Positions 1 through 64,000 of a stretch of DNA of 64,000 bases are shown one piece after another. A program made the translations under genes and the position numbers. The notes under the pieces are model-generated. The model did not search any database. It saw nothing but the letters and a program-made list of their open reading frames with translations, and was not told the DNA's origin. How positions within the stretch are numbered: position 1 is the stretch's first letter; every line of letters starts with the position of its first letter. The stretch comes from Candidatus Gastranaerophilales bacterium (GTDB lineage: Bacteria > Cyanobacteriota > Vampirovibrionia > Gastranaerophilales > Gastranaerophilaceae), in contig CALVEN010000007.1 in assembly GCA_944326585.1 (NCBI GenBank), positions 282-64,281 on the forward strand, written 5' to 3'.

Positions 1-546
1 GCAGTTTGTACAGGATATAATGAATACGGTAATTGTACAGGGTGGAAATGTGACAATGGTGAAAGTCTGCCAAGCGATTATAATGGTCCTATGACGGAAT
101 GTTCATTTTTTACCGAAGAAGTATTTTTGAATACACTTAGAACAACAAAAATATGCAAAAATAACGCTTATGAACAAGGGTGTTTGCCAAAGGATTTCAG
201 GGGCGCTGATATGGCAAAAAAAGAAGAAAATCCCGATCAGGATTATGATCCGAATAGTACATTTTCGGATTCTCCAGTAAAAAATAGATATCCGGTATTT
301 GTTCTTGCAGATGGTACTTATGTAATAGGTTATGTTAGATATCCTATTACAATGCCGATTTTTGTCGCGGATATAAATGGGACTAAAGGTCCCAACAAAT
401 GGGGATATGATTTATTTGGATTCCAAATTCGAGGTGATTCAAAAAACGGCATAACCAAATTAGTAGATTATAATATCGCTATTGAAAAAGGCGGGAAAAC
501 TTTTCAGCAGATGTATAATGAAGCTTTCAATATTAATGCACAATAA
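1..546 (+). CDS. Prepilin-type (pilin-like) protein paralog, C-terminal part; the 5' end lies outside the window
   Basis: Frame 1 is open from nt 1. The tail (TKICKNNAYEQGCLPKDFRG...ADINGTKGPNKWGYDLFGF...KGGKTFQQM) aligns almost residue for residue with the C-terminal two thirds of the 51211..52137 product. Confidence 0.8.
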   Translation, partial: AVCTGYNEYGNCTGWKCDNGESLPSDYNGPMTECSFFTEEVFLNTLRTTKICKNNAYEQGCLPKDFRGADMAKKEENPDQDYDPNSTFSDSPVKNRYPVFVLADGTYVIGYVRYPITMPIFVADINGTKGPNKWGYDLFGFQIRGDSKNGITKLVDYNIAIEKGGKTFQQMYNEAFNINAQ

Positions 547-618
547 AGTATGATGTTGACCTTAACATCTTGCATAAATCGCTTTTTTCTTTTATAATCG
601 GAGAAAAAGGAGAGAAAA

Positions 619-867
619 ATGGCACAACAATTTAATCCGCAAAATGTTAAAACAAGAATTTCGGTTCTGGTTTTTATTAAAGGTTCAACAGCACCTTTGA
701 TTTTGTACGTTGAAAACCCGCAGGATTTGTATAATGAATTGACTCAGGCAATGAAATCTTCAACGGCAGTATTTATTGAAAAAGAAACAACAGGTCCTTT
801 GAAAAAAGTCTGCTTTGTATCTAATCAGATTGCGGCACTTGCTATGCAAGAGGAGCAGTACGTTTAA
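619..867 (+). CDS. Small hypothetical protein (82 aa)
   Basis: ORF preceded by GGAGAAAAAGGAGAG (SD-like). Its stop overlaps the next gene's ATG (TAATG). No family recognised. Confidence 0.5.
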   Translation: MAQQFNPQNVKTRISVLVFIKGSTAPLILYVENPQDLYNELTQAMKSSTAVFIEKETTGPLKKVCFVSNQIAALAMQEEQYV

Positions 868-1367
868 TGCATAAATCTTTATCAATAGAAGATCTTGAGG
901 GTGCTAAAAATAAGACCCTTCACTGTAAAATCGAGGAAAATATTGACGGTATTAATGCTGTAACACCCATTTCCGCTGACTTAACATTTTCATCACTTGG
1001 AGATTTCATAGAAGTCAAAGGAAATGTTAAGGGAATTGTTAAGCTTGAATGTGATTTGTGTCTTAAAGAATTTGAGTATAATCTTGATTTTGATATAGAT
1101 GAACTTTATGCAAAACACGCGCTAATTGAGGGTTCTGACGAATCGGGTCAGGAAATTGAAATTAAAGACGGACAATTTGTTACGGATTTGAACGGAGAAG
1201 ATGAAATTGATATTTATGACTTATTGTATCAATCTGTAATATTAAATTTACCAAATAAGAAAGTTTGTGGTATAAATTGTAATGGAGAGGATAAATTTTT
1301 GAAAGAAGAACAAATGTCCGATCCGAGAATGGATGTTTTTAAAAACATCAAAATAGAAGAAATATAA
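867..1367 (+). CDS. yceD: YceD/DUF177 family protein
   Basis: Acidic ~166-aa protein with paired Cys motifs (CDLC...CGINC), immediately upstream of rpmF. This is the conserved yceD-rpmF-plsX-fabH arrangement. Confidence 0.65.
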   Translation: MHKSLSIEDLEGAKNKTLHCKIEENIDGINAVTPISADLTFSSLGDFIEVKGNVKGIVKLECDLCLKEFEYNLDFDIDELYAKHALIEGSDESGQEIEIKDGQFVTDLNGEDEIDIYDLLYQSVILNLPNKKVCGINCNGEDKFLKEEQMSDPRMDVFKNIKIEEI

Positions 1368-1395
1368 GTAGTAAAAATAAAAAGGAAAAAGAAAA

Positions 1396-1767
1396 ATGGC
1401 AGTACCAAAGAAAAGAACAGGACATTCCGCACAGGGACACAGAAGAAGTAACTGGAAGGCTACAAAGCCCGAAACTACAAAATGCCCGAATTGCGGTGAA
1501 ACAAAATTAGCACATACAGTATGCACAGCATGCGGTTACTACAAAGGTAAAGCAGTAAGCATCAAATCACCTGACTATGTAGAAACCGTTGTTGAAAAGA
1601 AAAAACCTGCAAAAAAAGCAGCACCGAAAGCTAAAAAGGCAGAAAAAGCTGAAAAAGTTGAAGAAGTTGCAGAAGAAGTAAAAGCTGAAGAAACTTTGGA
1701 AGCTGAGGAAGCTAAAGCTGAAGTCGTCGATGAAGAAAAAGTAATCGAAGAAAAAGAAGCTGAATAA
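1396..1767 (+). CDS. rpmF: 50S ribosomal protein L32 with a long Lys/Glu/Ala-rich C-terminal extension
   Basis: N-terminus MAVPKKRTGHSAQGHRRSNWKA...CPNCGE...CTACGYYKG is canonical L32. About 65 extra low-complexity residues follow. Confidence 0.9.
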   Translation: MAVPKKRTGHSAQGHRRSNWKATKPETTKCPNCGETKLAHTVCTACGYYKGKAVSIKSPDYVETVVEKKKPAKKAAPKAKKAEKAEKVEEVAEEVKAEETLEAEEAKAEVVDEEKVIEEKEAE

Positions 1768-1844
1768 GTTTATAGCCTTTAAACGTCATCCCCGATGAGG
1801 GGATTGACGTAAAAGGGGAAGATAGTTGGCTTAGGAGAGGGAAA

Positions 1845-2900
1845 ATGACAAGAATAGCAATAGATGCAATGGGCGGCGATCATGCCCCGCACGAAATAGT
1901 AGCGGGAGCTGTTTGGGCTGCTCAGGATTATGGCGTAGCACTCGAATTGGTCGGGAAACAAGATAGAATTGAGCAGGAACTCGACAGAATTTCTCACGAA
2001 GGTTTTTATTCGGATTGCGGAAAGGCCGGAAAGCAGCATCGTATAAAAATTGACACTTCTAAGCTGGATATAAAAATTACCCATGCTTCCGAGATTATTG
2101 AAATGGGCGAGGCTCCGGGACAAGCTATCAGAAAGAAGAAAAAATCTTCAATAGTTTTGGCAGTTGATGCTGTTGCAACAGGCAGTTCCGACGCGGTTGT
2201 CGCAGCCGGTTCAACAGGTGCCGCTATGGCATCAAGTTTGTTCGGTCTGGGCAGAATCCCCGGAATTGACAGACCCGCAATTGCCGTAACTTTACCGACT
2301 ATTAAAAGACCGATTGTTGTTATTGACGCCGGTGCAAACAGTAATTGCAGCCCTGAAATGCTTTATCAGTTTGCCGTTATGGGAACAACTTTTTCTAAAA
2401 ACGTTTTAGGAATTGAGCATCCGCGTGTAGGCGTTTTGAATATCGGTGAAGAAGCCGGAAAAGGAAATGAGCTTGCACAACTTACTTATAAATTATTGGA
2501 AGAACATCAGGAAAGAATTAACTTTGTCGGAAATATTGAAGGTAAAGAAATTTTCCTGAGCGTTTGTGATGTTGTTGTGTGCGACGGTTTTGTCGGAAAC
2601 GTTGCGCTGAAAGTAACTGAAGGCACTTCTCAAATGTTATTCAGAATGCTTAAGCAGGAATTTAAAGCGGATTTATTGGGTAAAGTTATCGGACTTCTTG
2701 CAAAACCGTTTATGAAGAGAATTTACACCAAAATTAACTATGAAGAATTTGGCGGCGCATTACTTTTAGGCGTCAAAGGAATTACGGTAATCTCACACGG
2801 CAGAAGTAAAGCCTATGCGATTAAAAATGCCGTAAGAGTTGCAAAAGAGGCTGTCGAAACCGGTGTTAACGAGAAAATAGCAAAGTTTTATGAGGAATAA
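1845..2900 (+). CDS. plsX: Phosphate acyltransferase PlsX
   Basis: IAIDAMGGDHAP N-terminal motif, typical length, and position between rpmF and fabH. Confidence 0.9.
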   Translation: MTRIAIDAMGGDHAPHEIVAGAVWAAQDYGVALELVGKQDRIEQELDRISHEGFYSDCGKAGKQHRIKIDTSKLDIKITHASEIIEMGEAPGQAIRKKKKSSIVLAVDAVATGSSDAVVAAGSTGAAMASSLFGLGRIPGIDRPAIAVTLPTIKRPIVVIDAGANSNCSPEMLYQFAVMGTTFSKNVLGIEHPRVGVLNIGEEAGKGNELAQLTYKLLEEHQERINFVGNIEGKEIFLSVCDVVVCDGFVGNVALKVTEGTSQMLFRMLKQEFKADLLGKVIGLLAKPFMKRIYTKINYEEFGGALLLGVKGITVISHGRSKAYAIKNAVRVAKEAVETGVNEKIAKFYEE

Positions 2901-2904
2901 TAAT

Positions 2905-3921
2905 ATGGCAGATAAGTATATCCCTGTTAAAATTGCAGGTGTTGGTTACAGTTTACCTGAAGCGGTTGTTACAAACGATGATTTGACAAAATTATACGAA
3001 ACATCCGACGAATGGATTTATACACGTACGGGGATTAAGGAAAGACGTTTGGTTTCAGGCGACGAAGATGCAATTGATCTCGGGTTTGACGCTGCCAAAA
3101 AAGCGCTTGAAAAATCCGGAATTAAACCCGAAGAATTGGATTTGATTATTGCCGCATCATCTGCTCCTCCGCAGTTGTATCCTGCAATTGCATGCCATAT
3201 TCAATCAAGATTGGGAATTGAAACCGATATTCCGGCATTTGATATTACTGCGGCATGCTCAGGTTTAATCTACGGTATGCAGGTTGCAAAAGGTTTTATT
3301 AATTCCGGAATTTATAAAAATATTTTGATAGTTGCAACTGACAACAACTCAAGATATTTGGACTGGTCAGACAGAGGAACATCAATTCTGTTCGGCGACG
3401 GTGCGGGTGCCATGGTAATGACAGCATCCGATGACGGTTTAGATGATATTTTGTCAATTGATATTAAGGCAAAAGGTTCAATTGGTGAATTGATTTATAA
3501 AGATAATGTAGGCAAAAACTGTCCGCTTGTTGCGCCTTGTACAGAAAAAGACGGCTTTATCCATATGAACGGAAAAGAAGTTTACAAATTTGTTGTAAGA
3601 ATTTTGCCGCCATATATTGATGAAGTTATTGAAAAATCAGGTTTGAAAGCCGAAGATATTGATTATTTAATTCCGCATCAGGCAAACTTGAGAATTATTC
3701 AGGCGGTACAGGAAAGACTTCAATATTCGGACGAAAAAGTTATAACAAATATTAAATACTACGGAAACACATCTGCGGCATCAGTTCCTATTGCTCTGGC
3801 AGAAGGTGTAGAAAAAGGTACCGTTAAATTAGGCAGAGATAAAACAGCAATTCTTTGCGGTTTTGGTGCCGGTATGACATGGGGTGCTGCAATCGTAAGA
3901 CTCCGTGAAGGTATTTGTTAG
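2905..3921 (+). CDS. fabH: 3-oxoacyl-ACP synthase III
   Basis: Motifs AACSGLIYG (active-site Cys), HQANLRII, YGNTSAASVP, GFGAGMTWGA. I prefer ATG 2905 (GAGGA 8 nt upstream) over the track start at 2890. Confidence 0.9.
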   Translation: MADKYIPVKIAGVGYSLPEAVVTNDDLTKLYETSDEWIYTRTGIKERRLVSGDEDAIDLGFDAAKKALEKSGIKPEELDLIIAASSAPPQLYPAIACHIQSRLGIETDIPAFDITAACSGLIYGMQVAKGFINSGIYKNILIVATDNNSRYLDWSDRGTSILFGDGAGAMVMTASDDGLDDILSIDIKAKGSIGELIYKDNVGKNCPLVAPCTEKDGFIHMNGKEVYKFVVRILPPYIDEVIEKSGLKAEDIDYLIPHQANLRIIQAVQERLQYSDEKVITNIKYYGNTSAASVPIALAEGVEKGTVKLGRDKTAILCGFGAGMTWGAAIVRLREGIC

Positions 3922-4140
3922 TTCAAAAAATTTAAAAAATATTTATAAAAAGCCTTTTTTTATTATTAATGTTACAAAATGTAAAGGTAAATTCAGAATA
4001 GGCTGGAATGGGCTTATAATGGCTTTATAATATTATTTAATATATATGGTCGAATTATGTGTATGGCAAATATTCTGCGGCTAATGTTTTTATAAAAGAG
4101 AAAGCAATGTGTGCTTGAGAGTATAATAAAGGAGGATATT

Positions 4141-6150
4141 TTGACTGAAGTGAACAGAGTGGATTTGAACATGAATGCAAATGTTGTTGCATCTGACGGT
4201 AAATCCGTTGAAAATCGAAAGATGAATACTGTTTTCAATGAAGATGGTCAATTGAACAGGGTTGAAAAACAAGAATTACGAAGAAATGCTTCTGTAGATT
4301 TGACTAACAAAGAAATCAAACATTATTCACAAATGGAGGGCGGTGAGGCATTTTTAGATAAATATGCAAATGCCGTTAATATTAAAGATCAAAGTGAAAG
4401 AGAAATCGCTCGTAAAAAACTCGCACTTGACTTTTTTGTTGGCAATGATCCATACAACGATGTTGCTAATGAGATAAAAGCTGATTTGCGAAGATTCGGA
4501 GTTAATTCTGAAGAGCTGGAAAACAGATTAGAACAAAACAGGCTTAATTATCATCGTCCGAAAGTTACGATAAATTCGGAGTTTATTCCGGGTAGTATAA
4601 ATACAGCTCTTCCTGCAAGAATGCATGTTAACAAGGACCAGGACGGAAATATTACAAGTCTTACTTTGTATGAAGGTGATGAAGGTCTCAATAATGAGGA
4701 TGCTGCACCAACCAGAGTATTAGACAAAGAGGGTGAATATTTTGTCGACAAAGATGGTAAATATTACAGATTTAATGAAGAATCAAGTGTTTTATCGGAT
4801 GTAACAATAGCTGTTAATGCACAAAAAGCGGCTGCAGAACAAAAAGAAGAAAAGAAAATTGATGAGAAAAAAGAAGAACCGCCTAAATTCAGTGATATTA
4901 TGGCTAAAAATAATTCTGTTGTAATCGATGAAACCGGTTCTAAACAACGTTTAACAAGTGCAGAACAGTGGACAACAAATTTAAAAATTCCGAAAAATAC
5001 AGAATATAATGAGAACGGAGTTCCGGAAAAACTTGCAATAGAATTACCGTCAGATTACGGTGCAAAAGGTCCGGATGGTGTCGCTCAAAAAAGATATCAA
5101 ACTTTACAATTAGTTGATGCTGAAAATAATATTTATTCAGACAGAGCCGGCATTCGTCAATTCAAGTTGGAATTTGGTGAAGATGGAATTTCACTTGTTC
5201 AACAAAATATTGATGATAAAAAGGTCAAGGATTTTTTGAATCAGAATACTGAGCAAGTTTCTGAAACTGCTAAAGAGGCAGGCTTAAATGAAGTACAGAA
5301 AAAAATGGAAATTACAGCTGAGGAAGAATCAGGAGATATTATGTCGCAACTTTCTGACAGAAATAACTCTTGGGAAACATATACTCAGATTGGTACTGAT
5401 ATAGGTCATGTAACAGGTTCACACGGCTTGTTGGAAAAACTTGTTGATGAGCAGGATGTTACCGGAATTAAAACCTTTAATGACTTGAAACCGGCAATTG
5501 AAGGTTTGATGGCAAGAGTTCCTGAATCATTATATGATACTCCTGAATATAAAGCCGTACAGGAAGCAATTGACAAATTAGCTGAAGAGCCTGATGCAAA
5601 CATTAAGCACAGCTGGTTCAGACAGATTGGCGGTGATACTGATATAAGAAAACTGGACAAAGCTTTGATGAATTTGGCTAAAACTCATCTTGCCGGTACA
5701 ATTCAGGGCGCAAATCATGCAAATAATGCTTATTTGGTAGGCGGAAACGGTTCCGTTGTAATTGCTCCTGATAGAGAAAAAGGTGTTTTTGATACTGACG
5801 CTAAATTTACAATTAACGGCAATGTTTACTACCTGTATGAGGAACGTTCACTTATTGATAGAACGATTGACTTCCAGGATGTTGTTGAACACAAAGATGA
5901 TGATCATCGTGATTCTTTATCCTTAATTAGAAATGAGATTACCGGTAATGACAGGCATGGCGAGATTAAATTTAACGCTGAGCGTGCTGCTGAAAATGGA
6001 CAGTTATACTTCAAAAATCATGATACCGGTGAAAAGTTCGAAATTATTCTTGAAAACAATAATGCATATCTTATGGGTAAAGATAATGTTAAAGTCCTTT
6101 TGGAGGATATACTTAACGGCAGAGCACAGATGCCTGACCAAGTGGTATAA
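4141..6150 (+). CDS. Large hypothetical protein (~669 aa)
   Basis: Long ORF. AAGGAGG at 4129-4135 lies 5 nt before TTG 4141, so that start is more likely than the track start at 4111. No recognisable domains or signal peptide. Confidence 0.6.
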   Translation: MTEVNRVDLNMNANVVASDGKSVENRKMNTVFNEDGQLNRVEKQELRRNASVDLTNKEIKHYSQMEGGEAFLDKYANAVNIKDQSEREIARKKLALDFFVGNDPYNDVANEIKADLRRFGVNSEELENRLEQNRLNYHRPKVTINSEFIPGSINTALPARMHVNKDQDGNITSLTLYEGDEGLNNEDAAPTRVLDKEGEYFVDKDGKYYRFNEESSVLSDVTIAVNAQKAAAEQKEEKKIDEKKEEPPKFSDIMAKNNSVVIDETGSKQRLTSAEQWTTNLKIPKNTEYNENGVPEKLAIELPSDYGAKGPDGVAQKRYQTLQLVDAENNIYSDRAGIRQFKLEFGEDGISLVQQNIDDKKVKDFLNQNTEQVSETAKEAGLNEVQKKMEITAEEESGDIMSQLSDRNNSWETYTQIGTDIGHVTGSHGLLEKLVDEQDVTGIKTFNDLKPAIEGLMARVPESLYDTPEYKAVQEAIDKLAEEPDANIKHSWFRQIGGDTDIRKLDKALMNLAKTHLAGTIQGANHANNAYLVGGNGSVVIAPDREKGVFDTDAKFTINGNVYYLYEERSLIDRTIDFQDVVEHKDDDHRDSLSLIRNEITGNDRHGEIKFNAERAAENGQLYFKNHDTGEKFEIILENNNAYLMGKDNVKVLLEDILNGRAQMPDQVV

Positions 6151-6152
6151 TA

Positions 6153-6179
6153 AAAAGCCCCCGCAAGGGGGCTTTTTAT
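6153..6179 (+). terminator. Rho-independent terminator
   Basis: AAGCCCCCGCAAGGGGGCTT hairpin followed by a T-run, directly after the stop at 6150. Confidence 0.85.
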
Positions 6180-6270
6180 TATTTATCGGGTTTTAAATTG
6201 GTTTACAAAAGGTTTACTTTTAGTGTGTTTACTGTATAATAAGTTTAACGGAAGTGAGAGGGATATGAAT

Positions 6271-7218
6271 ATGGCGAAAAAGATAGCGTTTTTATTTCCT
6301 GGACAGGGTTCTCAATCTGTCGGCATGGGAAAAGATTTATATGAAAATTATGAAAGTGCAAAGACTGTTTTTGACACTGCGGACAGTGTTTTAAACAAAA
6401 GCATTTCAACAATTTGTTTTGAAGGACCGGAAGAAGATTTGAAACAAACAGTTAACACTCAGCCCGCAATTGTTACAATGTCAATTGCCGCAATGAAAGC
6501 TTTGACATCTCAAATTGATATCAAGCCGGATTACGTTGCAGGTCACAGCTTGGGTGAATATTGCGCTATGTATACGGCAGGTGTTATGTCTTTGGAAAAT
6601 ACTTTAAAATCTATCCAAAAAAGAGCTGACCTTATGGGTGCGACCAAAGGCGGAAGTATGGCTGCTGTTTTGAATGCATCTGAAGAACAGTTGAAAGCGG
6701 GCTTGGCTGAAGGTTCAAAAGTCGGCTATGTTGATGTCGCAAACTATAATTCACCCGCGCAGGTGGTTATTACGGGTGACGAAAATGCTGTTAAAGCCGC
6801 AGGCGATTATATGCTTGCAAACGGCGTAAGAAGGGTTGTGCCTCTTGCGGTTTCCGGCGCTTTTCATTCTAAATTTATGGAAAATGCAGGGCATGAATTT
6901 GCATCATTTATTTCAAATGTTGAATTAAATGACGCTTCAATTCCTGTAATTACAAACGTTGATGCTGAACCTACCGTAAACAGCTCTGATTTTAGAGAAA
7001 AAATGCCTAAACAGATCTATTCATCAGTACACTGGACACAAACTATTGAAAAAATGGTGTCTGATGGTGTTGAAATTTTTATAGAAATCGGGCCGGGCAA
7101 GGTTCTTGCAGGTTTGAACAAAAAAATCGCACCTGATGCGGTTGTATATAATGTTTATGACAAAGCATCTCTGGATGCAACGGTTTCTGCCCTTAGTGAA
7201 ATGATGGCAGGTGTATAG
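6271..7218 (+). CDS. fabD: Malonyl-CoA:ACP transacylase
   Basis: Motifs FLFPGQGSQSVGMG and GHSLGEY. Start taken at ATG 6271 (or 6265), downstream of GAGAGGG. Confidence 0.9.
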   Translation: MAKKIAFLFPGQGSQSVGMGKDLYENYESAKTVFDTADSVLNKSISTICFEGPEEDLKQTVNTQPAIVTMSIAAMKALTSQIDIKPDYVAGHSLGEYCAMYTAGVMSLENTLKSIQKRADLMGATKGGSMAAVLNASEEQLKAGLAEGSKVGYVDVANYNSPAQVVITGDENAVKAAGDYMLANGVRRVVPLAVSGAFHSKFMENAGHEFASFISNVELNDASIPVITNVDAEPTVNSSDFREKMPKQIYSSVHWTQTIEKMVSDGVEIFIEIGPGKVLAGLNKKIAPDAVVYNVYDKASLDATVSALSEMMAGV

Positions 7219-7253
7219 GATTGGGGTTTCCCCCGTAAATAAGGAGAAAAACA

Positions 7254-7985
7254 ATGACAGAAAGAAAAATTGCTTTAGTAACAGGCGGATCCCGCGGTAT
7301 TGGTTTGGCTTGTGCTATTGAACTTGCAAAAGCAGGCTGCGACATTATTATCAACGATATCTGTGATGCCGAAAAAGCTCAGCCGGCTTTGGATGAGATT
7401 AAAGCTTGCGGTGTTAACGCATATTTCTACAGCTTTGATGTTTCAAATGATCAGGCAGTTCAGGAAAATGTAGACAAAATGATTGCTGAACACGGTAAAA
7501 TTGATATCTTGTTGAACAACGCAGGTATTACAAAAGACGGTTTGTTCATAAGAATGGATATGGAACAGTGGGAAAGAGTTATCAAGATTAACCTTACAAG
7601 TGCATATTGTGTAACTCATGCCGTAATCAAACACATGATGAAAGCTCGTCAGGGTTCTATTATTAATATGTCAAGTATTGTAGGCCGCCACGGTAACGCA
7701 GGTCAGGCAAACTATTCAGCTTCTAAAGCAGGCTTAATCGGTTTGACTCAAACTCTTGCAAAAGAATTCGGCTCAAGAAACATCAGAGTTAACGCTGTAT
7801 GCCCAGGATTTATCCAAACAGCAATGACTCACGATTTGGCAAATATTGATGAGTATCTGAAAGCTATTCCGATGAAAAGACTCGGTACTCCGGAAGATAT
7901 TGCGAAAGTTGTTAAATTCCTTGCACTCGATACTGATTACGTTACAGGTCAGGCAATCGAAGTTGCAGGCGGTTTGATGTTATAA
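7254..7985 (+). CDS. fabG: 3-oxoacyl-ACP reductase
   Basis: SDR motifs VTGGSRGIG, NNAG, YSASKAG. Sits in the fab cluster. Confidence 0.9.
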   Translation: MTERKIALVTGGSRGIGLACAIELAKAGCDIIINDICDAEKAQPALDEIKACGVNAYFYSFDVSNDQAVQENVDKMIAEHGKIDILLNNAGITKDGLFIRMDMEQWERVIKINLTSAYCVTHAVIKHMMKARQGSIINMSSIVGRHGNAGQANYSASKAGLIGLTQTLAKEFGSRNIRVNAVCPGFIQTAMTHDLANIDEYLKAIPMKRLGTPEDIAKVVKFLALDTDYVTGQAIEVAGGLML

Positions 7986-8006
7986 TAGATTTTTATAAAT
8001 ATTATT

Positions 8007-8030
8007 AAGGCGGGCAAAGCCCGCCTTTTT
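8007..8030 (+). terminator. Rho-independent terminator after fabG
   Basis: AAGGCGGGCAAAGCCCGCCTT hairpin plus TTT. Confidence 0.8.
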
Positions 8031-8088
8031 CGTTAAAAATTTTTTAAGATGACTTGAATTATTGTAGCGTATATGCTACAATAATTGT

Positions 8089-8403
8089 ATGAAAGAAATC
8101 ATATACTATCAATGTTCTAATAAAAGAATTCCATTTATCGAGTGGTATGAATCTCTTGATAAAAGTATGAGATTAATTATTGATAAAAGAATATCAAAAA
8201 TTGAAAGAGGCTTGTATGGTGATCATAAAAGATTGTCGCAAGAATTATATGAATTTAGATTTTCCAACGGTTTAAGAATATATTATATGGAAAAAGGTGA
8301 AACAATAGTTCTATTATTAACAGGTGGTAATAAATCAAGACAAGATAAAGATATTGAATTGGCAAAAAGATATGTCAATGAATATAATGAAAGGATAAAA
8401 TGA
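8089..8403 (+). CDS. Type II toxin, RelE/HigB-like 'addiction module killer' family
   Basis: 104 aa. Typical layout (FIEWYESL...YGDHKRL...YEFRF..GLRIYY......LLLTGGNKSRQDKDI). Overlaps the downstream HTH gene by 4 nt. Confidence 0.75.
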   Translation: MKEIIYYQCSNKRIPFIEWYESLDKSMRLIIDKRISKIERGLYGDHKRLSQELYEFRFSNGLRIYYMEKGETIVLLLTGGNKSRQDKDIELAKRYVNEYNERIK

Positions 8404-8741
8404 TGCTGAATAAGAAAGAAAAAATATTATTAAATAGTTTTCCAAAACATCAAGATTGTCTTAAGCAAAGATTAAAGGAAGATCCGGAATATGCTCAAAT
8501 GTGGTTAAATAGTATATTGGAGGATTATTCTGAAACAAAAGATGTTAATGAATTGGTATATAATTTAAAGCCGTTAATTGAATCAACATATACTATATGT
8601 GAATTTGCAAAAATAATAGGTATACATCGTATAACTTTATATAAAATTTTTGCACGGAAAATGATACCAAGCATTGAAGTTTTGCATAAAATTTTTAGCG
8701 GTTTGGGATATGAATTAAAATTGTCTATAGATAAAACTTAG
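8400..8741 (+). CDS. HTH antitoxin ('addiction module antidote', HigA-like)
   Basis: 113 aa. C-terminal HTH (FAKIIGIHRITLYKIFARKMIPSIEVLHKIFSGLGYEL). Translationally coupled to the toxin (ATGA overlap). Confidence 0.7.
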   Translation: MMLNKKEKILLNSFPKHQDCLKQRLKEDPEYAQMWLNSILEDYSETKDVNELVYNLKPLIESTYTICEFAKIIGIHRITLYKIFARKMIPSIEVLHKIFSGLGYELKLSIDKT

Positions 8742-8889
8742 AAAGAGTAAACAGAGAAAACGCGCTGTCTATTCTTTGGATTGAGTAAAATCTTGAATGG
8801 TGTGCTTTTGTTCAGGAGCTTTGGTGTAGAAAGTATTTTTATTAACAAATATAGAATAATACTTAGAATGTAACAATTTTTTAAATCAG

Positions 8890-8917
8890 TTGCAAATTTA
8901 TCTTTAAATAGTATAAT
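8890..8917 (+). promoter_or_regulatory. Sigma70-like promoter for acpP
   Basis: TTGCAA (8890-8895), 16-nt spacer, TATAAT (8912-8917), upstream of acpP. Confidence 0.55.
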
Positions 8918-8960
8918 GATTATGACATATAGTGATACACTAATTTATGAGGAAGAAGAA

Positions 8961-9191
8961 ATGAGTACATTTGAAAAAGTTAAAAAAGTTGTAGTAGATC
9001 AGTTAAGCGTAGATGAAGCATTGGTTACTCCGCAAGCAAGCTTCACAGCTGATTTGGGTGCTGATTCATTAGATACAGTTGAATTGGTTATGGCATTTGA
9101 AGAAGAATTCGGCTGCGAAATCCCTGATGAAGAAGCTGAAAAAATCCAAACAGTTCAAGACGCTGTAAACTATATTGACTCACATTCATAA
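8961..9191 (+). CDS. acpP: Acyl carrier protein
   Basis: [20 protein letters not shown] phosphopantetheine-site motif. ATG 8961 preceded by GAGGAAGAAG. The track start at 8916 adds a non-homologous extension. Confidence 0.92.
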
Positions 9192-9279
9192 TCTGAATAA
9201 TATATTTATTCGTTGAAAAAGTTTGCGAGAGTGAGAAATATTCTCTCATTCTCGCATATTTATTGTAAAGGAATAGGAG

Positions 9280-10530
9280 ATGACAAAAAGAAGAGTAGTA
9301 ATCACAGGGCTGGGAGCAGTTTCGCCGTTTGGTGTCGGCGTTGATAAGTTATGGAACAGTCTTGTTGAAGGAAAAAGCGGAATAAGTACTTCCGAATCCA
9401 TTGATATATCAAAACACGTTGTAAAAATTTCCGGTGAAGTCAAAGACTTTGACCCTGAACAGTATTTGGATCCCAAAGAATCCAAAAGAATGGACAGATT
9501 TATTCAATTTGCAATGGTAGCGGCTGATGAGGCTATTGCTGATGCAAAATTGGAAGAAGTACATGACGTAGATCCTTATAGAATAGGTGTTATGGTAAGT
9601 TCTGCCGCCGGCGGTTTCAGAACTTTTGAAGAAAACCACAAACGTATTTTGGAAAAAGGACCGAACAAATGTTCACCGTTTACTATTCCGATGATGATTG
9701 TAAACATGCCCTCAGGCAGAATTTCCATAAAATACGGTTACAAAGGCGTAAACAAAGTTGTGGTTTCCGCATGTGCAACAGGTACCCACACAATCGGCGA
9801 TGCGTTCAGAACAATCCAATACGGCGACGCTGATATAGTAATTGCAGGCGGTACGGAAGCAACGATTTGTGATGTCGGTATCGGTGCATTTGCAAGTGCA
9901 AGAACACTTTCACACAGAAACGACGAGCCTGAAAAAGCTTCACGTCCGTTTGACAAAGACAGAGACGGATTTGTAATGTCAGAAGGTGCAGGCGTTTTAG
10001 TTCTGGAAGAATATGAGCATGCCAAAAAACGCGGTGCAAAAATTTACGCTGAAATCGTTGGTTACGGTCAGACAGCTGACGCTTATGACGTTGTTGCCCC
10101 GTGCCCTGACGGTAAAGGTGCAACTAAATCAATGGAATTTGCATTGCAGGATGCAGGTTTAAAAACCGGCGATATCCAGTATATCAACGCACACGGTACA
10201 AGCACCGGGCTTGGCGATGTTGCTGAATCTAATGCAATAGAAAGATTATTCGGCGACAAGCAGCAAAATCCCAACCTCCGCGTAAGTTCAACCAAATCAA
10301 TGCACGGGCATGTTTTGGGTGCAACGGGTGCTATTGAGGCTATTGCCTGCATAAAAACAATTAATGAAAACATTGTTCCTCCGACAATTAACCTTGATAA
10401 TCAGGACGAAAACGTCGGTAATTTGAATTATGTTCCTCATAAAGCCCAAAAAGCTGAGGTGCATGCCGCCCTTTCAAATTCTTTCGGATTTGGCGGGCAA
10501 AACGCTTCTTTGATATTTAAAGAAGTTTAG
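9280..10530 (+). CDS. fabF: 3-oxoacyl-ACP synthase II
   Basis: Motifs VVITGLGAVSP, SACATG, NAHGTST, GHVLGATG, NSFGFGGQN. Confidence 0.92.
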   Translation: MTKRRVVITGLGAVSPFGVGVDKLWNSLVEGKSGISTSESIDISKHVVKISGEVKDFDPEQYLDPKESKRMDRFIQFAMVAADEAIADAKLEEVHDVDPYRIGVMVSSAAGGFRTFEENHKRILEKGPNKCSPFTIPMMIVNMPSGRISIKYGYKGVNKVVVSACATGTHTIGDAFRTIQYGDADIVIAGGTEATICDVGIGAFASARTLSHRNDEPEKASRPFDKDRDGFVMSEGAGVLVLEEYEHAKKRGAKIYAEIVGYGQTADAYDVVAPCPDGKGATKSMEFALQDAGLKTGDIQYINAHGTSTGLGDVAESNAIERLFGDKQQNPNLRVSSTKSMHGHVLGATGAIEAIACIKTINENIVPPTINLDNQDENVGNLNYVPHKAQKAEVHAALSNSFGFGGQNASLIFKEV

Positions 10531-10536
10531 AATTTT

Positions 10537-10563
10537 AAAAAGCCCTCATTATGAGGGCTTTTT
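10537..10563 (+). terminator. Rho-independent terminator after fabF
   Basis: AAAAGCCCTCATTATGAGGGCTTTT hairpin with a T-run. Confidence 0.85.
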
Positions 10564-10576
10564 AAGGAGTTTAGTT

Positions 10577-11449
10577 ATGAAAAAGATTTTAATTTGTCTG
10601 TTTTTTTTGTTAATGTCATCTGCGTCTGTTTTTGCAATAGAAAGTTCTTCCGTTACCCCTGCTGATAAACTTTTACAAGATTCAGAAAATTTGCAATCCG
10701 ATTCTAATAAAGAAAAGGAAACAAATTTTGATGAAGTAAATTTTGATTTGTATATGGATACTTTACAAAAAAAAATAAAAAAAAATTGGAAACCTTTTCA
10801 TATAAATAAATCTGCAACGGCAGTAATTTCTTTTAGAATTGCAAAAGATGGTTCAATGAGTTATTGTAATGTCTTTAAGTCTTCAGGAATAGATTCTTTT
10901 GATGATATTGCGCTCAGAGCTGTTCATTTTTCTGCACCTTTTAATCCATTACCTGAAAAATATAATGGTGATTTCGTTAATATAGAATTTAAATTTGAGT
11001 ATAATGTGTATGGTTCAAAGGCAAAGATAAATAGGTATTCAATTTCAGAACACAAACACAATTTTGTAAATTATTCTATAGCAGAAAGTTCACCATCTAA
11101 ATTAATAGAAAGAAATTTACAATCGCGGGAATGTAAAAGAGTTTTTAAAAATTATATGAAAGACGTTAGCACAATTATTAGTTCTATGACATTTTCTTTG
11201 TATAAGCCATCAATAGTAAGAATTAAATTTTTTATTCAAAAGGATGGGACAGTAACCGGTCCTAAAATAAGTGCTTCCAATGGTAATAAGTTATTTAATA
11301 ATGAGGTTTTGGGGCAAATCAAAAATTTGCAATTTAATCCTATACCATCAGAGCTTAATTTAGAAAGTATTCCGGTTGAATATCAGTTTAATAATTATAT
11401 TATACCAAAACCTAAAACTATGGCAGACTATATATTACCAATACTGTAG
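10577..11449 (+). CDS. Secreted protein with two TonB-C-terminal-like domains
   Basis: N-terminal signal peptide (KKILICLFFLLMSSASVFA). Two ~80-aa segments resemble the TonB C-terminal fold (...ISFRIAKDGSMSYCNVFKSSG... and ...KFFIQKDGTVTGPKISASNG...). Confidence 0.5.
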   Translation: MKKILICLFFLLMSSASVFAIESSSVTPADKLLQDSENLQSDSNKEKETNFDEVNFDLYMDTLQKKIKKNWKPFHINKSATAVISFRIAKDGSMSYCNVFKSSGIDSFDDIALRAVHFSAPFNPLPEKYNGDFVNIEFKFEYNVYGSKAKINRYSISEHKHNFVNYSIAESSPSKLIERNLQSRECKRVFKNYMKDVSTIISSMTFSLYKPSIVRIKFFIQKDGTVTGPKISASNGNKLFNNEVLGQIKNLQFNPIPSELNLESIPVEYQFNNYIIPKPKTMADYILPIL

Positions 11450-11457
11450 TCTATAAG

Positions 11458-14400
11458 CTATTGATCAATCAAAACTCTGTCGAGGCAGACTTTTGGCGAG
11501 TATTTCCATTCGCGGTAGGTTATACGTTTGACCTTAAACCCGCAGCGTTCAAGGATTGCCTGTTTTTTCATATTGGAAACGGTTTGTTTTACGTTGTCTT
11601 CAACCCCGTCGATTTCCACAATGAATTTTTTATCCACCAATAAGTCAGCTTTCAAGCCTGCAATTTCGCTTCCCGCAAGAACTTCATGTCCGAGTTCGCG
11701 CATTTCAGATGCTATTTCGCGTTCAAGATTGTTTTTGTATTCGTTTTCGTCGATTTGCAAGTTTTCAAGCGCTGCTTGTTTATTCTGGTATTCTTTTATG
11801 TATGAAATATAGTTTCTGAAATGACCTTCCGGAAGGTTTGTTATGTCGCGCGAAACAAAGTTTACAACCTTGTATCTAGCACGGGTAATCGCAACGTTAA
11901 AGAGGTTCGGTTTTTGTAAAAATGTTGCGCTTTGTGCGTGGCTGTTGTTTGCAAAAGCCCATGACATAAGGATTATATCGCGTTCATCTCCCTGGAATGT
12001 ATGAGCTGTACCGATTTCTACCTGATGTTTTCTGAGCATATGATCTGACAGAACTTTTGAAACAGAGGTTTTCAACTGTTCCACCTGCGCTCTGAACGGT
12101 GAAATTATGCCGATAGATACAGGGTTATCGGGGTTTTTGCGTTCATCTTCTATAATTATTTCGTGTAACTTTTTGATTACGGCTTCGACTTCGGGAAGGT
12201 TGCGTGTTGCGTCATAATCAACTTTGCCTTCCGGCACTTCGACAAGTTCAAGAACCTTTTGACCGCCAAAGTCTTTTCTCATAACCCTTATTCTGTCGCC
12301 GTAAAATTCATGGTTTGAAAATTCTATAATCGGCGGCAGGCTTCTGAAATGTTCGTCAAGCATTACGGAATTCATTGAATAGTAATCCGCAAGGTCGAAC
12401 ATGGAATTTGTTCTGAAACGCCACATTAACTGATATTTGTCAGGAATTCCGTATTGATTTAAGAAAGACTGTTCTTTTGCTTTTTCTAAGAATGACAAAT
12501 GCGGTAATTGTTTGTCGTCGCCCACGATTACTGCGCGTTTTGCGCGGAACATTATCGGGAAGCAGCTTGCAATATCGCATTGTGACGCTTCATCAATAAT
12601 TGCAACGTCAAACATTCCGGGTTTCATAGGCAATGACCCTGAAACCGCATAAGTTGTTACGCACCAGCAGGGGAATGCCTCCAGAAGCGGTCTGAAATCT
12701 TCTTCTTCCAAAATGCGGTTTTGGAGATTTTTTTTGCGTTCAACAAGTGATTTTGCGTGAACTTTTAATCTCTGGCATTTTATCTGGTCGCGCAAAAGCC
12801 CTTTCAAAGCTTCGCGGCGTTTGTTTTTCAAGATATTTACCGCAAGATTTTTTTGTTTTTTCTTCATCTGGCGGATTTGTTCCATAAGCACATGGAGGTT
12901 GCCTGTTTTTTGAATATCAGCTTCAATTTTTCTTAAATTACAGTTCATAAGCGCAACTTCAAGCTCTGCGCTCAGTCTTGAAAGATTTTCATAATTTACG
13001 TCGAATTCGTTCAGTTTGAGAATTTTTTTAAGGTGTCTAAGGCTTGTAAAATTCGCGATATTGGCGAAAAATCCAGCTTTCTCCATATTGTTATGCAAAA
13101 TTTTTATGATTCCTGACACCATATCAATTTCGCTTTTTTTGAGCTGGGTTGTTATGAATTGCATTTGACCGATTGATTTTTCGTGTTCTGTTGTTTCTAA
13201 AGACAGGTCATGCCATTCACGTTCAAGCTTTATAATTTGTTCGCATTTTTTTTCTGTCTGGTTAAGCAAATTCAAATGCTCTTTCATATCTTTTGTGTCG
13301 ACAAGGAGGCTGTCTTCATAGTCGCTGTCAATGTCAACCTTGCCTGACAACAAGTCCTGCAGTTGGTAGCTCAATTGTTTTTGATAATTCAAACGCCCTG
13401 CACGCAGAGCCAAAAACGGCGCGCCGAGTTCATTCAAGCGTTCCGCAACAACGTCGACGGCTTTGTCCATGCGGGAAGCCACAAGAACTGTTTTTCCGTT
13501 TGCAATTAAGTGTGCGACAAGGTTTACGATTGTCTGAGATTTCCCTGTTCCCGGAGGACCTTGTACGGCTATGAATTTGCTGTTATCAATATTTTTGATA
13601 ACTTTTTCCTGTGAATCGCTTAATGATAAAGGAGTTATCGGGTAGAAATCAGTAATTTCATTCAAATCTTTTATCGGAACGGATTTTTCTTTTGCATGAA
13701 CATATTCATCATTAATTATGCTCAAAGCTGTTTCACGGTAAATTCCGCTCGGTTTTTCCGCAATCTGGGTTAATTCGTGCAGCACACCTGCGGTGACTGA
13801 CGGACGTTTTGTCAAAATTATTGCGCTTTGATAGGTTACAACAACTTTATCAACTTTTATTGAGGATTTTTGCGCTGTTTCGCGTTCTTCTTCTTCAATT
13901 AATTCGTCAATATTTTCCGAATCTATTTTTTCTTTGTAAAAATCTTTTGCTTCATCTTTGGAAATATTATCTTCTGTTTCGTTGTCATTTGAGGTTTGGC
14001 TGATTTCAATTTCAGGAACAACTGACTGTAAGGTTGTCAGAAATATGTCTAACTTTTCCTGTGTAATAGGCAAATCCGGCACTACATCCAGAATGCCTTC
14101 CAAAAGCAGGTCGACTTCATCTTCGTCATCGTTTTTTTTCATTAAAGCTGCAAGTGCGCCTGTATTCAGAGAAAGCATTTCATCCTGCGGTATACAGTTT
14201 ATGTTTACCCCGTTTCTTTCAAGCCGGCATGGGACATACAAAAGCGGAGTCAAAAATTCGTTTTGTTTTTTGGATTTGTTGTTTTTGCCAACAAGAAAAA
14301 GATAACCGTAAATCAGGTATTTGTCTTTTGTGCTTAATTCACTTTGAATCATGAGTTCCGTCAGCTTGCTGTCGGAACCGTCAAGTTTAAGATATTCTTC

Positions 14401-14586
14401 GCCGGTTGTGAATAATTGCTCTTCTCCGGGAAGAAAAATCCATTTGTTATCTTTATCTGCCTTAAGGTTGCGGAAAGTGGAACTTTTAACCTCTTCTCTT
14501 ACGCAATCGTGAAGATACTGGCTTAATTTTTTGATAAAACTGTTATTGAATGCCGAATTGATGGCTTTTGTTGCTTCTTGTAACAT
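11458..14586 (-). CDS. SF1 (DNA2/Upf1-like) helicase fused to a C-terminal DUF559/Vsr-like endonuclease domain
   Basis: Walker A GPPGTGKSQT. Other motifs VIVGDDKQLPH, HFRSLPPIIEFSN, TAHTFQGDERDII, NVAITRARYK. C-terminal ~100 aa (ADLLVDKKFIVEIDG...ERCGFKVKRITYREW) resembles a DUF559 restriction-endonuclease-like fold. Confidence 0.8.
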   Translation of the reverse strand: MLQEATKAINSAFNNSFIKKLSQYLHDCVREEVKSSTFRNLKADKDNKWIFLPGEEQLFTTGEEYLKLDGSDSKLTELMIQSELSTKDKYLIYGYLFLVGKNNKSKKQNEFLTPLLYVPCRLERNGVNINCIPQDEMLSLNTGALAALMKKNDDEDEVDLLLEGILDVVPDLPITQEKLDIFLTTLQSVVPEIEISQTSNDNETEDNISKDEAKDFYKEKIDSENIDELIEEEERETAQKSSIKVDKVVVTYQSAIILTKRPSVTAGVLHELTQIAEKPSGIYRETALSIINDEYVHAKEKSVPIKDLNEITDFYPITPLSLSDSQEKVIKNIDNSKFIAVQGPPGTGKSQTIVNLVAHLIANGKTVLVASRMDKAVDVVAERLNELGAPFLALRAGRLNYQKQLSYQLQDLLSGKVDIDSDYEDSLLVDTKDMKEHLNLLNQTEKKCEQIIKLEREWHDLSLETTEHEKSIGQMQFITTQLKKSEIDMVSGIIKILHNNMEKAGFFANIANFTSLRHLKKILKLNEFDVNYENLSRLSAELEVALMNCNLRKIEADIQKTGNLHVLMEQIRQMKKKQKNLAVNILKNKRREALKGLLRDQIKCQRLKVHAKSLVERKKNLQNRILEEEDFRPLLEAFPCWCVTTYAVSGSLPMKPGMFDVAIIDEASQCDIASCFPIMFRAKRAVIVGDDKQLPHLSFLEKAKEQSFLNQYGIPDKYQLMWRFRTNSMFDLADYYSMNSVMLDEHFRSLPPIIEFSNHEFYGDRIRVMRKDFGGQKVLELVEVPEGKVDYDATRNLPEVEAVIKKLHEIIIEDERKNPDNPVSIGIISPFRAQVEQLKTSVSKVLSDHMLRKHQVEIGTAHTFQGDERDIILMSWAFANNSHAQSATFLQKPNLFNVAITRARYKVVNFVSRDITNLPEGHFRNYISYIKEYQNKQAALENLQIDENEYKNNLEREIASEMRELGHEVLAGSEIAGLKADLLVDKKFIVEIDGVEDNVKQTVSNMKKQAILERCGFKVKRITYREWKYSPKVCLDRVLIDQ

Positions 14587-14634
14587 ACTTTCTCCTGCTT
14601 GTTTATTATATCATTTTACGCTAAAATATGGAAG

Positions 14635-15723
14635 ATGGACATCATCAGAATAAATGATAATTCAGATAAATTGTATTATATCGGGGGCATTGTCCGCGAT
14701 AAACTTCTCGGCGTCCAAAGTTTGGATGTTGATATTACGTATGTCGGCAATGCTATTGAATACTGCTCAAAATTCGGCGAAGTTATTCAGGAAAATCCTG
14801 ATTTCGGTACGGTACGTGTAAATGTCGGCGGGCGTGCAGTTGATTTTGCGTCCACCCGTGCGGAAGTTTATGAAAAAAAAGGACATTTGCCGGTCGTAAC
14901 TAAAATAGGTTGTTCTTTAAAAGAAGATGTTTTGCGGCGCGATTTTACCGTGAATGCGCTTGCAATGAGTGTTTCTACGGGTGAAATCGTGGATTATGCG
15001 GGCGGGCGTGAGGATTTGAAAAATAAACTTCTCAGGGTTTTGCATGATGAAAGTTTTATTGATGATCCGACAAGAATTATCCGTGCTTTGAAATTTCGCG
15101 TGCGGTTCGGGTTTGAATTGGAAGAACATACAAGACGCCTTCAAGAGGACTATCTGGCGCATATAAATTATGATATGTCTTATAAGCGCGTTAAAAAAGA
15201 ACTTATTGAAACTTTTAATCTTAATTCACAGCGTGCGTTTGAGATTTTTGTGAATGAAGGAATTTATAAGCTTGTTTCGCCTGAAAATTTTGAACTGCCA
15301 AAGATTAATATTGAAGAGCTTATAAAAAAATATCCGGTACAAAATATTTGGCTTGTTTACATAGGGCTTTTGCCGGATTTGTCACGGCTTGAGTTTACAA
15401 AAGAAGAAAGAAAAATTATTGAAGATGCTCGTACAATCGGTGACTTGAAAAATGATTTTGAAATTTATAAGGCTTTTGACGGACTTGCTTCGGAAAGTAT
15501 TTTGCTTTACGGAATTTTAAAGGATATGAGGGCTGTTGTAAGGTATCTTGATACGCTCGCTAATATAAAAATTTCTATAACCGGTGAAGATTTAAAACGT
15601 CTGGGAATTGCACCGTCACCCGAATATCAGAAAATTTTTGATTTTGTTTTGAAAGCAAAACTTGAAAATCCTAAAATTACTTTTGAAGATGAAATTCAGC
15701 TTGCCAAAAATTTTAAAAATTGA
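14635..15723 (+). CDS. cca: tRNA nucleotidyltransferase / poly(A) polymerase family (CCA-adding enzyme)
   Basis: Motifs GGIVRDKLLG, DVDI, RRDFTVNALA. ATG 14635 preferred over the track's TTG 14599. Confidence 0.8.
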   Translation: MDIIRINDNSDKLYYIGGIVRDKLLGVQSLDVDITYVGNAIEYCSKFGEVIQENPDFGTVRVNVGGRAVDFASTRAEVYEKKGHLPVVTKIGCSLKEDVLRRDFTVNALAMSVSTGEIVDYAGGREDLKNKLLRVLHDESFIDDPTRIIRALKFRVRFGFELEEHTRRLQEDYLAHINYDMSYKRVKKELIETFNLNSQRAFEIFVNEGIYKLVSPENFELPKINIEELIKKYPVQNIWLVYIGLLPDLSRLEFTKEERKIIEDARTIGDLKNDFEIYKAFDGLASESILLYGILKDMRAVVRYLDTLANIKISITGEDLKRLGIAPSPEYQKIFDFVLKAKLENPKITFEDEIQLAKNFKN

Positions 15724-15792
15724 TATAATAAATTCAAAAGGAGAATGATAGATATGACTAGTTTGAATAACGGGGGGGGGCGACTCTCCTAA
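15721..15792 (+). promoter_or_regulatory. Pilin-family expression cassette 1: extended -10, SD, ATG, poly-G, premature stop
   Basis: TGATATAAT 15721-15729; AAGGAGA 15738-15744; ATG 15745 and 15754 (in frame); G9 15772-15780; TAA 15790-15792. Short frame encodes M(ID)MTSLNNGGGRLS*. Confidence 0.7.
15772..15780 (+). repeat. G9 homopolymer (candidate slipped-strand tract)
   Basis: Nine consecutive G in an AT-rich context, at the same relative position as the tracts at 38022, 43499, 51035 and 60113. Confidence 0.95.
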
Positions 15793-15926
15793 GTAGACAG
15801 GACAAGGGTTTCGGCGGTATTGGTTTAGTAAAGTTACTAAGATACTATGGCACTAAGGCACTAAGAAGTAACATTCGTCATGGTAAGGCGGATCAATATA
15901 GTTGTATTCGCAGGGAACCTGTCATC

Positions 15927-17087
15927 TTGAACTGCCTGAGGCACGACAACATACTGGGCATTGGTCAACCTATAAACGTCATCCCGCATTTATTGCGGGA
16001 TCTCAATAAAAATATCAAGAGATTCTTCGCTGGCGCTCAGAATGACAAAACCGTGAGAAATGTAGGTCGCCTTTACTATGCCGACAGAAAAATTAACAGT
16101 CGGGTTAGTAAACCCGACCTACAAGTGACTATGGCTCAGAATGACATAAATACCTTCCCTCGCCCTACGGGAGAGGAATTAAGGGAGAGGGGGCTATCAG
16201 CTTATGATGAGATTTTGAAACGAGTTCAGGATGACAGAGTAGTGAGCGGAGCTCACAGTAAAGAACTTAACGTCCTAACGTCTTATCGTCTTAACGGCTT
16301 TAAAAAGAAAGCCGGTGCTACGCACGTAGACATGTCAGGCAACATTCGTTGTGCTGCGTTTACCCTCGCCGAGGTGCTTATCACCCTTGCCATAATCGGT
16401 ATTGTAGCAGCTTTGACTATTCCGACTCTTATAACGAATTATCAGAAAAAACAGACTGCATCAAAATTAAAACAAACATATTCAATAATCTCTCAGGCGC
16501 TTACAATGGCTCAAGCAGAGCATGGCGACACCACAACGTGGGAAGTTGCAGGAATTTACGATACTCCTACGAATGATACTAATTTTAATCATGAAGATGC
16601 AATAACGAAATTTACTACAAAATATTTTATGCCATATGTAAAGGTGGCAAAAGATTACGGGTACACGCAATATTCAAAGATAGGTTATGATGGTGACTAT
16701 CTTCCCGCCACAGGTCTTATTTCAAACAGTCGCAGTGCTTATGGGTATATACTGCTTTTATCCGGTAATGTTTTAATTAGAATTGGAATCGGAACCGGGT
16801 GTCTGAATAACGAGATAAATCCGGACGGTACTTGTGTTACTCGAACATACAAGAATATAGTATTCAAAGTGGATATAAACGGTTTTGACAAACCTAATGT
16901 GATTGGCAAAGATGTTTTTAATATGACGTTTGATTTACGCAAAAAAGTTTTCGGATTTCATAATTACGGTATAAGTACAAGACAGCGGTATTTGGATAAC
17001 TGTAAAAGTGATGAAGATGCACAAGTCTGCGGGTATCTGATATTTTTAGACGGATGGGAAATCAAAGATGATTATCCGTGGTTTTAG
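15927..17087 (+). CDS. Prepilin-type N-terminal cleavage/methylation-domain protein (pilin/pseudopilin-like), paralog 15
   Basis: AAFTLAEVLITLAIIGIVAALTIPT class III signal/hydrophobic helix at residues ~145-170 of the track ORF. C-terminal VDINGFDKPNVIGKDVF motif shared with paralogs. The frame stays open upstream to the G9 tract. Internal ATG 16332 gives a conventional MSGNIRCAA|FTLAE leader. Confidence 0.85.
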   Translation: MNCLRHDNILGIGQPINVIPHLLRDLNKNIKRFFAGAQNDKTVRNVGRLYYADRKINSRVSKPDLQVTMAQNDINTFPRPTGEELRERGLSAYDEILKRVQDDRVVSGAHSKELNVLTSYRLNGFKKKAGATHVDMSGNIRCAAFTLAEVLITLAIIGIVAALTIPTLITNYQKKQTASKLKQTYSIISQALTMAQAEHGDTTTWEVAGIYDTPTNDTNFNHEDAITKFTTKYFMPYVKVAKDYGYTQYSKIGYDGDYLPATGLISNSRSAYGYILLLSGNVLIRIGIGTGCLNNEINPDGTCVTRTYKNIVFKVDINGFDKPNVIGKDVFNMTFDLRKKVFGFHNYGISTRQRYLDNCKSDEDAQVCGYLIFLDGWEIKDDYPWF

Positions 17088-18048
17088 TTAAATATTTTGC
17101 TTTTAATTTCATTATTCTTTCAAAGGACTTTTCAATATTTTCGGAAAGTTCTTTGTCTTTAGAGGCTTTTTCGGCGACAAGTTCAATTGCGTTAATTGTT
17201 TCGGGTGCGGAATTTCTGTAGATAAACATATTTAATCCTGCCCGTATGCCCGTTTCTATTGCCTCAACTGTTCCGAATTTTGCAACTCCTTTCATCACCA
17301 TATCGTCAGAAATTGTAACCCCTTCAAATTCGAGTTTTTGTCTCAGGTAATCCAGAGCGTTTTTGCTCAGGCTTGCAGGAATTTTATTTTTTTCAAAGCA
17401 CGTGCAATGAAGGTGCGCTATCATTATCATTTCAATATTTTTTGCGCAGGCTTTGAAAGGTTTAATATGTGTTTTTTCCATTTCTTCAAGCGATAAGTTG
17501 ATTTCAGGTAATGTCAGGTGGCTGTCGGCGTTTGCATCTCCGTGTCCGGGGAAGTGTTTTGCGCAAGGTATTATTCCCATTTTCCGGTAAGCTTCGGATA
17601 CAATTTTTTCGGCCTTTATTACATCATCAGGATTTGAAGAAAACGCGCGTTCCCCTATTATAGGGTTATCAGGGTTTGTGTTTACGTCAATGCAGGGTGC
17701 AAAATTCAAATTTATTCCGTAATTTTTTAATTCTTTTGCGATTTTATAAGTTTGGTTCTCCAGAAAATTCAGCCCTTTTTCATAGGCGTATCCTGCAGAC
17801 AGATATTTTTTTCCGTTATGAATATTTTCAGTTCTTTCTACTCTTCCGCCTTCTTGATCAATCGACAGAAATGGCGGAGTTGTTGCTAATGACCGGCACT
17901 TTTGAATCATGGTTTTGAATTGTTCTTCGTTTTGAATATCCGGCGTAAAAAATATTATGCCGCCTAAATTGTTTTCAAGAGCCTTTTCATATCCGCCGCC
18001 TGAAGTTCCGAGTATAAACATCTGGTAAAGTTTTGAACGTATATCCAT
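17062..18048 (-). CDS. nagZ: Beta-N-acetylhexosaminidase (GH3)
   Basis: Motifs LSIDQEGGRVER and KHFPGHGDANADSHL. Confidence 0.85.
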   Translation of the reverse strand: MDIRSKLYQMFILGTSGGGYEKALENNLGGIIFFTPDIQNEEQFKTMIQKCRSLATTPPFLSIDQEGGRVERTENIHNGKKYLSAGYAYEKGLNFLENQTYKIAKELKNYGINLNFAPCIDVNTNPDNPIIGERAFSSNPDDVIKAEKIVSEAYRKMGIIPCAKHFPGHGDANADSHLTLPEINLSLEEMEKTHIKPFKACAKNIEMIMIAHLHCTCFEKNKIPASLSKNALDYLRQKLEFEGVTISDDMVMKGVAKFGTVEAIETGIRAGLNMFIYRNSAPETINAIELVAEKASKDKELSENIEKSFERIMKLKAKYLTKTTDNHL

Positions 18049-18108
18049 ACAAATTATTTTATCATATATTTTATATTAGAACTCAAATTTTTGTTGTATA
18101 TTATTGTT

Positions 18109-18825
18109 ATGTTTTATTTTGACAAAATTTCCGGCAAAAGTATTTTGAAATCCGATCTTATATCCGATATTGAGAATTTTTTTACCACACGTGAAAGTGT
18201 TTTAAAATCATCAGAACCCGATACGGAAAAAGCGGTTAAAAAGAATAAGGAGTTAATTTGTGAATATTTAGGAGTTGATGAGCTTATTTCTCCTGTTCAA
18301 ACCCATAGCAGTAATATTCAATATGCTGAAATCGGAAAAGCAGAATACCCTGATACGGATGCCTTGATTTTGACAAATAATCAACAGGCAGTATTTTTGA
18401 ATTTTGCGGATTGCACACCTGTTGTTTTGTATGATAAAAAACAGCATATTGCCTCTGTTGCACACGCAGGTTGGCGCGGAACAGTTCAAAAAATTGCGGT
18501 CAAAACAATTGAATTTATGAGGTCAAATCCTGAAAATATTCAGGCTGTAATCGGTCCTGCAATTTCAATGTGCTGCTATAATGTAGGAACGGAAGTCTTT
18601 GAAGGCTTAAAGTCTACCGTAAAAAATTTTGACGGGTTGTATAAATTAGAAAATAATGAAATTTTTGTTGATTTGAAAGGAATTAATGCAAGGCAGCTCA
18701 GGGAATTTGGAGTTTTGGAAATAGATATCTGTCCTTATTGCACGTTTTGTGATAATGATATGTTTTATTCTTATAGAAAAGAAAATGCTACCACCAGCCG
18801 TCATAGTGCTGTTATAAAATTATAA
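18109..18825 (+). CDS. pgeF: Peptidoglycan editing factor PgeF / YfiH (DUF152, laccase-domain) family
   Basis: Motifs TDALI, ADCTPVVLYD, AHAGWRGT, CCYNVG, FYSYRKE. Confidence 0.8.
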   Translation: MFYFDKISGKSILKSDLISDIENFFTTRESVLKSSEPDTEKAVKKNKELICEYLGVDELISPVQTHSSNIQYAEIGKAEYPDTDALILTNNQQAVFLNFADCTPVVLYDKKQHIASVAHAGWRGTVQKIAVKTIEFMRSNPENIQAVIGPAISMCCYNVGTEVFEGLKSTVKNFDGLYKLENNEIFVDLKGINARQLREFGVLEIDICPYCTFCDNDMFYSYRKENATTSRHSAVIKL

Positions 18826-18922
18826 ATCTTAACAAAACGTAAAGTTTTTTTGGTATTTTAACAAAAAAAAATATTTTTGATTTTATATTCTGATGAATAC
18901 TTAATATGAAAGGTTAAATTTT

Positions 18923-20203
18923 ATGTACATTCTCCCTGTATCTGTAAGTCAGAATTCTTTAAATGGTATCTCTCAGAAAAAACAAGTTAATACTTTTTCA
19001 AAACAGCATAAAGCTGATGAGGTTTCATTTACCGGCGGTTTGCGTCCCGAAATTATAAAAAATCAGCTGAAAATATATTTAAGTCAAGATATCTGGGCAG
19101 AACATTTAAATGTAAAAATGCCTGAAGCTCCTATAGAAAAAGAAGCTATACTTGAAGTTTTACAAAACAGGTTAAAGCTCGACAGATTTGCAAGACTTTG
19201 TAATGAAAAAGCAAGATTAAAAACGAAAGTAATTGAGTTGAATAATCTTATGGAAAAGGATCCTTTAAACCCGAATTTGCCTAAATTGCGACAGGAACTT
19301 GAAAATAAAGGTAATTTGTCATCGGTGTTTAAAACTTTGGACAAGCAGATTGAAATTGAATCAAAGAAAAATAAACCTGCTCTGGATTATTTTAAAAATT
19401 TGGATAAACTTGAAGATGAATATTTGAGTAAACGTTTGGTCAGATATACAAAGATGGATAAATTCTGGCACAAAATCCTCAATAATAATATTAATAAAGA
19501 CGGAAAATATTCTACAAAAGAATTGATTGATATTATATCAAATGATAAAGTGTCTGTTAATACTGTGAAAAATGTTTCCAAACCATTATCTAAAAAAGAA
19601 CTCCTTTTAAAGGCTGAAAAAGAATATGAACAATATTTAAGAGAAAATATTGATATTTACGAAGGGCGTATTGACCATACAGATGATGTTCTTAAAGGAC
19701 GTCAATTTGTTAAGGATGTAAACAAGGAGATTATACAAAAATATCCCGGTATTGAAAAAAATATTGTTAACTTATTTAGGGCAGTAGAAAAAAAATACAA
19801 GTTTAAGACAAGACAACTTCCAAATGTGCAGGTCTATCCTATAGAGGAAATATGGAAAGATATGCGTGTTGTAGAAGCTGATATGAAGGATGCATTAAAA
19901 GATATTGCAACTTTAAAAGAGCATATAGCACTTTGCCCTGAAAATAAGGTGTTTAAAGAAACTCTTGATTCCCGTGAAAAAGTAGTCGAAAAATTAAAAC
20001 AAGACTGGATAGAAGGGATGAAAATCAGTTTGAATTATGAAAATACCAACCGCGAAATATTCAAAGAAGTAAACGGATTGCCTGTATATGAGTATTTAGC
20101 AGGCGAAAACAAAATTATAAAAAAACACAGAGCCGCACTTGCTGTTTATGAAGCAAATAAAGGCGTTATCCCTGATAATTATTGGAAAGAAATCTTAGGA
20201 TAA
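18923..20203 (+). CDS. Hypothetical Lys/Glu-rich, probably coiled-coil protein
   Basis: 426-aa ORF. No recognisable domain. Confidence 0.55.
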   Translation: MYILPVSVSQNSLNGISQKKQVNTFSKQHKADEVSFTGGLRPEIIKNQLKIYLSQDIWAEHLNVKMPEAPIEKEAILEVLQNRLKLDRFARLCNEKARLKTKVIELNNLMEKDPLNPNLPKLRQELENKGNLSSVFKTLDKQIEIESKKNKPALDYFKNLDKLEDEYLSKRLVRYTKMDKFWHKILNNNINKDGKYSTKELIDIISNDKVSVNTVKNVSKPLSKKELLLKAEKEYEQYLRENIDIYEGRIDHTDDVLKGRQFVKDVNKEIIQKYPGIEKNIVNLFRAVEKKYKFKTRQLPNVQVYPIEEIWKDMRVVEADMKDALKDIATLKEHIALCPENKVFKETLDSREKVVEKLKQDWIEGMKISLNYENTNREIFKEVNGLPVYEYLAGENKIIKKHRAALAVYEANKGVIPDNYWKEILG

Positions 20204-20230
20204 AGTTTTATTATATTTTAGATATATAAA

Positions 20231-20307
20231 AAGATAATCCGATTATGTGGACTCCCGCACCCTCTGTCGCCAGTTGGCTCGGAAGGGAGATTTACCGTAT
20301 CAGATTA
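20231..20307. repeat. GC-rich palindromic island closed by a 10/11-nt inverted repeat
   Basis: GATAATCCGAT...ATCAGATTATC encloses CTCCCGCACCCTCTGTCGCCAGTTGGCTCGGAAGGGAG. Same CCCTC/GGGAG hairpin style as the modules in the pilin leaders, mfd and 63669-63860. Confidence 0.6.
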
Positions 20308-20414
20308 TCCATTACCAGTATAACTCGTTTTTGAAAGTATTTCAAGAATGATATCAAGAAATATGATTAGAATTTGGGATATATAGAAATTGTACTGCGC
20401 GCCGTAGACGGCGT

Positions 20415-21342
20415 ATCTACAATAGTAGAAATTTAGTATAGGTATTAAACCGGCAATTATACAATGCACTGCGGTGGCGATCTACAATAGTAGAAATTTA
20501 ATATAGGTATTAAACTCGTGGAGTAAATCAACGTGCTTGCCCATCTACAATAGTAGAAATTTAATATAGGTATTAAACAAATAGAATCATCAAAAGGCAC
20601 CTTTTAATCTACAATAGTAGAAATTTAATATAGGTATTAAACATGGTTCGTCTGCCTTATATTCGCTTCGGATCTACAATAGTAGAAATTTAATATAGGT
20701 ATTAAACTTCAAGACCGCCAAACATGCCCAAAATATCTACAATAGTAGAAATTTAATATAGGTATTAAACATTGCGTCAAACCTTGGCAACGGCAAATCT
20801 ACAATAGTAGAAATTTAATATAGGTATTAAACAGGAAGATTATGAACAACAAGAAGAATAATCTACAATAGTAGAAATTTAATATAGGTATTAAACAAAA
20901 AATCATGACAATAATACACGCTTTATCTACAATAGTAGAAATTTAATATAGGTATTAAACATCAATTTTGCAACAGCAAGTATCAGTGATCTACAATAGT
21001 AGAAATTTAATATAGGTATTAAACATGACAAGATATGAAGATAGTTTCGTCTATCTACAATAGTAGAAATTTAATATAGGTATTAAACAGCCGAAGCGAG
21101 CCTTCACACACTGGAGGATCTACAATAGTAGAAATTTAATATAGGTATTAAACGAGGCTATGGTAGTTTCTGGCGATGTATCTACAATAGTAGAAATTTA
21201 ATATAGGTATTAAACAAATGAATGCATATCTTGATACGGCGGAATCTACAATAGTAGAAATTTAATATAGGTATTAAACAACTCTCGGGCATCAATGCTA
21301 CTTCATATCTACAATAGTAGAAATTTAATATAGGTATTAAAC
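20415..21342 (-). CRISPR. Type V-A CRISPR array, 15 repeats and 14 spacers
   Basis: 36-nt repeat, minus-strand reading GTTTAATACCTATATTAAATTTCTACTATTGTAGAT. This carries the Cas12a crRNA handle AAUUUCUACU-AUU-GUAGAU. Repeat starts on the + strand: 20415, 20480, 20543, 20607, 20672, 20735, 20797, 20861, 20925, 20989, 21053, 21118, 21180, 21244, 21307. Spacers are 26-29 nt. The leader-distal repeat (20415-20450) has one substitution. Confidence 0.97.
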
Positions 21343-21479
21343 CCTTAGAAGGTAATTTTTACCTATTTTTGGATATTTTATTGTCAAAGTACGACATATT
21401 TGGTTATATTTCATCTCATTTAATACCTATATTTATAATTTTTTTATATTAAGACTCAGGTTTGTACAAATCTAGTAAA
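21343..21479 (-). promoter_or_regulatory. CRISPR leader
   Basis: AT-rich 137 nt between the cas2 stop and the first repeat. The degenerate repeat is at the opposite end of the array. Confidence 0.75.
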
Positions 21480-21755
21480 CTAATCTACTATTATTATATC
21501 ACTTTCTTCATTTTTTAAAAAGCCATATTTAGAAATTTTACAATTTTCACTTGTTTCTATTATTAAAACACTATCAGTTTGTTTAAATAAATTTTTAAAA
21601 ACACTATCTATTTCATTTTTTATAATATCTAATAATCGTTTGCTATTTTGTATTTTATATACAGAAAATTGCATTCGGTTCCCGTATTTTCGTAAAAATT
21701 TTGAAAATTGTGTTCTTAATTTATCATCCGCTATATCATAACTTACTAATATCAT
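21480..21755 (-). CDS. cas2: CRISPR-associated endoribonuclease Cas2
   Basis: MILVSYDIADDKLRTQFSKFLRKYGNRMQFSVYK is a canonical Cas2 N-terminus. 4-nt overlap with cas1. Confidence 0.92.
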   Translation of the reverse strand: MILVSYDIADDKLRTQFSKFLRKYGNRMQFSVYKIQNSKRLLDIIKNEIDSVFKNLFKQTDSVLIIETSENCKISKYGFLKNEESDIIIVD

Positions 21756-22710
21756 AAGACCGCCTTTGGGAATTTATTTATATCATCATCTTTCATAAAC
21801 CATCTGTAATATTGTTGTATAAAATCAAAAATATTTTCTTTATAATTCAATATTTCTTCTAAAATTTGACAAACAAAATTGTTGCTGTCTTTCCAATCTA
21901 ATTGATATTGTTCTTTATGTTGTGTAAATTTATAATTTTCTATTTGTTTTAAATTTATCATTTTCCTTATTTTATAATCCACAATAGGTCTAAATGGTTC
22001 TATAATATCGCATACTAAAGATTTTCTTTTATAAAATTCTTTATGTAAATTACCTTTATAAATGTCAAAACCGTATATGTTTAATATTGCTTCTATATAA
22101 TTAAATAATACAGTATACCCTATATCTAAAAGTAAATTTATTTTATCTCTTTTTACTCTCGGCTGGCGTCCCTGCCAATCAAAAGGTTTAAACATCCTAT
22201 TAAAATAAATTTTTGCACATGTTCCCTCAATGCCCATAATTTCGTAATTATTATAATCAGACTTTGATAATTTATTTATTGAATCATTTAATTTTTTTAT
22301 TCCGTCTTTAAATTCTTTATCTCTTAATTTCTTTAAAAAATTTCTTTGATTAGATATTTTATTTATAATCAATTGCTTCGCAATTTCTTCACTGCGAGTT
22401 GTTATATATTGTTTTTCATGAAGTAAAAAATTACCTTCCAATACAAAATTTATTGTTGAGTAAACTTTAAAACCGGGTGTAAATAATACTATTGAAAATC
22501 CAAATTTTTTGCTCCTTGAAATTATTCCGCTTGTTAAGGTAATACCACCAACTATAAAAAGTGCAAATAAATTATAGCAACTTAATTGAAATTTAATTTT
22601 ATCTTCTTTGTCAAAGATTACAACATTATCATTTTTGAAGGAAATTTTGTCCCTTCATGCGTAAAGACAATTATAACTTTTTTCTCTAAAAAATCTGGTT
22701 TGGTCAGCAT
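21752..22710 (-). CDS. cas1: CRISPR-associated integrase Cas1, interrupted by a 1-nt frameshift near codon 23
   Basis: ATG 22710 overlaps the cas4 stop (ATGCTGA) and encodes MLTKPDFLEKKVIIVFTHEGTK. The -1 frame continues ISFKNDNVVIFDKEDKIKFQLSCYNLFALFIVGGITLTSGIISRSKKFGFSIVLF... into the track ORF 21752..22441. One extra A in the A4 run at 22645-22648 would give a 319-aa Cas1. Confidence 0.88.
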
Positions 22711-23264
22711 AATAAACTCCTGTCACAGCTTGGTTCATATATACAATTTTTACATTTGTCTATATTTTGTGCTTTAAATGTATGAATATCAAAATCGTGA
22801 ATATCCTTGATTAACTTTCGGAATTTGTTATCAGTTTCTTGGTCTTCTTTAGGGAGTTTGATGTCATAATTTTTATTATCTTTAATACTGTGAAATCTTA
22901 TTTTTTTAACTTCATAACCCATCTCAATTAATGCATAATATTGTGCATATAATTGAAATACATAACCGTCGTATATTTTTATTATTTTATTCTTTCGTTC
23001 GGTTAAAATACCTGTTTCTATATCAAATGTATCAATCTTTCCGGCAATATTAAATTCTGAACAAAATATGTTTATTCCCTGTAAAATAGTTTTTTTATCC
23101 GAATATAATTGTTTGTCAATTGTCTTATGAGCATTAGTTCCTGAAGTTTGTTTTGTTGATTGATACACAGATTTTTCTAATGTCCCGTATAACTTATGAA
23201 AATAAATTGATACGGGACAAAAGATAAAATCATTTAGATATGAGATTAATATTGTTTCTTCCAT
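22704..23264 (-). CDS. cas4: CRISPR-associated exonuclease Cas4
   Basis: N-terminal Cys (FCPVSIYF), RecB-like D...ERK core, C-terminal CKNCIYEPSC cluster. 1-nt overlap with cas12a (TAATG). Confidence 0.9.
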   Translation of the reverse strand: MEETILISYLNDFIFCPVSIYFHKLYGTLEKSVYQSTKQTSGTNAHKTIDKQLYSDKKTILQGINIFCSEFNIAGKIDTFDIETGILTERKNKIIKIYDGYVFQLYAQYYALIEMGYEVKKIRFHSIKDNKNYDIKLPKEDQETDNKFRKLIKDIHDFDIHTFKAQNIDKCKNCIYEPSCDRSLLC

Positions 23265-26200
23265 TATTCACTATCAAGTTCTTGTATATAAGTTAACCAG
23301 TCAGAATTTTTTATTGCATAAGCTATTTTTTCACCTCCATTTGTATGCTTTATACGATTAAGGATAATTAGTCCTTTTCTGGCTATATTATAAGCTCCGT
23401 TCGCGTCAGCATTTTGAGGCAAAGAATTATCACAACATCTTGAATCAAAGAAAAATCCTTTTTTATTTTTTATCGGTGATAATATATAATCTTTTTCGTT
23501 ACCTGTAATACTATTTCTTAATTGTACTAAAAGCTTAAATAAAATTCCAAAACCATTAAATCCGTCTTTTTCGGCAACTGCATTAAAGAATTTTGTATCC
23601 GCCTTGTCAAGTATTTCATTTTTTATGTTTTGATAATCTATATTATATTTATCAAATAAAATTTGAAATTCCTTGGTTAAATTTACGGTAATATTATCCC
23701 ATTCATTATTCTTCTTAGGATTTCGGAATGTTCGTATTCTGTCACCGTATGTACAAAGAGTCCATTCAGTTCTGTTTCCGGAAGATTTATCACTGAAATT
23801 TTTATAATCAAAATTAAATTCAAAATAATTTTCTTGATTATTAAATTTTATAAAATTAAATTTTTTAATAAATTCTTTATCAACTTTTTTTAAATCAAAT
23901 AAATTTACAAAACCCGTAGTCGGATCAATTTTACTCGTCCACACTGCAGGAATATAAAATATTATTCCATTTTGTTTTGTACTATTTATTTCTTTTGTTG
24001 CAAGCTGGTATGCATTCATCAATCCGCCCTGTTCAAATTTGTTTTGAATTGATTTATCAACAAGATAACTTAGTTTATCAATTAATTTTGTTTCAAATTT
24101 ATCATATACGGATTTTTCGACTTTTTTTCTTGAATTTTTAAAGCCGCTATTTAAATCTTCCAGTACTATAATGGCATTGTATTTGAACATTAAACGGGTA
24201 AGTTCATGCACAACCTGACTCATATATCCTTCTTTTAATTCTTTTATGTTTTGAATAGTACCCCACGATTTTCTATTGGCATCTCTTTCGGCCTCTTTTC
24301 TTTCGAGTAAATCATGGTAATTTGTATTTTCGATTATATTTAAAGAACGTTGTTCAATAATTTCACCGTTCATGTTGATAACGCTTATGTATAGAAGATG
24401 TCTTTCGCCTCTATCAATACCTATAATGTGAATATCATCAGAGTTTTTAATTTCATTGTTTGTAAAATCATTTAATTTGTTTATGTTTTGTGCTTTAAAA
24501 TTCAATGTAATCGGAACATGGAACTGAAATTTATCCAATGTAAATCTTTTATCTTTGATTAAATCATATTCAAAAGTACTGTATTTTTTAGGATTATCAG
24601 GGTTTTTATTTTCAATGGGTTCATTTTTAGGATGAGTTACTTTTGTTTCAATACTCTTTTTTCTGTAGAAAATTTCCGCTCCGCCGTTTAATTGATATAT
24701 GACATCTTTTAAGTTGTCTGCATCAAATAAGGCTCTCCAATACATTGTATGCAGATTCGGACGACCTTTTGAATATTTTGAAAAATCTTTGTTATAAATT
24801 TGGAAAAGATAAAGTTTACCTTCTTCTACAAGTTGATTTATGTAACTTTCAGAAATATTTGTAAAAGAAATTTTATATCCTTGCAGCTCAACTTCCCGAT
24901 AAAATTGACTTATATCTTGATATGTATTAGTATCCGAAAATTTAAAGTTGAATTTTGACCAGTCTTCATGCTTATTTATAGATTGTTTATAAAAATCTAT
25001 TAGTTCATGACAAAATCCTAAATCAAAATTTGCTCCTTTTTTATATAATCCTTTTTCATATTTGGCTATCAATTCATCGGAAGGATTAAATTCTTCTTTT
25101 CTGGAGTCTGAAAATAATACTTTTGGAAGCATTTTATTGGGACCGGGAAGCAATTTATATTCTATTTTTTCATAATATGATAAAGCTGACTCTTTATCAT
25201 TATTAATAAAAATTTTTCTGTTATTTTTATTGATAATTCCAATGTAATAATTTCCGTCTTTAATTAACAATGTCCCTAAATTTGCTTCTTCTTTATTCAA
25301 GTCCCAGCCGCTTAAAAAAGTAGGGCAATCAAAATTAAGTTTAAATTTTTCGACAGAATAAGGTTTTTTGGTTAAATAATTTCTTGTTTTGTTATAAACC
25401 GGAATTATTTCAGATAACAGTTCATAATTAAGCGAATTATAAAATTCTAAATCTGTTTCAATTGATTTGTTTTTCGGAATAAGGTGTTTTATAAGCATCT
25501 GTACATTTTTTAGTGAATCAAGGAAATCTTTTATTTTTTCAACTGCTTTTTTGTCTTGTATCAATTGTGTAGATGTTTCATCATATTCTTTTTCAAGTAT
25601 AGGTTTTACTTCAGAATAAGTTTTATCTATGAGTTTAAAATGTTCATTTATTTTATCTTTAAAATAGTTATAAAGTTTACCTTCATTGTTGCTATCTTTG
25701 TCATATTTTGATATAAGTTCTTCAATTCTATAAAGTGAAATTTCTTTAATTTTTTTTAATTCGTTATCTTTTTTGTCTGTATATTTTTCTGTTCCGTAAG
25801 CCAGTTTACCTTTATAATTATTGTCATATTCCATACTCAAAAGATAATTAATATAGCCCCAATCTTTGTAGATATTTTGGCTTATTCCTGTATTATCATC
25901 CAGAATTAAATAAATTTCTTCTGTATTATAGTTAGATATATTTTCAATAACATTTTCAAATGATTTATTTTCTATGAAAGCATCAGAAAATATTTTAAAA
26001 TAGTTATTAATGAGCTCAGTTACCTGTTTATCAGATTCAATCGTATTAAATTTAAAAGAAACAGAATTTGCATCACTTAAAATTTGCTTATAAAGCTGTT
26101 TTAATTTTGGGATTTTAATTTTTGTATCTTGAATATATTTATTTACTATTTCATTTATACCCTGTATTTTTTTATCATTTGTTGCTTTTCCGGAAATAAT

Positions 26201-26923
26201 AAGATTATATTCTTCAATTTGCCTTTGATTTAAAACATGTGTATAATTTTCAACGGTAGAAAAATATTCATCACAATCAAGTCCTAAATTTTGTTTTATT
26301 GTGTTTTTTATTTCAGGAATATTTTCTGAAATTTTATTAAATGCTTTAATATTCTTTAAATAAATAGGCAGATTTTCATTAATTAACCTGTAAGCTATAG
26401 ACGTATGTTTTTCTTCATTTGAATACATATTTTTTCGGTTTGTATCAAAACCTGAAAAATACGTTGTGAATTTTTCAAACACTTTTATTTCTTCAAGGAT
26501 TTCATTGTTGTTTTTATAATATTCTTGTAAATTTTTATTAATCATGTCTTTTCCAAAAAGAGTATTATATTTGGAATTCTTAGTAAATCTATCGGAAATT
26601 TTTTGACGTAATAATTTTTCTATACTTGAAAATTCTTTTTCTTCTTTTTCAGATAAATTTTGGCGGTTAAAAAATTCTGTATATTGTATTAATAAACATT
26701 TAAAATTTTCATCATTAAAATTATCCAAACATTCATTAATGAAATATTTATGATATTCATCACAATATTTTTTAATTTTTTGATATAATATCGCCTTTTT
26801 TTCATCTTCTTTTAAAATATATTCCGCAAAATACTCCTTTGTTTTTCCAATCGGAATAAGCTCAAATCTTAAAGTTTTTGAAACTTTAAATAAATTGTGA
26901 AAACAGTCATAAAAATTTTTCAT
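23264..26923 (-). CDS. cas12a: Cas12a (Cpf1), type V-A effector, 1219 aa
   Basis: N-terminus FKVSKTLRFELIPIGKT. RuvC-I IGIDRGERHLLY, RuvC-II IVLEDLNSGFK, RuvC-III DADANGAYNIARKG. AGGAG lies 6 nt before the ATG. The repeat type matches. Confidence 0.95.
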   Translation of the reverse strand: MKNFYDCFHNLFKVSKTLRFELIPIGKTKEYFAEYILKEDEKKAILYQKIKKYCDEYHKYFINECLDNFNDENFKCLLIQYTEFFNRQNLSEKEEKEFSSIEKLLRQKISDRFTKNSKYNTLFGKDMINKNLQEYYKNNNEILEEIKVFEKFTTYFSGFDTNRKNMYSNEEKHTSIAYRLINENLPIYLKNIKAFNKISENIPEIKNTIKQNLGLDCDEYFSTVENYTHVLNQRQIEEYNLIISGKATNDKKIQGINEIVNKYIQDTKIKIPKLKQLYKQILSDANSVSFKFNTIESDKQVTELINNYFKIFSDAFIENKSFENVIENISNYNTEEIYLILDDNTGISQNIYKDWGYINYLLSMEYDNNYKGKLAYGTEKYTDKKDNELKKIKEISLYRIEELISKYDKDSNNEGKLYNYFKDKINEHFKLIDKTYSEVKPILEKEYDETSTQLIQDKKAVEKIKDFLDSLKNVQMLIKHLIPKNKSIETDLEFYNSLNYELLSEIIPVYNKTRNYLTKKPYSVEKFKLNFDCPTFLSGWDLNKEEANLGTLLIKDGNYYIGIINKNNRKIFINNDKESALSYYEKIEYKLLPGPNKMLPKVLFSDSRKEEFNPSDELIAKYEKGLYKKGANFDLGFCHELIDFYKQSINKHEDWSKFNFKFSDTNTYQDISQFYREVELQGYKISFTNISESYINQLVEEGKLYLFQIYNKDFSKYSKGRPNLHTMYWRALFDADNLKDVIYQLNGGAEIFYRKKSIETKVTHPKNEPIENKNPDNPKKYSTFEYDLIKDKRFTLDKFQFHVPITLNFKAQNINKLNDFTNNEIKNSDDIHIIGIDRGERHLLYISVINMNGEIIEQRSLNIIENTNYHDLLERKEAERDANRKSWGTIQNIKELKEGYMSQVVHELTRLMFKYNAIIVLEDLNSGFKNSRKKVEKSVYDKFETKLIDKLSYLVDKSIQNKFEQGGLMNAYQLATKEINSTKQNGIIFYIPAVWTSKIDPTTGFVNLFDLKKVDKEFIKKFNFIKFNNQENYFEFNFDYKNFSDKSSGNRTEWTLCTYGDRIRTFRNPKKNNEWDNITVNLTKEFQILFDKYNIDYQNIKNEILDKADTKFFNAVAEKDGFNGFGILFKLLVQLRNSITGNEKDYILSPIKNKKGFFFDSRCCDNSLPQNADANGAYNIARKGLIILNRIKHTNGGEKIAYAIKNSDWLTYIQELDSE

Positions 26924-27154
26924 ACTACACTCCTAATTATTATTTTTTATATTATGATATAATATTTTATCATAAAAAATGTATTTTACATTTAAAATTC
27001 ACGCATAAAATAAAGATATTTTTTATAGGTTATTATTTGTCAATAATATAGATTTGCAATTTTGGGCAATATTAAATGTAAATTTATGGAAAAGAGTAAC
27101 TGATAAAAATTACAATGAAATTTGAAGTATCTTCTTGATTAAGGAATATATAAA

Positions 27155-27183
27155 TTGACAAAACAGATAAAAATGGATATAAT
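27155..27183 (+). promoter_or_regulatory. Consensus sigma70 promoter for the fic gene
   Basis: TTGACA (27155-27160), 17-nt spacer, TATAAT (27178-27183). Confidence 0.7.
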
Positions 27184-27209
27184 TGGATAAAAATGGGTAT
27201 AAACGGATA

Positions 27210-28283
27210 ATGGTTAAAGAATCTGATATTAAAATTCCTAATCAAATGCTAACAATTATATCTGAACTTGACGAGTTCAAAGGCAGCTGGAAACTTTTAG
27301 GACAAATGATGCCCGAAAGGTTAAAGACACTCAAAAAAGTGGCTACCATTGAAAGCGTTGGTTCTTCTAACCGTATTGAAGGGAATAAGCTTACAGATAA
27401 GCAGGTTGAAAAGCTTTTATCCAATATAACAAAACAATCTTTTGCTACGAGAGATGAGCAGGAAGTTGCAGGATATGCAAGGTTAATGGATACAATTTTT
27501 GATGACTATGAAGTTATTCCATTGACAGAAAATTATATTAAGCAGCTGCATAAAATACTTTTGCAATATTCAACAAAAGACGAAAAACAAAGGGGTGAAT
27601 ATAAAAAGATTTCAAACGCCGTTGCCGCTTATGATGAAAAAGGTCAGGAGCTTGGTATAGTTTTTGAAACGGCTGCTCCTTTTGAAACACCTTTGAGAAT
27701 GGAAGAGCTTGTTAATTGGACAAGAAAAAACCTTGAAGATAAATTTTTCCATCCTTTAATTGTAATCGGGATTTTTATTGTCGAGTTTTTAGCAATTCAT
27801 CCGTTTGAAGACGGAAATGGCCGATTATCAAGAGCGTTGACTTGTTTATTACTCATGAAAGCCGGTTATACTTATATTTCTTACTGTTCACTGGAAGCAG
27901 TTATTGAAGATAACAAAGAGGGCTATTACAGAGCATTAAGACAAACACAAACAACATTGAGCAATAAAAACCCTGATTTTGAACCGTGGCTGTTATTCTT
28001 TTTGAAATCATTACAAAAACAGAAAATAAGGCTGGAATACAAATTAAATCAAAATAATATCAGTACAAATTCCAATACATCTGATTTATCCGAATTAGAA
28101 TATAAAATTTTAAAATATTTTGACGAAAATGAAAGCGGAACTATTTTAAAACTTGTCGAATATACCCAATCAAATAGAAATACAATTAAAAAAGCCGTTT
28201 CAAGTTTAGTTGATAAGAAATATTTGATTTTACATTCAAAAGGGCGCGGAGCCTGGTATTCTAAAGTAGATAACCATGCATAA
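27210..28283 (+). CDS. Fic/DOC family protein with a C-terminal winged-helix domain
   Basis: Canonical Fic motif HPFEDGNGRLSRAL. The track start TTG 27183 lies inside the -10 box, so ATG 27210 is preferred. Confidence 0.88.
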   Translation: MVKESDIKIPNQMLTIISELDEFKGSWKLLGQMMPERLKTLKKVATIESVGSSNRIEGNKLTDKQVEKLLSNITKQSFATRDEQEVAGYARLMDTIFDDYEVIPLTENYIKQLHKILLQYSTKDEKQRGEYKKISNAVAAYDEKGQELGIVFETAAPFETPLRMEELVNWTRKNLEDKFFHPLIVIGIFIVEFLAIHPFEDGNGRLSRALTCLLLMKAGYTYISYCSLEAVIEDNKEGYYRALRQTQTTLSNKNPDFEPWLLFFLKSLQKQKIRLEYKLNQNNISTNSNTSDLSELEYKILKYFDENESGTILKLVEYTQSNRNTIKKAVSSLVDKKYLILHSKGRGAWYSKVDNHA

Positions 28284-28439
28284 AATCTTTGAAGAAGCTA
28301 TTGAAACTTAAAGGACTCTTTTTATTTACGGAAAAATTTTTTAAAAATTGCATTAATAAATTTTTTTAAATAGGCAAAAATCAGCTGCCGCCTTGGGAAT
28401 GCTATTAAAAAGAGGCTATAAAAAGCCTCTGAATTTTAA

Positions 28440-28835
28440 TGGTGGAGACGGTGGGACTCGAACCCACGTCCAAAATGGACCAACATAAACCTCTACGTGT
28501 GTAGATACTCATTTTCTCGGCTGATTCAGGAAAGTATCACTACCCTTAAATCAGCCAAAGTATTTTTTTCGGAAATACTTAACCTTTAATGGTTATCTTG
28601 ATACGCCTACCATCATCAACGTACTGCGTCTTGCATAAGTGGACCCCAACAGCCGGCAAGCTGGGCTATTGAAGTGGCTGACTGCGTCTTACGCAGCAAG
28701 AGCGTATGCTCTTGAAAAATCAGCTTTAATTACGTTGTCTTTAGCATTTAATTTGCTATGCTCGTTGATAACCGAGAACAGCGCTCGGACACGCAGCTTA
28801 TATCAATCATCATCCTGTCAAATCCGGACGTCCCC
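28440..28835 (-). ncRNA. ssrA: tmRNA (SsrA), one-piece
   Basis: 5' GGGGACGTCCGGATTTGACAGG. 3' GACGTGGGTTCGAGTCCCACCGTCTCCACCA. Acceptor stem GGGGACG/CGUCUCC with G3:U. Tag reading frame AKDNVIKADFSRAYALAA* (GCT AAA GAC ... GCT GCG TAA). Confidence 0.93.
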
Positions 28836-28846
28836 ATGAAATGTTA

Positions 28847-28972
28847 TTTGGGACGTCAGCTCCTGTGGAGTTTTTATCAAAACTCTTACGTCGCTATTGT
28901 TGAGTAAAGTCTTGTCTTGCAGTTCTGCAAGCCAGACTTTTACTCCGGCTTACGCCTTTTCGGACGTCCCCA
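28847..28972 (-). other. Structured segment upstream of ssrA that repeats the tmRNA 5' end
   Basis: Minus strand: TGGGGACGTCCG (28972-28961) ... CTTGCAGAACTGCAAG hairpin ... GCTGACGTCCCAAA (28860-28847). The outer arms are complementary through the GACGTC core. Confidence 0.5.
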
Positions 28973-28994
28973 TATTTCAAAGTTCAGTATTTAC

Positions 28995-29022
28995 ATTATA
29001 AACGTAATTTTTTAAATTTCAA
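28995..29022 (-). promoter_or_regulatory. Sigma70-like promoter upstream of ssrA
   Basis: Minus strand: TTGAAA (29022-29017), 16-nt spacer, TATAAT (29000-28995). Confidence 0.55.
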
Positions 29023-29206
29023 GCCCTTTAATTCATGTTACGAAATGTAAATACAAATTTATTTTTGTCTGAAATTCTTGTGCGGCGGTGGATTTGACTC
29101 CATAAAAAATAGTATTTTTAAATTTTTATATTAAAGAAAATAATAAATCATGACGTAAACAGGGTATATAGAAGGTTATGATGTGTAATACGAAAGGAGA
29201 AAACTC

Positions 29207-30754
29207 ATGCCGGGTCCTGATAATTTTAACAGTGGATTTTTATGGGGAAAGAAAGATGTACAGACGGATTATGTTTCAATAACGCCTGAACAACAGGCTG
29301 AAATTGACAAAGCTAATGCAAATGCTGAGGCGGCGAGAAATTCTGAGGCGCTACAGCAAGGTTTGAGTAATAAACAACCTGATTTGGATAAAGGTGTCGT
29401 GTTTGAGAGAAGTAATTTGCCATTGCTGACTGAAGAACAGGTTTTAGCAAATCAGGGTGAGATTCGACCGGCAGACCCGTGGATTACCAGAACTTATAAT
29501 AATACTGTTTATCATGTGAGAAATTTTTTCAAAGAACTCGGAAAATCTGTTCTGGGCGGTGGTTTACTTGTTGGTGGAGGCGCTTTGATGCTTCTTGGTT
29601 CAATGCAGTCTTGTTCAAAAGAAGAGCCTATGTCTCCTCCGGATGCTGGTGCCAGTGTTACATTCCTGCGTAAGGATGCGGCAGATTATGTTGTTAATTA
29701 TTTGAATACTCACGATACAATAGTTAATGTTCAAACAGGTGAAGAAATTCCGATATGTAAAGAAACTGATGACGGTGTTAAATTTACATACGGGTATGAC
29801 TATGATGCAAAAACTGATGCGGTAAGTCCGTATATAGATTTCGGCAACGGTTTGAAACTTCCTATTTTTATGGATCCTTTGCCGGATTTAACTGACGGGA
29901 ATATAATTGATTATATTAATATTATCGGTGATGAACTGGCTACATCTGACGGAGTAAATTATGACTTTAAGCTTGAAGATGACAAAGCTCAGGTAGAATT
30001 TGACAACGGATTAACACATAATATTGGTGATGATATAACTTTGAATCCGGACGGTACTACAGCAAAATTATCTGCAATGTTGGCAAGTGTAAACTTGGCT
30101 CAACCGGAACAAAATTCCACTAAAATTGCATTGGAACTTGAAACAGGTGAAGGTTCATACGGTAACGGTACCCCCGGGTTTGCAATGAATATAGTAACAC
30201 CTGCACGTCTTAAGGATATTACATCAGGTAATCCGACGGTTAAAGGTAATGTCGGCGGATATGATTTTGAAGGTCAGACTAAACAGGCTCAGTCAGGTAC
30301 TTTACAGCTTGAAGTAAACGGTAAAATTATATCTAATGCACAAGACGGTATTATTATTAAAAATGCCAACGGTGATGAAGTTTATATGCAGGCAGAAAAA
30401 GGTTTTGACCTACAGTCACAGTGGGATGAACCCGGTCAGGATTACAATTTATTTGACGGTGTTGTTGTTTATGTCAAAGAAGCCGGTTCTGATGTGTTTA
30501 AAGAAAAATTCATTATGTCTAAATTCGATGATGCACATACCGATATTGGCATAATTGACAGAGAAAACGGTGCTATTGTACAAAATTATCCAAGTACTAT
30601 GACTGCATTTGATACATATGGTGCAATTGAGGCTGAAGATTATTATAATGATAAAGAGGATAATTTGAATGATGCCTATACTACGGCTGATTCCAACTTC
30701 AGGTATTTGAATCAATTTGAAGCCCAAGCGAATGCCGATGTTGATATTTACTAA
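29207..30754 (+). CDS. Hypothetical membrane-anchored or lipoprotein-like protein (515 aa)
   Basis: AAGGAGAAAAC before the ATG. One hydrophobic segment ends in ...LLGSMQSC after a ~120-aa N-terminal region. No domain recognised. Confidence 0.6.
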   Translation: MPGPDNFNSGFLWGKKDVQTDYVSITPEQQAEIDKANANAEAARNSEALQQGLSNKQPDLDKGVVFERSNLPLLTEEQVLANQGEIRPADPWITRTYNNTVYHVRNFFKELGKSVLGGGLLVGGGALMLLGSMQSCSKEEPMSPPDAGASVTFLRKDAADYVVNYLNTHDTIVNVQTGEEIPICKETDDGVKFTYGYDYDAKTDAVSPYIDFGNGLKLPIFMDPLPDLTDGNIIDYINIIGDELATSDGVNYDFKLEDDKAQVEFDNGLTHNIGDDITLNPDGTTAKLSAMLASVNLAQPEQNSTKIALELETGEGSYGNGTPGFAMNIVTPARLKDITSGNPTVKGNVGGYDFEGQTKQAQSGTLQLEVNGKIISNAQDGIIIKNANGDEVYMQAEKGFDLQSQWDEPGQDYNLFDGVVVYVKEAGSDVFKEKFIMSKFDDAHTDIGIIDRENGAIVQNYPSTMTAFDTYGAIEAEDYYNDKEDNLNDAYTTADSNFRYLNQFEAQANADVDIY

Positions 30755-30785
30755 AAAAAAGAGTCCTGCGGGACTCTTTTTTTAT
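30754..30785 (+). terminator. Rho-independent terminator
   Basis: A-run, GAGTCCTGCGGGACTC hairpin, T-run. Confidence 0.85.
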
Positions 30786-30799
30786 GCTATAATTTCGTT

Positions 30800-31204
30800 A
30801 TGAAAAAAACTCTGGCACAATTTGTTCAGGAAAAAAGGGATAATTTAGGACTTTCACCAAAGGGGCTGGCATCACGGTCAAACCTTGATTTAGCTTTGAT
30901 TGAAGATATTGAAGCAGGAAAAGAATTGTTTTTATCAGTGACCGTAAGACAAAATCTCGCTAAAGGACTTAAATGTCATCCGGAAGAGATAAGGAGACTG
31001 GAAAAGGATTTTAGAAATGATTTTGTGTCGCCGCAGATTATTGAAAGCCTTAAAGATTTGATATTAAACGGTGCGGGCGGGCTTAAATGTCCCAAATGCG
31101 GTGCGCCTCTTGTGACAAAAATTGAGCGGATGTACGATTTGGAAGATAATCTTGTCTTGCATCCAAAAGCCCATTGTACAAAGTGTGTTTTTCAAATTCA
31201 TTAA
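30800..31204 (+). CDS. XRE-type HTH protein with a C-terminal zinc ribbon
   Basis: N-terminal HTH (LAQFVQEKRDNLGLSPKGLASRSNLDLALIEDIE). C-terminal CPKCG...CTKC. Confidence 0.65.
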   Translation: MKKTLAQFVQEKRDNLGLSPKGLASRSNLDLALIEDIEAGKELFLSVTVRQNLAKGLKCHPEEIRRLEKDFRNDFVSPQIIESLKDLILNGAGGLKCPKCGAPLVTKIERMYDLEDNLVLHPKAHCTKCVFQIH

Positions 31205-31230
31205 AAAGCACCTTTTAAAAGGTGCTTTTT
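31204..31230. terminator. Bidirectional rho-independent terminator
   Basis: AAAAAGCACCTTTTAAAAGGTGCTTTTT between convergent genes. Confidence 0.85.
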
Positions 31231-31233
31231 AAG

Positions 31234-32115
31234 TTATTCATCATCTTCTGTTTTAACCATTTCATCATTCAACAGGGCATCAATTTCGTCTTTGGTAATT
31301 GCATCTGCTTTGACTTCAATATAATGGTCTTCTGTCGGCGGGTATTCAGGTGTTCCCGGTGATAAGAAACCTACTAAAAGTACGTTTTCGCCGTATTGAT
31401 CTTTATTGAGGTAACCTCTGCCGACAACACCTTTTTGTACGTATTTGCCGTTGTATTCACCTGAGGTTGCTTTAGGATATACATAAATTGAATCTTTGCC
31501 GTTTGAATGAGCGAAAGTTTTGAATCCGTCCTCATTGAACATCAAACCGCTTATGTTATCAATCTCGGTTCCGTCAGGTTTTACAATTGTAATTTCACCC
31601 GGTTTAACTTTTGTTATGCGGATGTCATTTTTGATTGTATCAGCAATAACATGGTCATAGCGGGTTTCGTATTCGTTTGATAACGGGAGGTTTAATTCAA
31701 TATATTCCGGACGGTTAAAATCCCATTGTCTTTTGCCTTCGGCATATCTTAAGGCTTTATCTGATTTGTCGCCGTTGAGGTCATCTATAGGAAGGTCTAA
31801 ATAATCATTTCCCCATGTGAGGAGAGAATCCTGAACTGACCAATCCAAAACAGGTTCTTCGTCTTCCGGCGGGCATGGCGGGTAAAATGGCATTTCAACT
31901 GATGCACTTGCGCTCACTTCAATTTTATCGCATGATGTCGGAAGTGTTGCGACAGGGACTAAAAATAATGCTGCTGCAACCGGTCCTGATAATTTGCTCA
32001 TAAAACGATTTGAGGGTTGTGCCTGTTGGATTTCAGAATTTTTCTTTTCGGCTTTCTTTTCTTTTCTGCCTTCAAAATTTACATTGCTGAAAGAATTTAT
32101 AGCGTTAACTTGCAT
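31234..32115 (-). CDS. Hypothetical membrane-anchored or lipoprotein-like protein (293 aa)
   Basis: ORF with GGAGG before the ATG. Hydrophobic segment ...AAALFLVPVATLPTSC after a ~40-aa charged N-terminus. Confidence 0.6.
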   Translation of the reverse strand: MQVNAINSFSNVNFEGRKEKKAEKKNSEIQQAQPSNRFMSKLSGPVAAALFLVPVATLPTSCDKIEVSASASVEMPFYPPCPPEDEEPVLDWSVQDSLLTWGNDYLDLPIDDLNGDKSDKALRYAEGKRQWDFNRPEYIELNLPLSNEYETRYDHVIADTIKNDIRITKVKPGEITIVKPDGTEIDNISGLMFNEDGFKTFAHSNGKDSIYVYPKATSGEYNGKYVQKGVVGRGYLNKDQYGENVLLVGFLSPGTPEYPPTEDHYIEVKADAITKDEIDALLNDEMVKTEDDE

Positions 32116-32210
32116 GTCAGATGCCTCCTATAATTATGATTATACTAAAAACAAACACAAAAATACTTGCTAATTCTAAGATTGTGGCTTTACATTTATT
32201 TACAAATATT

Positions 32211-33227
32211 TTATTGCTGTGAAAGTTTTTCTCTGACAAGTTTTTCGATTTCAGCAAGGATATCGGGATTTGCCGCAAGATATTCTTTTGCTTTATCTCT
32301 GCCCTGTCCTAATTTTTCATCATTATAGCTGAACCATGCGCCTGCTTTTTTAACAATATCAAGGTTAACCGCAACATCAAGAATATTGCCGATTTTGCAA
32401 ATACCTTTGCCGAAAATAATATCAAATTCAGCAGTTCTGAAAGGAGGAGCAACTTTATTTTTTACAACCCTTACTCTGACGTGGTTTCCGACGTCGCCGT
32501 CTTCACCTTTCAAACCTTCAACGCGTTTAATTTCCATACGAACGCTTGCGTAATATTTCAAAGCGTTGCCGCCGGTTGTTGTTTCCGGATTTCCGTACAT
32601 AACCCCGATTTTCATACGCAGCTGGTTAATGAAGATAACGGTTGTATTTGTTTTTCCGATAATACCGGTGAGTTTTCTCAAAGCTTTTGACATCAAACGC
32701 GCCTGCAAGCCCATTTGCTGATCTTCCATAGAGCCTTCAATTTCGGCTTTAGGCACAAGTGCAGCTACGGAATCCACAACCACAACGTCAACAGCACCTG
32801 ATCTTACCAGTTCTTCCGTAATATCAAGAGCTTGTTCACCTGTATCAGGCTGCGAAATTAATAAATCATCAATTTGGACGCCGAGATTTTTCGCATATTC
32901 AGGATCAAGAGCGTGTTCTGCGTCAACAAATGCCGCAATGCCGCCGCGTTTTTGGCATTCGGCAACTATATGCTGCGCAAGTGTTGTTTTACCTGAGCTT
33001 TCAGGTCCATATATTTCTATAATACGTCCGCGGGGAATTCCGCCGATACCGAGTGCAATATCAAGTGCCAAAGCCCCTGTCGGAATTGCGTCAACATTTA
33101 CTGTCGCTTTATCTCCGAGCTTCATTATGGAGCCTTTACCAAAATCTTTTTCAATTTTTTCGATGGCTAGTTTAAGTGCTTTGTTTCTTTCTTCTGTATT
33201 CGTTGTGAGTTCTTCTTTTACGGCCAT
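32211..33227 (-). CDS. recA: Recombinase RecA
   Basis: GPESSGKTT Walker [11 protein letters not shown] and [32 protein letters not shown] are highly conserved RecA blocks. Confidence 0.97.
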
Positions 33228-33238
33228 TTTCTATTCCT

Positions 33239-33715
33239 CTATTCCCATACGTGGCGTTCTTTTTTCTTATATAAACCCAAACCGACGTGTTTGTAACTGT
33301 TCAGGTCATTTTTTAACTGATAAACTTCTTTATTCAAATCAATAATTTTTTGCTTCAAAGTTTCGTTATCGGTTTTGCAGCGGATAAGTTCAACCACAAC
33401 CTCATCCATTCCTTCAAGTTTTTCATCAATAACTTTTGCAATTTTATCGCTGAGGGTTGTTTCCATATTTCGTATTGATGTCAAAATATTAGCTACTGCG
33501 GAGGTGTTTCTTTCAACCGGATAGGACATTGTTTTTTGAGCTTGAATTTCTCTTAAATGTTTTACTTCATCATAAGAAAAATAAGTTTGACCTTTAGCAT
33601 TTTTTTTAGGCAAAATAGATGCCCGTTTGCAAAGGTCTACAATTTCTTTGTTATCAGCGTTAAGAATATTTCTCACTTGCTGCGGTGATAAAGTTTTAGC
33701 TCCTGTGTCTTCCAT
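33239..33715 (-). CDS. Hypothetical protein with an N-terminal MerR/excisionase-like HTH and a coiled coil
   Basis: 158-aa ORF directly upstream of recA. ...GQTYFSYDEVKHLREIQ... resembles a MerR-type wing. The C-terminal half has a heptad-like pattern. Confidence 0.45.
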   Translation of the reverse strand: MEDTGAKTLSPQQVRNILNADNKEIVDLCKRASILPKKNAKGQTYFSYDEVKHLREIQAQKTMSYPVERNTSAVANILTSIRNMETTLSDKIAKVIDEKLEGMDEVVVELIRCKTDNETLKQKIIDLNKEVYQLKNDLNSYKHVGLGLYKKKERHVWE

Positions 33716-33830
33716 TTTTTTTCATATCCCTCAAATTTTCCCCACTTATATTTTATTAAATTTGTTGAAAAAAGACAAATAATTTAAGTATATTCTTGTT
33801 ACATCGCTTAATATAATAAACTTTATTTAA

Positions 33831-33858
33831 AAAAAAGCCCCTGTTTGGGGCTTTTTTT
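33831..33858 (-). terminator. Rho-independent terminator after rpmB
   Basis: AAAAAAAGCCCCTGTTTGGGGCTTTTTTT, symmetric A/T flanks. Confidence 0.8.
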
Positions 33859-33881
33859 AACTGTTTTAACATACTCAAGAA

Positions 33882-34073
33882 TTATATTGCTTTTTGGACT
33901 TTTCCTGCTCTTAAGCAAGACGTGCAAACTTTAATTCTTTTAGTTTGACCGTTAACAACGGCTTTTACTGTTTGCAGGTTAGGTTCTTGAGTGTGTACGA
34001 TTTGTTTATGCGAAAAGGTTAATTTCGCTGCTTTAATCGGTTTTTTACCGCAAATTTCACATTGTTTTGACAT
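33882..34073 (-). CDS. rpmB: 50S ribosomal protein L28
   Basis: MSKQCEICGKKP...SHKQ....Q.PNLQ...........R.KVCTSCLRAGKV is a typical L28. Confidence 0.88.
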   Translation of the reverse strand: MSKQCEICGKKPIKAAKLTFSHKQIVHTQEPNLQTVKAVVNGQTKRIKVCTSCLRAGKVQKAI

Positions 34074-34154
34074 AATTTTATTCCTTTTCTAGCTAGTTGT
34101 GTAATTTAATAATATATTAAAAATCAAAATAATCAAGAGTCATGTTAAATTCGC

Positions 34155-34724
34155 TTAACGTATTTTCCTGCCGAGGGATAATCCTGCCGGAAGATTAAGT
34201 ACGACGTTTTCGTAATCGGGGTGATTATTTATTCCGTCAATAAAGCTTTGGGTTTTTTCTTTATGCGAAAGTATATTGTCACAGCATATAAATCCGCCCG
34301 GTACCAGATGCGGGTGGATTAGATTAAAATATTCTATATACTCTTTTTTATTTGCATCAATAAATGCAAAATCTATTTTGAAATCCTCCGGTAAATCCTT
34401 TAAAACATCACAGGCTGAGCCTTGTATAATTGAGATTACGTCATTAATTCCGCAGGTTTTAAAATTTTCTCTCGCAATGGAAAATCTTTTTTCCCAGAAT
34501 TCAATTGTTGTTAAATGTCCGCCGGTTTCTTTGAGCGCTTTGCCAAGCCATATTCCGGAATACCCGTTTGAAGTGCCGATTTCCAGTGCATTTTTACAGT
34601 TTGCGGCTTTTATAAGCGTATAAATAAATTCACCCGTGACTCTTGAAATATTCCAAAAATTTTTCTGTGTTTTTTCAAGTTCTGATAAAATATTTTCCGT
34701 GGTTATGTCAAAATATTCCGTCAT
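34155..34724 (-). CDS. Class I SAM-dependent O-methyltransferase (caffeoyl-CoA OMT-like)
   Basis: ALEIGTSNGYSGIWL SAM-binding loop, FIDANKKEY, and typical length. Confidence 0.75.
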   Translation of the reverse strand: MTEYFDITTENILSELEKTQKNFWNISRVTGEFIYTLIKAANCKNALEIGTSNGYSGIWLGKALKETGGHLTTIEFWEKRFSIARENFKTCGINDVISIIQGSACDVLKDLPEDFKIDFAFIDANKKEYIEYFNLIHPHLVPGGFICCDNILSHKEKTQSFIDGINNHPDYENVVLNLPAGLSLGRKIR

Positions 34725-36151
34725 TTGTTAATTTTCGGCACCTTATCCGTTACTACTATTGTTCTTATGGGAACTTCTATGGGGCTTATTTTAATTACTT
34801 CTTTTTTTATCATATCCAAAACGCAATAAATTGACGCTCTTGTGTCTGAAATTATTGCGAGATTGGTTCCTTCAATCGGATATATATTCGTCGCAAAACC
34901 GTTTGTATTTAAATAAATAGTATCGGTCATTTCGTCCGTTTTTGTGTCAATAACCTGAATTACATTGCCTTCGGCTCCGAGAATGAAAATATTATTTTCA
35001 AACGCCAGCATATCAACAGGTTTTGCCGTTATTTCAATTTCCGCAATCAGACCGTTTGTGTCGTAATCTATTATTGCTAGGTGATTTTTGGTGCGGCTTG
35101 TTATGTATAATTTGTTATTACTGAACGCTATTTTAGACACATTCGGGAATTTTCCGATATCCTTTAAGAGGTAATTGTTATCAAGTTCAATTGCCCAGAT
35201 TTCGTTTGTTTTTTTGTCAACATAAAATATTTTTGTACCGTCAGCGCTGAGCGTTAATCTTTCGCACATGCCGTTTATTTTTATTTGTTTTGAAAGGGTC
35301 ATTGTTTCAAGATTTACTATATAGATGCTTGAATCCTCCGGACTTGAAACATATGCTATTTTTTTAGCATTATCAACAAGGATTTCTTCGGGATGAGTTG
35401 TAAAAAGAATTTCCTTTATTACATCTTCATCGGCAAGAGATATAACGTTCAAGGCGTTGCTTCCGAACCCTGTTACAAGCAGAAATTTATTGTTGTATCC
35501 TTTCATGGAATTCGGCACATGTTTTTGGGAAAGCGCATAAGCAGGTGATTTGCTTTCGGAATTTATTACCTGAATGTTTTTTGAATATCCGGTTGCTATA
35601 TAAAACGTTTTGTTTTTAAGCGCCGGAACAGGAGTTACGGAGGTTTGCACATTTGTATGTTTTACCTGCGGAACTTCAACTTTTAATCCGGGATTTTCGT
35701 CAAGTGTAATATTGAGGTTCCCGATAATTCCCTTTAGATTTTCCGGAATAATTAATCCGCGTGGGACAAGCATATCCTGAGGTAAAAGACCGTTTCTTAT
35801 TTCATCCGGAGCATTAACAGGTGAAATTACGGTTTTTTTACCGCTTGCGTCGTTAATTACCTTCAACAGTGCAAAATTGTTATTGAAAATTATTGCCTCG
35901 GGTTTATCTTTTAACCTTTTATTCGCCGGAATTGTGGATTTGATGATGATATTATCGACCTCCTGAGGTTTTGCCGGAAATAACGGCAGATAAAGAGTTG
36001 CGTCAGGTAAAATTATTACCCCGTCAAATCGGAATTCCGTTTTAGGAAATGTGGAATTGATATAATTTTGCATATTTGCAGGAATTTTTGCGGCAAAACT
36101 TATGTTTGTGCTTATAAAGATAAAAAAGAGTAATAATATAAGTTTACGCAT
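34721..36151 (-). CDS. Secreted beta-propeller repeat protein (YVTN/YncE-like)
   Basis: Signal peptide MRKLILLLFFIFISTNISFA. Repeated ~40-aa blocks (...YVSSPEDSSIYIVNLET..., ...FYVDKKTNEIWAIELD..., ...LYITSRTKNHLAIIDY...). Confidence 0.6.
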   Translation of the reverse strand: MRKLILLLFFIFISTNISFAAKIPANMQNYINSTFPKTEFRFDGVIILPDATLYLPLFPAKPQEVDNIIIKSTIPANKRLKDKPEAIIFNNNFALLKVINDASGKKTVISPVNAPDEIRNGLLPQDMLVPRGLIIPENLKGIIGNLNITLDENPGLKVEVPQVKHTNVQTSVTPVPALKNKTFYIATGYSKNIQVINSESKSPAYALSQKHVPNSMKGYNNKFLLVTGFGSNALNVISLADEDVIKEILFTTHPEEILVDNAKKIAYVSSPEDSSIYIVNLETMTLSKQIKINGMCERLTLSADGTKIFYVDKKTNEIWAIELDNNYLLKDIGKFPNVSKIAFSNNKLYITSRTKNHLAIIDYDTNGLIAEIEITAKPVDMLAFENNIFILGAEGNVIQVIDTKTDEMTDTIYLNTNGFATNIYPIEGTNLAIISDTRASIYCVLDMIKKEVIKISPIEVPIRTIVVTDKVPKINK

Positions 36152-37274
36152 TGTTAAAAACTCCTTTAACTTTTGACATCAAAGATTCTTGAGGTTTTTT
36201 ATTAGTGTCAAGTTCATATAATCTGCGATAAAGATTTTTTTCTTCATCCGTAAGCTGCGTCGGGGTTTTAACCGTTACAACCACTATATGATCGCCCCTT
36301 TGGGAAGGTCTTGAAATAACCGGTACTCCGGCCCCCTTTATTTTTATTGTATTACCGCTTTGAATTCCTGCTTGAATTTGAATTTTTTGTTCTCCGTCAA
36401 GAGTTTTAATTATAATTTCGTCGCCCAAAACCGCCTGCGCCGGTGAAATTTCAAGCATTGTATACACATTTAAACCGTCGCGCTGGAAGTATTCGGAAGG
36501 TTTTACATGCAAAACAACAAATAAATCGCCTGCGTGTCCGCCGTTTATACCTGCATCTCCTTCTCTTGAAACACGGATTTTTGACATGTTATCTACGCCT
36601 GCAGGAATTTTTATTTCAATTTTCTTTTCTTTTTCAATTCTGCCGTGACCTTTACATGCAGGGCAAGGGGTTTCAATTTTTTGACCGGAACCGTGGCAAT
36701 CCGGGCATGTACTTATTTGGGTAAATGCACCCAGAGGAGTCCTTGCAACTGTTTGAACCTGTCCTGTTCCTCCGCATGTTTTACAGGTTACCGGTTTTGA
36801 ACCTTTTGCCGCGCCTGTTCCTCCGCATTCCGTACAGGTTTCCAGATGATCAAATTTAATTTCCTTATTTGTGCCGAAAATTGCCTGTTCAAATTCAATC
36901 TCAATATCAAGTCTTAAGTCATCACCGGGCTGCGGTGCATTCGGATCCGGTCTGCCTGTGCCAAAGCCGAAACCCATTCCGCCGAAAAATGAATTAAATA
37001 TATCATTCAAATCACCAAATCCGCCTGCAAACGGTCCGCCGGTGTCAAATCCTGCATTTTTCAAGCCGTCTTCACCAAAACGGTCATATGTGGCGCGTTT
37101 GTTGTCATCCATTAATGTTTCGTATGCTTTACCCAGTTCTTTGAATTTTTCTTCGGCATCGGGAGCTTTGTTAACATCAGGGTGATATTTTCGTGCCATT
37201 TTTCTGAAAGCTGATTTTATTTCATCTTTTGTTGCGTCTTTTGATACTCCGAGTATTTCGTAATAATCTGCCAT
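36144..37274 (-). CDS. dnaJ: Molecular chaperone DnaJ
   Basis: J-domain DYYEILGV...HPD. G/F region. Four CxxCxGxG repeats. Confidence 0.95.
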   Translation of the reverse strand: MADYYEILGVSKDATKDEIKSAFRKMARKYHPDVNKAPDAEEKFKELGKAYETLMDDNKRATYDRFGEDGLKNAGFDTGGPFAGGFGDLNDIFNSFFGGMGFGFGTGRPDPNAPQPGDDLRLDIEIEFEQAIFGTNKEIKFDHLETCTECGGTGAAKGSKPVTCKTCGGTGQVQTVARTPLGAFTQISTCPDCHGSGQKIETPCPACKGHGRIEKEKKIEIKIPAGVDNMSKIRVSREGDAGINGGHAGDLFVVLHVKPSEYFQRDGLNVYTMLEISPAQAVLGDEIIIKTLDGEQKIQIQAGIQSGNTIKIKGAGVPVISRPSQRGDHIVVVTVKTPTQLTDEEKNLYRRLYELDTNKKPQESLMSKVKGVFNNA

Positions 37275-37291
37275 TCTTCCTCAATACCATT

Positions 37292-37858
37292 CTAATTTTC
37301 GGCTGTTGCTACATTTACTAACGACGGGCGGAGAACTTTATCTCCCATTTTATACCCCTTTTGCAAAACATTTATAATGGTATGTTCGGGGTGTTCGCTT
37401 GTCGGGGTCTGCATTACGGCTTCATGAAAATTCGGATCAAATTGTTTGCCTTCGGCTTCAATCTCTTCCAAACCCAATTTTTGCAATGTTTCCAGAACCT
37501 GTTTATGAACAAGGTTAAAGCTGTCTTTAACCTGTTTGCAATCTTCCACATTTTCTAATGCTTTTTCACCGCGTTCAAAATTATCAAGGATTTCCGTCAT
37601 TTTTTTAAGGGCATTTTCTGCCCCGTATTTTAAAAGGCTTTCGCGTTCTTGTTCCTGTCTTTTACGGTAATTATCAAAATCTGCGGCAAGTCTTATATAC
37701 TGTTGATTTAATTTGTCATATTCTTCTTGAAGTTTGTTATCTTCAGTATCGGAAGTTGTTTCTTCTTCAATATTTTGTTCTTCTGAAATTTCAGGTTGTT
37801 CTGTGTGTTCAAGTTCCGCGTCTTTTTTAAACGGATTGTTATTGTTTTTGTGACTCAT
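37292..37858 (-). CDS. grpE: Nucleotide exchange factor GrpE
   Basis: RLAADFDNYRKR motif and a typical C-terminal beta domain. Adjacent to dnaJ. Confidence 0.9.
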   Translation of the reverse strand: MSHKNNNNPFKKDAELEHTEQPEISEEQNIEEETTSDTEDNKLQEEYDKLNQQYIRLAADFDNYRKRQEQERESLLKYGAENALKKMTEILDNFERGEKALENVEDCKQVKDSFNLVHKQVLETLQKLGLEEIEAEGKQFDPNFHEAVMQTPTSEHPEHTIINVLQKGYKMGDKVLRPSLVNVATAEN

Positions 37859-37968
37859 AATTTTCCCCTCGTTTAATTATATTATAAGTTATCAAAAGTA
37901 ATAAACAAGTTAAATTTATTATTTTTTAATATTTGAAAAATTGTTTTGTTGCTTTAAATTGAAAAATT

Positions 37969-38063
37969 TGATATAATAAACCCAAAACAAGGAGAGTGTT
38001 GATATGACTAGTTTGAACAACGGGGGGGGGCGACTCCTCCAGGTACAGATAGCAAGGTTTTAG
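37969..38063 (+). promoter_or_regulatory. Pilin-family expression cassette 2
   Basis: TGATATAAT 37969-37977; GGAGAG 37991-37996; ATG 38004; G9 38022-38030; stop TAG 38061-38063. Short frame encodes MTSLNNGGGRLLQVQIARF*. Confidence 0.7.
38022..38030 (+). repeat. G9 homopolymer
   Basis: Nine G. Position equivalent to the other four tracts. Confidence 0.95.
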
Positions 38064-38239
38064 GCGGTATTGGTTGTGTAAAGTTACTAAGATACTATGG
38101 CACTAAGGCACTAAGAAGTAACAGAAAAGTAGGTCGGCATTACCATGCCGACAGAAAAGTTTACTGTCGGGTTAGTAACCCTGACCAACGCGTTACAGAA
38201 AGAATTGACACAACCCCTGAAACAAATTATAATTCTAAT

Positions 38240-39079
38240 ATGATAAACTATAAATCAGAAAACAAAAACGTGAGAGAAGTTCAGTGTAACCACACCCCTC
38301 ACTCTACTCACTCGACTCAAGCAAAACGTGTCGCGTTTACTCTGGCGGAGGGTGCTACGCACGTAGACATGTCAGACAACATTCGTCGTGTGGCATTCAC
38401 TCTGGCGGAAGTTTTGATAACCCTTGCCATAATAGGTATTGTGGCAGCTGTGACAATTCCGACGTTAATAACAAAGTATCAAGAGAAGCAGACAGTAACA
38501 AGGTTTAAGTGGATATATTCAACATTAGCGAATGCTTTCACTATGGCTGTTGCGGAAAACGGGGCGCCTGAAACTTGGGATTTGAATAGTGCTGAAGATA
38601 TGGCAAATATTTTGTCAAAATATATGAGAATTAGTGAAAAATGTTATAATACCGCTGGTTGTTTGCCTCCGGATTTAAATATTGTTGCATTGACTGGCGA
38701 AATGCGTTATACATTACCCGGCAATGCAAATTATGTAAAATCACGTTTTAATAACGGCATAAGCCTTATGTGGTTTGAGCCTCATAAAGGGTGCAGTTAT
38801 TCTTATATTGATACTGATGGCAACCAAATAGATGTAGAAAACAGTTGCGGCTCTTTGTACGCTTTTATCTCAACGAATCGTACAAACAGATATGGTCTTG
38901 ACCATTTTGTTTTTACAGTTACACCGAAGGGAATATTGCCGGGCGGTTATGATTATAATGACAGCAATATAAAGCGGAATTGCACAAAAAATTGGACATC
39001 CGATGGTAATACAAATGGTGCTACCTGCGGGGAATGGATAAGACGCTGGGGTAATGCGGATTATTGGTATGATAATTAA
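38240..39079 (+). CDS. Prepilin-type N-terminal cleavage/methylation-domain protein, paralog 38
   Basis: RRVAFTLAEVLITLAIIGIVAAVTIPTLITKYQEKQT. The frame is open upstream to the G9 tract. Internal ATG 38369 gives MSDNIRRVA|FTLAE. Confidence 0.85.
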   Translation: MINYKSENKNVREVQCNHTPHSTHSTQAKRVAFTLAEGATHVDMSDNIRRVAFTLAEVLITLAIIGIVAAVTIPTLITKYQEKQTVTRFKWIYSTLANAFTMAVAENGAPETWDLNSAEDMANILSKYMRISEKCYNTAGCLPPDLNIVALTGEMRYTLPGNANYVKSRFNNGISLMWFEPHKGCSYSYIDTDGNQIDVENSCGSLYAFISTNRTNRYGLDHFVFTVTPKGILPGGYDYNDSNIKRNCTKNWTSDGNTNGATCGEWIRRWGNADYWYDN

Positions 39080-39106
39080 AAAAAACCGGTTTTAAACCGG
39101 TTTTTT
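39078..39106. terminator. Bidirectional terminator
   Basis: A-run, CCGGTTTTAAACCGG hairpin, T-run, between convergent genes. Confidence 0.8.
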
Positions 39107-39605
39107 ATCTGTAGTTTGTGAATTGCAGCGGATAATCGTATTTGTCTTCGTTTTGTCTGAGCATTTGGATTACCTTTTGTAAATCGTCTTTGTCTTTGCC
39201 GGAAACTCTTACGCTGTCGCCTTGAATTGACGGCTGAACTTTCATTTTCATATCTTTAATATCAGCTGAAATCTTTTTGGCAAGCTCCGGTGTCAGACCT
39301 TTTTTGAGTTTGTAAACCTGTCTTACATTCCCGCCCAAAGCGTTTTCAACAGGCTGCGGATCCAATATTCTTATACTCAGATTTCTTTTCACGAGTTTTG
39401 ACTGCAAGATATCGTAAATGTTGCGTAATTTTGTTTCATCTTTAGTCGTTATTGTGATGGATTTGTCAGCATCCAAATTTATGTCCGAATTCGAATCTTT
39501 CAGGTCAAATCTTGATGAAACTTCGCGTTTTACCTGATCAACAGCATTTACGAGCTCTTGTCTGTCAAATTCTGATACTACATCAAAACTGCAATCTTTT
39601 GCCAT
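39105..39605 (-). CDS. yajQ: YajQ family (UPF0234) nucleotide-binding protein
   Basis: SFDVVSEFDRQELVNAVDQVKREVSSRFDLK is a typical YajQ N-terminus. ~165 aa. Confidence 0.85.
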   Translation of the reverse strand: MAKDCSFDVVSEFDRQELVNAVDQVKREVSSRFDLKDSNSDINLDADKSITITTKDETKLRNIYDILQSKLVKRNLSIRILDPQPVENALGGNVRQVYKLKKGLTPELAKKISADIKDMKMKVQPSIQGDSVRVSGKDKDDLQKVIQMLRQNEDKYDYPLQFTNYR

Positions 39606-39633
39606 AATAACCCCCTTTTTTGTAAATTATAAC

Positions 39634-39665
39634 ATAAAAAAGGTAAGAATTGAATTCTTACCTTT
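39634..39665 (-). terminator. Rho-independent terminator
   Basis: Minus strand: AAAGGTAAGAATTCAATTCTTACCTTTTTT after the 39681..40097 gene. Confidence 0.75.
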
Positions 39666-39680
39666 AAAGGGGAATGTATA

Positions 39681-40097
39681 TTAAGGGCTTTTCTTTTTAA
39701 ACAGACCGGCAAGATGATTCCATCCTTTAATAATGCCTTGTTTTGCATTATTAAATAAATTCACGCCTTTTGTTTTTGCCGTATTAAGACCTGCTTTAAT
39801 TTTTGGTCCCAATTTAGGTAAATTTATTTTCGGAGCTTTAAACTTTTTGCCCAGAAGAATCGCCGCAAGAGTTAAGATACCTCCGATTATTGCCGTATTT
39901 CTTATGGTATGTTTTGTTTCTTTATTTTTTTCTTCTAATTTTTCAAATTTGTCATTATTTAATACAGGTCGCATCGGAGCAACGCCGTAATAAGGATAAG
40001 CGCCGTACATTGGCATTATCGGCATAGGACTCATCATAAAACTGCTTGGAATATCCTGATATATTACAGGTGTTGTCATCATATTTTCAAAATCCAT
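39681..40097 (-). CDS. Hypothetical Met/Pro/Tyr-rich protein with one TM helix
   Basis: 138-aa ORF. TM segment AIIGGILTLAAILLG. Lys-rich tail. Confidence 0.5.
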   Translation of the reverse strand: MDFENMMTTPVIYQDIPSSFMMSPMPIMPMYGAYPYYGVAPMRPVLNNDKFEKLEEKNKETKHTIRNTAIIGGILTLAAILLGKKFKAPKINLPKLGPKIKAGLNTAKTKGVNLFNNAKQGIIKGWNHLAGLFKKKSP

Positions 40098-40226
40098 AAC
40101 CTAATTCTCCAATTACACATTACCTTATTTATATAAAGTTTTTTTGTTTTAACTAATTTACTTATTTTTATATTTTGTAAATTTATGTAACAACAAAACA
40201 TTTGTTTTTCGGTTATAATTAATTTT

Positions 40227-41237
40227 ATGAAACGTATTATTGATGCAAATTTAAACAGAGCCTGTGAGGCGTTGAGGGTTCTGGAAGAGATAGCAAGATT
40301 TTTGGTTGAAGATAAAAATATATCGGCTGATTTAAAAAATATCCGGCATACATTGAATTCGCTGCAGGATGCCGATTATGCAGAATTGCTTCTGGCTCGT
40401 GATACTGAGGGTGATATTGGTGTTAGTATAAAAAATCCTGATAAACGTTCGGGTATTGAAACTATTTTTAAAGCTAATATTAAGCGCTTGCAGCAGGCCT
40501 TGAGAGTTCTTGCGGAATATTGCTCCGAGAATTTTGATATGCTGGAAAATTTGCGTTATAAATCATATACTCTGGAGAAAAATATGTGGGATAAATTAAA
40601 AGAAAAATATAATAAATTTATGCTTGAGGACAAAAAACTTTATCTTGTCACAAATTCCGATAAATTTGAATCCGAGGATTTATTTTTGGATGCTGTTGCA
40701 TCAGCTTTAAAAGGCGGGGTCGATATTTTGCAGCTCAGAGAAAAAAATATGCCCGCAAATAAAATTATTGAACTCGGCAAAAAAGTCAAATTACTTTGTG
40801 CGGAATACGGTGCAACATTTATTGTGAATGACAGAGTAGATATAGCATATGTTTTGGATGCCGACGGCGTGCATTTGGGGCAGGATGATATGGATATTGA
40901 ATCCGCCAGAAAAATTCTCGGAAATAATGCAATAATCGGGATTTCAACCCATGCTCCGGCTCAAGCTCAAAAAGCTGCTGCAGATGGGGCTGATTATATA
41001 GGTATGGGACCCGTATTTACAACACCTACAAAACCCGGCAGGCAGTCAGTGGGATTAGAATATGTAAAATGGGTAAGTGAAAATATTAAAATTCCGGCGT
41101 TTGCAATCGGCGGAATTGATTTAGATAATGTTCAAGATGTAGTAAATGCAGGCGCTAAAAAGATTGCTGTTGTCAGGGCAATTATAAATTCTGATAACCC
41201 TGAAAAAGCAGCGCAGGAATTTTTGAAAGTTTTATAG
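40227..41237 (+). CDS. thiE: Thiamine-phosphate synthase with an N-terminal extension domain
   Basis: The C-terminal ~200 aa is ThiE-like (LQLREK..., VNDRVD, GVHLGQDD, GISTH, GADYIGMGPVFTTPTK, AIGGI). Confidence 0.85.
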   Translation: MKRIIDANLNRACEALRVLEEIARFLVEDKNISADLKNIRHTLNSLQDADYAELLLARDTEGDIGVSIKNPDKRSGIETIFKANIKRLQQALRVLAEYCSENFDMLENLRYKSYTLEKNMWDKLKEKYNKFMLEDKKLYLVTNSDKFESEDLFLDAVASALKGGVDILQLREKNMPANKIIELGKKVKLLCAEYGATFIVNDRVDIAYVLDADGVHLGQDDMDIESARKILGNNAIIGISTHAPAQAQKAAADGADYIGMGPVFTTPTKPGRQSVGLEYVKWVSENIKIPAFAIGGIDLDNVQDVVNAGAKKIAVVRAIINSDNPEKAAQEFLKVL

Positions 41238-41262
41238 TATAATCTTTTTAAAAGGAGATGGT

Positions 41263-42630
41263 ATGTACGGAATAATTTTAGCAGGCGGTTCAGGAAGCAG
41301 ATTGTGGCCTTTATCCAGAGAGTTGTATCCAAAACAGCTTTTGAACCTTAATTCGGATAAAAGTCTTTTGCAGACAACGTTTGAAAGGCTTAATTTGTTT
41401 TTGCCTGCTGATAAAATTTTGAGTATTACAAATACTAAACATGCGGCTAATGTTAAAATGCAGGTCGATAAAAAAAGTCTTGTATTATCAGAGCCCGTTT
41501 CAAAAAATACTGCTCCCGCAATTGCGCTTTCCGTAAAATATCTTACGGAAAAAACAAATTCCGATCCGATTGTGCTTGTTATGCCTTCAGATTTGGAAAT
41601 AAAAGATGTTGAAAAATTTCAAGAAGCTGTTAATAAGGCAGTAAGGCTTGCACAGGAAGATTTTATTGTAACTTTCGGCGTAAAGCCTTTATATCCGGAA
41701 ACAGGTTTCGGGTATATTAAGGCTGACAGTACAGGCAGAGTCGAAAAATTTGTGGAAAAACCTTCTCAAATCACAGCTCAAGATTATCTAAAAGACGGCA
41801 GTTATTTTTGGAACAGCGGTATTTTTATGTTTAAAGCCTCGGTTATTTTAAATGAAATATCCGATTTCGCTCCGGAAATTGCCTCTGTTCTCGGGAAGTT
41901 TGACTTTACTGAAAATGATAATGTTCCCTATACCGAATTTGAAAAAATGCCGAATATTTCAATAGATTATGCTGTTATGGAAAAATCCAAAAATATCTCT
42001 ATGGTGGAGCTTGAATGTGACTGGAAAGATTTGGGTTCGTGGCAGTCTATTTATGATGTGAGTAAAAAAGATTCAAACGGAAATGTTTTTGTCGGGCATG
42101 TGCTGGATAAAGATTCAAAAGGTTCTCTTGTTTACGCATCATCAAAACTCGTTGCAACTATCGGGCTTGAAGATACCGTAATTGTTGAAACGGAAGATGC
42201 GATTCTTGCGTGTAAAAAAGACAGAACGCAGGAAGTAAAAGAAATCTACGAAACTTTAAAACAGCAGCACGATGATACACAAATGGTTCATAAAACAGTT
42301 TACAGACCATGGGGATTTTATACCGTTATTGCAGCGGGAAAAGGTTTTCAGACCAAAATTATTCACGTAAATCCGGGGCAGAAATTATCCGTGCAGTCGC
42401 ATAATTTCAGAAGTGAACACTGGGTTGTTTTGAGCGGTACGGCAAAAGTTGTTCTGGAAAGCAGAGATTATATTTTGTCTCCGGGACACAGTATTGATAT
42501 TCCCGTTAAAGCAATTCATTCTCTGCAGAATCCCTTTAATGAAGATGTCGAGGTTATTGAAGTTCAAAAAGGCGATGTGCTCTCAGAAGACGATATTATC
42601 AGATATGAAGATATGTACGGCAGAGTGTAG
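41263..42630 (+). CDS. manC: Mannose-1-phosphate guanylyltransferase / mannose-6-phosphate isomerase
   Basis: LAGGSGSRLWPLSR N-terminus. C-terminal cupin (YRPWG...SVQSH..RSEHWVV..G). Confidence 0.88.
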   Translation: MYGIILAGGSGSRLWPLSRELYPKQLLNLNSDKSLLQTTFERLNLFLPADKILSITNTKHAANVKMQVDKKSLVLSEPVSKNTAPAIALSVKYLTEKTNSDPIVLVMPSDLEIKDVEKFQEAVNKAVRLAQEDFIVTFGVKPLYPETGFGYIKADSTGRVEKFVEKPSQITAQDYLKDGSYFWNSGIFMFKASVILNEISDFAPEIASVLGKFDFTENDNVPYTEFEKMPNISIDYAVMEKSKNISMVELECDWKDLGSWQSIYDVSKKDSNGNVFVGHVLDKDSKGSLVYASSKLVATIGLEDTVIVETEDAILACKKDRTQEVKEIYETLKQQHDDTQMVHKTVYRPWGFYTVIAAGKGFQTKIIHVNPGQKLSVQSHNFRSEHWVVLSGTAKVVLESRDYILSPGHSIDIPVKAIHSLQNPFNEDVEVIEVQKGDVLSEDDIIRYEDMYGRV

Positions 42631-43402
42631 CCAAATCTTTGTAATAACCTTCGTCTAAAAGTTCATTGAATATTTGGGCTGATGTCGGGGCAAGCTTTTT
42701 TGCATATTCTTTATCAAGATATAATCCTTCAACAAAACGTGCAAAAAGTTCGGTCGGTCTTGCATAATATTTTTTACTTTTGTTGATTTTGGCGGAAATC
42801 CGTGCCTGTTTTTTCTGATAAGATTTTAGTCTTATATATGCTGCAAAAGCTTCCGGCATATCGGGGAAATCATTTTCTATTGTGTCTATTGTATAAATTC
42901 TTGAATCTTTCCTCCAGAATCCGCGGATTAATTTGATCCTGTCGTATTTTAAAAGGTATTTTGCATCGGATTTTTTAATATATTTTTCAAATTCTTTGAA
43001 GCGTTTTGACCGCATAAATTTCGGGTAATCCCTTTTGATAATATTTTCCTGCTCTTTTATTTTTTCTTTTACAAGATTTTTATGATATTCAAGTTTTCTG
43101 CATAATGAATTTTCATCGACAAAGTTGGTAACCTTTAATAATTCGGTTTTAATCAACGGATCGGATGTTTTAAAAAGAACCTCAAGACTGCCGCCTGTTT
43201 TTGGCATATCGGGTTCAATTTTTGAATGAACGTAGTGTGCAAATTCGTGTATCAGAGTCGGAATTTTTTTATATTCGGGCAGATTTTTCGAAATATCAAT
43301 ACGGTTTTTTAAGAAAAATCCGTGATGCCCCCGTGCTTTGGTTGTTGTGTGAATTTCTATCCCCAGACTTTTGAAATATTTAATAAGTTCCTTTGCTTCC
43401 AT
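42599..43402 (-). CDS. Hypothetical protein with an HExxH motif (possible zinc metallopeptidase)
   Basis: 267-aa ORF with LIHEFAHYVH. No other recognisable feature. Confidence 0.45.
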   Translation of the reverse strand: MEAKELIKYFKSLGIEIHTTTKARGHHGFFLKNRIDISKNLPEYKKIPTLIHEFAHYVHSKIEPDMPKTGGSLEVLFKTSDPLIKTELLKVTNFVDENSLCRKLEYHKNLVKEKIKEQENIIKRDYPKFMRSKRFKEFEKYIKKSDAKYLLKYDRIKLIRGFWRKDSRIYTIDTIENDFPDMPEAFAAYIRLKSYQKKQARISAKINKSKKYYARPTELFARFVEGLYLDKEYAKKLAPTSAQIFNELLDEGYYKDLATLCRTYLHI

Positions 43403-43440
43403 AAATTTATTATACTATAATTGCCTAAATTGATAAAGTG

Positions 43441-43510
43441 TGGTATATTATAGAAAACAAGGAGAGTGCAAATGGAAGATATGACTAATTTGAATAACGG
43501 GGGGGGAGCG
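43441..43510 (+). promoter_or_regulatory. Pilin-family expression cassette 3 (in frame)
   Basis: TGGTATATT 43441-43449; GGAGAG 43461-43466; ATG 43472 and 43481; GGGGGGGGAG 43499-43508. There is no stop afterwards. Confidence 0.7.
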
Positions 43511-44608
43511 ACTCTTCTAAGTAGGCAGGACAAGGGTTTTGACGGTATATTTTGGGAAAAGTTACTAAGATACTATGATACTAAGGCAGTAAGAAGTAAC
43601 AGAAAAGTAGGTCGGCATTACTATGCCGACAGAAAAGTTTACCGTCGGGTTAGTAAACCCGACCTACAAGAGAATATGGCTCAGAATGACAAGAATATCA
43701 TCCCTCGCCCCTTGGGGAGAGGGTGTCACGAAGTGACAGGAGAGGGGCTAAGTGACAAAAATGTGAGCAAAGCTCACAGAAAACGCTTAGTGCCTTACTG
43801 CCTTAGTAACTTAGTATCTTCACAAAAAGCCGCGTTTACCTTAGCAGAGGTTTTGATAACCCTCGGCATAATCGGTATTGTGGCAGCGATGACAATTCCG
43901 ACACTTATTACGAATTATCAGGAAAAACAAACAATTTCCAAATTACAAAAAGTCTACGCGTCTTTAAAGAATGCATTTGAACTTGCAAAAGTTGAGCATG
44001 GTGATTATGAAACCTGGTCGTGGAATCAGATTCCTGTAACCAATGGCGCGCGAACACAATATTTTTGGGAAACATATATTTTCCCGCATTTAAAGATTGC
44101 TAAAAAATGTTTCCCGATAACAACGGAATGTGTCGCAGAGGGTATTACAAAATTGAATGGTACGGCTGAATCTGTTGTTACATCTACACATGGTGCTTTT
44201 GTTTTATATGACGGTACATATGTTTATACGTGGGCTGGAGGTTCCGGTTTTCATCCGCATATTTGGGTGTATGCTGATATCAACGGTGAGGCAAAGCCAA
44301 ACGTGGTAGGCAAAGATATATTTACTATGTTTTTCTCGCCAAAAAATCCAGGGAATAAAATCGGCTCGTTTGATGACGATAATAATTTTGTTGACTCAGG
44401 AAAATTATCAACCCCTGCTTACGGATTAAGTTTGTATGGAGATGTAAACGGGGTTACCGTTGAAGATCTTATGGATCCGAATTTTGTTCTGGAAACTGAC
44501 ACAGGTGCCAAGCAAAAACATTGTTGTACCACAGAAGGCACAGGGTATATGTGCGGTGCGGCAATAAAATTAAACGGCTGGAAATTTCCCGACGGTTATC
44601 CCAGATAA
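43472..44608 (+). CDS. Prepilin-type protein, paralog 43; the whole long leader is in frame with the cassette ATG
   Basis: Single ORF MEDMTNLNNGGGATLLSRQDKGF...QKAAFTLAEVLITLGIIGIVAAMTIPTLITNYQEKQT...ADINGEAKPNVVGKDIF. Confidence 0.85.
   Translation: MEDMTNLNNGGGATLLSRQDKGFDGIFWEKLLRYYDTKAVRSNRKVGRHYYADRKVYRRVSKPDLQENMAQNDKNIIPRPLGRGCHEVTGEGLSDKNVSKAHRKRLVPYCLSNLVSSQKAAFTLAEVLITLGIIGIVAAMTIPTLITNYQEKQTISKLQKVYASLKNAFELAKVEHGDYETWSWNQIPVTNGARTQYFWETYIFPHLKIAKKCFPITTECVAEGITKLNGTAESVVTSTHGAFVLYDGTYVYTWAGGSGFHPHIWVYADINGEAKPNVVGKDIFTMFFSPKNPGNKIGSFDDDNNFVDSGKLSTPAYGLSLYGDVNGVTVEDLMDPNFVLETDTGAKQKHCCTTEGTGYMCGAAIKLNGWKFPDGYPR
43499..43506 (+). repeat. G8 homopolymer followed by A-G (an interrupted 10-nt tract)
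   Basis: GGGGGGGGAG occupies the position where the OFF copies have G9. Confidence 0.95.
43517..43872 (+). repeat. 356-bp leader cassette, apparently identical to 51052..51407
   Basis: A by-eye base-by-base comparison found no mismatch between the two intervals. The flanks diverge at once on both sides. Confidence 0.8.
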
Positions 44609-44610
44609 AG

Positions 44611-44634
44611 AAAGCTCCCTTCGGGGAGTTTTTT
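44611..44634 (+). terminator. Rho-independent terminator
   Basis: AAAGCTCCCTTCGGGGAGTTTTTT. Confidence 0.85.
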
Positions 44635-44721
44635 GTTTACATATTTTAAAATATTTACATCATACGGTTGTAGTTGTATTATTATTTTAGTAGACAATTA
44701 CAGACTTTGAGGAATTAAAAA

Positions 44722-46044
44722 TTGGTTGAAAAATTTTATATAAAAGGCGGAACTCCGCTCAGAGGTGAGGTTTTGATAGGCGGCGCAAAAAATTCAGTCC
44801 TGAAATTAATGGCTGCGGCACTTCTGGCAAAAGGTGAATCAAAAATTTATAATGTGCCTGAATTGACTGATGTTGAAATTATGCTTCAAGTTATCAACAG
44901 TTTAGGTGTTAAAACTTCATATAATAAAGAAGAAAAATCTTTAACAATTGATGCGACAGAGATTACGAATATTACCGCGAAATATGAACTGGTAAGTAAA
45001 ATGAGGGCATCATTTAATGTTTTAGGCGCTCTTGTTTCCCGCTGCAAAGAAGCTATTGTTGCACTTCCCGGCGGATGTGCAATAGGAGAACGCAGAGTTG
45101 ATTTTCACATAAAAGGGCTTGAGGCGCTCGGTGCAAAATTAAAAATAGAAAACGGTTATGTTCATGCAAAAGCAAGCAAACTTATCGGAGCTGAAATTTG
45201 TCTGGACTTGCCGTCAGTCGGTGCGACGGAAAACTTGATGCTTGCGGGTGTTTTTGCGGAAGGCTCCACAAGAATTCAAAACGCGGCTCAGGAGCCGGAA
45301 ATCGTTGATTTGGCAAACTTTTTGAATGCAATGGGTGCGGATATTATAGGTGCCGGAACATCAGAAATTGTTATTAACGGCGTAAAACCTGAGGATATGC
45401 ACCCGATAGAATATACAACAATCCCTGACAGAATTGAGGCAGGAACTTATATGGCGGCTATTGTTGGCACTAAAGGCAAGGCCGTTATAAGAAATATTTA
45501 TCCTGCGCATTTGTCTTTTTTTACGGATAAATTATTGAAAATGGGTGCAAATATTAAGCTTGTTGACCCGACATCAATAGAAGTTTCAAATAAAAACAGA
45601 TTAAATTCAATAAATTTCGTAACCCAGCCTTATCCGGGTTTTCCGACTGATTTGCAGTCAATGGCAATGACGCTTTTGACAACTGCAAACGGTGTGGGAA
45701 TTATTACGGAAAGTTTGTATGAAAACAGATTTATGCAGGTGCCTGAATTAAGACGTATGGGAGCTGATATTCATCAGGACAGAAACCATGCCATTATAAA
45801 AGGTGTAAAAAAACTCACAGGGGCAACTCTTACGGCAAGTGACCTGAGAGCCGGTGCTGCACTTGTTGTTGCGGCATTAATGGCAGATGGCAATTCCGTT
45901 ATTGAAAAATTACATCATATAGATAGAGGATACGAAAATTTTGAAAATAAGATAAGATTGTTAGGAGGCAAAATAGAGAGAAAAGATGAGGTAATATCTC
46001 CTGTTGAGCTTACGGAGGAAATACGAAATGAGTCCTACATATAA
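44722..46044 (+). CDS. murA: UDP-N-acetylglucosamine 1-carboxyvinyltransferase
   Basis: Typical MurA blocks: IKGGTPLRGEVLIGGAKNS, LPGGCAIGERRVDFH, PYPGFPTDLQ. TTG start. Confidence 0.93.
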   Translation: MVEKFYIKGGTPLRGEVLIGGAKNSVLKLMAAALLAKGESKIYNVPELTDVEIMLQVINSLGVKTSYNKEEKSLTIDATEITNITAKYELVSKMRASFNVLGALVSRCKEAIVALPGGCAIGERRVDFHIKGLEALGAKLKIENGYVHAKASKLIGAEICLDLPSVGATENLMLAGVFAEGSTRIQNAAQEPEIVDLANFLNAMGADIIGAGTSEIVINGVKPEDMHPIEYTTIPDRIEAGTYMAAIVGTKGKAVIRNIYPAHLSFFTDKLLKMGANIKLVDPTSIEVSNKNRLNSINFVTQPYPGFPTDLQSMAMTLLTTANGVGIITESLYENRFMQVPELRRMGADIHQDRNHAIIKGVKKLTGATLTASDLRAGAALVVAALMADGNSVIEKLHHIDRGYENFENKIRLLGGKIERKDEVISPVELTEEIRNESYI

Positions 46045-46366
46045 ACGCTGGTATGATCATGACCCGTTACTTTTGGAAGTAATTGAGCTTTTGCGTAATT
46101 ATCAGAATGAATTGCATGCTCAGGCTGAAATTTTTCTGCAAAAAATTGAAGAAAAAGTTTCTAAAGAAACGGTTGACAAATTTTATGCCATGGTCAAACC
46201 CGTTAATGCCAATAACCGCTGGTATGATAAGGATCCTGTAATTTCCAAAACAGTCGAGATTTTGAGAATTGTTCCGCCGGAAGCTCAAAAGATTTGCGCT
46301 CAGAATTTTATCAAAACACTTAAAGAAATGGGTATTGATTATAAAAGCCCCAATGCTCAGCAATAA
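46028..46366 (+). CDS. Small protein with two 'RWYDxDP' repeats (paralog of 54294..54668)
   Basis: GGAGGA before ATG 46028. YKRWYDHDPLLLEVIELL and NNRWYDKDPVISKTVEIL. Confidence 0.6.
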   Translation: MSPTYKRWYDHDPLLLEVIELLRNYQNELHAQAEIFLQKIEEKVSKETVDKFYAMVKPVNANNRWYDKDPVISKTVEILRIVPPEAQKICAQNFIKTLKEMGIDYKSPNAQQ

Positions 46367-46368
46367 TA

Positions 46369-49300
46369 ATGTTAAATATTGATTGTTTATCCGGTGAAAA
46401 ATTTTTAGAATACAGAGATTATGTTAAAAAATCATGGTCTTTTGCGGTTACGGGGTTAACTTCGCTTTTAAGGCTTTTGTTAGTCAAAAATGCCCGTGAC
46501 TATTCTAAAAAGAAGATTTTACTTGTTACATCAACCGAGCAGAATGCATTAAAGTTTCAAAACGATTTTAAAAGAGGTTTTGATATTGATGCCGCGTTAA
46601 TTCCTTTTCAAAATATTTCAATGTATGAAGGAGTTTCGCCGAATTTGTATGAATATTTTGAGCAGATAAAAATTTTGCGGCAAAAACCTGATTTAGTTAT
46701 TTGTCCCGTTAAAACCTTGCTTGAAAAGTTTCCGGATGAAGAATTTTTTGAGAAAAATTCTTTAAAAATAAAAGTAGGCGATGAGGTTAATTTAAAAGAA
46801 TTAAGTCAAAAGCTTGTTAATCTCGGATACAAACGCGCCACTATGGTCAGTGATATAGCTGAATTCAGCATAAGGGGCGATATTGCGGATATTTTTTCAC
46901 TGGACGATAACCCTGTAAGAATTGAATTATGGGGAGATGAAGTTGTAGACATCAGGTATTTTAACAATGAAACTCAAAAATCAGTCGAAAAGGCAAAAGA
47001 GATTGAGATTTTACCTGTATATAAATTTGTGCTTGATGAAAACAGTCCGAAACTCAATGAAGAAGACGAAGGGTATTTTGAAGGGATTGAAGTTTATCAG
47101 AATTATTTTAATGACAACCTTGTCGGGGTTTTGGATTATTTAAAAGATTATATAATTGTTTTTGACGAAACGTCCGAAATTTACTCAAAATATGAATTTG
47201 TTGCGCAGAATTTGGAAAAACAGCTTGAAGAAAATTCGAAACTTGAGCTTTTAAAACCGTTAAAGGGCAAAAATCATTTTACTTTTGAAGAATTTTTGAG
47301 AAAAACGTCTTATTTTGTAAAAATCGGTCTTAATAATTTTATAGACGGCGAAATGGATGATATTATTGAATTTAATGCCATGCCGCTTCAAAATTTTGAG
47401 GCGAATTTAGATGCAATAGCCGATTTTATAAAAGAACATAGCCCTCTGGGAGAGGGAAGAATTTCAACGCAAGGAACTAGCGTTAGAAATTCGGGTGAGG
47501 GTGGATACAAAATAATTGTTGCAACGGATTACCCTGAACGTGTCAAGCAAATTTTGAGTGAGCGGGAAATATTTGACGTTGAATATACTGAAAGCCTTGC
47601 AAGCGCAGGATGTATTCTTGAGGATTGCAAAACAATTGTAATGACCGATAGAGAGCTGTTTAATAAACGTTCCAAAGAAATCACCGCGGCAAAACGTTCA
47701 TATTACAAGGAAAAACCGGAATTTATCGAAAATATAAATGATATTCAAGAAGGAGAATACGTTGTTCATACAATTCACGGGGTCGGGATTTACAGAGGGC
47801 TTACCCAGCAGGAGATTGACGGGCAGCTGAAAGATTACCTGACAATCGAATATGCTGCAAAAGACAGGCTTCACATCCCTGCAGAACAAATTAACATGCT
47901 TGTCAGATACCGCGGCTCCGGAAATATCAAGCCGAAACTTTCCAGAATGGGCGGTAAAGATTGGGAAAACACTAAAGCCAGGGTTAAAAAAGAAGTTGAA
48001 GCTGTTGCGTATGACCTTTTAAGGCTTTATGCAAGACGAAAAATGCAAAAAGGATTTCAGTTTTTGCCTGATACCACATGGCAGGTGGAAATGGAAGAAG
48101 CCTTTGAATTTGTTGAAACTCCCGATCAAATGCGTGCAATAAACGAAGTCAAGGCTGATATGGAAAGTGATGAGCCTATGGACAGACTAATTTGCGGGGA
48201 TGTGGGTTTTGGTAAAACTGAAGTTGCAATGAGGGCAATTTTTAAAGCCGTAACTTCCGGCAAGCAGGTGGCGGTTGTTGTTCCTACGACTATTCTTGCG
48301 CTTCAGCATTTTCAAACAATGTCTGAAAGGTTTAAGCCTTTTGGAGTTCATGTTGAATTGCTTTCAAGGTTCAGGAGTAAAAAGGAGCAGAAAGACACCG
48401 TAAAAAATCTTGCAACCGGCTCTTGTGACGTGGTAATCGGAACCCACAGGCTTTTGCAGGACGGAATTGTATTCAAAGATTTGGGGCTTCTGGTAATTGA
48501 TGAAGAACACAGATTTGGAGTAAGACATAAGGAAAAACTTAAACAACTGCGTGAAAATATTGATATTATAACGATGTCGGCAACGCCTATTCCCAGAACC
48601 CTTTATATGTCGTTATCTGGAATTAAAGATATGTCGGTTATTAATACTCCTCCAAAAAACAGGCTTCCTATAAAAACCTATGTCGGCGAGTGGAATGAAA
48701 ATATGGTTAAAAATGCCATTATCCATGAGCTTGACCGCGAAGGACAGGTTTTTTATCTTTATAATCGTGTTGAAACTATTGAAGAATTCAAATTTCATCT
48801 GCAAAAACTTGTCCCCAATGCCCGAATTGCCGTAGGACACGGACAGATGGACGAAAAACAGCTTGAAGAAGTGATAGTCGATTTTGCAAACCATGAATAT
48901 GATATTCTTCTTGCAACAACAATTATTGAAAACGGAATTGATATTCCTAATGCAAATACAATGATTATCCATGATGCCGACAGATTCGGACTTGCGCAGT
49001 TGTATCAATTAAGAGGCCGTGTCGGTCGTTCCCAAAGACAGGCTTATTGCTATTGTTTTTACAGAAAAAGTAAAGAGATTACAAAAGACGCAGTACACAG
49101 ATTAAAAGCCATAAAAGAGTTTACAACACTCGGAAGCGGTTATCAAATCGCATTAAGGGATGTCGAGATAAGAGGGGTCGGGAATATTCTCGGCACCAAG
49201 CAGCACGGCCATATGATAAATGTCGGTTTTGATACATATTGTCAGCTTCTTGAAGAAACTGTTCAGGAGCTGCAAGGTCATTATGTGGAAAAATCCGAAC

Positions 49301-49773
49301 CCACTATTGTTGATATAAATGTAACGGCATTTATTCCGGATGAATGGGTTGGGTCTGCCGATCAAAAAATGATAGAATACAAACGTCTGGCGGATGTAAA
49401 ATCTCAGCTTGAATTGGATTATATAACCGAGGAGTGGAAAGACAGATTTGCAAAACCTCCCGAAAGCGTTGAAAATTTAATAAAATTAATCAAAATCAGG
49501 CTTGCCGCAACCGATGTAAAGATTTCGCTTATACGTGAGACTTCTGAAAATATAAGGATTTATACTCCATTCACCCAGCCCGAGTGGAATATAATTCAAA
49601 AAGCGCTTCCCGGGAATATATTAAAACGTATTAAGTTCACGCTTGCGCCGAAATCTTGTGAGGAAGGCAATTCAATTGTTTTATTAAACAATTCATATAT
49701 GAATTTTGATGAAGTATTTAACATTTTAACGGATTTGTTTTATTATATTTATAAAGTCAGTCATGAATATTAA
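46369..49773 (+). CDS. mfd: Transcription-repair coupling factor Mfd
   Basis: CarD-like EGEYVVHTIHGVG. Helicase motifs GDVGFGKTEVAMRA, DEEHRFGV, MSATPIPRT. TRG motif region. Length 1134 aa. Confidence 0.95.
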   Translation: MLNIDCLSGEKFLEYRDYVKKSWSFAVTGLTSLLRLLLVKNARDYSKKKILLVTSTEQNALKFQNDFKRGFDIDAALIPFQNISMYEGVSPNLYEYFEQIKILRQKPDLVICPVKTLLEKFPDEEFFEKNSLKIKVGDEVNLKELSQKLVNLGYKRATMVSDIAEFSIRGDIADIFSLDDNPVRIELWGDEVVDIRYFNNETQKSVEKAKEIEILPVYKFVLDENSPKLNEEDEGYFEGIEVYQNYFNDNLVGVLDYLKDYIIVFDETSEIYSKYEFVAQNLEKQLEENSKLELLKPLKGKNHFTFEEFLRKTSYFVKIGLNNFIDGEMDDIIEFNAMPLQNFEANLDAIADFIKEHSPLGEGRISTQGTSVRNSGEGGYKIIVATDYPERVKQILSEREIFDVEYTESLASAGCILEDCKTIVMTDRELFNKRSKEITAAKRSYYKEKPEFIENINDIQEGEYVVHTIHGVGIYRGLTQQEIDGQLKDYLTIEYAAKDRLHIPAEQINMLVRYRGSGNIKPKLSRMGGKDWENTKARVKKEVEAVAYDLLRLYARRKMQKGFQFLPDTTWQVEMEEAFEFVETPDQMRAINEVKADMESDEPMDRLICGDVGFGKTEVAMRAIFKAVTSGKQVAVVVPTTILALQHFQTMSERFKPFGVHVELLSRFRSKKEQKDTVKNLATGSCDVVIGTHRLLQDGIVFKDLGLLVIDEEHRFGVRHKEKLKQLRENIDIITMSATPIPRTLYMSLSGIKDMSVINTPPKNRLPIKTYVGEWNENMVKNAIIHELDREGQVFYLYNRVETIEEFKFHLQKLVPNARIAVGHGQMDEKQLEEVIVDFANHEYDILLATTIIENGIDIPNANTMIIHDADRFGLAQLYQLRGRVGRSQRQAYCYCFYRKSKEITKDAVHRLKAIKEFTTLGSGYQIALRDVEIRGVGNILGTKQHGHMINVGFDTYCQLLEETVQELQGHYVEKSEPTIVDINVTAFIPDEWVGSADQKMIEYKRLADVKSQLELDYITEEWKDRFAKPPESVENLIKLIKIRLAATDVKISLIRETSENIRIYTPFTQPEWNIIQKALPGNILKRIKFTLAPKSCEEGNSIVLLNNSYMNFDEVFNILTDLFYYIYKVSHEY
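47441..47504 (-). mobile_element. GC-rich palindromic element lying in frame inside mfd
   Basis: GCCCTCTGGGAGAGGGAAGAATTTCAACGCAAGGAACTAGCGTTAGAAATTCGGGTGAGGGTGG. Its reverse complement shares CCCTCACCCGAATTTCTA...GAAATTCT.CCCTCTCCC with the intergenic copy at 63672..63726. Confidence 0.7.
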
Positions 49774-49789
49774 ATAAGGAGACATTTAT

Positions 49790-50917
49790 ATGAAGGGAAA
49801 AAAATTACTTGCAACACTTGCGGTATCGGCAGTATTGTTTGCAGGCTGCGGTCTTAAATCTCATGAGGCCGTTATTAAGGTAAATGATAAAGTCATTACT
49901 CAGGCACAATTTGACAAAGCTTTTGACAAACAGGCAGATAATTCCGTATTTGCAAGAATGGGTATAAAAATTAAAGAAAATCCAAACGGATTTATGTATT
50001 TGATGATTAAAGAAAGAGTCACCAATGAATTAATTATTAAGGCTTTATTGGACGAAGAAATCGCAAAACGTAAAATTAAAGTTACAAATGATGACGTAAA
50101 TCAAGCAGTTAAAGAAATTATTGATAAAGTAGGTTCTAAAGAACAGCTTAATTTGATATTAAAGCAAAACGGAATTACATCTTCTCAGTTTAGAAATGAT
50201 TTAAAAGAAGAAGTCAGGATGAAAAAACTTGCTTTGCAGCTGGGCGACAGCAGTGTTTCTGATGCGGAAGCAAAAAAATTCTATGACGAGAATGTCGCAA
50301 GATTCAAATATCCGGAAAAAGTCAGAGCATCGCATATTTTGGTTTCCGCAAATCCTGTTGAAATCGAAGAAATTATAACTTCTGACCCGAAAAATAAAGA
50401 TTTAAAAGCCGACGAAATTAAAATTAAAGTAAACGAAGAACTTAATGCAAGAAAAGCTAAGGCTGACAAATTATATAACGAGGCAAAGGCTGACATTGGT
50501 AATTTCGCCAAACTCGCAAAAGAAAATTCCGATGACACAACAACTGCCGTAAAAGGCGGTGATTTAGGATTTTTTGCTAAAGAAGAAATGGTTCCGGAAT
50601 TTTCAAAAGCCGCTTTTGCACAACGTCCTAATACAGTGTCACCTGTTGTTAAATCACAATACGGTTATCACATTATTCTTGTGACTGACAGAATGGAAGC
50701 CGGTCAGGAACCTTTTGAAAAAGCAAAAGTTGAAATCCAAAATTATTTGACTAATCAAAAACAACTTAAACTTCTTGATGATTTGACTGAATCTTTGAAG
50801 AAAAATGCAAAAATTGAATTTGTAAATTCAGAATATGATCCGAAAAATATTCAGGATAAGCTTCAAAAAGAAGTCAAACAGCAAGTAGAAAATGCAAAAC
50901 CGAAAGCTGAAAAATAG
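49790..50917 (+). CDS. Peptidyl-prolyl cis-trans isomerase, parvulin type (PrsA/SurA-like lipoprotein)
   Basis: Lipobox LFAGC. Parvulin domain ASHILV...GGDLGFF...SQYGYHIILV. Confidence 0.85.
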   Translation: MKGKKLLATLAVSAVLFAGCGLKSHEAVIKVNDKVITQAQFDKAFDKQADNSVFARMGIKIKENPNGFMYLMIKERVTNELIIKALLDEEIAKRKIKVTNDDVNQAVKEIIDKVGSKEQLNLILKQNGITSSQFRNDLKEEVRMKKLALQLGDSSVSDAEAKKFYDENVARFKYPEKVRASHILVSANPVEIEEIITSDPKNKDLKADEIKIKVNEELNARKAKADKLYNEAKADIGNFAKLAKENSDDTTTAVKGGDLGFFAKEEMVPEFSKAAFAQRPNTVSPVVKSQYGYHIILVTDRMEAGQEPFEKAKVEIQNYLTNQKQLKLLDDLTESLKKNAKIEFVNSEYDPKNIQDKLQKEVKQQVENAKPKAEK

Positions 50918-50922
50918 TTGAT

Positions 50923-50952
50923 AAAAAAGCACCCCGCAAGGGGTGCTTTTTT
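50923..50952 (+). terminator. Rho-independent terminator
   Basis: AAAAAAGCACCCCGCAAGGGGTGCTTTTTT. Confidence 0.88.
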
Positions 50953-50973
50953 CTTGCCAAAAATTCTAATTTT

Positions 50974-51055
50974 TGATATAATAAACCTAAAAAGAAGGAG
51001 AGCTAAAATGGAAGATATGACTAGTTTTAATAACGGGGGGGGGCGACTCTCCTAA
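50974..51055 (+). promoter_or_regulatory. Pilin-family expression cassette 4
   Basis: TGATATAAT 50974-50982; AAGGAGAG 50996-51001+; ATG 51008 and 51017; G9 51035-51043; TAA 51053-51055. Short frame encodes MEDMTSFNNGGGRLS*. Confidence 0.7.
51035..51043 (+). repeat. G9 homopolymer
   Basis: Nine G. Position equivalent to the other tracts. Confidence 0.95.
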
Positions 51056-51407
51056 GTAGGCAGGACAAGGGTTTTGACGGTATATTTTGGGAAAAGTTAC
51101 TAAGATACTATGATACTAAGGCAGTAAGAAGTAACAGAAAAGTAGGTCGGCATTACTATGCCGACAGAAAAGTTTACCGTCGGGTTAGTAAACCCGACCT
51201 ACAAGAGAATATGGCTCAGAATGACAAGAATATCATCCCTCGCCCCTTGGGGAGAGGGTGTCACGAAGTGACAGGAGAGGGGCTAAGTGACAAAAATGTG
51301 AGCAAAGCTCACAGAAAACGCTTAGTGCCTTACTGCCTTAGTAACTTAGTATCTTCACAAAAAGCCGCGTTTACCTTAGCAGAGGTTTTGATAACCCTCG
51401 GCATAAT
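51052..51407 (+). repeat. 356-bp leader cassette, apparently identical to 43517..43872
   Basis: See 43517..43872. Confidence 0.8.
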
Positions 51408-52137
51408 TGGGATAGTAGCAGCAATGACAATCCCGACGATATCGCGTAATATTCAGCATGCCGTACTAAAAAATCAATTCAAGAAATTCTACAGCACTTT
51501 CTGGCAGGCGGTAATCGGTATACAGACAAAAGGAGGCAGACCTGTACAGTGTTATTACTGGGATGGCGCAAATCCATATACGGGCAAATGCACCCCGACA
51601 TGTGATGAAGATGAAAAAAATCAATACGGTAACTGTACTGTATATAGGTGTGCGGAAACAGGAGAACCCATTCCGACGGATATAAACGGAAAGTCTTCGG
51701 AGTGCAGTGATTTTTATGAGGAATTGTTTTTAAAAACATTAAAGACAACAAAAATATGTAAAGATAAGGCATATGAACAGGGGTGCCTGCCGGAAGACTT
51801 CAGAGGTGTGGATGTTGTAAAATCAGAACAAAATCCGGATAAAGAATATGACCCTGCAGGAATTTTTGCTGATTCCCCTGTGAAAAATAATTATCCTGTC
51901 TTTGTGTTAGCTGACGGAACATATATTGTAGGTTATGCTCGTTATTTAGCGGGTTTGCCTATTTTTGTCGTGGACATAAACGGGACTAAAGGTCCAAACA
52001 AATGGGGTTATGATATATTTTCTTTTAGCTTGAGGGGTAATGCGCAAACCGGAATAAATAAATTGAATAGTGCAACTTATGCAACGGAAAAAGGCGGGAA
52101 AACTTTTCAGCAGATGCTGGACGAATGTTTTAAATAG
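51211..52137 (+). CDS. Prepilin-type protein, paralog 51
   Basis: QKAAFTLAEVLITLGIIGIVAAMTIPT, then a mature domain unrelated to paralog 43 but homologous to the partial gene at 1..546. The frame is open upstream to the G9 tract. Confidence 0.85.
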   Translation: MAQNDKNIIPRPLGRGCHEVTGEGLSDKNVSKAHRKRLVPYCLSNLVSSQKAAFTLAEVLITLGIIGIVAAMTIPTISRNIQHAVLKNQFKKFYSTFWQAVIGIQTKGGRPVQCYYWDGANPYTGKCTPTCDEDEKNQYGNCTVYRCAETGEPIPTDINGKSSECSDFYEELFLKTLKTTKICKDKAYEQGCLPEDFRGVDVVKSEQNPDKEYDPAGIFADSPVKNNYPVFVLADGTYIVGYARYLAGLPIFVVDINGTKGPNKWGYDIFSFSLRGNAQTGINKLNSATYATEKGGKTFQQMLDECFK

Positions 52138-52648
52138 TTGATAAAAACGTTACAAATTTATCGCTGTATTTTTTTTGTTTGATGAGTTTATAACCGCAAA
52201 AATCAACATCGTCAACGTGTTCCAGAATTATTATATTAGAGGCAATATTTTTTATTGCCTCTAAACTTTTTTCGTAAATCCCTGAAAAGTACGGCGGGTC
52301 AATATAGATTACGTCAAATTCGCGGTCAAATTTAGAGCAGATTTTTAAGCTGTCACCAACAAATAATTCAGGTGCATTATCAAATTTTTTAAAATTATTT
52401 TTAATGACGGCAGCGGCTTTCGGGTTCTTTTCGATTGCAACGACGGATTCAAATCCTCTGGAGATTGCTTCCAGCCCCATAATACCGGATCCCGCATACA
52501 TATCAAGAAAACTTTTGTCTTCAAAATCTATCATTGACTGCAGAGTATTAAAAACACTCATTCTCACCTTGGACAGCGTCGGACGGGTAATATTTTCATC
52601 CGGTGCGGTAATTTTTCGCCCCTTATATTTTCCTGCAGTTATAATCAT
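52130..52648 (-). CDS. rsmD: 16S rRNA (guanine966-N2)-methyltransferase
   Basis: Motifs RPTLSKVRMSVFN, DMYAGSGIMGLEAISRG, IYIDPPY. ATG 52648 chosen; the track extension to 52771 is not homologous. Confidence 0.8.
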   Translation of the reverse strand: MIITAGKYKGRKITAPDENITRPTLSKVRMSVFNTLQSMIDFEDKSFLDMYAGSGIMGLEAISRGFESVVAIEKNPKAAAVIKNNFKKFDNAPELFVGDSLKICSKFDREFDVIYIDPPYFSGIYEKSLEAIKNIASNIIILEHVDDVDFCGYKLIKQKKYSDKFVTFLSTI

Positions 52649-52704
52649 ATTAACTATTTTACAACGAATAAAATTTAGTGTATAATTAATATCACGGAGA
52701 GGAA

Positions 52705-54012
52705 ATGACGGAAAATAAAAAAACAGATGTAATAGTCGTTGGTGCAGGTCCGGCCGGTATTTCGTGCGCAATTACAATTGCAAGAGCAGGCAAAAAAGTT
52801 GTTTTGATTGAGCGCGGAAGTTTTGCGGGCAGTAAAAATGTCTTTGGCGGCGCGATTTATACACAGCCGACAAAAGAAATTTTTCCGGATTTTGAAACGT
52901 CTGCACCGCTTGAAAGGCGTAATGTTGAACATAAATTCGCTATTTTAGGTGAAGATGACAGCACTGTTGTTTCTTATAAAAATAAAACAGAAACTGCCGG
53001 AAGTTATACGGTAATTCGCGCAAAATTTGACCGTTGGATGGCGGAAGAAGCCAAAAAGGCGGGGGTTTATCTTGTTGAAAAGACCGTTGTAAAAGAGCTT
53101 TTGACTGAAAACGGCAAGGTCACCGGTGTCAGTACAGAGCTTGAAGATTATTACGCGGATATTGTTGTTCTTGCGGACGGTGTCAATTCACTTCTTGCAA
53201 AACAGATCGGTTTGCGTGAAGATATTCAGCCAAAAGATGTTGCGCTAAGTGTGAAAGAGGTTATTAAGCTTGATAAAAACATAATTAACGACAGGTTTAA
53301 TATATCGGATGACGAGGGGTGTATTTATGAAATTTTCGGCGGTCCGATGCTCGGGATGTTAGGGCTGGGCTTTATGTATACAAACCGGAATTCAATAACT
53401 ATCGGTCTGGGGATTACGTTAAGCGAGCTTGTTGAGCGCGGAATACGTCCGTATGACATGTTGGAAGAATTAAAAAAACATCCGACTATTGCACCTTTGA
53501 TAAAAGGGGGAGAACTTGAGGAATACTCAGCGCATTTGATTCCGGAAGGCGGGTATAATAAGGTTCCGAAACTTTTTGCGGATGGTGTTATGATTGCGGG
53601 TGACGCGGCGATGCTTGTTAATAATCTTCACTGGGAAGGTACAAACCTTGCTATGATTAGCGGTAAGCTTGCTGCTGAAACTGCTCTTGAAGCTTTAAAT
53701 AAAAATGATTTTTCCGCCAAAACCTTGCGGCTTTATGAAGAAAAACTTAAAAATTCCTTTGTTATGAAGGATTTGAAGACATATAAAGATTTGATGGATA
53801 TTGCACATAAAAAAAGCGATGCGTTTTTGGATTACTATCTGAGAACGGTTAACGGGTTTTTCAAAATGTTTACATCCGTTGACAGTGTTCCGAAACGTCA
53901 AAAATATTATAATTTTGTAGGAACTTTCTTTAAAGAACGGAAGTTTATGAATATAATAAGTGATATCCTGCATGGAATTAGGCTTTTGTGGAGCATCTTA
54001 AAATGGTACTAG
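52705..54012 (+). CDS. fixC: FAD-dependent oxidoreductase, FixC/ETF-quinone oxidoreductase family
   Basis: VVGAGPAG dinucleotide fold, ~435 aa, followed by a FixX-like ferredoxin. Confidence 0.75.
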   Translation: MTENKKTDVIVVGAGPAGISCAITIARAGKKVVLIERGSFAGSKNVFGGAIYTQPTKEIFPDFETSAPLERRNVEHKFAILGEDDSTVVSYKNKTETAGSYTVIRAKFDRWMAEEAKKAGVYLVEKTVVKELLTENGKVTGVSTELEDYYADIVVLADGVNSLLAKQIGLREDIQPKDVALSVKEVIKLDKNIINDRFNISDDEGCIYEIFGGPMLGMLGLGFMYTNRNSITIGLGITLSELVERGIRPYDMLEELKKHPTIAPLIKGGELEEYSAHLIPEGGYNKVPKLFADGVMIAGDAAMLVNNLHWEGTNLAMISGKLAAETALEALNKNDFSAKTLRLYEEKLKNSFVMKDLKTYKDLMDIAHKKSDAFLDYYLRTVNGFFKMFTSVDSVPKRQKYYNFVGTFFKERKFMNIISDILHGIRLLWSILKWY

Positions 54013-54278
54013 AAGATAAATTGTTTACAGTTAAATATACGCCTGATACGGTTTCTCATTTGACACCGGATAATGAAATGTGTAAAATTTGTACGAACAG
54101 GATTTGTACAAAGATTTGTCCTGCTAATGTTTATGAGTGGGATGAAACACACCAAAAACTTATCGTAAATTTTGAAAACTGTCTGGAATGCGGCGCATGC
54201 AGAATTGCCTGTGCAAAACAGAGTTTAAAGTGGGAATACCCCAAGGGCACAAAAGGAGTTACTTTTAAATTAGGATAA
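53988..54278 (+). CDS. fixX: Ferredoxin-like protein FixX
   Basis: 96 aa. Cys pattern C..C....C...CP ... C..C..C...C. Overlaps the fixC 3' end. Confidence 0.75.
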   Translation: MEHLKMVLEDKLFTVKYTPDTVSHLTPDNEMCKICTNRICTKICPANVYEWDETHQKLIVNFENCLECGACRIACAKQSLKWEYPKGTKGVTFKLG

Positions 54279-54293
54279 AAAGGAGACGGAAAG

Positions 54294-54668
54294 ATGAAAG
54301 AAGAGTATAGCAATCACCAAAGACGCTGGTATGACAAAGATCCCGTATTATCGCAGGCAGTAAGTACGCTTGAGCATAGCGATGATCAAACTCAAATCAG
54401 AATCGCTTTGAATTTGATTAAAATTATCATTGAACACAACATTGAAGATGAAAAGTTTGAAGCTGTTGAGGATATTATTAATGCTGTCGGGTCAGGTTTG
54501 GACGACAACAGAAAAGGTCGCTGGTACGATATAGATACCACACTCAGAACAGCCATGAATATGCTTCAGAATTGTCCTGAAGCAACTCAACATGTTATTG
54601 CAAAAGAAATGGCAAAAATGGTTGTTGATAAGATTAAAACTGACGATTCTGACGAGGGTGAAGAATAG
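54294..54668 (+). CDS. Small protein with two 'RWYDxD' repeats (paralog of 46028..46366)
   Basis: GGAGACGG SD. QRRWYDKDPVLSQAVSTL and KGRWYDIDTTLRTAMNML. Confidence 0.6.
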   Translation: MKEEYSNHQRRWYDKDPVLSQAVSTLEHSDDQTQIRIALNLIKIIIEHNIEDEKFEAVEDIINAVGSGLDDNRKGRWYDIDTTLRTAMNMLQNCPEATQHVIAKEMAKMVVDKIKTDDSDEGEE

Positions 54669-54671
54669 TAT

Positions 54672-55235
54672 TTATAAGCCGACTGTTCTGAATATCATAT
54701 AGTATCTGTGAGCACCCCAGTATACAACAAGTGACAGGAAGTTGTTATCCAGATCGGTTGCTTCAAGGTAAGTTTGAGGTGCGGGTTTTCTTTTGGAATT
54801 TTGAAAATGTTTTCCGACAAAATCCAGAAAGTTTATATGCACTTTTTGTGACCATGTTAATTGCGGTTTTGGAAGGTTTTCGTCATAGAAAAATTCCGGC
54901 GTTATATCTCTTTCATACACGGGGATTATGTATTTGATTTTGCCTTGAACTTTAAACAGCATATACCATTTGCCTTCGTGTTCTCTCGGAGTCAGAAGGT
55001 AGTAGCCCGGTTCTATGGTGATTGTTTTGAAAAATAAAGGTCCTGTGAGGCGGAATAAAGGATAAGGCGACCATGAAGTGTCTTTCATGTCGTAATATTC
55101 TCCGGGGTCAATATTGTGAACGTATTTGTGTTCCGGAACGGGTAAATCTCTGTAGATTTGTTCGTAATCCACCTCTTTTGCCGCTGCACACAAAGCAAAC
55201 ATCATTAAAAATAAGGTTACAAGAATTTTTCTCAT
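54672..55235 (-). CDS. Secreted hypothetical protein
   Basis: Signal peptide MRKILVTLFLMMFALCAAA. No domain recognised. Confidence 0.55.
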   Translation of the reverse strand: MRKILVTLFLMMFALCAAAKEVDYEQIYRDLPVPEHKYVHNIDPGEYYDMKDTSWSPYPLFRLTGPLFFKTITIEPGYYLLTPREHEGKWYMLFKVQGKIKYIIPVYERDITPEFFYDENLPKPQLTWSQKVHINFLDFVGKHFQNSKRKPAPQTYLEATDLDNNFLSLVVYWGAHRYYMIFRTVGL

Positions 55236-55290
55236 AACCTTATTTTAATAAATTTTTCTCTAAAATCAATCAGCTAAAAAACGTAAAAGT

Positions 55291-55590
55291 TTAGCCGTAT
55301 ATAACAATATAATCTTTTTCAATTTCTTTTTGAAAAGATTCGGGTAATTGTTTTAATTCATGAATATCAACAATGAACGGTATATTACTTTCATTGATAA
55401 GGGCTTTTAAATCATAAATATTTTTATCGTCTCCGTGAAAATCTTTTACTGCCAAATCCAAATCACTGCCGGAATGAGCTTCATTTTTTATTCTGCTTCC
55501 GTAAGCCCAGATTTCTGCGTGAGGGCAATAACTGTCAAAAACGTCAGTCAGCATTTTCAGATATTCAGGTTTGATAAATAATTCAGCCAT
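55291..55590 (-). CDS. Minimal nucleotidyltransferase (MNT) antitoxin
   Basis: YGSRIKNEAHSGSDLDLAV (GS...DxD motif), 99 aa. Overlaps the upstream HEPN gene by 8 nt. Confidence 0.8.
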   Translation of the reverse strand: MAELFIKPEYLKMLTDVFDSYCPHAEIWAYGSRIKNEAHSGSDLDLAVKDFHGDDKNIYDLKALINESNIPFIVDIHELKQLPESFQKEIEKDYIVIYG

Positions 55591-55996
55591 TACTTATAAT
55601 ATCCTCAAGGTGATAGACATCTTTCAAAAAGTCGTCCATTAGAGTCAAAGTTTCTTCCGCAAATGCTTTGCCGTAATCGTGTGCGGTGTTGTTGCGGTTG
55701 TCGCGGTAATTCATCCAGCGGATAACTTCATCTTCCGTCAAAAGAGAATGTTTATTTGCTTCTCTGAATAAATCTTTAAAAGTCAGTGTATCAACGGCTT
55801 TTTTGCTCGCAAAAAAAGGTGTAAGACGTTTTTTCAAAAGTTTTCCGCTTTGTTCAAGCGTAATCTCAAAACTTTTTACCAGAGAATTGCGGTACATTTC
55901 ATAATCAATTGTTCCTTCCGGTACGGTTTTAATCAATTGATATGATTTTTCAAGCGTTTCAATACATCTTTCAAGATATTCAGTATTAATAGTCAT
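55583..55996 (-). CDS. HEPN-domain toxin (HI0074-type nucleotidyltransferase substrate-binding protein)
   Basis: 137 aa. RNNTAH (Rx4H) HEPN motif. Paired with the MNT gene. Confidence 0.8.
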   Translation of the reverse strand: MTINTEYLERCIETLEKSYQLIKTVPEGTIDYEMYRNSLVKSFEITLEQSGKLLKKRLTPFFASKKAVDTLTFKDLFREANKHSLLTEDEVIRWMNYRDNRNNTAHDYGKAFAEETLTLMDDFLKDVYHLEDIISNG

Positions 55997-56007
55997 TAAA
56001 TACCCCG

Positions 56008-57471
56008 TTATATATTAGCTAATTTTGTATAGTAATCGTTTACGCGTTCAAATTTGTGCGCTGCATTGAACAATTTAGCTTCCTGCAATTGCGGTGCAAG
56101 GATTTGCAAGCCTATCGGCATACCGTCTCTGTCAAATCCTGCAGGAACGCTCAATCCCGGAATACCTGCAAGGTTTGCGCTGATTGTTGCAATATCTGTC
56201 AAATACATTGCTAACGGATCATTTGATTTTGCACCGAGTTCAAATGCAGTGTTCGGGCATGTCGGTGAAATTAATACATCAGCTTTTTTGAACGCTTCAA
56301 CAAAATCCTGCGTTACTAATGCTCTCATCTGTTGTGCTTTTTTATAATAAGCATCATAGTAGCCGGAGCTTAGAGCATAAGTTCCGAGCATTATACGGCG
56401 TTTGACTTCCGGGCCAAAACCTTCTGCACGGGTTTTTGTGTACATTTCAAGAAGATTTTTAGCATCAGGTGTTCTGTAACCGTATCTTACACCGTCAAAA
56501 CGTGCAAGGTTTGATGAGCATTCAGCTGTTGCAAGAATATAGTAAATTCCGATTGAATGTTTCAAATTCGGCAGAGAAATTTCAACAATTTCGGCGCCGA
56601 GTTTTTTGTAGCATTCAATGGCATTTTCAACGGCTTTCTGGACATCTTCCGACAATCCTTCCGACATTAATTCTTTTATAACACCGACTCTTAAGCCTTT
56701 TATATCATTATTCAGGCTTGAGGCGTAGTGTTCTACCGGAAGATTCAATGATGTAGAATCTTTAGGGTCGTGACCTGAGATAACTTCTAAAAGATTTGCC
56801 GCATCTTCAACCGTTCTTGCAAAAGGTCCGATCTGATCAAGTGATGATGCAAATGCTATTAGTCCGTATCTTGAAACACGTCCGTAGGTCGGCTTCATAC
56901 CTACAATTCCGCAGAATGATGCCGGTAATCTTATTGATCCGCCCGTATCGGAACCCAGTGACAGAGTAACTTCGCATGATGCAACACTTGCTGCTGAACC
57001 GCCCGAGGAGCCTCCGGGAACTTTGTTTAAATCCCACGGGTTATGAACTTTTTTGAATGCGGAGTTTTCGTTTGAAGAACCCATTGCAAATTCGTCTAAG
57101 TTAGCTTTTCCTAAAATAGGAACGAGATTATCAAGTAATTTTTGTGAAATAGTTGCGTTGAAAGGTGATACAAAATTTTCCAAAATTTTGCTTGAAGCGG
57201 TTGTTTTTGAACCGACTAAATTCATGTTATCTTTCAAAGCGAGCGGAATACCGGCCAGAAGCGGTAATTCTTCCCCGCGTGCAATTTTTTCGTCAACTTT
57301 TTTTGCTGTTTCCAGTGCTGTTTCTTCAGTTAAAGAATTAAACGCACCTAATTTTTCATCAATTTCTTTTATTCTTTTCAAAGCTGCCTGCGTGAGTTCT
57401 ACAGCTGAAATTTCTTTATTTTTCAAGGCTTTGGCTTGTTCTGTCGCCGGTTTTCTTAAAAGCTCGTTCAT
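56008..57471 (-). CDS. gatA: Glu-tRNA(Gln)/Asp-tRNA(Asn) amidotransferase subunit A
   Basis: Amidase signature GGSSGGSAASVA. Typical length and N-terminus. Confidence 0.93.
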   Translation of the reverse strand: MNELLRKPATEQAKALKNKEISAVELTQAALKRIKEIDEKLGAFNSLTEETALETAKKVDEKIARGEELPLLAGIPLALKDNMNLVGSKTTASSKILENFVSPFNATISQKLLDNLVPILGKANLDEFAMGSSNENSAFKKVHNPWDLNKVPGGSSGGSAASVASCEVTLSLGSDTGGSIRLPASFCGIVGMKPTYGRVSRYGLIAFASSLDQIGPFARTVEDAANLLEVISGHDPKDSTSLNLPVEHYASSLNNDIKGLRVGVIKELMSEGLSEDVQKAVENAIECYKKLGAEIVEISLPNLKHSIGIYYILATAECSSNLARFDGVRYGYRTPDAKNLLEMYTKTRAEGFGPEVKRRIMLGTYALSSGYYDAYYKKAQQMRALVTQDFVEAFKKADVLISPTCPNTAFELGAKSNDPLAMYLTDIATISANLAGIPGLSVPAGFDRDGMPIGLQILAPQLQEAKLFNAAHKFERVNDYYTKLANI

Positions 57472-57534
57472 ATTTTCTCCTTAAAAGCTATCTTATGAAA
57501 AAATTGTATGACAAAAATAAGTTGTTGTAAATGG

Positions 57535-57681
57535 GGATTTATATAGCAAATTACACAGATACTATAAAAAATGCGTCATTCTGAGAGCTTTAGCCCGAAG
57601 AATCTCATTTATTAAGATACTTCGCTAACGCTCAGTATGACGCTGTTTTGAAAATTGCGGCAGAATTTGCTATATAAATCC
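57535..57681. mobile_element. 147-bp palindromic (MITE-like) element with perfect 18-bp terminal inverted repeats
   Basis: GGATTTATATAGCAAATT (57535-57552) against AATTTGCTATATAAATCC (57664-57681). The interior is also an imperfect palindrome (GCGTCATTCTGAG...CTCAGTATGACGC; AGCTTTAGCCCGAAGAATCT...AGATACTTCGCTAACGCT). Confidence 0.8.
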
Positions 57682-57740
57682 ATGTAAATGATTATGATAT
57701 TTTAAGTGATTTTGTGTTAAGATTACATCGGGGAATTTAT

Positions 57741-58916
57741 ATGAAAGCATTGAAATCAATGAGATTACATATAGGAATTTTCGGCAAAACAAATGTCGGA
57801 AAATCGTCGCTTTTGAATAAAATTTCAAATCAGAGTGTTTCTATTGTATCAGATGTCGCGGGAACGACTACTGATGTTGTTGAAAAATCAATGGAGCTTT
57901 TGCCGGTGGGGCCAGTAACTTTTTTGGATACGGCAGGACTTGATGATAAAACAGATTTGGCTGAAAAGCGTATTGAAAAAACAATGAAATTTGTCAACCG
58001 CTGTGATGTGGCGGTTGTTGTCTGTGATTATAACGGTATTGATGATTATGAAAAAAATCTCATTGAAAAATTTGAAGAACTTAAAATACCTTATCTTATT
58101 GTAGTCAATAAAAGCGACGTAAAAGAAATTAAACTTTCGGGGTATGAAAATATCCTGTACACATCAACCGTAAGTGATAAAGATATTGTGTTTAAGTTTA
58201 AAGAAGCACTTGTAAGGCTTTTGCCGGAGGACTTTGTAAACACTCCGAAAATCGCAGGCGATCTTGTTCCTGAAAAAAGCACGGTAATTCTTGTTGTACC
58301 GATTGATAAAGAAGCTCCGAAAGGCAGAATTATCTTGCCGCAGGTGCAGACAATAAGGGATTTGCTTGATAGTAATTGTCTTCCTTATGTTGTGAAAGAA
58401 ACCGAATTAAAAGATGCGCTGGATAATTTAAAAACTCCGCCTGCTCTTGTTATCACTGACTCGCAGGCATTTAAAAAAGTTGCGGAAATTGTTCCGGAAA
58501 ATATTCCTCTCACGTCTTTTTCAATACTTTTTGCAAGATTAAAAGGTGATTTGAAAGAATTTGTGAACGGTGCCGAGGCAATTGCAAATTTAAACGACGG
58601 CGACAGAGTTCTTATACTTGAAAGCTGCTCTCATCACGCAATTGACGATGATATCGGAAGGGTTAAAATCCCGAACTGGCTTAAGCAAAAGACCGGTAAA
58701 GATTTGATTATTGAAAATTATTCGGGACATGATTTTCCCGATATAACCCCGTACAAGCTTATAATACATTGCGGGGCGTGTATGACAAACCGTCGTGAGG
58801 TTTTATCAAGAATTTTAATTGCAAATGAAAAAAATATTCCGATAACAAATTACGGCATTGTAATTTCATACTGCCTCGGAATTTTGCCAAGGGCCGTTAA
58901 AGTGTTTAGTATTTAG
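57741..58916 (+). CDS. hydF: [FeFe]-hydrogenase maturation GTPase HydF
   Basis: GKTNVGKSSLLN P-loop, DTAG, NKSD. C-terminal CSHH...HCGACM cluster-binding motif. Confidence 0.85.
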   Translation: MKALKSMRLHIGIFGKTNVGKSSLLNKISNQSVSIVSDVAGTTTDVVEKSMELLPVGPVTFLDTAGLDDKTDLAEKRIEKTMKFVNRCDVAVVVCDYNGIDDYEKNLIEKFEELKIPYLIVVNKSDVKEIKLSGYENILYTSTVSDKDIVFKFKEALVRLLPEDFVNTPKIAGDLVPEKSTVILVVPIDKEAPKGRIILPQVQTIRDLLDSNCLPYVVKETELKDALDNLKTPPALVITDSQAFKKVAEIVPENIPLTSFSILFARLKGDLKEFVNGAEAIANLNDGDRVLILESCSHHAIDDDIGRVKIPNWLKQKTGKDLIIENYSGHDFPDITPYKLIIHCGACMTNRREVLSRILIANEKNIPITNYGIVISYCLGILPRAVKVFSI

Positions 58917-58922
58917 AAATAT

Positions 58923-59948
58923 CTAACTGCAAGAATGTTTGCCGTCCCAGGATAAATCATCACAATCCCAGTAATCCATATTGCCGTTATAAATTACCCA
59001 TGCAGTACATGTTACATTATTTCCCGTATAAGTTTTGTTCAGACAGGCATTCTCAAAAGATGAACCGATATATGTTCTGTTCGGCATTCCTTGCGGTAAA
59101 ATCCCATCGCGATATATATCAAATTTAAATACGTCTTTTCCGATTTGATTTGGTGATGCGCTTCCGTTTAAATCTACGGTAATGGTTCCGCAATTTCTAA
59201 AATACAATTCACGTTCTTCAGTGGAATTTTTATATGCTTGACACCATACTTCTGCAGCGTTGTCGCCGTTCGCCCCTAAAAATTTTATTGAAGTGCCGTT
59301 ATTGAGTATAAAGGTTTTTTTCATTCTTCCCGGATTGTCCAGATGAGATTTATTCAGCTTGTAGTAATCTTTACCCCAGCAGGCTGTATATATTTTTTCA
59401 TAATTGCTTGCTTCACATGTTTTTAAAATTTTAAGAAATTGCGGCATAATTTTATTGTATATCGGTTCTATATCATATCTATTATTTGCTCCCCAAAAAT
59501 TAATTGGTCCATATTCCTTAATTGCCATATCAAATGCACTGTTCAGGATACTGTAGGTGTGTTTTAATTTTGTTACGAATACTTTTTCTTGATAATTCGC
59601 AACTAGTATCGGAATAGTCATAGCAGCCACAACACCGATAATTGCCAGAGTAATTAGAACCTCCGCCAAAGTAAAGGCGGGTTTTTTAGAAGATACTAAG
59701 TTACTAAGGCAGTAAGGCACTAAGAATTTACTGTGAGCTTCGCTCACTAATTCTTCCCTCCCGCCCTTGAGGGGGAGGGTTAGGGTGGGGGGAATTTTTT
59801 GAGATCCTTCGGCTATCGCCTCAGGATGACCTGTAAAATTACACAGAGACCCCGAATGTTGTCGTGCCTCAGGCACCTCAGGATGACATGATACTTCCGT
59901 CATCCCGGACTTGTTCCGGGATCTTATTTTATCTATTAGATCCCGCAA
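58923..59948 (-). CDS. Prepilin-type protein, paralog 59
   Basis: KKPAFTLAEVLITLAIIGVVAAMTIPILVANYQEK...VDLNGSASPNQIGKDVFKF. The frame is open upstream to the C11/G11 tract. Confidence 0.85.
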   Translation of the reverse strand: MRDLIDKIRSRNKSGMTEVSCHPEVPEARQHSGSLCNFTGHPEAIAEGSQKIPPTLTLPLKGGREELVSEAHSKFLVPYCLSNLVSSKKPAFTLAEVLITLAIIGVVAAMTIPILVANYQEKVFVTKLKHTYSILNSAFDMAIKEYGPINFWGANNRYDIEPIYNKIMPQFLKILKTCEASNYEKIYTACWGKDYYKLNKSHLDNPGRMKKTFILNNGTSIKFLGANGDNAAEVWCQAYKNSTEERELYFRNCGTITVDLNGSASPNQIGKDVFKFDIYRDGILPQGMPNRTYIGSSFENACLNKTYTGNNVTCTAWVIYNGNMDYWDCDDLSWDGKHSCS

Positions 59949-60100
59949 TAAATGCGGGATGACGTATAAGGATTGTCCAAGCTCAAGTGTAATGTCCTGC
60001 CTTTGGCAGTGCGGGATGACGTTTATAGTTTGTAGATTTATTTTTTCACAAAGATTTTTATTTTTTTGAGATGCTGAAACCAGTTCAGCATGACCGGAGG

Positions 60101-60197
60101 TTAAGCTAACTGCCCCCCCCCCCTGAATGAAAAGTAGTTGTTATGCGTATTTGCGCCCATTTTTTAACCTCCAAGTATTCTGTTACTTATTATATCA
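60101..60197 (-). promoter_or_regulatory. Pilin-family expression cassette 5 (minus strand)
   Basis: Minus strand: TGATATAAT (60197-60189); GGAGG (60172-60168); ATG 60160; G11 (60123-60113); TAA 60103-60101. Short frame encodes MGANTHNNYFSFRGGGQLA*. Confidence 0.7.
60113..60123 (-). repeat. G11 (C11 on the + strand) homopolymer
   Basis: Eleven consecutive C on the + strand. Confidence 0.95.
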
Positions 60198-60220
60198 TTT
60201 TTTTTGAATTTTACAAGAAT

Positions 60221-61072
60221 TTATAACAATTCTTTCAAATAATTAGGCAGTGCAAAGCGTGCCATGTGGTAATCTTTGTTATAAATTTTGCAGGTTTTTG
60301 TAATTTCACTGCAGCGTCTTTCATCAATGTATGAAAGCGGTTCAACATTTTCTGAACAAAATGCCCATGCCCAGTATCCGCCGGGATATGTCGGGATGTT
60401 TGAGGTGTAAGTTGAACATACCGGGAATACTTTTTTCAACAAGTCATACATTTTTTTGATTTCTTGTTTGTTTACAAAAGGTGATTCAGATTGTGCAGCC
60501 ATAATGCCGCCTTCTTTGAGGGAATTTTTTACGTTAGTGTAAAATTCTTCCGTAAACAAACCTTCACCCGGTCCCATGGGATCTGTTGAATCAATCAGAA
60601 CAATATCAAATTCGTTTTTCTTATCTTTAATATATTCAATTGCATCTTGAACGAGGATTTCCACTTTCGGGTTATCAAGCCCGCATGATATTGTCGGAAG
60701 ATATTTTTTGCACGCATCAATAACCATTCCGTCAATTTCGCAAAGCACAACGCGTTCGACTGTATCGTGTTTTAAAACTTCTCTAACCGTGCCGCCGTCG
60801 CCGCCGCCGATTACAAGAACGGATTTCGGGCATTTGTGGTTCATCATCGGAATATGTGCAATCATTTCGTGGTAATGGTATTCGTCGCCTTCGGTAGTCA
60901 TCATTAAATCGTCAAGTGTCAAAACGCGTCCGAGTGCGCTTTCTGTTTCAAAAACCTCTACTTTTTGAAATTCGGATTGCTCTGAAAATAATACTTTTCC
61001 TGCTTTTATTGCAATTCCGAATCCGGATGGTGTAATTTCATGATAATATCCGTTTTCTATTCCGTTTTTCAT
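60221..61072 (-). CDS. speE: Polyamine aminopropyltransferase (spermidine synthase)
   Basis: VLVIGGGDGGTVREV and IDSTDPMGPGEGLF. Confidence 0.9.
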   Translation of the reverse strand: MKNGIENGYYHEITPSGFGIAIKAGKVLFSEQSEFQKVEVFETESALGRVLTLDDLMMTTEGDEYHYHEMIAHIPMMNHKCPKSVLVIGGGDGGTVREVLKHDTVERVVLCEIDGMVIDACKKYLPTISCGLDNPKVEILVQDAIEYIKDKKNEFDIVLIDSTDPMGPGEGLFTEEFYTNVKNSLKEGGIMAAQSESPFVNKQEIKKMYDLLKKVFPVCSTYTSNIPTYPGGYWAWAFCSENVEPLSYIDERRCSEITKTCKIYNKDYHMARFALPNYLKELL

Positions 61073-61389
61073 TAATTTTTATCTCCCATAATATGTATAT
61101 GCAGGTGGAAAACTTCCTGTCCTGCTTCTTTTCCTGTATTTATAAGTGTTTTATATGATTTCAAACCTGCTTTTTTTGCGGCAGCTTTGACTGTCATCAT
61201 AAGTTCGCCCAACAATTCTTTATCATCAAGTTCATTTAATGATGCGACGTGAATTCTCGGTACAACAAGCATGTGAACCGGTGCTTTCGGATTTATGTCA
61301 TTAAACACAACCGCATGCTCATTTTCCAATACAAATTCAGTGCCGAAATCTCCGTTTATAATCTTACAAAAAATGCAATTTTCGTCCAT
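61072..61389 (-). CDS. HIT family protein
   Basis: CIFCKII and the histidine triad HLHIHIMG. ATG 61389 preferred. Confidence 0.88.
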   Translation of the reverse strand: MDENCIFCKIINGDFGTEFVLENEHAVVFNDINPKAPVHMLVVPRIHVASLNELDDKELLGELMMTVKAAAKKAGLKSYKTLINTGKEAGQEVFHLHIHIMGDKN

Positions 61390-61514
61390 AATTTTACCTC
61401 TTTTGCTCAATTTTATAACAGATATTTTAAAATTTCAAAATTTTTTAAAAAAATGTTAACCGACTTGCCAATAAATTTTTCCTAATGTAAAATATTAATA
61501 CTTGGGAGGAATAA

Positions 61515-62708
61515 ATGCCGAAGTTAGCGGAACAATATGACAGAAGGCAATTTTATGCGGACGTAAAGCCTACTTACCCCAGAATAAGTGAGGTGCGTCC
61601 TTTAAGAACGTACGGGAAACCCGCTTATACTCCAAGACCTGTTCATTTGCAGGTTAATAAAAAGAAGGTCAGACGAAATAATATTTTGCACAAAATTATT
61701 TCTACGGTTTTCTTTACGCTGATTGCCGTTTTTGTTTTGCCTCTTGGATTTCATAGAGTAACAATGTCATTTTTGCACGGTTCTCCTTATCCTGAGATTA
61801 AAACGGATTATCATGCTCTGAGGTTTCCGACAACAGATTATCTGGCAAATGATTTGTTATTTAACCGGCGTTATTTGACGGGTGTTGAGATTAAAAAACC
61901 CCAAATGCAAAAGATTTCCGAAACTTACAGGATGGGCGATTTGGAAATAAGTCTTAAAAATTTAATGGCTCAATATCCTTCCATTTATCCGTCAATTTAT
62001 GTCTGGCAGTATGAAACCGAAAAGTTTGCAGATATTAATGCGTCCGAAATTTTTTCCGCCGCAAGTATTATTAAACTTCCTGTTTTGATTGAACTTTTCA
62101 AATCTGTTGAGGCCGGGCAAGTGTCGCTTGATGATAAAATGATCCTGACGGATTATTATAGAGCCGAAGGTTCAGGCAGTTTGCAGTTCAAGGCGGAAAA
62201 TTCCAACTGGACTCTTGATGATCTCGCAAGAATTATGGTGACGGAATCTGATAATTCCGCAACCAATATGATTATGTCAAAAATCGGTTCAATGGTTGAT
62301 GTTAACAGAGCCATAAGAAGCTGGGGTTTAAACAGCACATATGTACAAACATGGCTTCCCGATTTGACTGGAAATAACCATACAACCGCGCGCGATTTGG
62401 GAACAATGCTTTATAATATTGATAATAACCCGAATTTTTTGGATATATCTTCACGGGAAAAAATATTTGATTATATGGGGCATGTTCATAATAACCGTTT
62501 AATTCAGGCAGGGCTTGGACCGGGCGCATTATTTATGCACAAAACAGGCGACATAGGCAAGATGCTTGGTGATGCCGGAATTGTTTTTGCGCCGAACGGG
62601 AAAAAATATATTGTCGTAATCCTTGCTAACCGCCCGCATAATTCTGTTCTGGGTAAAGATTTTATCGTAAAAGCGTCCGAAATTATCTACAATTATATGG
62701 TGAGATAA
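61515..62708 (+). CDS. Membrane-anchored serine hydrolase, class A beta-lactamase family
   Basis: N-terminal TM helix. SxxK (ASIIK), SDN (ESDNSA), KTG (HKTGDIG). Confidence 0.75.
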   Translation: MPKLAEQYDRRQFYADVKPTYPRISEVRPLRTYGKPAYTPRPVHLQVNKKKVRRNNILHKIISTVFFTLIAVFVLPLGFHRVTMSFLHGSPYPEIKTDYHALRFPTTDYLANDLLFNRRYLTGVEIKKPQMQKISETYRMGDLEISLKNLMAQYPSIYPSIYVWQYETEKFADINASEIFSAASIIKLPVLIELFKSVEAGQVSLDDKMILTDYYRAEGSGSLQFKAENSNWTLDDLARIMVTESDNSATNMIMSKIGSMVDVNRAIRSWGLNSTYVQTWLPDLTGNNHTTARDLGTMLYNIDNNPNFLDISSREKIFDYMGHVHNNRLIQAGLGPGALFMHKTGDIGKMLGDAGIVFAPNGKKYIVVILANRPHNSVLGKDFIVKASEIIYNYMVR

Positions 62709-63658
62709 TGCTGAAAGATCTTCTGGAAGCGAAAAATTGTTTCAAACTTGTTTGCGGTGCCGGAAATGAGGACGCCAAGGAAGTTGAAAAACTCGTGGCG
62801 GTTTATGCAAAAGCAGGATGCAAATTTTTTGATTTGTCGGCATCTGAGGAGATTATTGATGCGGCAAGATGCGGGCTTGAATTTGCCGGAGTTAATGATG
62901 CTTATTTGTGTGTTAGTGTCGGGATAAAAAATGATCCGCATGTCAATAAAGCCGTTGTGGATTATGAAAAATGTATTTCCTGTTACTCTTGCGATAGTGT
63001 ATGTCCTCAAGGCGCCATAAAGTTTGCAAAAGTTAAAAAATATAAATGTATCGGCTGCGGCAGATGTGCAAAAATTTGCCCAAAAGGTGCAATATCTTAT
63101 GTTTCTGAAGAAAAAGATTTACGTGAAGTTTTGCCGCCTCTTATCTCAAAAGGAATTGATTGTATTGAATTTCATGCAATGGGACTAAATGATGATGAAA
63201 TTTGGCAAAAATGGACTTATATAAACGAAATTTACACAGGAATTTTAAGCCTCTGCACAAGCCGCGGCAAATTAAGCGACGAAAAACTTGTTGAAAGAGT
63301 TAAAAAACTTACCTTTATCAGAGAGCCTTATACGACGATTGTTCAGGCTGACGGATTCCCTATGAGCGGCGGGAAAGATGATTTTAAGACAACGCTGCAG
63401 GCTGTTGCAACCGCTGAAATTATTCAGAATGAAAATTTGCCCGTATATCTTTTACTCTCAGGCGGTACAAATTCCAAAACCGCGGAACTTGCTAAAATGT
63501 GCGGAATTAATGCAAACGGAGTTTCTGTAGGCTCTTTTGCAAGAAAAATTGTTAAAAAATACATTGATCGCGAGGATTTTTTGCGTAATGAATTGGTGTT
63601 CAATGATGCGGTTAATGTCGCTAAAGAATTAATTAGCAAAAGCAATATGCAGAATTAA
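62708..63658 (+). CDS. 4Fe-4S dicluster-domain protein, LdpA-like
   Basis: FKLVCGAGNED N-terminus. CISCYSCDSVCP and CIGCGRCAKICP. The resemblance to cyanobacterial LdpA is from memory only. Confidence 0.5.
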   Translation: MLKDLLEAKNCFKLVCGAGNEDAKEVEKLVAVYAKAGCKFFDLSASEEIIDAARCGLEFAGVNDAYLCVSVGIKNDPHVNKAVVDYEKCISCYSCDSVCPQGAIKFAKVKKYKCIGCGRCAKICPKGAISYVSEEKDLREVLPPLISKGIDCIEFHAMGLNDDEIWQKWTYINEIYTGILSLCTSRGKLSDEKLVERVKKLTFIREPYTTIVQADGFPMSGGKDDFKTTLQAVATAEIIQNENLPVYLLLSGGTNSKTAELAKMCGINANGVSVGSFARKIVKKYIDREDFLRNELVFNDAVNVAKELISKSNMQN

Positions 63659-63668
63659 TGTCAGGCAA

Positions 63669-63860
63669 AACCCTCACCCGAATTTCTAAACTCGCTGGTG
63701 CTCGTCAAGAAATTCTACCCTCTCCCTCTGGGAGAGGGGTGGCTGAGCCACGACATCATGTTTGATAATTTTGGTATGCCTATTCATGTCTTTGTTAGGG
63801 GTGCCAAAGGCACGACAATACAATGTCATTCTGAGCGCCAGCGAAGAATTCCGGTTGCAG
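63669..63860. repeat. Cluster of GC-rich hairpin modules (intergenic)
   Basis: CCCTCACCCGAATTTCT...AGAAATTCTACCCTCTCCCTCTGGGAGAGGGG; GTGGCTGAGCCAC; GTGCCAAAGGCAC; GTCATTCTGAGCGCCAGCGAAGAAT. The same module types occur in the pilin leaders, mfd and 57535-57681. Confidence 0.7.
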
Positions 63861-64000
63861 GTCGTTATGGTAATACCTGTAAAGTATCTTGTTGAAAGCA
63901 CGATATACAAGCTAATCAGCAATACAAAGAGCATATATAGAGTCAGCCTCGCGTGAACTTGATTTGCCAGCGCAAGTCCTAATAACTTCGAATTGGCGAA

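Follow-up and report, generated by a model that had tools for sequence, protein, structure and literature searches.

A 60-nt repeat unit ending in cleavage-site codons probably underlies the doubled AFTLAE motif of a Gastranaerophilales pilin gene

A pilin-like gene in a 64,000-nt stretch of DNA from Candidatus Gastranaerophilales bacterium (the window) contains the AFTLAE cleavage motif twice in one reading frame. With a probability of about 0.65, the doubling reflects a 60-nt unit that acts as a leader cassette of variable copy number, which changes by recombination between cleavage-site codons, is translated from upstream and is removed by prepilin peptidase. The two motifs would then be the edges of one 60-bp unit, composed of an interspersed-repeat element and the codons of the cleavage site (R-R/K-V/A-A^F-T-L-A-E; here and below, ^ marks a cut or a junction). 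The extra unit is probably a harmless additional leader, neither the footprint of a transposon nor a hidden start.

The two AFTLAE-coding 18-mers reported in a preliminary description of this DNA, GCGTTTACTCTGGCGGAG (38333-38350) and GCATTCACTCTGGCGGAA (38393-38410), are present and identical at 15/18 positions. The 42 nt separating them are also as given there and code for GATHVDMSDNIRRV, and the pilin frame reads AFTLAE-GATHVDMSDNIRRV-AFTLAEVLITL. The two sites are similar at the nucleotide level because they share their amino acids, and this degree of similarity is ordinary in the gene family. Among the 62 xFTLAE-coding 18-mers of the genome, the mean pairwise identity was 13.4/18 and 24.7% of pairs reached at least 15/18. 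The true direct repeat is 24 nt long, CGTGTN GCN TTY ACTCTGGCGGAR, coding RVAFTLAE with 20/24 positions matching, and the period is therefore 60 nt. Each unit consists of a 36-nt element followed by the 24 nt coding RVAFTLAE, and the element opens with a conserved 16-nt head, GGTGCTACGCACGTAG, coding GATHV... (Table 1). Tandem Repeats Finder did not call this 1.4-copy repeat, as expected for so few copies. The segment had also been described as palindromic. The small palindromes CTACGCACGTAG and GACATGTC are indeed there, but the wording was too strong for the segment as a whole, whose predicted folding does not exceed that of shuffled sequence (z = 0.07 for the module and -0.92 for its 90-nt context, with no hairpin). 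An Rfam search of the module returned nothing at E <= 1. An RNA structure or known RNA family was rejected on these two results.

Table 1. Features of the doubled-motif pilin gene and of the related copy in paralog 15 (positions in the window)
Feature	Position	Strand	Basis or remark
Promoter-like site P1: TTGCTT, 17 nt, TATAAT; extended -10 TG at 37969-37970	37949..37977	+	inferred, sequence
Shine-Dalgarno (SD) AGGAG (37990-37994) and ATG 38004-38006, start of the long frame; spacing fits the genome peak	37990..38006	+	
G9 tract; assembled frame of ATG 38004 stops at 38062	38023..38031	+	sequence
Candidate internal promoter P2, TTGACA-N17-TATAAT (38205-38233), then 6 nt and pilin-frame ATG 38240	38205..38242	+	12/12 consensus
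First 24-nt copy, CGTGTCGCGTTTACTCTGGCGGAG (RVAFTLAE); non-hydrophobic sequence after the motif	38327..38350	+	sequence, allele alignment
36-nt repeat element, GATHVDMSDNIR; first 16 nt, GGTGCTACGCACGTAG, at 38351-38366	38351..38386	+	repeat searches
60-nt unit, missing from conspecific allele P0004/L082; placement ambiguous within the repeat	38351..38410	+	syntenic allele alignment
Internal in-frame ATG within palindrome GACATGTC; no SD or promoter at working distance	38369..38371	+	
Second 24-nt copy, CGTGTGGCATTCACTCTGGCGGAA (RVAFTLAE), predicted working prepilin cleavage motif; cut 38395/38396 (A^F), then VLITLAIIGIVAAVTIPTL	38387..38410	+	TIGR02532 above cut-off
Mature pilin-like protein through stop codon	38396..39079	+	relatives with precomputed Pfam hit DUF6613
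Paralog 15: 60-nt unit joined straight to ...FKKKA, without upstream AFTLAE; ATG 16332	16314..16373	+	

The number of units differs among strains at the syntenic dnaJ-grpE-pilin-yajQ locus. The alleles of the window, P0001 and P0002 carry one unit each, and the P0004 alleles (L082-L084) carry none, with a single RVAFTLAE and exactly 60 nt missing. These empty-site alleles were taken from conspecific metagenome contigs of other samples. The P0004 allele reads ...AKRV-AFTLAE-VLITL and matches the window without a difference in the 150 nt left and the 220 nt right of the missing 60 nt. Its single copy (L082) combines the variants of the first copy with the last base of the second, consistent with a crossover within the repeat. 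Taken alone, the comparison of the window with L082 would fit either a gain here or a loss in the P0004 strains. The locus has mosaic alleles, with one exchanged patch terminating at the module's left edge. When donors for the variant C-terminal half and leader patch were sought, the best matches in this genome reached only ~75%, leaving intragenomic gene conversion from a donor in this genome unsupported. An orthologous empty site was also sought in species-level relatives; the grpE-adjacent site there holds unrelated pilins or none, and the closest mature-domain relatives are not syntenic.

Further searches confirmed that the segment is a discrete, recurring unit with copies in this genome and in relatives. 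The preliminary description had noted it in paralog 15, where it occupies 16314-16355 with four mismatches and contains ATG 16332. The genome search proposed there showed that the module recurs, with a third pilin-linked copy on another contig (G000:C1:221846) and three partial copies outside pilin genes. Inspection of the flanks for duplications had been proposed as well, and two of the three pilin-linked copies in this genome were found to have no upstream AFTLAE. Across at least 10 species of the genus, AFTLAE followed by 42 nt and a further AFTLAE was found at 22 junctions, with a 60-nt period in all 22. Other species carry one to three units in tandem. In G010, L089 holds three tandem units that are up to 59/60 identical and L087 holds two, while L050 of G008 has three sites. 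The constant period, the head-to-tail copies and a copy number that differs among alleles of one locus are the hallmarks of a tandem repeat.

The right junction of the unit is constant, NIRR[VA]-AFTLAEVLITL. The left junction varies (FKKKA^, AFTLAE^, GDKC^, QVRC^, HSERS^ and KPQ^, plus truncated left parts), and the left end of the module is not fixed at the nucleotide level either, with forms such as GGTGCTACG..., AATCCAAGA^CACGTAG..., ...GCT^GTAGG... and ...AAGT^AACATTCGT. That this left end arose through 59-nt slippage from the GAG-GTG-CTT codons of the pilin itself is speculation only, since it would bring a TAG into the frame and require an additional G. In G020, the unit stands behind a canonical SD-led leader, MTKRFG^FTLAE-GATHVGICDNARREA^FTLAEV, and lacks the ATG; in G015, it stands behind MKKV^FTLAE-, an ordinary SD-led short leader. 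In these two species the unit is predicted to be read through from the ordinary upstream start.

The 16-nt head belongs to a repeat family that is spread over the wider family and is also found outside pilin genes. It was detected in 44/121 genomes of the order and in 11/39 sampled genera, with up to 118 copies per genome, and it also leads 60-nt and 80-nt arrays with other tails. In 59 copies the head is at least 90% invariant, next to codons that show synonymous variation. Conservation above that of neighbouring synonymous sites is not accounted for by a neutral leader, and therefore the head may have a role at the DNA level, such as binding, a recombination signal or active spread.

The second cleavage site, A^FTLAEVLITLAIIGIVAAVTIPTL (38393-38455), resembles class III signal peptides (PilD/Peptidase_A24) in its small residue at -1, F at +1, E at +5, basic residues just upstream and a following hydrophobic stretch of ~20 residues. 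TIGR02532 scored 18-19.2 bits on this stretch against a cut-off of 16.3, and Pfam N_methyl scored 16.6, below its cut-off of 21.2. Moreover, the genome contains a prepilin-peptidase-like gene, an open frame of 328 aa that matches Peptidase_A24 above cut-off (G000:C3:9221-9613). This gene and the TIGR02532 match suggest that the genome can process the second site. Known class III leaders have ~5-30 residues and one site, whereas the leader here would have 52 or 131 residues and a further motif copy, probably unused, and its -1 residue is Ala rather than the usual Gly. In class III signal peptides, a hydrophobic helix positions the cleavage site at the membrane. The first site (38333-38350) is followed by GATHVDMSDNIRRV instead of such a helix, and the motif of the first copy (38327..38350) is probably not used.

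Upstream of the unit, two starts could provide its translation. P1 falls below the promoter-scan threshold because its -35 hexamer matches the consensus at only 3/6 positions. A G10 tract would carry the frame of ATG 38004 through to the pilin, with a leader of 131 residues. Seven alleles of the locus have G9 (six) or G11 (one) and are all out of frame. ATG 38240 is a candidate leaderless start with a 52-residue leader, since P2 has the hexamers, the 17-nt spacer and the ATG placement of a sigma-70 promoter with such a start. Perfect TTGACA-17-TATAAT sites number 35 in the genome, and 15 of them belong to this pilin module; 14 non-pilin genes, hisS-like and prfA-like ones among them, share the TATAAT-N6/7-ATG geometry. 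In 12 of the 22 genus genomes the P2 pattern occurs in 3-28 copies each, with many different spacers and 0 matches in the reversed control; since the search pattern fixes the hexamers, these counts show abundance and spacer diversity rather than unbiased conservation. As a means of bypassing the poly-G tract, P2 (TTGACA-N17-TATAAT-N6-ATG, 38205-38240) is a much better candidate than ATG 38369.

From these observations, a mechanism can be proposed for the leader cassette. The 24-nt part of the unit codes for the last leader and first mature residues, and the unit would be a portable cleavage-site cassette, so that any upstream sequence would still receive a valid prepilin-peptidase site beside the hydrophobic helix. 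Here the leader upstream of the cassette would already have had an AFTLAE of its own at its end, and the motif therefore appears twice. Homologous recombination or replication slippage, acting between the cleavage-site codons, would shift the number of units (0, 1, 2 or 3), and gene conversion among the ~60 pilin paralogs would change it as well. Translation of the unit would start at ATG 38240 or, given an in-frame G tract, at ATG 38004, and the precursor would be cut only at the site next to the membrane helix, the second one. The internal ATG would be incidental, belonging to the repeat's own GACATGTC.

Two other explanations attribute the doubled motif to events at the DNA level. The preliminary description had read it as a target-site duplication, in which a mobile element of 36-42 nt entered the cleavage-site codons and duplicated its target. 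As with the duplications of insertion sequences and MITEs, there is a single-copy empty allele (L082) and, at the same locus, a filled allele with near-identical flanks (L098, whose two 24-mers are 23/24 identical); at this single locus, a duplicative insertion would leave the same picture. In addition, the head is an interspersed repeat of high copy number, the genome encodes one Y1 transposase/RAYT-like gene, and some non-pilin copies are flanked by the direct repeat TGTCATTGCGAGG. The wider comparison nevertheless makes such an origin quite unlikely. Over 22 pairs, the first and second motifs were as similar between loci (13.18/18) as within them (13.55/18; permutation p = 0.15), and the within-locus value also equals the genome background of 13.4/18. 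The upstream AFTLAE is missing not only at two of the three copies here but at most G013 copies, no terminal inverted repeats were found in the module, its left end varies, it forms no hairpin, and the units form tandem arrays. Transposition of the Y1/IS200-IS605 type produces no target duplication, and 18-24 bp is longer than the 2-14 bp usual for target duplications. The second explanation takes the head, with its 12-nt palindrome CTACGCACGTAG, as a protein-binding or recombination signal that swaps leaders and expression sites between paralogs, the doubled AFTLAE being a scar. The invariance of the head next to synonymously variable codons, its conservation over 11 genera and the mosaic alleles, with a patch ending at the left edge of the module, all agree with this. 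However, paired inverted sites and a nearby recombinase gene were not seen, copies at one locus are in direct orientation, a search of this genome gave no donor for the variant segments, and other leader repeats are highly conserved as well, which recent spread or gene conversion could explain. This possibility was judged very unlikely. A broader version, in which the GATHV-headed unit is a cleavage-site adaptor, its head a recombination signal for exchange of leaders and expression sites among the ~60 paralogs, and a leaderless promoter adds a second expression route to form a two-level or two-form switch, is unlikely too. If it were true, the poly-G start would yield a phase-variable long precursor and the internal promoter a shorter one independent of the switch.

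The remaining alternatives concern how the region is translated and processed. ATG 38369 does open MSDNIRRVA^FTLAEV with a 9-residue leader, and it had been suggested that this ATG and ATG 16332 are working internal starts, giving the prepilin MS[DG]NIR..A^FTLAE whatever the state of the poly-G tract. The cleavage site lies nine codons further on in frame, preceded by basic residues (-3/-4) as in the true short leaders of the genome, and the ATG is kept in 61/86 pilin-linked copies. Many module-bearing genes have no other in-frame ATG from the homopolymer tract to the cleavage site; in the relative L034, an in-frame stop lies 19 codons upstream with no other start codon between. As noted above, the G tract leaves none of the seven alleles of the locus in frame. 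Even so, the signals of a start are missing. Genome-wide, the SD peak is sharp at -14 to -8 and the genuine short-leader pilins here carry such SDs, but ATG 38369 has only a GGAG/GAGG at -22/-21, which exists only in the doubled arrangement and not at the other two copies. Its upstream hexamers are ACGCAC/GTAGAC, with no -10 box 6-7 nt upstream as a leaderless geometry has, and a promoter scan inside the module found none. The out-of-frame upstream ORF ends 307 nt earlier, and translational coupling is therefore not possible. Moreover, the ATG is absent from 24/86 copies (18/40 in G010), where the codon is ACG, ACA, ACT, ATT or similar (ATT in G020 and G009), and non-pilin copies have it too, within their GACATGTC. 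The read-through from SD-led short leaders in G020 and G015, the former without the module ATG, argues in the same direction. An internal start is highly doubtful on these grounds, and the proposed bypass of the poly-G tract through ATG 38369, with neither an SD at -14 to -8 nor a promoter, was not supported. That the module is what remains of an entire short-leader gene start was likewise rejected, given that no SD remnant was found and that the ATG is not confined to pilin-linked copies. Finally, both cleavage motifs could function, with alternative or sequential processing of the precursor. The AFTLAE amino acids of the first copy are kept over the 22 junctions despite synonymous differences, the exceptions being one AFALAE and one FTFAE. 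Retention is equally explained, however, if recombination repeatedly re-imports first copies from working pilin N-termini, and the polar GATHVDMSDNIRR follows the first site in place of a membrane-positioning hydrophobic helix. Use of both sites was considered extremely improbable.

A literature search found no report of a prepilin leader with tandem copies of its own cleavage site, but parts of the arrangement resemble known systems. Like Rickettsia palindromic elements, the element is a short, in-frame, stop-free interspersed repeat that adds residues to a tolerant part of a protein and whose family also occurs outside genes. It differs in having no hairpin (fold z ~0), in sitting in a leader that is cleaved off, and in being fused to host codons as a 60-nt unit that forms tandem arrays of varying copy number. 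The 5' repeats of contingency genes (CTCTT in Neisseria opa; Mycoplasma Vlp) are similar in that they lie in signal or leader regions and vary in copy number among strains, and the present gene family bears homopolymer switches as well. Conversely, because 60 is divisible by three, changes in unit number keep the frame and do not switch expression, and, with the leader removed, antigenic effects are not to be expected. A third parallel is offered by REP elements with their RAYT (Y1) transposases: short GTAG-motif repeats are scattered through the genome, and its one Y1-transposase gene lies between GTAG-hairpin repeats; unlike these, the element lacks the REP hairpin, and its tie to the Y1 gene is putative.

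The doubled motif itself is a small curiosity, and the mature pilus subunit is probably unaffected by it. The leaders of this very large pilin family would be built from interchangeable, frame-keeping repeat units that end in a valid peptidase site, which would explain how leaders of 50-200 residues arise without loss of processing. Many of these poly-G "phase-variable" genes also hold a perfect promoter and a pilin-frame leaderless start downstream of the tract; if a P2-type promoter works, the tract cannot act simply as an on/off switch, and earlier interpretations of such loci would have to be revised. As a member of an uncultured lineage of the human gut related to cyanobacteria, the organism is one for which any handle on surface variation is useful.

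The window gene opens with a Shine-Dalgarno (SD)-led ATG at 38004, followed by a tract of nine G (G9), a long stop-free stretch, a prepilin-type N-terminus, and the mature domain. In the assembled sequence the frame of this ATG meets a stop, and one extra G (G10) gives a leader of 131 residues; by frame analysis the gene is off with G9 and on with G10. The leader is 52 residues from ATG 38240 and 9 residues from ATG 38369, the latter as read in the preliminary description. Two copies of the AFTLAE codons, GCGTTTACTCTGGCGGAG and GCATTCACTCTGGCGGAA, match at 15 of 18 positions and flank a 42-nt module, GGTGCTACGCACGTAGACATGTCAGACAACATTCGTCGTGTG, reading GATHVDMSDNIRRV; here the earlier letters were exact. 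The repeat reaches six bases further to the left (CGTGTC... and CGTGTG..., each RVAFTLAE, 20/24 identical). It is therefore 24 nt long rather than 18 and the period is 60 nt, the unit consisting of a 36-nt repeat element and the 24 nt coding RVAFTLAE.

Coordinates of the features discussed (window positions unless a contig is named; G000 is the genome of the window)
Feature	Location	Remark
Pilin-like gene	38004-39079	+ strand
G9 tract	38023-38031	
Stop in frame of ATG 38004	38062	with G9
VGRHYHADRK leader repeat	38128-38152	
TTGACA-17-TATAAT, perfect	38205-38233	promoter scan
Promoter-ATG composite	38205-38242	
First AFTLAE copy	38333-38350	
Second AFTLAE copy	38393-38410	
Module copy in paralog 15	16314-16355	4 mismatches
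NYKSE promoter module	G000:C1:89613	
NYKSE promoter module	G000:C1:134609	
NYKSE promoter module	G000:C2:174117	- strand
Y1-transposase gene	G000:C9:339-875	outside window
Tandem array L100	G074:C2:139115-139310	another genus
Tandem array L101	G024:C16:58937-59192	another genus

The genome (1.70 Mb in 16 contigs, ~37% G+C) holds ~60 paralogs with the N-terminus FTLAEVLITLxIIG. Among its 62 xFTLAE-coding 18-mers, pairwise identity averages 13.4/18 and reaches at least 15 in 24.7% of pairs. The nucleotide repeat of the two AFTLAE copies is no more than chance, since their similarity is that of any pair of pilin N-termini; the unusual feature is the presence of two pilin N-terminal motifs 60 nt apart within one gene.

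The direct repeat had been taken for the target-site duplication of a small inserted module. Across all AFTLAE-42 nt-AFTLAE junctions in the fetched loci (22, from at least 10 species) the period was 60 nt without exception, and 18-mer identity was 13.55 within a locus vs 13.18 between loci (permutation p = 0.15), the within-locus value matching the genomic background. Moreover, most module copies carry no duplication, their left end is variable, inverted termini are absent, and the repeat measures 18-24 bp, all of which argues against a target-site duplication. Near-identical pairs are mostly neighbouring units in tandem arrays; one G010 locus has three units, the first two 59/60 identical, and a G008 locus has three sites. 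A transposon footprint likewise does not fit the junction identities, the tandem arrays, or the variable left end. What is present is a 60-bp leader unit of variable copy number that bears its own cleavage motif and is most likely translated and discarded. The data do fit such a unit, made of repeat element and cleavage-site codons, that expands, contracts, and is exchanged by recombination through these codons. If an ordinary leader crossed over at its AFTLAE with the first AFTLAE in an array of two units, exactly the arrangement seen would result.

Conspecific alleles of the locus were retrieved by protein search, on contigs sharing the neighbours dnaJ, grpE, pilin, and yajQ. Protein variant P0004 was found in several samples, on five contigs in all; its leader, ...HTPHSTHSTQAKRV-AFTLAE, is identical and continues immediately with VLITL. 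Its DNA equals the window over 150 nt of left flank and 220 nt of right flank with exactly 60 nt missing, and its single 24-mer combines the three variant bases of the first copy with the last base of the second. This is the product that would be expected of crossover or slippage inside the shared ACTCTGGCGGA, and it would equally suit an empty site at which 60 nt were later gained. The unit is present in variant P0001 (allele L098), where the two 24-mers are 23/24 identical, and in variant P0002 (L085/L086), where it lies behind a different leader patch and other codons (GCCTTCACTCTTGCCGAA) are used for the first AFTLAE. Unit number is therefore polymorphic here (0 or 1), and the alleles are mosaics.

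Compared with window 38004-38062, alleles L082-L086 and L098 show no in-frame G10 among those recovered, and L098 lacks the CGA after the tract. The P0004 allele L082, set against window 38630-39000, is identical through mature codon ~110 and then only ~65-70% identical in its C-terminal half; judged by this switch it is a recombinant mosaic, and a donor for the variant half, sought in this genome, was not found (best 75%). For P0003, another species' relative of the window pilin, one assembled allele (L099) reads ...FKKKAGATHVDMS-AIGVVAAMT...; a deletion has taken out the cleavage motif, the helix start, and what follows in the unit, so that the copy is probably dead or else misassembled. Between grpE and yajQ, the closest species among the relatives L060-L069 carry other pilin genes, and more distant species have no pilin gene there; the site thus looks like a hot spot of pilin gene turnover.

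The genome search for the module that had been proposed returned, besides the copy in paralog 15, a further full copy on contig C1 (4 mismatches) and three partial copies outside pilin leaders. Both other full copies have ...FKKKA directly upstream without a preceding AFTLAE. Of the 22 genus genomes, 8 gave the module when its left part served as the query and 12 when its right part did; the latter search counted 40 copies in G010. The right junction is invariably ...N(I/N)RR(V/A)-AFTLAEVLITL; the left junction follows FKKKA, AFTLAE, GDKC, QVRC, HSERS, or KPQ, and in some copies the left part is swapped for, or broken by, another repeat. The first 16 nt, the head (GGTGCTACGCACGTAG), are at least 90% invariant (59 copies) and occur in 44/121 sampled genomes of the order and 11/39 genera, mostly in one family, with as many as 118 copies in a single genome. 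Some 60-nt and 80-nt tandem arrays with quite different tails likewise begin with it. Folding of the module is no stronger than that of shuffled sequence (z = 0.07); an Rfam search with it matched no family. The strong nucleotide conservation of the head may reflect a role at the DNA level.

In L095 (G001:C5), and in G013 and G017 copies beginning AATCCAAGACACGTAG, the module is broken after GGTGCTACG.. by another ~80-nt repeat, GAT-QRICTRTERSEFVPASKTTLLRAVHNPR-HVDMSDNIRRVA, which keeps the frame, so that one repeat is nested in another inside a leader. In L100 and L101 the head opens tandem arrays of four units whose tails are unrelated: one, of 60-nt period, lies in frame behind an SD-ATG-poly-C start and reads GATHVDICTNVRETFDKLQE x4, and the other, of 80-nt period, is not in frame. 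A single Y1-transposase gene (IS200/IS605 or RAYT-like) is flanked by and contains a GTAG-plus-hairpin repeat, whose pilin-leader form is VGRHYHADRK; this gene might mobilise the leader repeats.

It had also been suggested that initiation at ATG 38369 could bypass the poly-G switch. In many module-bearing genes the module ATG is the only in-frame ATG past the homopolymer tract, in one relative an in-frame stop precedes it by 19 codons, and the tract is out of frame in all seven recovered alleles of the window locus (G9 in six, G11 in one). Even so, ATG 38369 is very unlikely to be a working start. In 875 long ORFs, SD-like 4-mers peak between -14 and -8 relative to the first ATG and drop to background outside that interval, so the genome clearly uses SD sites, and its real short-leader pilins (MKKA..., MKKG..., MTKRFG...) carry them. 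Before ATG 38369 the sole GGAG/GAGG lies at -22/-21, off this spacing, and is contributed by the first AFTLAE; the equivalent ATG in the other two genomic copies has none, and no -10 box was found 6-7 nt upstream of ATG 38369. The codon is ATG in 61/86 pilin-linked copies, but the others have ACG, ACA, ACT, ATT, or similar; 24/86 have no in-frame ATG within 14 codons ahead of the cleavage site, 18/40 copies in G010 lack the ATG, and non-pilin copies keep it as part of GACATGTC. In G020 an SD-led ordinary leader and first motif precede a unit with no ATG (MTKRFG/FTLAE-GATHVGICDNARREA/FTLAEV), and in G015 the unit follows MKKV/FTLAE-, so the unit there must be read through from upstream.

A better candidate for bypassing the switch, on sequence grounds, is the perfect sigma-70 consensus promoter inside the leader region together with ATG 38240, which lies six bases past the -10 box and in the pilin frame. 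The promoter DNA underlies a common leader module, ...RIDTTPETNYNSNM(M/I)NYKSE..., with starts reading MINYKSE or MMNYKSE; this module makes up 15 of the 35 perfect consensus promoters of the genome and stands at 14 other pilin genes. TATAAT-N6/7-ATG also occurs at 14 non-pilin genes, whose products begin like hisS, prfA, and others, and TATAAT-to-ATG distances have a sharp maximum at 6-7 nt, which makes leaderless starts look normal for this genome. The composite pattern occurs 3-28 times each in 12/22 genus genomes with many different spacers, and its reversed control never. In short-leader species the leaderless ATG yields textbook precursors (e.g. MKNYKSRAG/FTLAEV and MANYKSKTG/FTLAEV), so the ancestral start of these pilins looks like this leaderless ATG. 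Since the poly-G tract lies upstream of it, the gene could be expressed from it at any tract length. For pilins with the NYKSE promoter module, expression may proceed from leaderless mRNAs irrespective of G-tract length.

Follow-up and report, generated by a model that had tools for sequence, protein, structure and literature searches.

Probable translational phase variation of poly-G-gated pilin-like genes in a Gastranaerophilales genome, with one silently interrupted in-frame allele

The stretch of DNA analysed here (64,000 nucleotides, hereafter the window) originates from a genome of Candidatus Gastranaerophilales (Melainabacteria) and harbors five pilin cassettes marked by a poly-G tract. 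The cassettes share the same order of elements: promoter, ribosome-binding site (RBS), ATG, about nine codons, the poly-G tract, a leader, the junction A↓FTLAEV (the arrow marks the predicted cleavage site), and a variable pilin domain. The leaders comprise 108–192 codons; counted in residues, the leader has 121 at the third cassette (hereafter locus 3) and about 120–205 in the paralogues. In all five cassettes the tract starts 18–37 nt past the RBS-linked ATG. Every copy in the window possesses its own promoter-like site, RBS and ATG, and the RBS–ATG layout recurs in about 50 related loci. The cassettes are as follows:

15745–17087 (+): cassette 1; ATG at 15745 or 15754; G9 at 15772–15780; OFF, needs +1; 192-codon leader; pilin
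38004–39079 (+): cassette 2; ATG at 38004; G9 at 38022–38030; OFF, needs +1; 121-codon leader; pilin
43466–44608 (+): cassette 3 (locus 3), as the listed open reading frame (ORF); ATG at 43472; G8AG at 43499–43508; in frame
51008–52137 (+): cassette 4; ATG at 51008; G9 at 51035–51043; OFF, needs +1
58923–60160 (−): cassette 5; ATG at 60160–60158; G11 at 60123–60113; OFF; 145-codon leader; pilin

In the four cassettes with an uninterrupted tract, the frame opened by the ATG meets a stop 3–13 codons past the tract. The pilin frame contains no stop from that point on, and one added G joins it to the ATG. Both alternative frames terminate within about 3–13 codons of the tract, and one length class gives the full product. 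Since each of these four cassettes is one G short, locus 3 is the only in-frame copy in the window, as stated in an earlier sequence-only reading of this DNA. The same reading took the paralogous tracts for G9, which is correct for three of them (15772, 38022 and 51035); the fifth is G11 and comes into frame at G12 (+1) or at G9. The tracts are conspicuous in the window (35.7% GC): all its G or C runs of at least 7 nt belong to the five cassettes, and overlapping G8 matches number 11 vs 0.35 expected. A G-quadruplex role was dismissed a priori, since a lone G run cannot form one by itself. The leaders of loci 3 and 4 are 99% identical, and their pilin domains, at 30%, are unrelated, so the family shows signs of conversion that appears, on this comparison, to be limited to the 5' cassette. 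Antigenic variation of the Neisseria pilE/pilS type, with one expression locus and promoterless silent cassettes, does not match: there are no promoterless copies in the window.

At locus 3, the following features were recognized:

43421–43449 (+): promoter-like TTGCCT-17 nt-TATATT with a TG preceding the −10 hexamer; from a consensus scan, putative function
43459–43474 (+): Shine–Dalgarno sequence AAGGAG (43459–43464), 7-nt spacer and ATG (43472–43474); read in the sequence
43472–43834 (+): region coding for the leader peptide, 121 codons, built of hairpin-forming modules and ending with Ala-121 (position −1)
43499–43508 (+): tract GGGGGGGG-A-G with its interruption, occupying all 10 nt required for the in-frame state; read in the sequence and present as the same tract in scaffold L165
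43559–43600 (+): left arm of an inverted repeat (AAGTTACTAAG...ACTAAGGCAGTAAG), translated as KLLRYYDTKAVRSN; repeat family D8
43789–43830 (+): right arm of the inverted repeat (CTTAGTGCCTTACTGCCTTAGTAACTTAGTA), translated as LVPYCLSNLVS; from the predicted fold
43823–43894 (+): class III (prepilin) signal with the N-methylation motif KAA↓FTLAEVLITLGIIGIVAAMTIP; PF07963, TIGR02532
43835–44608 (+): predicted mature pilin-like protein, 257 aa, DUF6613-related, coordinates including the stop codon; more than 7,500 homologues
44615–44636 (+): intrinsic-terminator-like hairpin CTCCC-TTCG-GGGAG followed by TTTTTTGT; read from the sequence

The scan placed the hairpin at 44615–44636 on the opposite strand.

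The tract of locus 3 with its flanks reads aataac GGGGGGGG A G cgactc, where G8 occupies positions 43499–43506, the A position 43507, and the last G position 43508. Codons 10–12 are GGG GGG GGA, and the last G of the tract is the first base of the codon GCG. With the A in the third position of codon 12, the change from GGG to GGA (Gly to Gly) is silent. The ATG at 43472, located 27 nt before the tract, opens an ORF of 378 codons ending as a type IV pilin-like protein. Both the G8-A-G tract and this ORF had been noticed in the sequence-only reading and were borne out. The A at 43507, considered there as a possible consensus artefact, is not a one-off artefact, since the same G8AG recurs in a separate 12.8-kb ENA scaffold (L165). 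The promoter-like sequence of locus 3 is identical in L165 and in three other related loci (L166, L169, L081).

The leader is translated, as indicated by a pilin frame without stops and by full-length precursors in other assemblies. At locus 3, it contains 0 stops in the pilin frame vs 9 and 11 in the others (probability of an open frame upon shuffling, 5.5e-4); over the five window leaders, the figures are 0 vs 9–18 in each other frame (P <= 1e-3 per locus). In a non-circular test on the survey loci, 24 of the 28 long leaders were open in the pilin frame, and none of the 28 in either other frame. In addition, full-length in-frame precursors beginning with M...NNGGGATLL were found in other assemblies. 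Hence, the suggestion that the long leader frame can be read from the cassette ATG was correct. Predicted leader-derived peptide sequences include ATLLSR and QDKGFDGIFWEK.

The long, modular and translated leader is the unusual part of the system. In the AlphaFold2 model, pLDDT is below 50 for most of residues 1–94 and 53–54 for residues 101–120. The leader RNA of locus 3 is predicted to be strongly folded (z = −7.4), with the arms at 43559–43600 and 43789–43830 pairing over a long range; the orthologues L081 and L082 lack the block between the arms, the junction being TTAGTA. The modules are almost confined to this location, since 62 of the 64 copies in all fetched loci lie inside pilin leaders, each in a fixed frame. 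An origin from a genome-wide MITE was not supported: outside the leaders, only 1 copy was found in the window and 2 of the 64 in the fetched loci. An Rfam scan of the whole window returned a tmRNA as its sole match and none on the leaders.

The protein downstream of the leader carries the marks of a pilin. The class III signal scored 22.3 bits with PF07963 (cutoff 21.2) and 18.9 with TIGR02532 (cutoff 16.3), and the motif [G/A]↓F-x-x-x-E is present, with a hydrophobic stretch of about 20 residues after it. Cleavage is predicted between A121 and F122 (43834/43835), and F122 aligns with residue 1 of the mature PpdD and GspG chains. Most of the more than 7,500 homologues carry PF20318 (DUF6613) in precomputed annotation; the score of locus 3 itself with this model is 19.8 bits vs a cutoff of 24.3. 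The AlphaFold2 model comprises a long alpha-1 helix (residues 124–176) and a beta domain whose pLDDT exceeds 90. When this model was compared with the PDB by Foldseek, no solved pilin or other structure reached E <= 0.001; the disordered leader and the long helix probably hampered the search. All 16 aligned sequences have Ala at −1, as do at least 90% of those in a 114-sequence alignment. Instead of a short leader (about 5–30 residues with Gly at −1), locus 3 has a leader of 121 residues ending with Ala, and we know of no prepilin leader of this length. For both reasons, its cleavage by prepilin peptidase is an assumption. The genes pilB, pilC, pilD and pilT have been reported in a Gastranaerophilus genome (PMC5877343).

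Related loci were found by a protein-guided scan of metagenome contigs; an exact-pattern scan of the contigs with the sequence just past the tract gave 0 matches. Tract lengths were read from consensus assemblies throughout. At the orthologues of locus 3 (group A, ten assemblies), G8AG was encountered twice, G9 seven times and G8 once, with no pure G10. Since seven of the ten are G9 and a pure G10 is missing, the tract may be less mobile than assumed, or the OFF state may be strongly selected. At a second locus (group B), there were three G10, two A+G9 and two G9 alleles, and contigs of about 55 OFF type vs about 12 ON type. In other samples, the flanks are near-identical among syntenic orthologues differing in tract length. 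Comparison of orthologous tracts, as the sequence-only reading had advised, revealed three different states (G8, G9 and G8AG) at locus 3 itself.

Among the 50 tract-bearing loci surveyed, 31 need +1 nt, 14 need −1 nt and 5 are ON, a count that includes one locus (L152) scored ON but doubtful; the binomial p is 2e-4 vs one third. Where two overlapping ATGs share one RBS (L038, L042), the start codon was chosen by RBS spacing. The modal length, G10, is present in 3 of the 16 loci for which it would be the ON length vs 29 of the 34 for which it would not (Fisher p = 9e-6); across the 50 loci, consensus length is thus frame-aware and avoids the in-frame length. Together with the length differences between syntenic orthologues, this speaks for a real switch, as had been proposed. 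An uninterrupted ON copy had been expected to point the other way, but pure G10 ON alleles do occur at related loci (L170, L175, L176, L179–181 and L021). Such alleles are a prediction of phase variation, so this counter-argument fails. ON is rarer than neutral switching would give (10% vs 33% expected), which requires either additional counter-selection of the ON state or a rescue of OFF copies at the level of RNA or ribosome.

These observations are probably best explained by slipped-strand phase variation of pilin-like genes at poly-G tracts, with locus 3 as an ON-biased allele. Locus 3 would be one of many DUF6613-related type IV pilin-like genes in the genome, and mispairing at the G tract within the first dozen codons would toggle such genes ON and OFF. 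Translation would begin at the cassette ATG, and one tract length in three would join the ATG to the long frame; with any other length, the ribosome would halt 3–13 codons past the tract, yielding no pilin. The leader would stay in the cytoplasm and be removed by prepilin peptidase. This would account for its tolerance of variable, disordered and module-built sequence, the one requirement being an open frame. Most loci have OFF as the majority allele in natural populations; the copy at locus 3 in this genome is ON.

The slot at locus 3 was probably first filled by a +1 slip from G9 to G10, and a silent G-to-A transition would afterwards have left an uninterrupted run of only G8. For G8 tracts of Campylobacter jejuni, the switching rate is about 4e-4 per division, some 3–10 times below that of G10–G11 (PMC3401435). 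Switching at locus 3 would accordingly be several-fold lower rather than abolished. The interruption had been proposed to lock this paralog ON: the copy is in frame and its switching is presumably reduced, but a G8 run remains and G8 tracts of C. jejuni still switch, so the allele is better called stabilised than locked.

The rival that survives best, though it appears rather unlikely, regards the out-of-frame tract as the designed state, from which some in-frame product is steadily made, either by RNA polymerase slippage on the G9–G11 run or by −1/+1 frameshifting of the ribosome at G GGG GGG. In that case, locus 3 would be an allele with constitutively high expression and not the sole expressed one. 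Homopolymers of at least 9 nt are known to cause transcriptional slippage, and recoding would suit the OFF lengths at 45 of the 50 loci, conserved across samples at the same locus, with downstream ORFs intact in spite of the OFF state. In two thirds of the OFF loci, the correction required is +1 nt, which corresponds to the ribosome shifting by −1, and the leader RNA 3' of the tract is strongly structured (the z of −7.4 given above). However, the split into 31 loci needing +1 and 14 needing −1 means that one directional recoding signal cannot serve them all; no conserved stimulatory hairpin lies 5–9 nt past the tract, and pure in-frame G10 alleles and differences in DNA length between orthologues show that switching occurs at the DNA level. 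Recoding could nevertheless operate alongside phase variation rather than instead of it.

An assembly artefact, with true tracts of G10 or G12 under-called by one base, only the interrupted tract correct and nothing switched, is very unlikely. It would account for all four uninterrupted window tracts being one G short and for the in-frame copy being the easiest to sequence, but 14 survey loci are one G too long. Moreover, the dependence of length on the in-frame length (the Fisher test above) cannot be produced by a frame-blind error, so uniform homopolymer under-calling is rejected. Calls of G9 and of G10 at one locus were each repeated in several independent short-read assemblies, with contig names in the metaSPAdes (NODE_) and MEGAHIT (k127_, k141_) styles, and pure G10 and G11 tracts were assembled without trouble at other loci.

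No more credible is the view that the out-of-frame copies (4 of the 5 in the window, 90% of those surveyed) are decaying pseudogenes, with locus 3 as the surviving paralogue and the tract as a mere mutational hotspot. The OFF copies have no stops in the leader or pilin domain and no other frameshifts; every defect is a ±1 change confined to the tract, and OFF orthologues from different samples share 97–99% protein identity. Given the intact ORFs and one and the same locus being ON in some samples and OFF in others, this view is rejected. Equally implausible is an attenuator or long 5' UTR, in which the short ORF (MTSLNNGGGRLS, then a stop) is a Gly-rich leader peptide, the hairpin region is non-coding and the pilin starts at an internal codon beyond the control of the tract: the upstream short ORF with three Gly codons, the very stable multi-hairpin RNA after it and the habit of gene callers to choose internal starts are in its favor, but the pilin frame is open over the whole leader, the surroundings of A↓FTLAEV lack a conserved, RBS-linked start codon, the ATG and the pilin are joined in in-frame alleles, and Rfam has no matching family.

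Under the preferred reading, i.e., slipped-strand phase variation, the mechanism (switching at simple repeats) is known, and the lineage and gene family are new. A broader reading, which we regard as doubtful when taken as a whole, is that gut Gastranaerophilales combine large combinatorial surface variation, functional leaders and counter-selected ON states in a previously undescribed kind of system. It may comprise dozens of pilin-like genes, each with its own promoter and each gated by a poly-G tract, and the hairpin-rich, module-built leaders of 100–200 residues, translated and subsequently removed, may be functional parts rather than tolerated junk. The leaders could enforce a tight OFF state by polarity along their extended, structured RNA when it is left untranslated; another possible role is to provide shared homology moving 5' cassettes together with the tract state between paralogues by gene conversion. 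On this view, order-wide, frame-aware avoidance of ON would stem from selection in the host against piliated cells, e.g., by IgA or pilus-specific phages.

Within the searchable library, neither DUF6613 nor poly-G tracts of Melainabacteria/Gastranaerophilales were the subject of any paper found, and there was nothing relevant to this system on Gastranaerophilales pilins, Melainabacteria phase variation or long pilin leaders. Melainabacteria of the gut have not been cultured, and very little is known of their surface biology. If phase variation is confirmed, pilus variation in these commensals would be stochastic, like that of surface structures in Campylobacter and Neisseria, which would bear on colonisation, immune evasion and phage resistance. 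Most of these genes would then be mis-called by automated annotation; many versions of these pilins in protein databases start at spurious internal codons. A very long translated leader before a class III signal would widen the concept of a prepilin, and the silent G-to-A allele would offer a natural ON-biased variant for comparison of switching rates.

A close parallel is found in the poly-G/C contingency loci of C. jejuni (Bayliss et al. 2012, PMC3401435), where tracts of G8–G11 lie in the 5' reading frame of surface-structure genes, with many loci per genome, modal lengths of 9–10, ON and OFF set by single-G gain or loss, and a switching rate measured to depend on length. The differences are that the present loci belong to non-photosynthetic gut relatives of cyanobacteria and encode DUF6613 pilin-like paralogues, the tract lies in a leader predicted to be removed, and the consensus states are strongly biased toward OFF. 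A G tract of the sortase pilus of Bifidobacterium breve (Penno et al. 2022, PMC9187656) offers another likeness: in this gut commensal too, an intragenic tract lies between a short upstream ORF containing the start codon and the remainder of a pilus subunit gene; the reference genome is in the OFF state, and pili are made from an in-frame length present as a minority. In B. breve, sortase-dependent pili with a Sec signal are encoded at two loci, in contrast to the type IV-like pilins with a class III signal, a leader of 100–200 codons and a large multigene family encountered here.

In Neisseria, pilC and opa are pilus or adhesin genes with a repeat in the part coding for the signal peptide, and most paralogues are OFF at any time, giving rise to combinatorial surface variation. 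The early-coding repeat and the prevalence of OFF paralogues are shared; the opa repeat is a pentamer, and PilC is a tip adhesin, not a pilin. Variation of the neisserial pilin itself proceeds by gene conversion from promoterless pilS copies, in contrast to the cassettes described here, every one of which has its own promoter, RBS and ATG. Finally, the palindromic elements of Rickettsia, which reportedly sit in frame in protein genes, resemble the leader modules in being translated, hairpin-forming units that keep the frame of the host gene open, and in the presence or absence of whole blocks between orthologues. The modules described here differ in being almost confined to pilin leaders, in their fixed frame, and in belonging to a segment predicted to be cleaved off.

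Five pilin cassettes were located in the window from the sequence, starting at:

~15745, + strand, locus 1
38004, + strand, locus 2
43472, + strand, locus 3, the cassette under study
51008, + strand, locus 4
60160, - strand, locus 5

All of them follow a common order, i.e., a sigma-70-like promoter, an RBS and ATG, ~6-12 codons, a G tract, a long leader, the pilin motif A|FTLAEVLITLxIIGxVAA and a variable domain of ~250 residues. The cassette tracts are the sole G or C runs of at least 7 in the window (GC 35.7%), and a G8 search of the 64 kb returned five places only, with 0.35 matches expected. At each of the five loci, the frame encoding the pilin stays open from just upstream of the tract until the pilin stop codon; the frame set by the ATG and the remaining one hit stops within ~3-13 codons past the tract. 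Loci 1, 2 and 4 carry G9 and need G10 to be in frame; locus 5 carries G11 and would be in frame at G12 or G9. At locus 3, the 10-nt slot is occupied by G8AG, and the frames of the five cassettes make it the sole in-frame (ON) copy, as the sequence-only reading had claimed. Positions 43493-43514 read aataac GGGGGGGG A G cgactc (G8 at 43499-43506, A at 43507, G at 43508); AAGGAG (43459-43464) lies 7 nt ahead of ATG 43472, from which the ORF runs 378 codons to the stop at 44606-44608, again in agreement with that reading. The A falls at the third position of codon 12, and the change relative to a pure G10 is silent, since GGG and GGA both encode Gly.

The pilin loci are single and dispersed amid housekeeping genes (CCA/polyA polymerase, GH3, GrpE, ManC, MurA, Mfd, a SurA-like protein, RsmD, HydF, spermidine synthase). 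An ORF at 91-546 (+), resembling the C-terminal half of the locus 4 pilin (71-89% nucleotide identity in three blocks), is probably a sixth paralogue with its 5' part outside the window start. Divergent from locus 3 is a conserved 267-aa ORF (42599-43402, -) with no Pfam match, syntenic in all orthologous contigs. Other features of the window include:

20402-21342 and 23264-26923, - strand, CRISPR array and Cas12a/Cpf1 ORF
28440-28835, - strand, tmRNA gene (Rfam, 135.6 bits; the sole window match at the gathering score)

The array's 36-nt repeat, in type V-A style (minus-strand 3' end AATTTCTACTATTGTAGAT), occurs at least 15 times; the adjoining 1219-aa ORF has the Cas12a/Cpf1 domains REC1, REC2, PI, RuvC and NUC.

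Orthologous tracts were compared at two syntenic loci: group A, defined by synteny with locus 3 (ManC, 267-aa gene, pilin, MurA, Mfd), and group B (the P0004 protein cluster).

Tract variants at the two syntenic loci
Group A, window and L165 (12.8-kb scaffold of a separate assembly, ENA analysis ERZ28614541): G8AG
Group A, L166, L167, L168: G9
Group A, L169: G8
Group A, L081, L082: G9, short leader
Group A, L083, L084: G9, other promoter and N-terminus; contigs end within a repeat, possible chimeras
Group B, L170, L175, L176: G10, ON
Group B, L171, L172: A+G9, ON, the slot's first G substituted
Group B, L173, L174: G9, OFF

The A at 43507 is reproducible, because G8AG recurs in L165 and the exact 378-aa product is recorded on three contigs; this speaks against a one-off consensus artefact, a possibility raised earlier. 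Tract lengths do differ between samples within flanks that are nearly identical, as expected of a hypermutable tract. Pure G10 was found at none of the group A loci. Three further samples (L179-181) have pure G10, and L177 and L178 have T+G9, all of them ON. Hence, the earlier argument that an uninterrupted ON copy would point away from a switch does not hold: pure G10 ON alleles occur, both there and in group B. The group B cluster comprises ~55 contigs with OFF-type gene calls (internal starts) and ~12 with ON-type calls.

In Campylobacter jejuni, ON-to-OFF switching per division amounts to 4.2e-4 for G8, 1.2e-3 for G9 and 4.1e-3 for G11, and G10-to-G9 deletion (17.9e-4) exceeds G9-to-G10 insertion (10.3e-4) (PMC3401435). 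If the tracts here behave alike, cutting G10 to G8 would make switching several-fold lower and still possible, and mutation pressure alone would favour G9 over G10. The proposal that the A lowers slippage and locks locus 3 ON is therefore tenable in its first half, by this analogy, and too strong in its second; "ON-biased" suits the allele best.

Related loci are widespread. A scan guided by protein sequence, in which each GTDB species was represented by one genome, gave at least 581, of which 80 were kept, mostly from gut MAGs labelled Candidatus Gastranaerophilales, Melainabacteria, Vampirovibrio or Cyanobacteria, or without a taxon label; a metagenome scan gave at least 558, and homologous proteins number >7,500. 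For the tract-length survey, 160 loci were fetched irrespective of tract, 50 of them with a G tract of at least 7 linked to an RBS-ATG. Lengths ranged from G8 to G12 (mode G10, 32/50); five loci were ON (one doubtful), 31 lacked one G and 14 had one too many. ON loci thus fall below one third (binomial p = 2e-4), which points to populations consisting mostly of OFF variants. The OFF excess is also explicable by transcriptional or ribosomal slippage, which could rescue OFF alleles as a layer added to switching. The asymmetry between OFF loci needing +1 and -1 (31 vs 14) may stem from biased mutation, from selection or from rescue at the RNA level. Throughout the order, in related genomes and metagenomes alike (L001-L164), consensus tracts avoid the length that would be in frame.

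G10 was present at 3/16 loci where it is in frame vs 29/34 where it is out of frame (Fisher p = 9e-6). Assembled length therefore follows the reading frame, and a sequencing or assembly artefact was rejected for these 50 loci, as frame-blind error cannot yield frame-dependent lengths. The preference for a real switch over random assembly error is upheld.

The leaders are translated. Over the 108-192 codons of the five window leaders, the pilin frame has 0 stops and every other frame 9-18; shuffled sequences keep the pilin frame open with a probability of at most 1e-3 at each locus. In a test that did not assume an open frame (61 pilin motifs, each preceded within 800 nt by a G run of at least 8), the pilin frame was open over the full interval in 57; for intervals of at least 150 nt it was open in 24/28, and either other frame in 0/28. 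Full-length precursors from the cassette ATG are on record in other assemblies (e.g., MENKRFENNGGGATLLSRQDKGF..., MEDMTSLNHGGGATLP...), bearing out the view that the long frame can be read from there, and no conserved RBS and start codon is present near AFTLAEV. The leader was therefore rejected as an attenuator or UTR. A pseudogene reading fails on the same open frames and precursors. Public gene calls for OFF alleles begin at spurious internal or upstream codons (e.g., MTGEGLSDK..., MAQNDKNII..., MWYIIENKES... in the P0002, P0003 and P0004 clusters), so the N-termini of the family's database entries are unreliable.

PF07963 and TIGR02532 (prepilin N-terminal cleavage/methylation) match all five loci, except that PF07963 is sub-threshold at locus 2, and in a PDB sequence search, F122 of locus 3 falls on the first residue of the mature PpdD and GspG chains. 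Modelled with AlphaFold2 from a 114-sequence alignment, locus 3 has pLDDT mostly <50 at residues 1-94 and 53-54 at 101-120, followed by a helix (124-176) and a beta-rich domain (pLDDT >90); Foldseek against the PDB found no solved structure resembling the globular part. By motif matches and model, the N-termini of the proteins thus resemble type IV pilins, and the domain that follows lacks a solved fold (DUF6613 in homologues). Prepilin leaders usually comprise 5-30 residues with Gly at -1, whereas those here comprise 100-200 with Ala at -1; because of these departures, removal of the long leader by cleavage before F is something we infer.

All five leaders are pieced together from repeat modules that form hairpins, bounded by a long-range inverted repeat; the modules also turn up in other leaders, with every module keeping to one frame, and 62 of 64 module copies lie within leaders, and one extra window copy lies at ~63660-63860. 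At this window edge (63660-63900, -), leader-type modules (e.g., FAGAQNDI-like ones and the cccctctcccagagggagaggg hairpin) are intergenic, with no pilin gene seen in the window; they may be part of a gene past its end. The locus 3 leader RNA folds at -133 vs -94 kcal/mol for shuffles (z = -7.4), with a long-range inverted repeat (43559-43600/43789-43830) surrounding several hairpin modules. L081 and L082 are without the whole inverted-repeat block and have TTAGTA at the junction; module sets vary among further orthologues. In locus 2 (38335-38410), a module sits inside the prepilin motif, which is duplicated (AFTLAE-GATHVDMSDNIRRV-AFTLAEV); this GATHVDMS module also occurs in locus 1, P0015 and P0051, at times with nested inserts. 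From ATG to pilin N-terminus, loci 3 and 4 (43472-43834 vs 51008-51369) are 99% identical, yet their mature pilins share 30% identity, nearly all within the first 23 residues, which suggests a recent gene conversion or swap of the 5' cassette.

Overall, the observation made from the sequence was confirmed and its interpretation partly supported. Literature searches yielded nothing on DUF6613, nor on pilins switched by poly-G in Melainabacteria. Two features merit attention: the translated leader, with its length and modular build, and the bias towards OFF throughout the order; the leader modules resemble in-frame palindromic elements and, unlike them, are family-specific. The switch itself shows every defining feature of simple-repeat phase variation assessable on assemblies, matching the contingency loci of C. 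jejuni, the pilus G tract of Bifidobacterium breve (PMC9187656) and Neisseria pilC and opa. Hence, the mechanism is known; the lineage and gene family are new.

Follow-up and report, generated by a model that had tools for sequence, protein, structure and literature searches.

A probable gene-converted leader in a family of pilin-like genes with putative poly-G switches and apparently translated, shuffled hairpin leaders

The pilS copies of Neisseria are silent, lack a promoter and a 5' end, and donate segments of the mature domain to a single expression locus, and pilE/pilS variation requires an upstream G4-forming motif. Slipped-strand on/off switching in the 5' coding region is known from the poly-G/C loci of Campylobacter jejuni, for which an equilibrium between G9 and G10 has been described, and from the poly-G tract in the signal peptide of Neisseria pilC. 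The Rickettsia palindromic elements (RPEs) are inserted in frame in many unrelated protein-coding genes. The Neisseria opa family comprises 11-12 loci with CTCTT repeats in the region coding for the leader peptide, and its diversity arises mostly from recombination between copies within one isolate (PMC3960869). In babA, babB and babC of Helicobacter pylori, intragenomic conversion in the first ~60-240 bp generates chimeras and transfers a phase-variable CT-dinucleotide repeat in the 5' coding region between paralogues (PMC4552749). A review of prepilins treats Gly at position -1 as critical and describes the leaders as short and hydrophilic, of 6-26 residues and at most ~30 (PMC4471445), and pilA, pilB, pilC, pilD and pilT have been reported for a Gastranaerophilales single-cell genome (PMC5877343).

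The DNA analysed here, referred to as the window, is a stretch of 64,000 nucleotides that carries five pilin-like genes with a common front end (loci A to E) and the tail of a sixth (F); the preliminary description of this DNA had counted a pair of paralogues. The host of the gene family is Candidatus Gastranaerophilales. In the window, C alone has its ATG in the pilin frame (ON), whereas A, B, D and E are out of frame (OFF). The loci other than C and D are as follows.

1-546, + strand: 3' end of the sixth pilin-like paralogue, F, the 5' cassette of which lies just beyond the window
15745-17087, + strand: locus A, with ATG candidates at 15745 and 15754, G9 at 15772-15780 (OFF), a stop-free leader of 578 nt at 15781-16358 and the mature pilin beginning at 16359
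38004-39079, + strand: locus B, with ATG at 38004, G9 at 38022-38030 (OFF), a stop-free leader of 365 nt containing a fossil short-leader start (AFTLAE-GATHVDMSDNIRRVA) and the mature pilin beginning at 38396
58923-60160, - strand: locus E, with ATG at 60160-60158, G11 on the coding strand (C11 at 60113-60123 of the + strand; OFF), a stop-free leader of 437 nt and a mature pilin part running from 59675 to 58923

The front end of each locus consists of a promoter, a ribosome-binding site (RBS), a short ATG start, a G8-G11 tract, a hairpin-rich leader and the codons for AFTLAEVLITL, and the leaders in the window measure 326-578 nt and contain no stop in the pilin frame. Promoter, RBS and ATG align across the paralogues. 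Each gene of the family would be a cassette of its own, composed of a sigma-70-like promoter, an RBS, an ATG, G8-G11, a leader of 20 to about 600 nt and the site (A/G)↓FTLAEVLITL, the arrow marking the predicted cleavage.

Judging from their sequences, these genes are a type IV pilin-like family with a class III signal peptide, which is predicted to be cleaved. The class III motif is present, with Phe at +1, Glu at +5 and a run of some 21 hydrophobic residues for the alpha1N helix (FTLAEVLITLGIIGIVAAMTIP). Residues 118-141 of C match the Pfam N_methyl family (PF07963) with 22.3 bits against a cut-off of 21.2, and the scores for TIGR02532 are 18.9-23.9 against a cut-off of 16.3. In the AF2 model of C, pLDDT is below 50 for residues 1-118, a continuous helix spans residues 114-176, and this long helix is packed on a beta-rich domain, with pLDDT of 70-97 from residue ~130. 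A Foldseek search of this model against the PDB gave a best E of 0.39 and found no solved pilin resembling the globular domain, so the assignment as a pilin rests on the N-terminal motif and the helix. The label DUF6613 comes from precomputed Pfam annotation of homologues, protein C itself scoring below the cut-off (19.8 against 24.3 bits). If translation starts at the upstream ATG, C has a leader of 121 aa, and lengths of up to ~200 aa are reached by A and in other genomes. Among 134 family members the -1 residue is Ala in 95 and Gly in 39; the long, Ala-ending leaders of the family differ from the short, Gly-ending leaders described in the review cited above (PMC4471445). Members with short leaders exist as well, for example P0099 (MRKLLG↓FTLAE). 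No prepilin peptidase or PilB/PilC-type gene was found among the 30 window ORFs scanned.

The observation that led to this analysis is a repeat at the 5' ends of genes C and D, the features of which are listed here; all are on the + strand.

43421-43449, +: promoter-like site of gene C, TTGCCT-17-TATATT with TG before the -10 hexamer (consensus scan)
43460-43498, +: RBS and start of gene C, with AGGAGAG at 43460-43466 and ATG at 43472 (read from the sequence)
43499-43508, +: putative homopolymer switch of gene C, G8 then AG, an A-interrupted equivalent of 10 nt
43509-43524, +: conserved post-tract module CGACTCTTCTAAGTAG, kept among paralogues (read from the sequence)
43517-43872, +: copy 1 of the 356-bp repeat, comprising the C leader and the first 13 mature-pilin codons; putative recipient of the conversion
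43549-43810, +: 262-bp inner segment, missing from gene C of the short-leader strains L002 and L090 (BLAST break points)
43832-43837, +: predicted prepilin cleavage site of C, Ala(-1)/Phe(+1) in SSQKAA↓FTLAEVLITL
43835-44608, +: mature pilin-like protein C, with a beta-rich DUF6613-type domain after a long N-terminal helix
50954-50982, +: promoter-like site of gene D, TTGCCA-17-TATAAT with TG (11/12 matches)
51008-51055, +: start ORF of gene D, encoding MEDMTSFNNGGGRLS followed by a stop, with G9 at 51035-51043, out of the pilin frame
51052-51407, +: copy 2 of the repeat, comprising the D leader and the first mature-pilin codons; D or a D-type paralogue is the putative donor
51370-52137, +: mature pilin-like protein D, a divergent paralogue of C

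Exact pairwise comparison of 43517-43872 with 51052-51407 gave 356 identical bases out of 356, a maximal exact match, which bears out the base-for-base identity that had been proposed from comparison by eye. The copies are direct repeats spaced 7535 bp apart with murA, mfd and a PrsA/SurA-like gene (Pfam labels) between them, and both this arrangement and the span from the G tract to the hydrophobic helix are as first described: the repeat starts 10 nt past the G tract (43499-43506) and ends in the codons for LITLGII, at codon 13 of the mature part, the mature domains staying locus-specific. In the ~63 nt of the 5' flank, which hold the RBS, the ATG, the first codons and the G tract, C and D differ by 13 mismatches, and their G tracts differ in length by 1 nt (G8AG in C, G9 in D). 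The ~32 nt of the 3' flank, coding for IGIVAAMTIPT, contain 5 synonymous differences, and beyond these codons the alignment of C and D becomes difficult. The mature domains had been called unrelated in sequence, a view that has to be revised, since BLASTP aligns them with 31% identity (E=3e-17) as divergent paralogues, and they have a common DGT...DING..PN..G.DIF motif. The flanks of both copies are homologous yet diverged by roughly 10-15%, and the absence of any difference over 356 bp therefore rules out ordinary divergence of paralogues. Sharp-edged identity inside diverged paralogues, with both copies retained, is what is expected of intragenomic gene conversion.

The same identity would result if the assembler had collapsed or mis-threaded a repeat, and related short-read contigs do break at the cassettes: those of L002 and L090 stop at the promoter of D, and the L087 contig both begins and ends inside the repeat. 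Such breaks exactly at the cassettes indicate that the repeats are hard to assemble. Contigs from other samples and projects, however, reproduce the window with 100% identity, unique flanks included (L084 matches 41472-46608 and L083 matches 49211-52163), and the exact 378-aa C protein occurs on at least four contigs. The samples from which the compared contigs came include ERZ24773331, ERZ28614541 and ERZ24773222. The C-specific variants (G8AG, and CTT for CTC) also lie within 10 nt of D-type variants, so that single reads must span the junction. An assembly artefact is accordingly extremely improbable.

Comparison of the boundaries across strains, which the preliminary description had proposed as a check, provided further evidence. 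Syntenic gene C in L002 and L090 has a short leader without 43549-43810, and its flanks are 98-99% identical to those in the window. A third type of leader is found at the C locus of strains L087 and L088; here C and D are mutually identical over at least 484 bp with a different set of modules that includes the promoter, the 3' edge of this identity falls in the same codons as that of the window repeat, and the D locus of L087 carries a different leader from that of the window. Among C orthologues with mature domains at least 90% identical, at least five leader architectures were found, and the C/D leader is joined to D-type mature domains in L085, L089 and P0053, the L085 copy having 2 substitutions in 337 nt (99.4% identity). 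Different sequences in the tract between orthologous flanks of related strains are a further mark of gene conversion, and this cross-strain replacement of the leader at gene C lends good support to the proposed recent conversion of the 5' module.

An explanation without homologous conversion is that the inner segment of ~262 bp is a MITE-like non-autonomous element that transposed into C. Imperfect inverted repeats of about 27-35 bp form the ends of the segment, some strains have it and others lack it at one and the same site, and the empty site, in which GGTTTAGTA is followed directly by TCTTCAC, fits duplication of TTAGTA, as in L089 and the A-type flanks. The putative target-site duplication is nevertheless missing 5' of the segment at window C, which reads TTTTGGGAA there. 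Immediately 5' of 43549-43810, moreover, L002 and L090 differ from window C at 5 of 32 positions, and window C equals D at these positions; a D-like sequence over these 32 bp points to homologous exchange and not to precise insertion of a mobile unit. The identical tract of L087 reaches into the promoter, and no transposase was detected among the 30 window ORFs scanned. The idea of a mobile leader, which had been offered as the second possibility, is thus weakly favoured by the inverted-repeat ends and by presence and absence among strains, and opposed by the near confinement of copies of the end modules to pilin leaders (129 of 146 hits). We regard transposition as quite unlikely.

The 356-bp event itself is ordinary gene conversion. 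The identity would be the footprint of a recent non-reciprocal homologous exchange in which gene C had its leader replaced by that of a D-type paralogue, namely D or the near-identical F; in L085, a strain 99% identical, the leader of F is 99.4% identical to the C/D leader. The 5' crossover would lie just past the poly-G tract, and the 3' crossover in the conserved codons of the N-terminal pilin helix. We infer D or F as the donor and a mechanism of the RecA type; recA lies within the window.

By analogy, conversion in the bab genes is the closest mechanistic match to this event, as these too are paralogues with common 5' ends and divergent middle regions. The bab products differ in being outer-membrane adhesins, encoded by 2-3 loci per genome and without a giant leader, and the conversion at window C starts just past the tract and leaves it behind, while the tract was transferred in L087. 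The opa genes resemble the present family as a scattered multigene family of surface proteins with own promoters and a frame-setting slippery repeat in the leader codons, most copies of which are off at any time. They differ in having a pentamer in place of a G homopolymer and in encoding beta-barrels with a Sec signal in place of type IV pilin-like proteins with a class III signal; here up to 200 translated codons of hairpin modules separate the repeat from the mature protein, and the leader is exchanged, whereas the exposed loops are in opa. The pilE/pilS system has in common with the window the pilin genes, non-reciprocal homologous transfer between paralogues and a G-rich element near the start, the latter being here a simple homopolymer inside the ORF. 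The analogy to pilin antigenic variation that had been drawn at first nevertheless fails. Silent cassettes of the promoterless, 5'-truncated kind are absent, since a promoter-like site, an RBS and an ATG are present at all five loci in the window, and every copy is a complete gene. The exchange concerns the leader with its regulatory end and spares the exposed mature domain, as the tract stops 13 codons past the start of the mature part. Evidence of a G4 motif was likewise missing, the single homopolymeric run being the only G-rich element noted.

The G tract had been noted in the preliminary description, which missed its likely function in phase variation and the size of the family to which the genes belong. 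All five runs of G or C of at least 7 bases in the 64 kb lie at the starts of pilin genes. In ~1 Mb of Gastranaerophilales DNA, 57 of 70 runs of at least eight G have a prepilin motif no more than 700 nt further downstream on their strand, and several of the remaining runs appear, from inspection of their flanks, to be poly-C versions or contig-end cases. An SD-like motif and an ATG precede the tract directly in 53 of 54 tract-bearing loci, and the G8-G11 tract begins 9-30 codons past this ATG; in gene C, nine codons (MEDMTNLNN) separate the two, and the TTGCC -35 and TATAAT-type -10 arrangement aligns with those of other paralogues. A homopolymer of at least 7-8 nt in the 5' coding region, in which a gain or loss of one base shifts the frame, is typical of contingency loci. 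Tract lengths are 9, 10 or 11, and the frame state varies by locus. The C orthologues of other strains carry G9 and are out of frame. Gene D, the promoter-like site of which is located directly 3' of the terminator hairpin of the prsA-like gene, is OFF as assembled and would return to frame with G10; its out-of-frame start ORF terminates at the TAA of the post-tract module. This module, CGACTCTTCTAAGTAG in gene C, contains overlapping stops for both non-pilin frames (TAA at 43518-43520 and TAG at 43522-43524).

The tract length is also polymorphic at a single locus. At a syntenic locus adjoining cdhD, where the flanks are near-identical, four contigs (L091-L094) have G9 and one (L095) has G10, a difference between contigs that is likewise characteristic of contingency loci; G9 yields a 289-aa gene call from an internal start, and G10 an in-frame protein of 371 aa. 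Clusters at 90% identity hold both ON and OFF forms, that is, full-length and truncated gene calls. From these sequences, the G tract is best read as a frameshift switch of pilin expression that presumably operates within cells: slipped-strand changes in the tract would set the ATG in or out of the pilin frame, and in the out-of-frame states translation would run into the overlapping stops TAAGTAG after no more than five codons.

Programmed -1 ribosomal frameshifting or transcriptional slippage on the G run would make the tract length something other than a heritable switch. Relative to the ATG, the pilin frame is -1 in 33 of the 54 loci and in frame in only 9, a run of G codons permits perfect re-pairing of tRNA-Gly, and structured RNA lies 3' of the tract, all of which such a mechanism would accommodate. 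Against it, 12 loci are +1 and the same 9 are in frame, stops for both wrong frames follow immediately after the tract, interrupted in-frame tracts exist (G8AG in C, G6A in F), and G9 and G10 alleles occur at one locus, in agreement with the equilibrium known from the poly-G loci of Campylobacter. Slippage during expression is therefore very unlikely, and the switch remains our reading of the tract. The tracts resemble those of Campylobacter and pilC in range (G8-G11) and in their commonest lengths, G9 and G10; the Campylobacter tracts, however, occur in many unrelated genes, and nearly all tracts sampled here are in one family.

Beyond the tract, the leaders remain open. Across all 25 long leaders (8.9 kb), the pilin frame contains 0 stops, compared with 280 and 231 for the two alternative frames, and in reliably aligned pairs, which for this purpose were leaders with at least 93% identity, the indels measure 9, 9, 9, 75 and 183 nt and are all multiples of 3. 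Global alignments of dissimilar leaders were set aside, as their gap lengths are meaningless. Substitutions per site at codon positions 1, 2 and 3 are 0.101, 0.114 and 0.110 in the leaders, compared with 0.13, 0.04 and 0.46 in the mature parts, and 29 of 138 leader-leader matches pair different frames, the same modules being reused across frames. From its sequence, the leader appears to be translated yet unconstrained as protein. Ribosomes would read through it as a presumably cytoplasmic N-terminal extension, to be removed by prepilin peptidase, and its amino-acid sequence would be irrelevant. The peptides encoded by leaders include QDKGFDGIFWEK and VGRHYYADR. A self-splicing intron or bypassed segment between start and pilin was also considered and was rejected, as the pilin frame is open through every leader.

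The leader of C is predicted to fold with -149.5 kcal/mol (z = -7.0 on the + strand), and several clades of the order Gastranaerophilales have long leaders rich in hairpins. These features, together with predicted stems that are 2-5 times less substituted than loops (0.016-0.042 against 0.078 per site), could indicate a functional RNA or DNA element maintained by selection on its structure, such as a regulator of translation or stability or a barrier making the OFF state tighter, which would be compatible with gene conversion. The - strand, however, folds even better (z = -9.3), as expected of DNA palindromes, and among 63 substitutions counted on the MFE structure there were 0 compensatory pairs and 10 pair-breaking changes, although the 2-10 distinct copies per hairpin module are too few for a proper covariation test. 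Orthologues with 99% identity lack the inner structure altogether, loci A, B and E show the left and the right arm apart from one another, and the module content is reshuffled between strains. Scans with Rfam, in which the window was searched at the gathering score and 43400-43950 at E<=10, yielded nothing beyond tmRNA, which lies elsewhere in the window, and two chance-level hits; readings as a group I or group II intron, a riboswitch or a known large ncRNA were dropped after these scans. We consider structural selection on the whole leader unlikely, if somewhat less so than transposition; since stems are less substituted than loops, the hairpins may still act at the nucleic-acid level.

Imperfect inverted repeats (about 43567-43596 and 43791-43820) bound the 262-bp segment and enclose 5-6 hairpins, an arrangement that could also be that of an invertible DNA switch (inverton) silencing the gene when flipped. 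The repeats bound a segment of ~200 bp, 43597-43790, inside the reading frame, and its inversion in silico brings stops at codons 37-47. With respect to the gene, all observed copies of the inner modules nevertheless point the same way, the scan of 30 window ORFs revealed no tyrosine or serine recombinase, and the occurrence of single arms in A, B and E does not fit a flanked, flipping segment. An inverton merits almost no credence. The leader would instead be a patchwork of palindromic nucleotide modules and fossil 5' ends, the modules having probably accreted by unequal recombination between paralogues and then been shuffled among them. The modules are similar to RPEs as short palindromic repeats in ORFs that are translated, stop-free and without conserved protein function, and differ from them in being concentrated in the disposable leader of one gene family. 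A few module copies are located in intergenic spacers.

Taken together, it is probable that 43517-43872 is a gene-converted leader in a family of poly-G-switched, pilin-like genes with translated, shuffled hairpin leaders. The surrounding system of pilin genes is a variant of known contingency-gene families and apparently undescribed: the literature searched for pilins or phase variation in Gastranaerophilales or Melainabacteria and for DUF6613, which covered papers other than those available by subscription only, held no description of it. The pattern of a start plus a G tract gave no match in JGI metagenomes, and the organism is represented in ENA and NCBI assemblies.

A broader picture, which is possible but tentative, is that these bacteria possess dozens of switchable pilin-like genes with signal peptides of 110-200 residues, grown from translated, stop-free hairpin modules that are cut off with the leader, and that the cassette is exchanged by conversion. 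If this is true, the signal peptides are four to eight times as long as the longest leaders described, and exchange of the cassette of promoter, G tract and leader re-assigns promoter strength and ON/OFF state among surface filaments; the hairpins might also tighten the OFF state or modulate slippage. A prepilin leader of 120-200 residues ending in Ala would stretch the presumed range of prepilin peptidase. The leader would further be a natural example of a sequence that must be translated and is free in its protein sequence, and at once a sink for palindromic modules and a handle for recombination. The gut Melainabacteria of humans and animals are uncultured and very little described in their surface biology; a large pilin-like family with a poly-G switch per gene implies strong and fluctuating selection on surface filaments, for which phages with pilus receptors or host immunity are plausible sources.

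The G tracts offer a direct handle for tracking ON and OFF states in metagenomes. In practice, the cassettes fragment short-read assemblies and cause start codons to be mis-called, and many database entries of the pilin-like family start at internal Met codons. A Cas12a CRISPR locus also lies within the window.

The prepilin-type motif AFTLAEVLITL was identified in five genes of the window by a six-frame motif search, and all five of the G/C homopolymers of at least seven bases in the 64 kb were located on the coding strand a few hundred bases upstream of these motifs. The window begins within a sixth paralogue, F. The five complete loci are as follows.

Locus A, plus strand: G9 at 15772-15780; first base of the Phe(+1) codon at 16359
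Locus B, plus strand: G9 at 38022-38030; first base of the Phe(+1) codon at 38396
Locus C, plus strand: G8AG at 43499-43508; first base of the Phe(+1) codon at 43835
Locus D, plus strand: G9 at 51035-51043; first base of the Phe(+1) codon at 51370
Locus E, minus strand: G11 (C11 on the plus strand) at 60113-60123; first base of the Phe(+1) codon at 59675

Loci A-E share a layout. A promoter-like, TG-extended TTGCC(A/T)-17-TATAAT precedes an AAGGAG ribosome-binding site; the ATG and its 9-12 codons come next, then the G tract, and 326-578 nt of leader separate the tract from the prepilin motif. The post-tract sequence CGACTCTCCTAAGTAG is conserved in loci A-D and differs in locus E. A search with the pilin-like protein family resulted in 7508 database matches at E<=1e-3, labelled N_methyl plus DUF6613; protein C falls under the DUF6613 cut-off (19.8 vs 24.3 bits), and in NCBIfam the match is confined to the N-terminal pilin/pseudopilin helix. 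The spacing between tract and cleavage motif varies continuously across the order, between 20 and about 600 nt. No description of the family, its switch or its leaders was found in the searchable literature, and the poly-G-switched pilin-like genes of uncultured gut Melainabacteria apparently constitute a large, undescribed set.

Within the window, only C has its upstream ATG in frame with the pilin; the frame would be restored by adding one G in A, B, and D, and by adding one or losing two in E. The interrupted tract of C should stabilise this ON state. In the out-of-frame states translation ends within five codons, and overlapping stops (TAAGTAG) in the conserved post-tract module cover both wrong frames. 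In approximately 1 Mb of Gastranaerophilales DNA, 57 of the 70 runs of at least eight Gs lie no more than 700 nt upstream of a same-strand prepilin motif, where about two would be expected by chance according to our estimate from base composition. Inspection of the flanks indicated that several of the leftover runs are apparently poly-C versions of the arrangement or lie at contig ends. On the same kind of inspection, poly-C also appears to replace poly-G in some relatives (L054, L058, L059, L065, and others), and would be read as Pro-Pro-Pro, for example ...DCPPPENS..., in these GTDB Gastranaerophilales loci.

Tract lengths of 9, 10, or 11 were observed, and the frame state varies between loci. 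In the assemblies, in-frame loci number only 9 of 54, and 33 of 54 are in the -1 frame. These counts fit a contraction bias combined with selection for most copies being off, and would still allow for some transcriptional or ribosomal slippage. At a syntenic locus adjoining cdhD, four contigs from different samples carry G9, resulting in a 289-aa gene call from an internal start, and one contig with nearly identical flanks carries G10 and encodes an in-frame 371-aa protein. Heritable slipped-strand switching at the G tract is therefore the most likely explanation.

Exact comparison of 43517-43872 with 51052-51407, which the preliminary description had judged identical by eye, gave 356 of 356 matching bases and a maximal exact match. 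The copies are in direct orientation at a spacing of 7535 bp, in agreement with the earlier estimate of about 7.5 kb, and they flank murA, a small ORF, mfd, and a PrsA/SurA-like gene, the three named genes having already been recognised. Each copy with its unique flanks is matched at 100% identity by a contig from another sample and project (L084 and L083), and the exact C protein is carried by at least four contigs, indicating that the identity is not an artefact. The identity had been said to end abruptly; the flanks are clearly diverged, but they are still homologous on both sides. The 63 nt of 5' flank (ribosome-binding site, ATG, first nine codons, and G tract) contain 13 mismatches between C and D, with the G tract (G8AG in C, G9 in D) as the single length difference, and the first 32 nt of the 3' flank encode IGIVAAMTIPT in both genes with five synonymous differences. 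Alignment becomes difficult beyond this point, yet the mature domains, previously regarded as unrelated, belong to distant paralogues (31% identity, E=3e-17) that both contain the motif DGT...DING..PN..G.DIF.

Other-strain contigs syntenic with the window at 98-99% identity provided a comparison. In L002 and L090, the leader of gene C is short and lacks window positions 43549-43810, leaving the empty site ...GGTTTAGTA|TCTTCAC.... The suggestion that the leader itself is a mobile unit accords with this absence but not with the flank, which was converted to D too: directly 5' of the extra segment, where C equals D, the short-leader alleles differ from window C at 5 of 32 positions. Replacement of the 5' flanking homology as well is what homologous exchange would produce, and precise transposition would not. 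At least five leader architectures occur among C orthologues with mature domains at least 90% identical. The C/D leader was found on D-type mature domains in three further contexts: L089, P0053, and locus F in a 99%-identical strain, where it differs by 2 substitutions over 337 nt. This distribution points to a D-type gene as donor and to C as recipient. Genes C and D of strain L087/L088 likewise match each other exactly for at least 484 bp, with another module mosaic; this tract covers the promoter together with a portion of the prsA terminator, and its 3' border falls in the same ITLG codons as in the window. This is a second, independent event, and such recurrent homogenisation of C and D in different lineages is a hallmark of ongoing gene conversion. 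A recA gene is present within the window. The short-leader strains, the converted flank, the five leader types, and the L087/L088 event uphold the proposed conversion of the 5' module, and ordinary gene conversion is a well-supported account of the 356-bp event. What is of interest is not this event but the system it exposed, that of poly-G-switched pilin-like genes with exchangeable 5' cassettes. Over window 38223-50976, identity to L002 is 92.9% on the upstream side of the C leader and jumps to 98.9% on its downstream side (97.7% and 98.7%, respectively, for L090); recombination between strains with a breakpoint at the cassette may account for this, as may the hypervariable locus B in the upstream block.

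The closest mechanistic match to the 356-bp event is found in the Helicobacter pylori bab paralogues, in which intragenomic gene conversion in the first ~60-240 bp generates chimeras and moves a 5' CT-repeat switch from gene to gene (PMC4552749). Also close to the present family are the Neisseria opa genes, with many loci, a slippery repeat in the leader-peptide codons of each, and diversity derived mostly from within-isolate recombination (PMC3960869). The analogy with Neisseria pilE/pilS antigenic variation drawn earlier does not hold, as there are no silent cassettes here and the leader end is exchanged rather than the exposed domain.

From the G tract to FTLAE, the five window leaders contain no stops in the pilin frame and 9-18 in each other frame; in 25 long leaders from the window and species-representative genomes (8.9 kb), the counts are 0 versus 280 and 231. 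Leader indels in reliably aligned pairs (at least 93% identity) measure 9, 9, 9, 75, and 183 nt, all multiples of three. Substitutions per site at the three codon positions are 0.101, 0.114, and 0.110 in homologous leader segments and 0.13, 0.04, and 0.46 in mature parts, and the same nucleotides are used in different reading frames in 29 of 138 leader-leader matches. The even substitution rates and frame-mixed matches suggest that the leader amino-acid sequence is not under selection. AlphaFold assigned pLDDT <50 to residues 1-118 of protein C; from the cleavage motif onward it modelled, with confidence, a long helix and a beta-rich domain. To our knowledge, the putative prepilin leaders in these 5' cassettes are longer than any others. 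Translation beginning at the upstream ATG would have to cross the leader to reach the pilin, and the simplest reading is that the leader is read through and its peptide is disposable. This agrees with how prepilins are known to be arranged, with a cytoplasmic leader that is cut off by prepilin peptidase (PMC4471445). We infer that this peptidase removes the long leader, which would comprise 110-200 residues compared with the 6-26 described (PMC4471445). Of 134 family members, 95 have Ala at residue -1.

The C/D leader is predicted to fold strongly (z = -7.0 for the sense and -9.3 for the antisense strand), with an imperfect inverted repeat of ~27 bp enclosing a junction of five or six hairpins, and its stems are substituted at a rate 2-5 times lower than its loops. 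A conserved RNA was considered and rejected: there was no Rfam match, the arms occur singly in A, B, and E, the inner structure is missing in near-identical orthologues, and among 63 substitutions there were 0 compensatory pairs and 10 pair-breaking changes. Some hairpins are terminator-like on the minus strand. Some modules are generic hairpins also found in ordinary intergenic spacers; the spacer at 63700-63880, with no neighbouring pilin gene, contains TTCTTCGCTGGCGCTCAGAATGACA and CCCTCTCCCAGAGGGAGAGGG, indicating that the leaders consist in part of a generic palindromic repeat dispersed in this genome. The in-frame leader palindromes resemble the Rickettsia RPEs, which are in-frame palindromic elements.

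Other leader modules look like fossil gene starts. Locus B contains a duplicated cleavage motif at 38351-38395, AFTLAE-GATHVDMSDNIRRVA-FTLAE (continuing as VLITL), also present in family proteins P0015, P0045, and P0051. The second half by itself constitutes a full short leader (MSDNIRRVA) with its own ATG (ATG TCA GAC...), would now be translated from upstream, and looks like a fossil short-leader gene fused to an upstream start with a G tract. Leaders probably grew via unequal recombination between paralogues, which would have brought upstream sequence into frame, with products persisting only if they kept the frame and contained no stops. The hairpins may later have come to tighten the OFF state, to affect mRNA stability, or to lengthen the homology available for exchange.

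Short-read contigs stop exactly at the promoter/leader cassettes (the L002 end at 12593, the L090 end at 9435, and both ends of L087), and many database proteins of the family begin at an internal Met (for example MAQNDKN... and MITLGIIG...), so the cassettes systematically break assemblies and mislead gene callers. The window additionally contains the following features, of which those within 20402-26923 make up a type V-A CRISPR-Cas locus.

11458-14586, minus strand: 1042-aa superfamily-1 helicase-like protein (AAA_11/AAA_12) carrying a nuclease-like REase_MTES_1575 domain at its C-terminus, possibly the product of a defence or repair gene
20402-21342: CRISPR array, at least 15 repeats ATCTACAATAGTAGAAATTTAATATAGGTATTAAAC, spacers of 26-29 nt
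21752-22441, minus strand: Cas1
22704-23264, minus strand: Cas4
23264-26923, minus strand: Cas12a/Cpf1
28440-28835, minus strand: tmRNA gene (Rfam RF00023, 135.6 bits)
42599-43402, minus strand: conserved syntenic 267-aa protein with no match in Pfam or NCBIfam, divergently transcribed from gene C
46004-46366, plus strand: conserved syntenic 120-aa ORF without family assignment, located between murA and mfd; two internal segments (46041-46093 and 46212-46264) form a direct repeat at 72% identity
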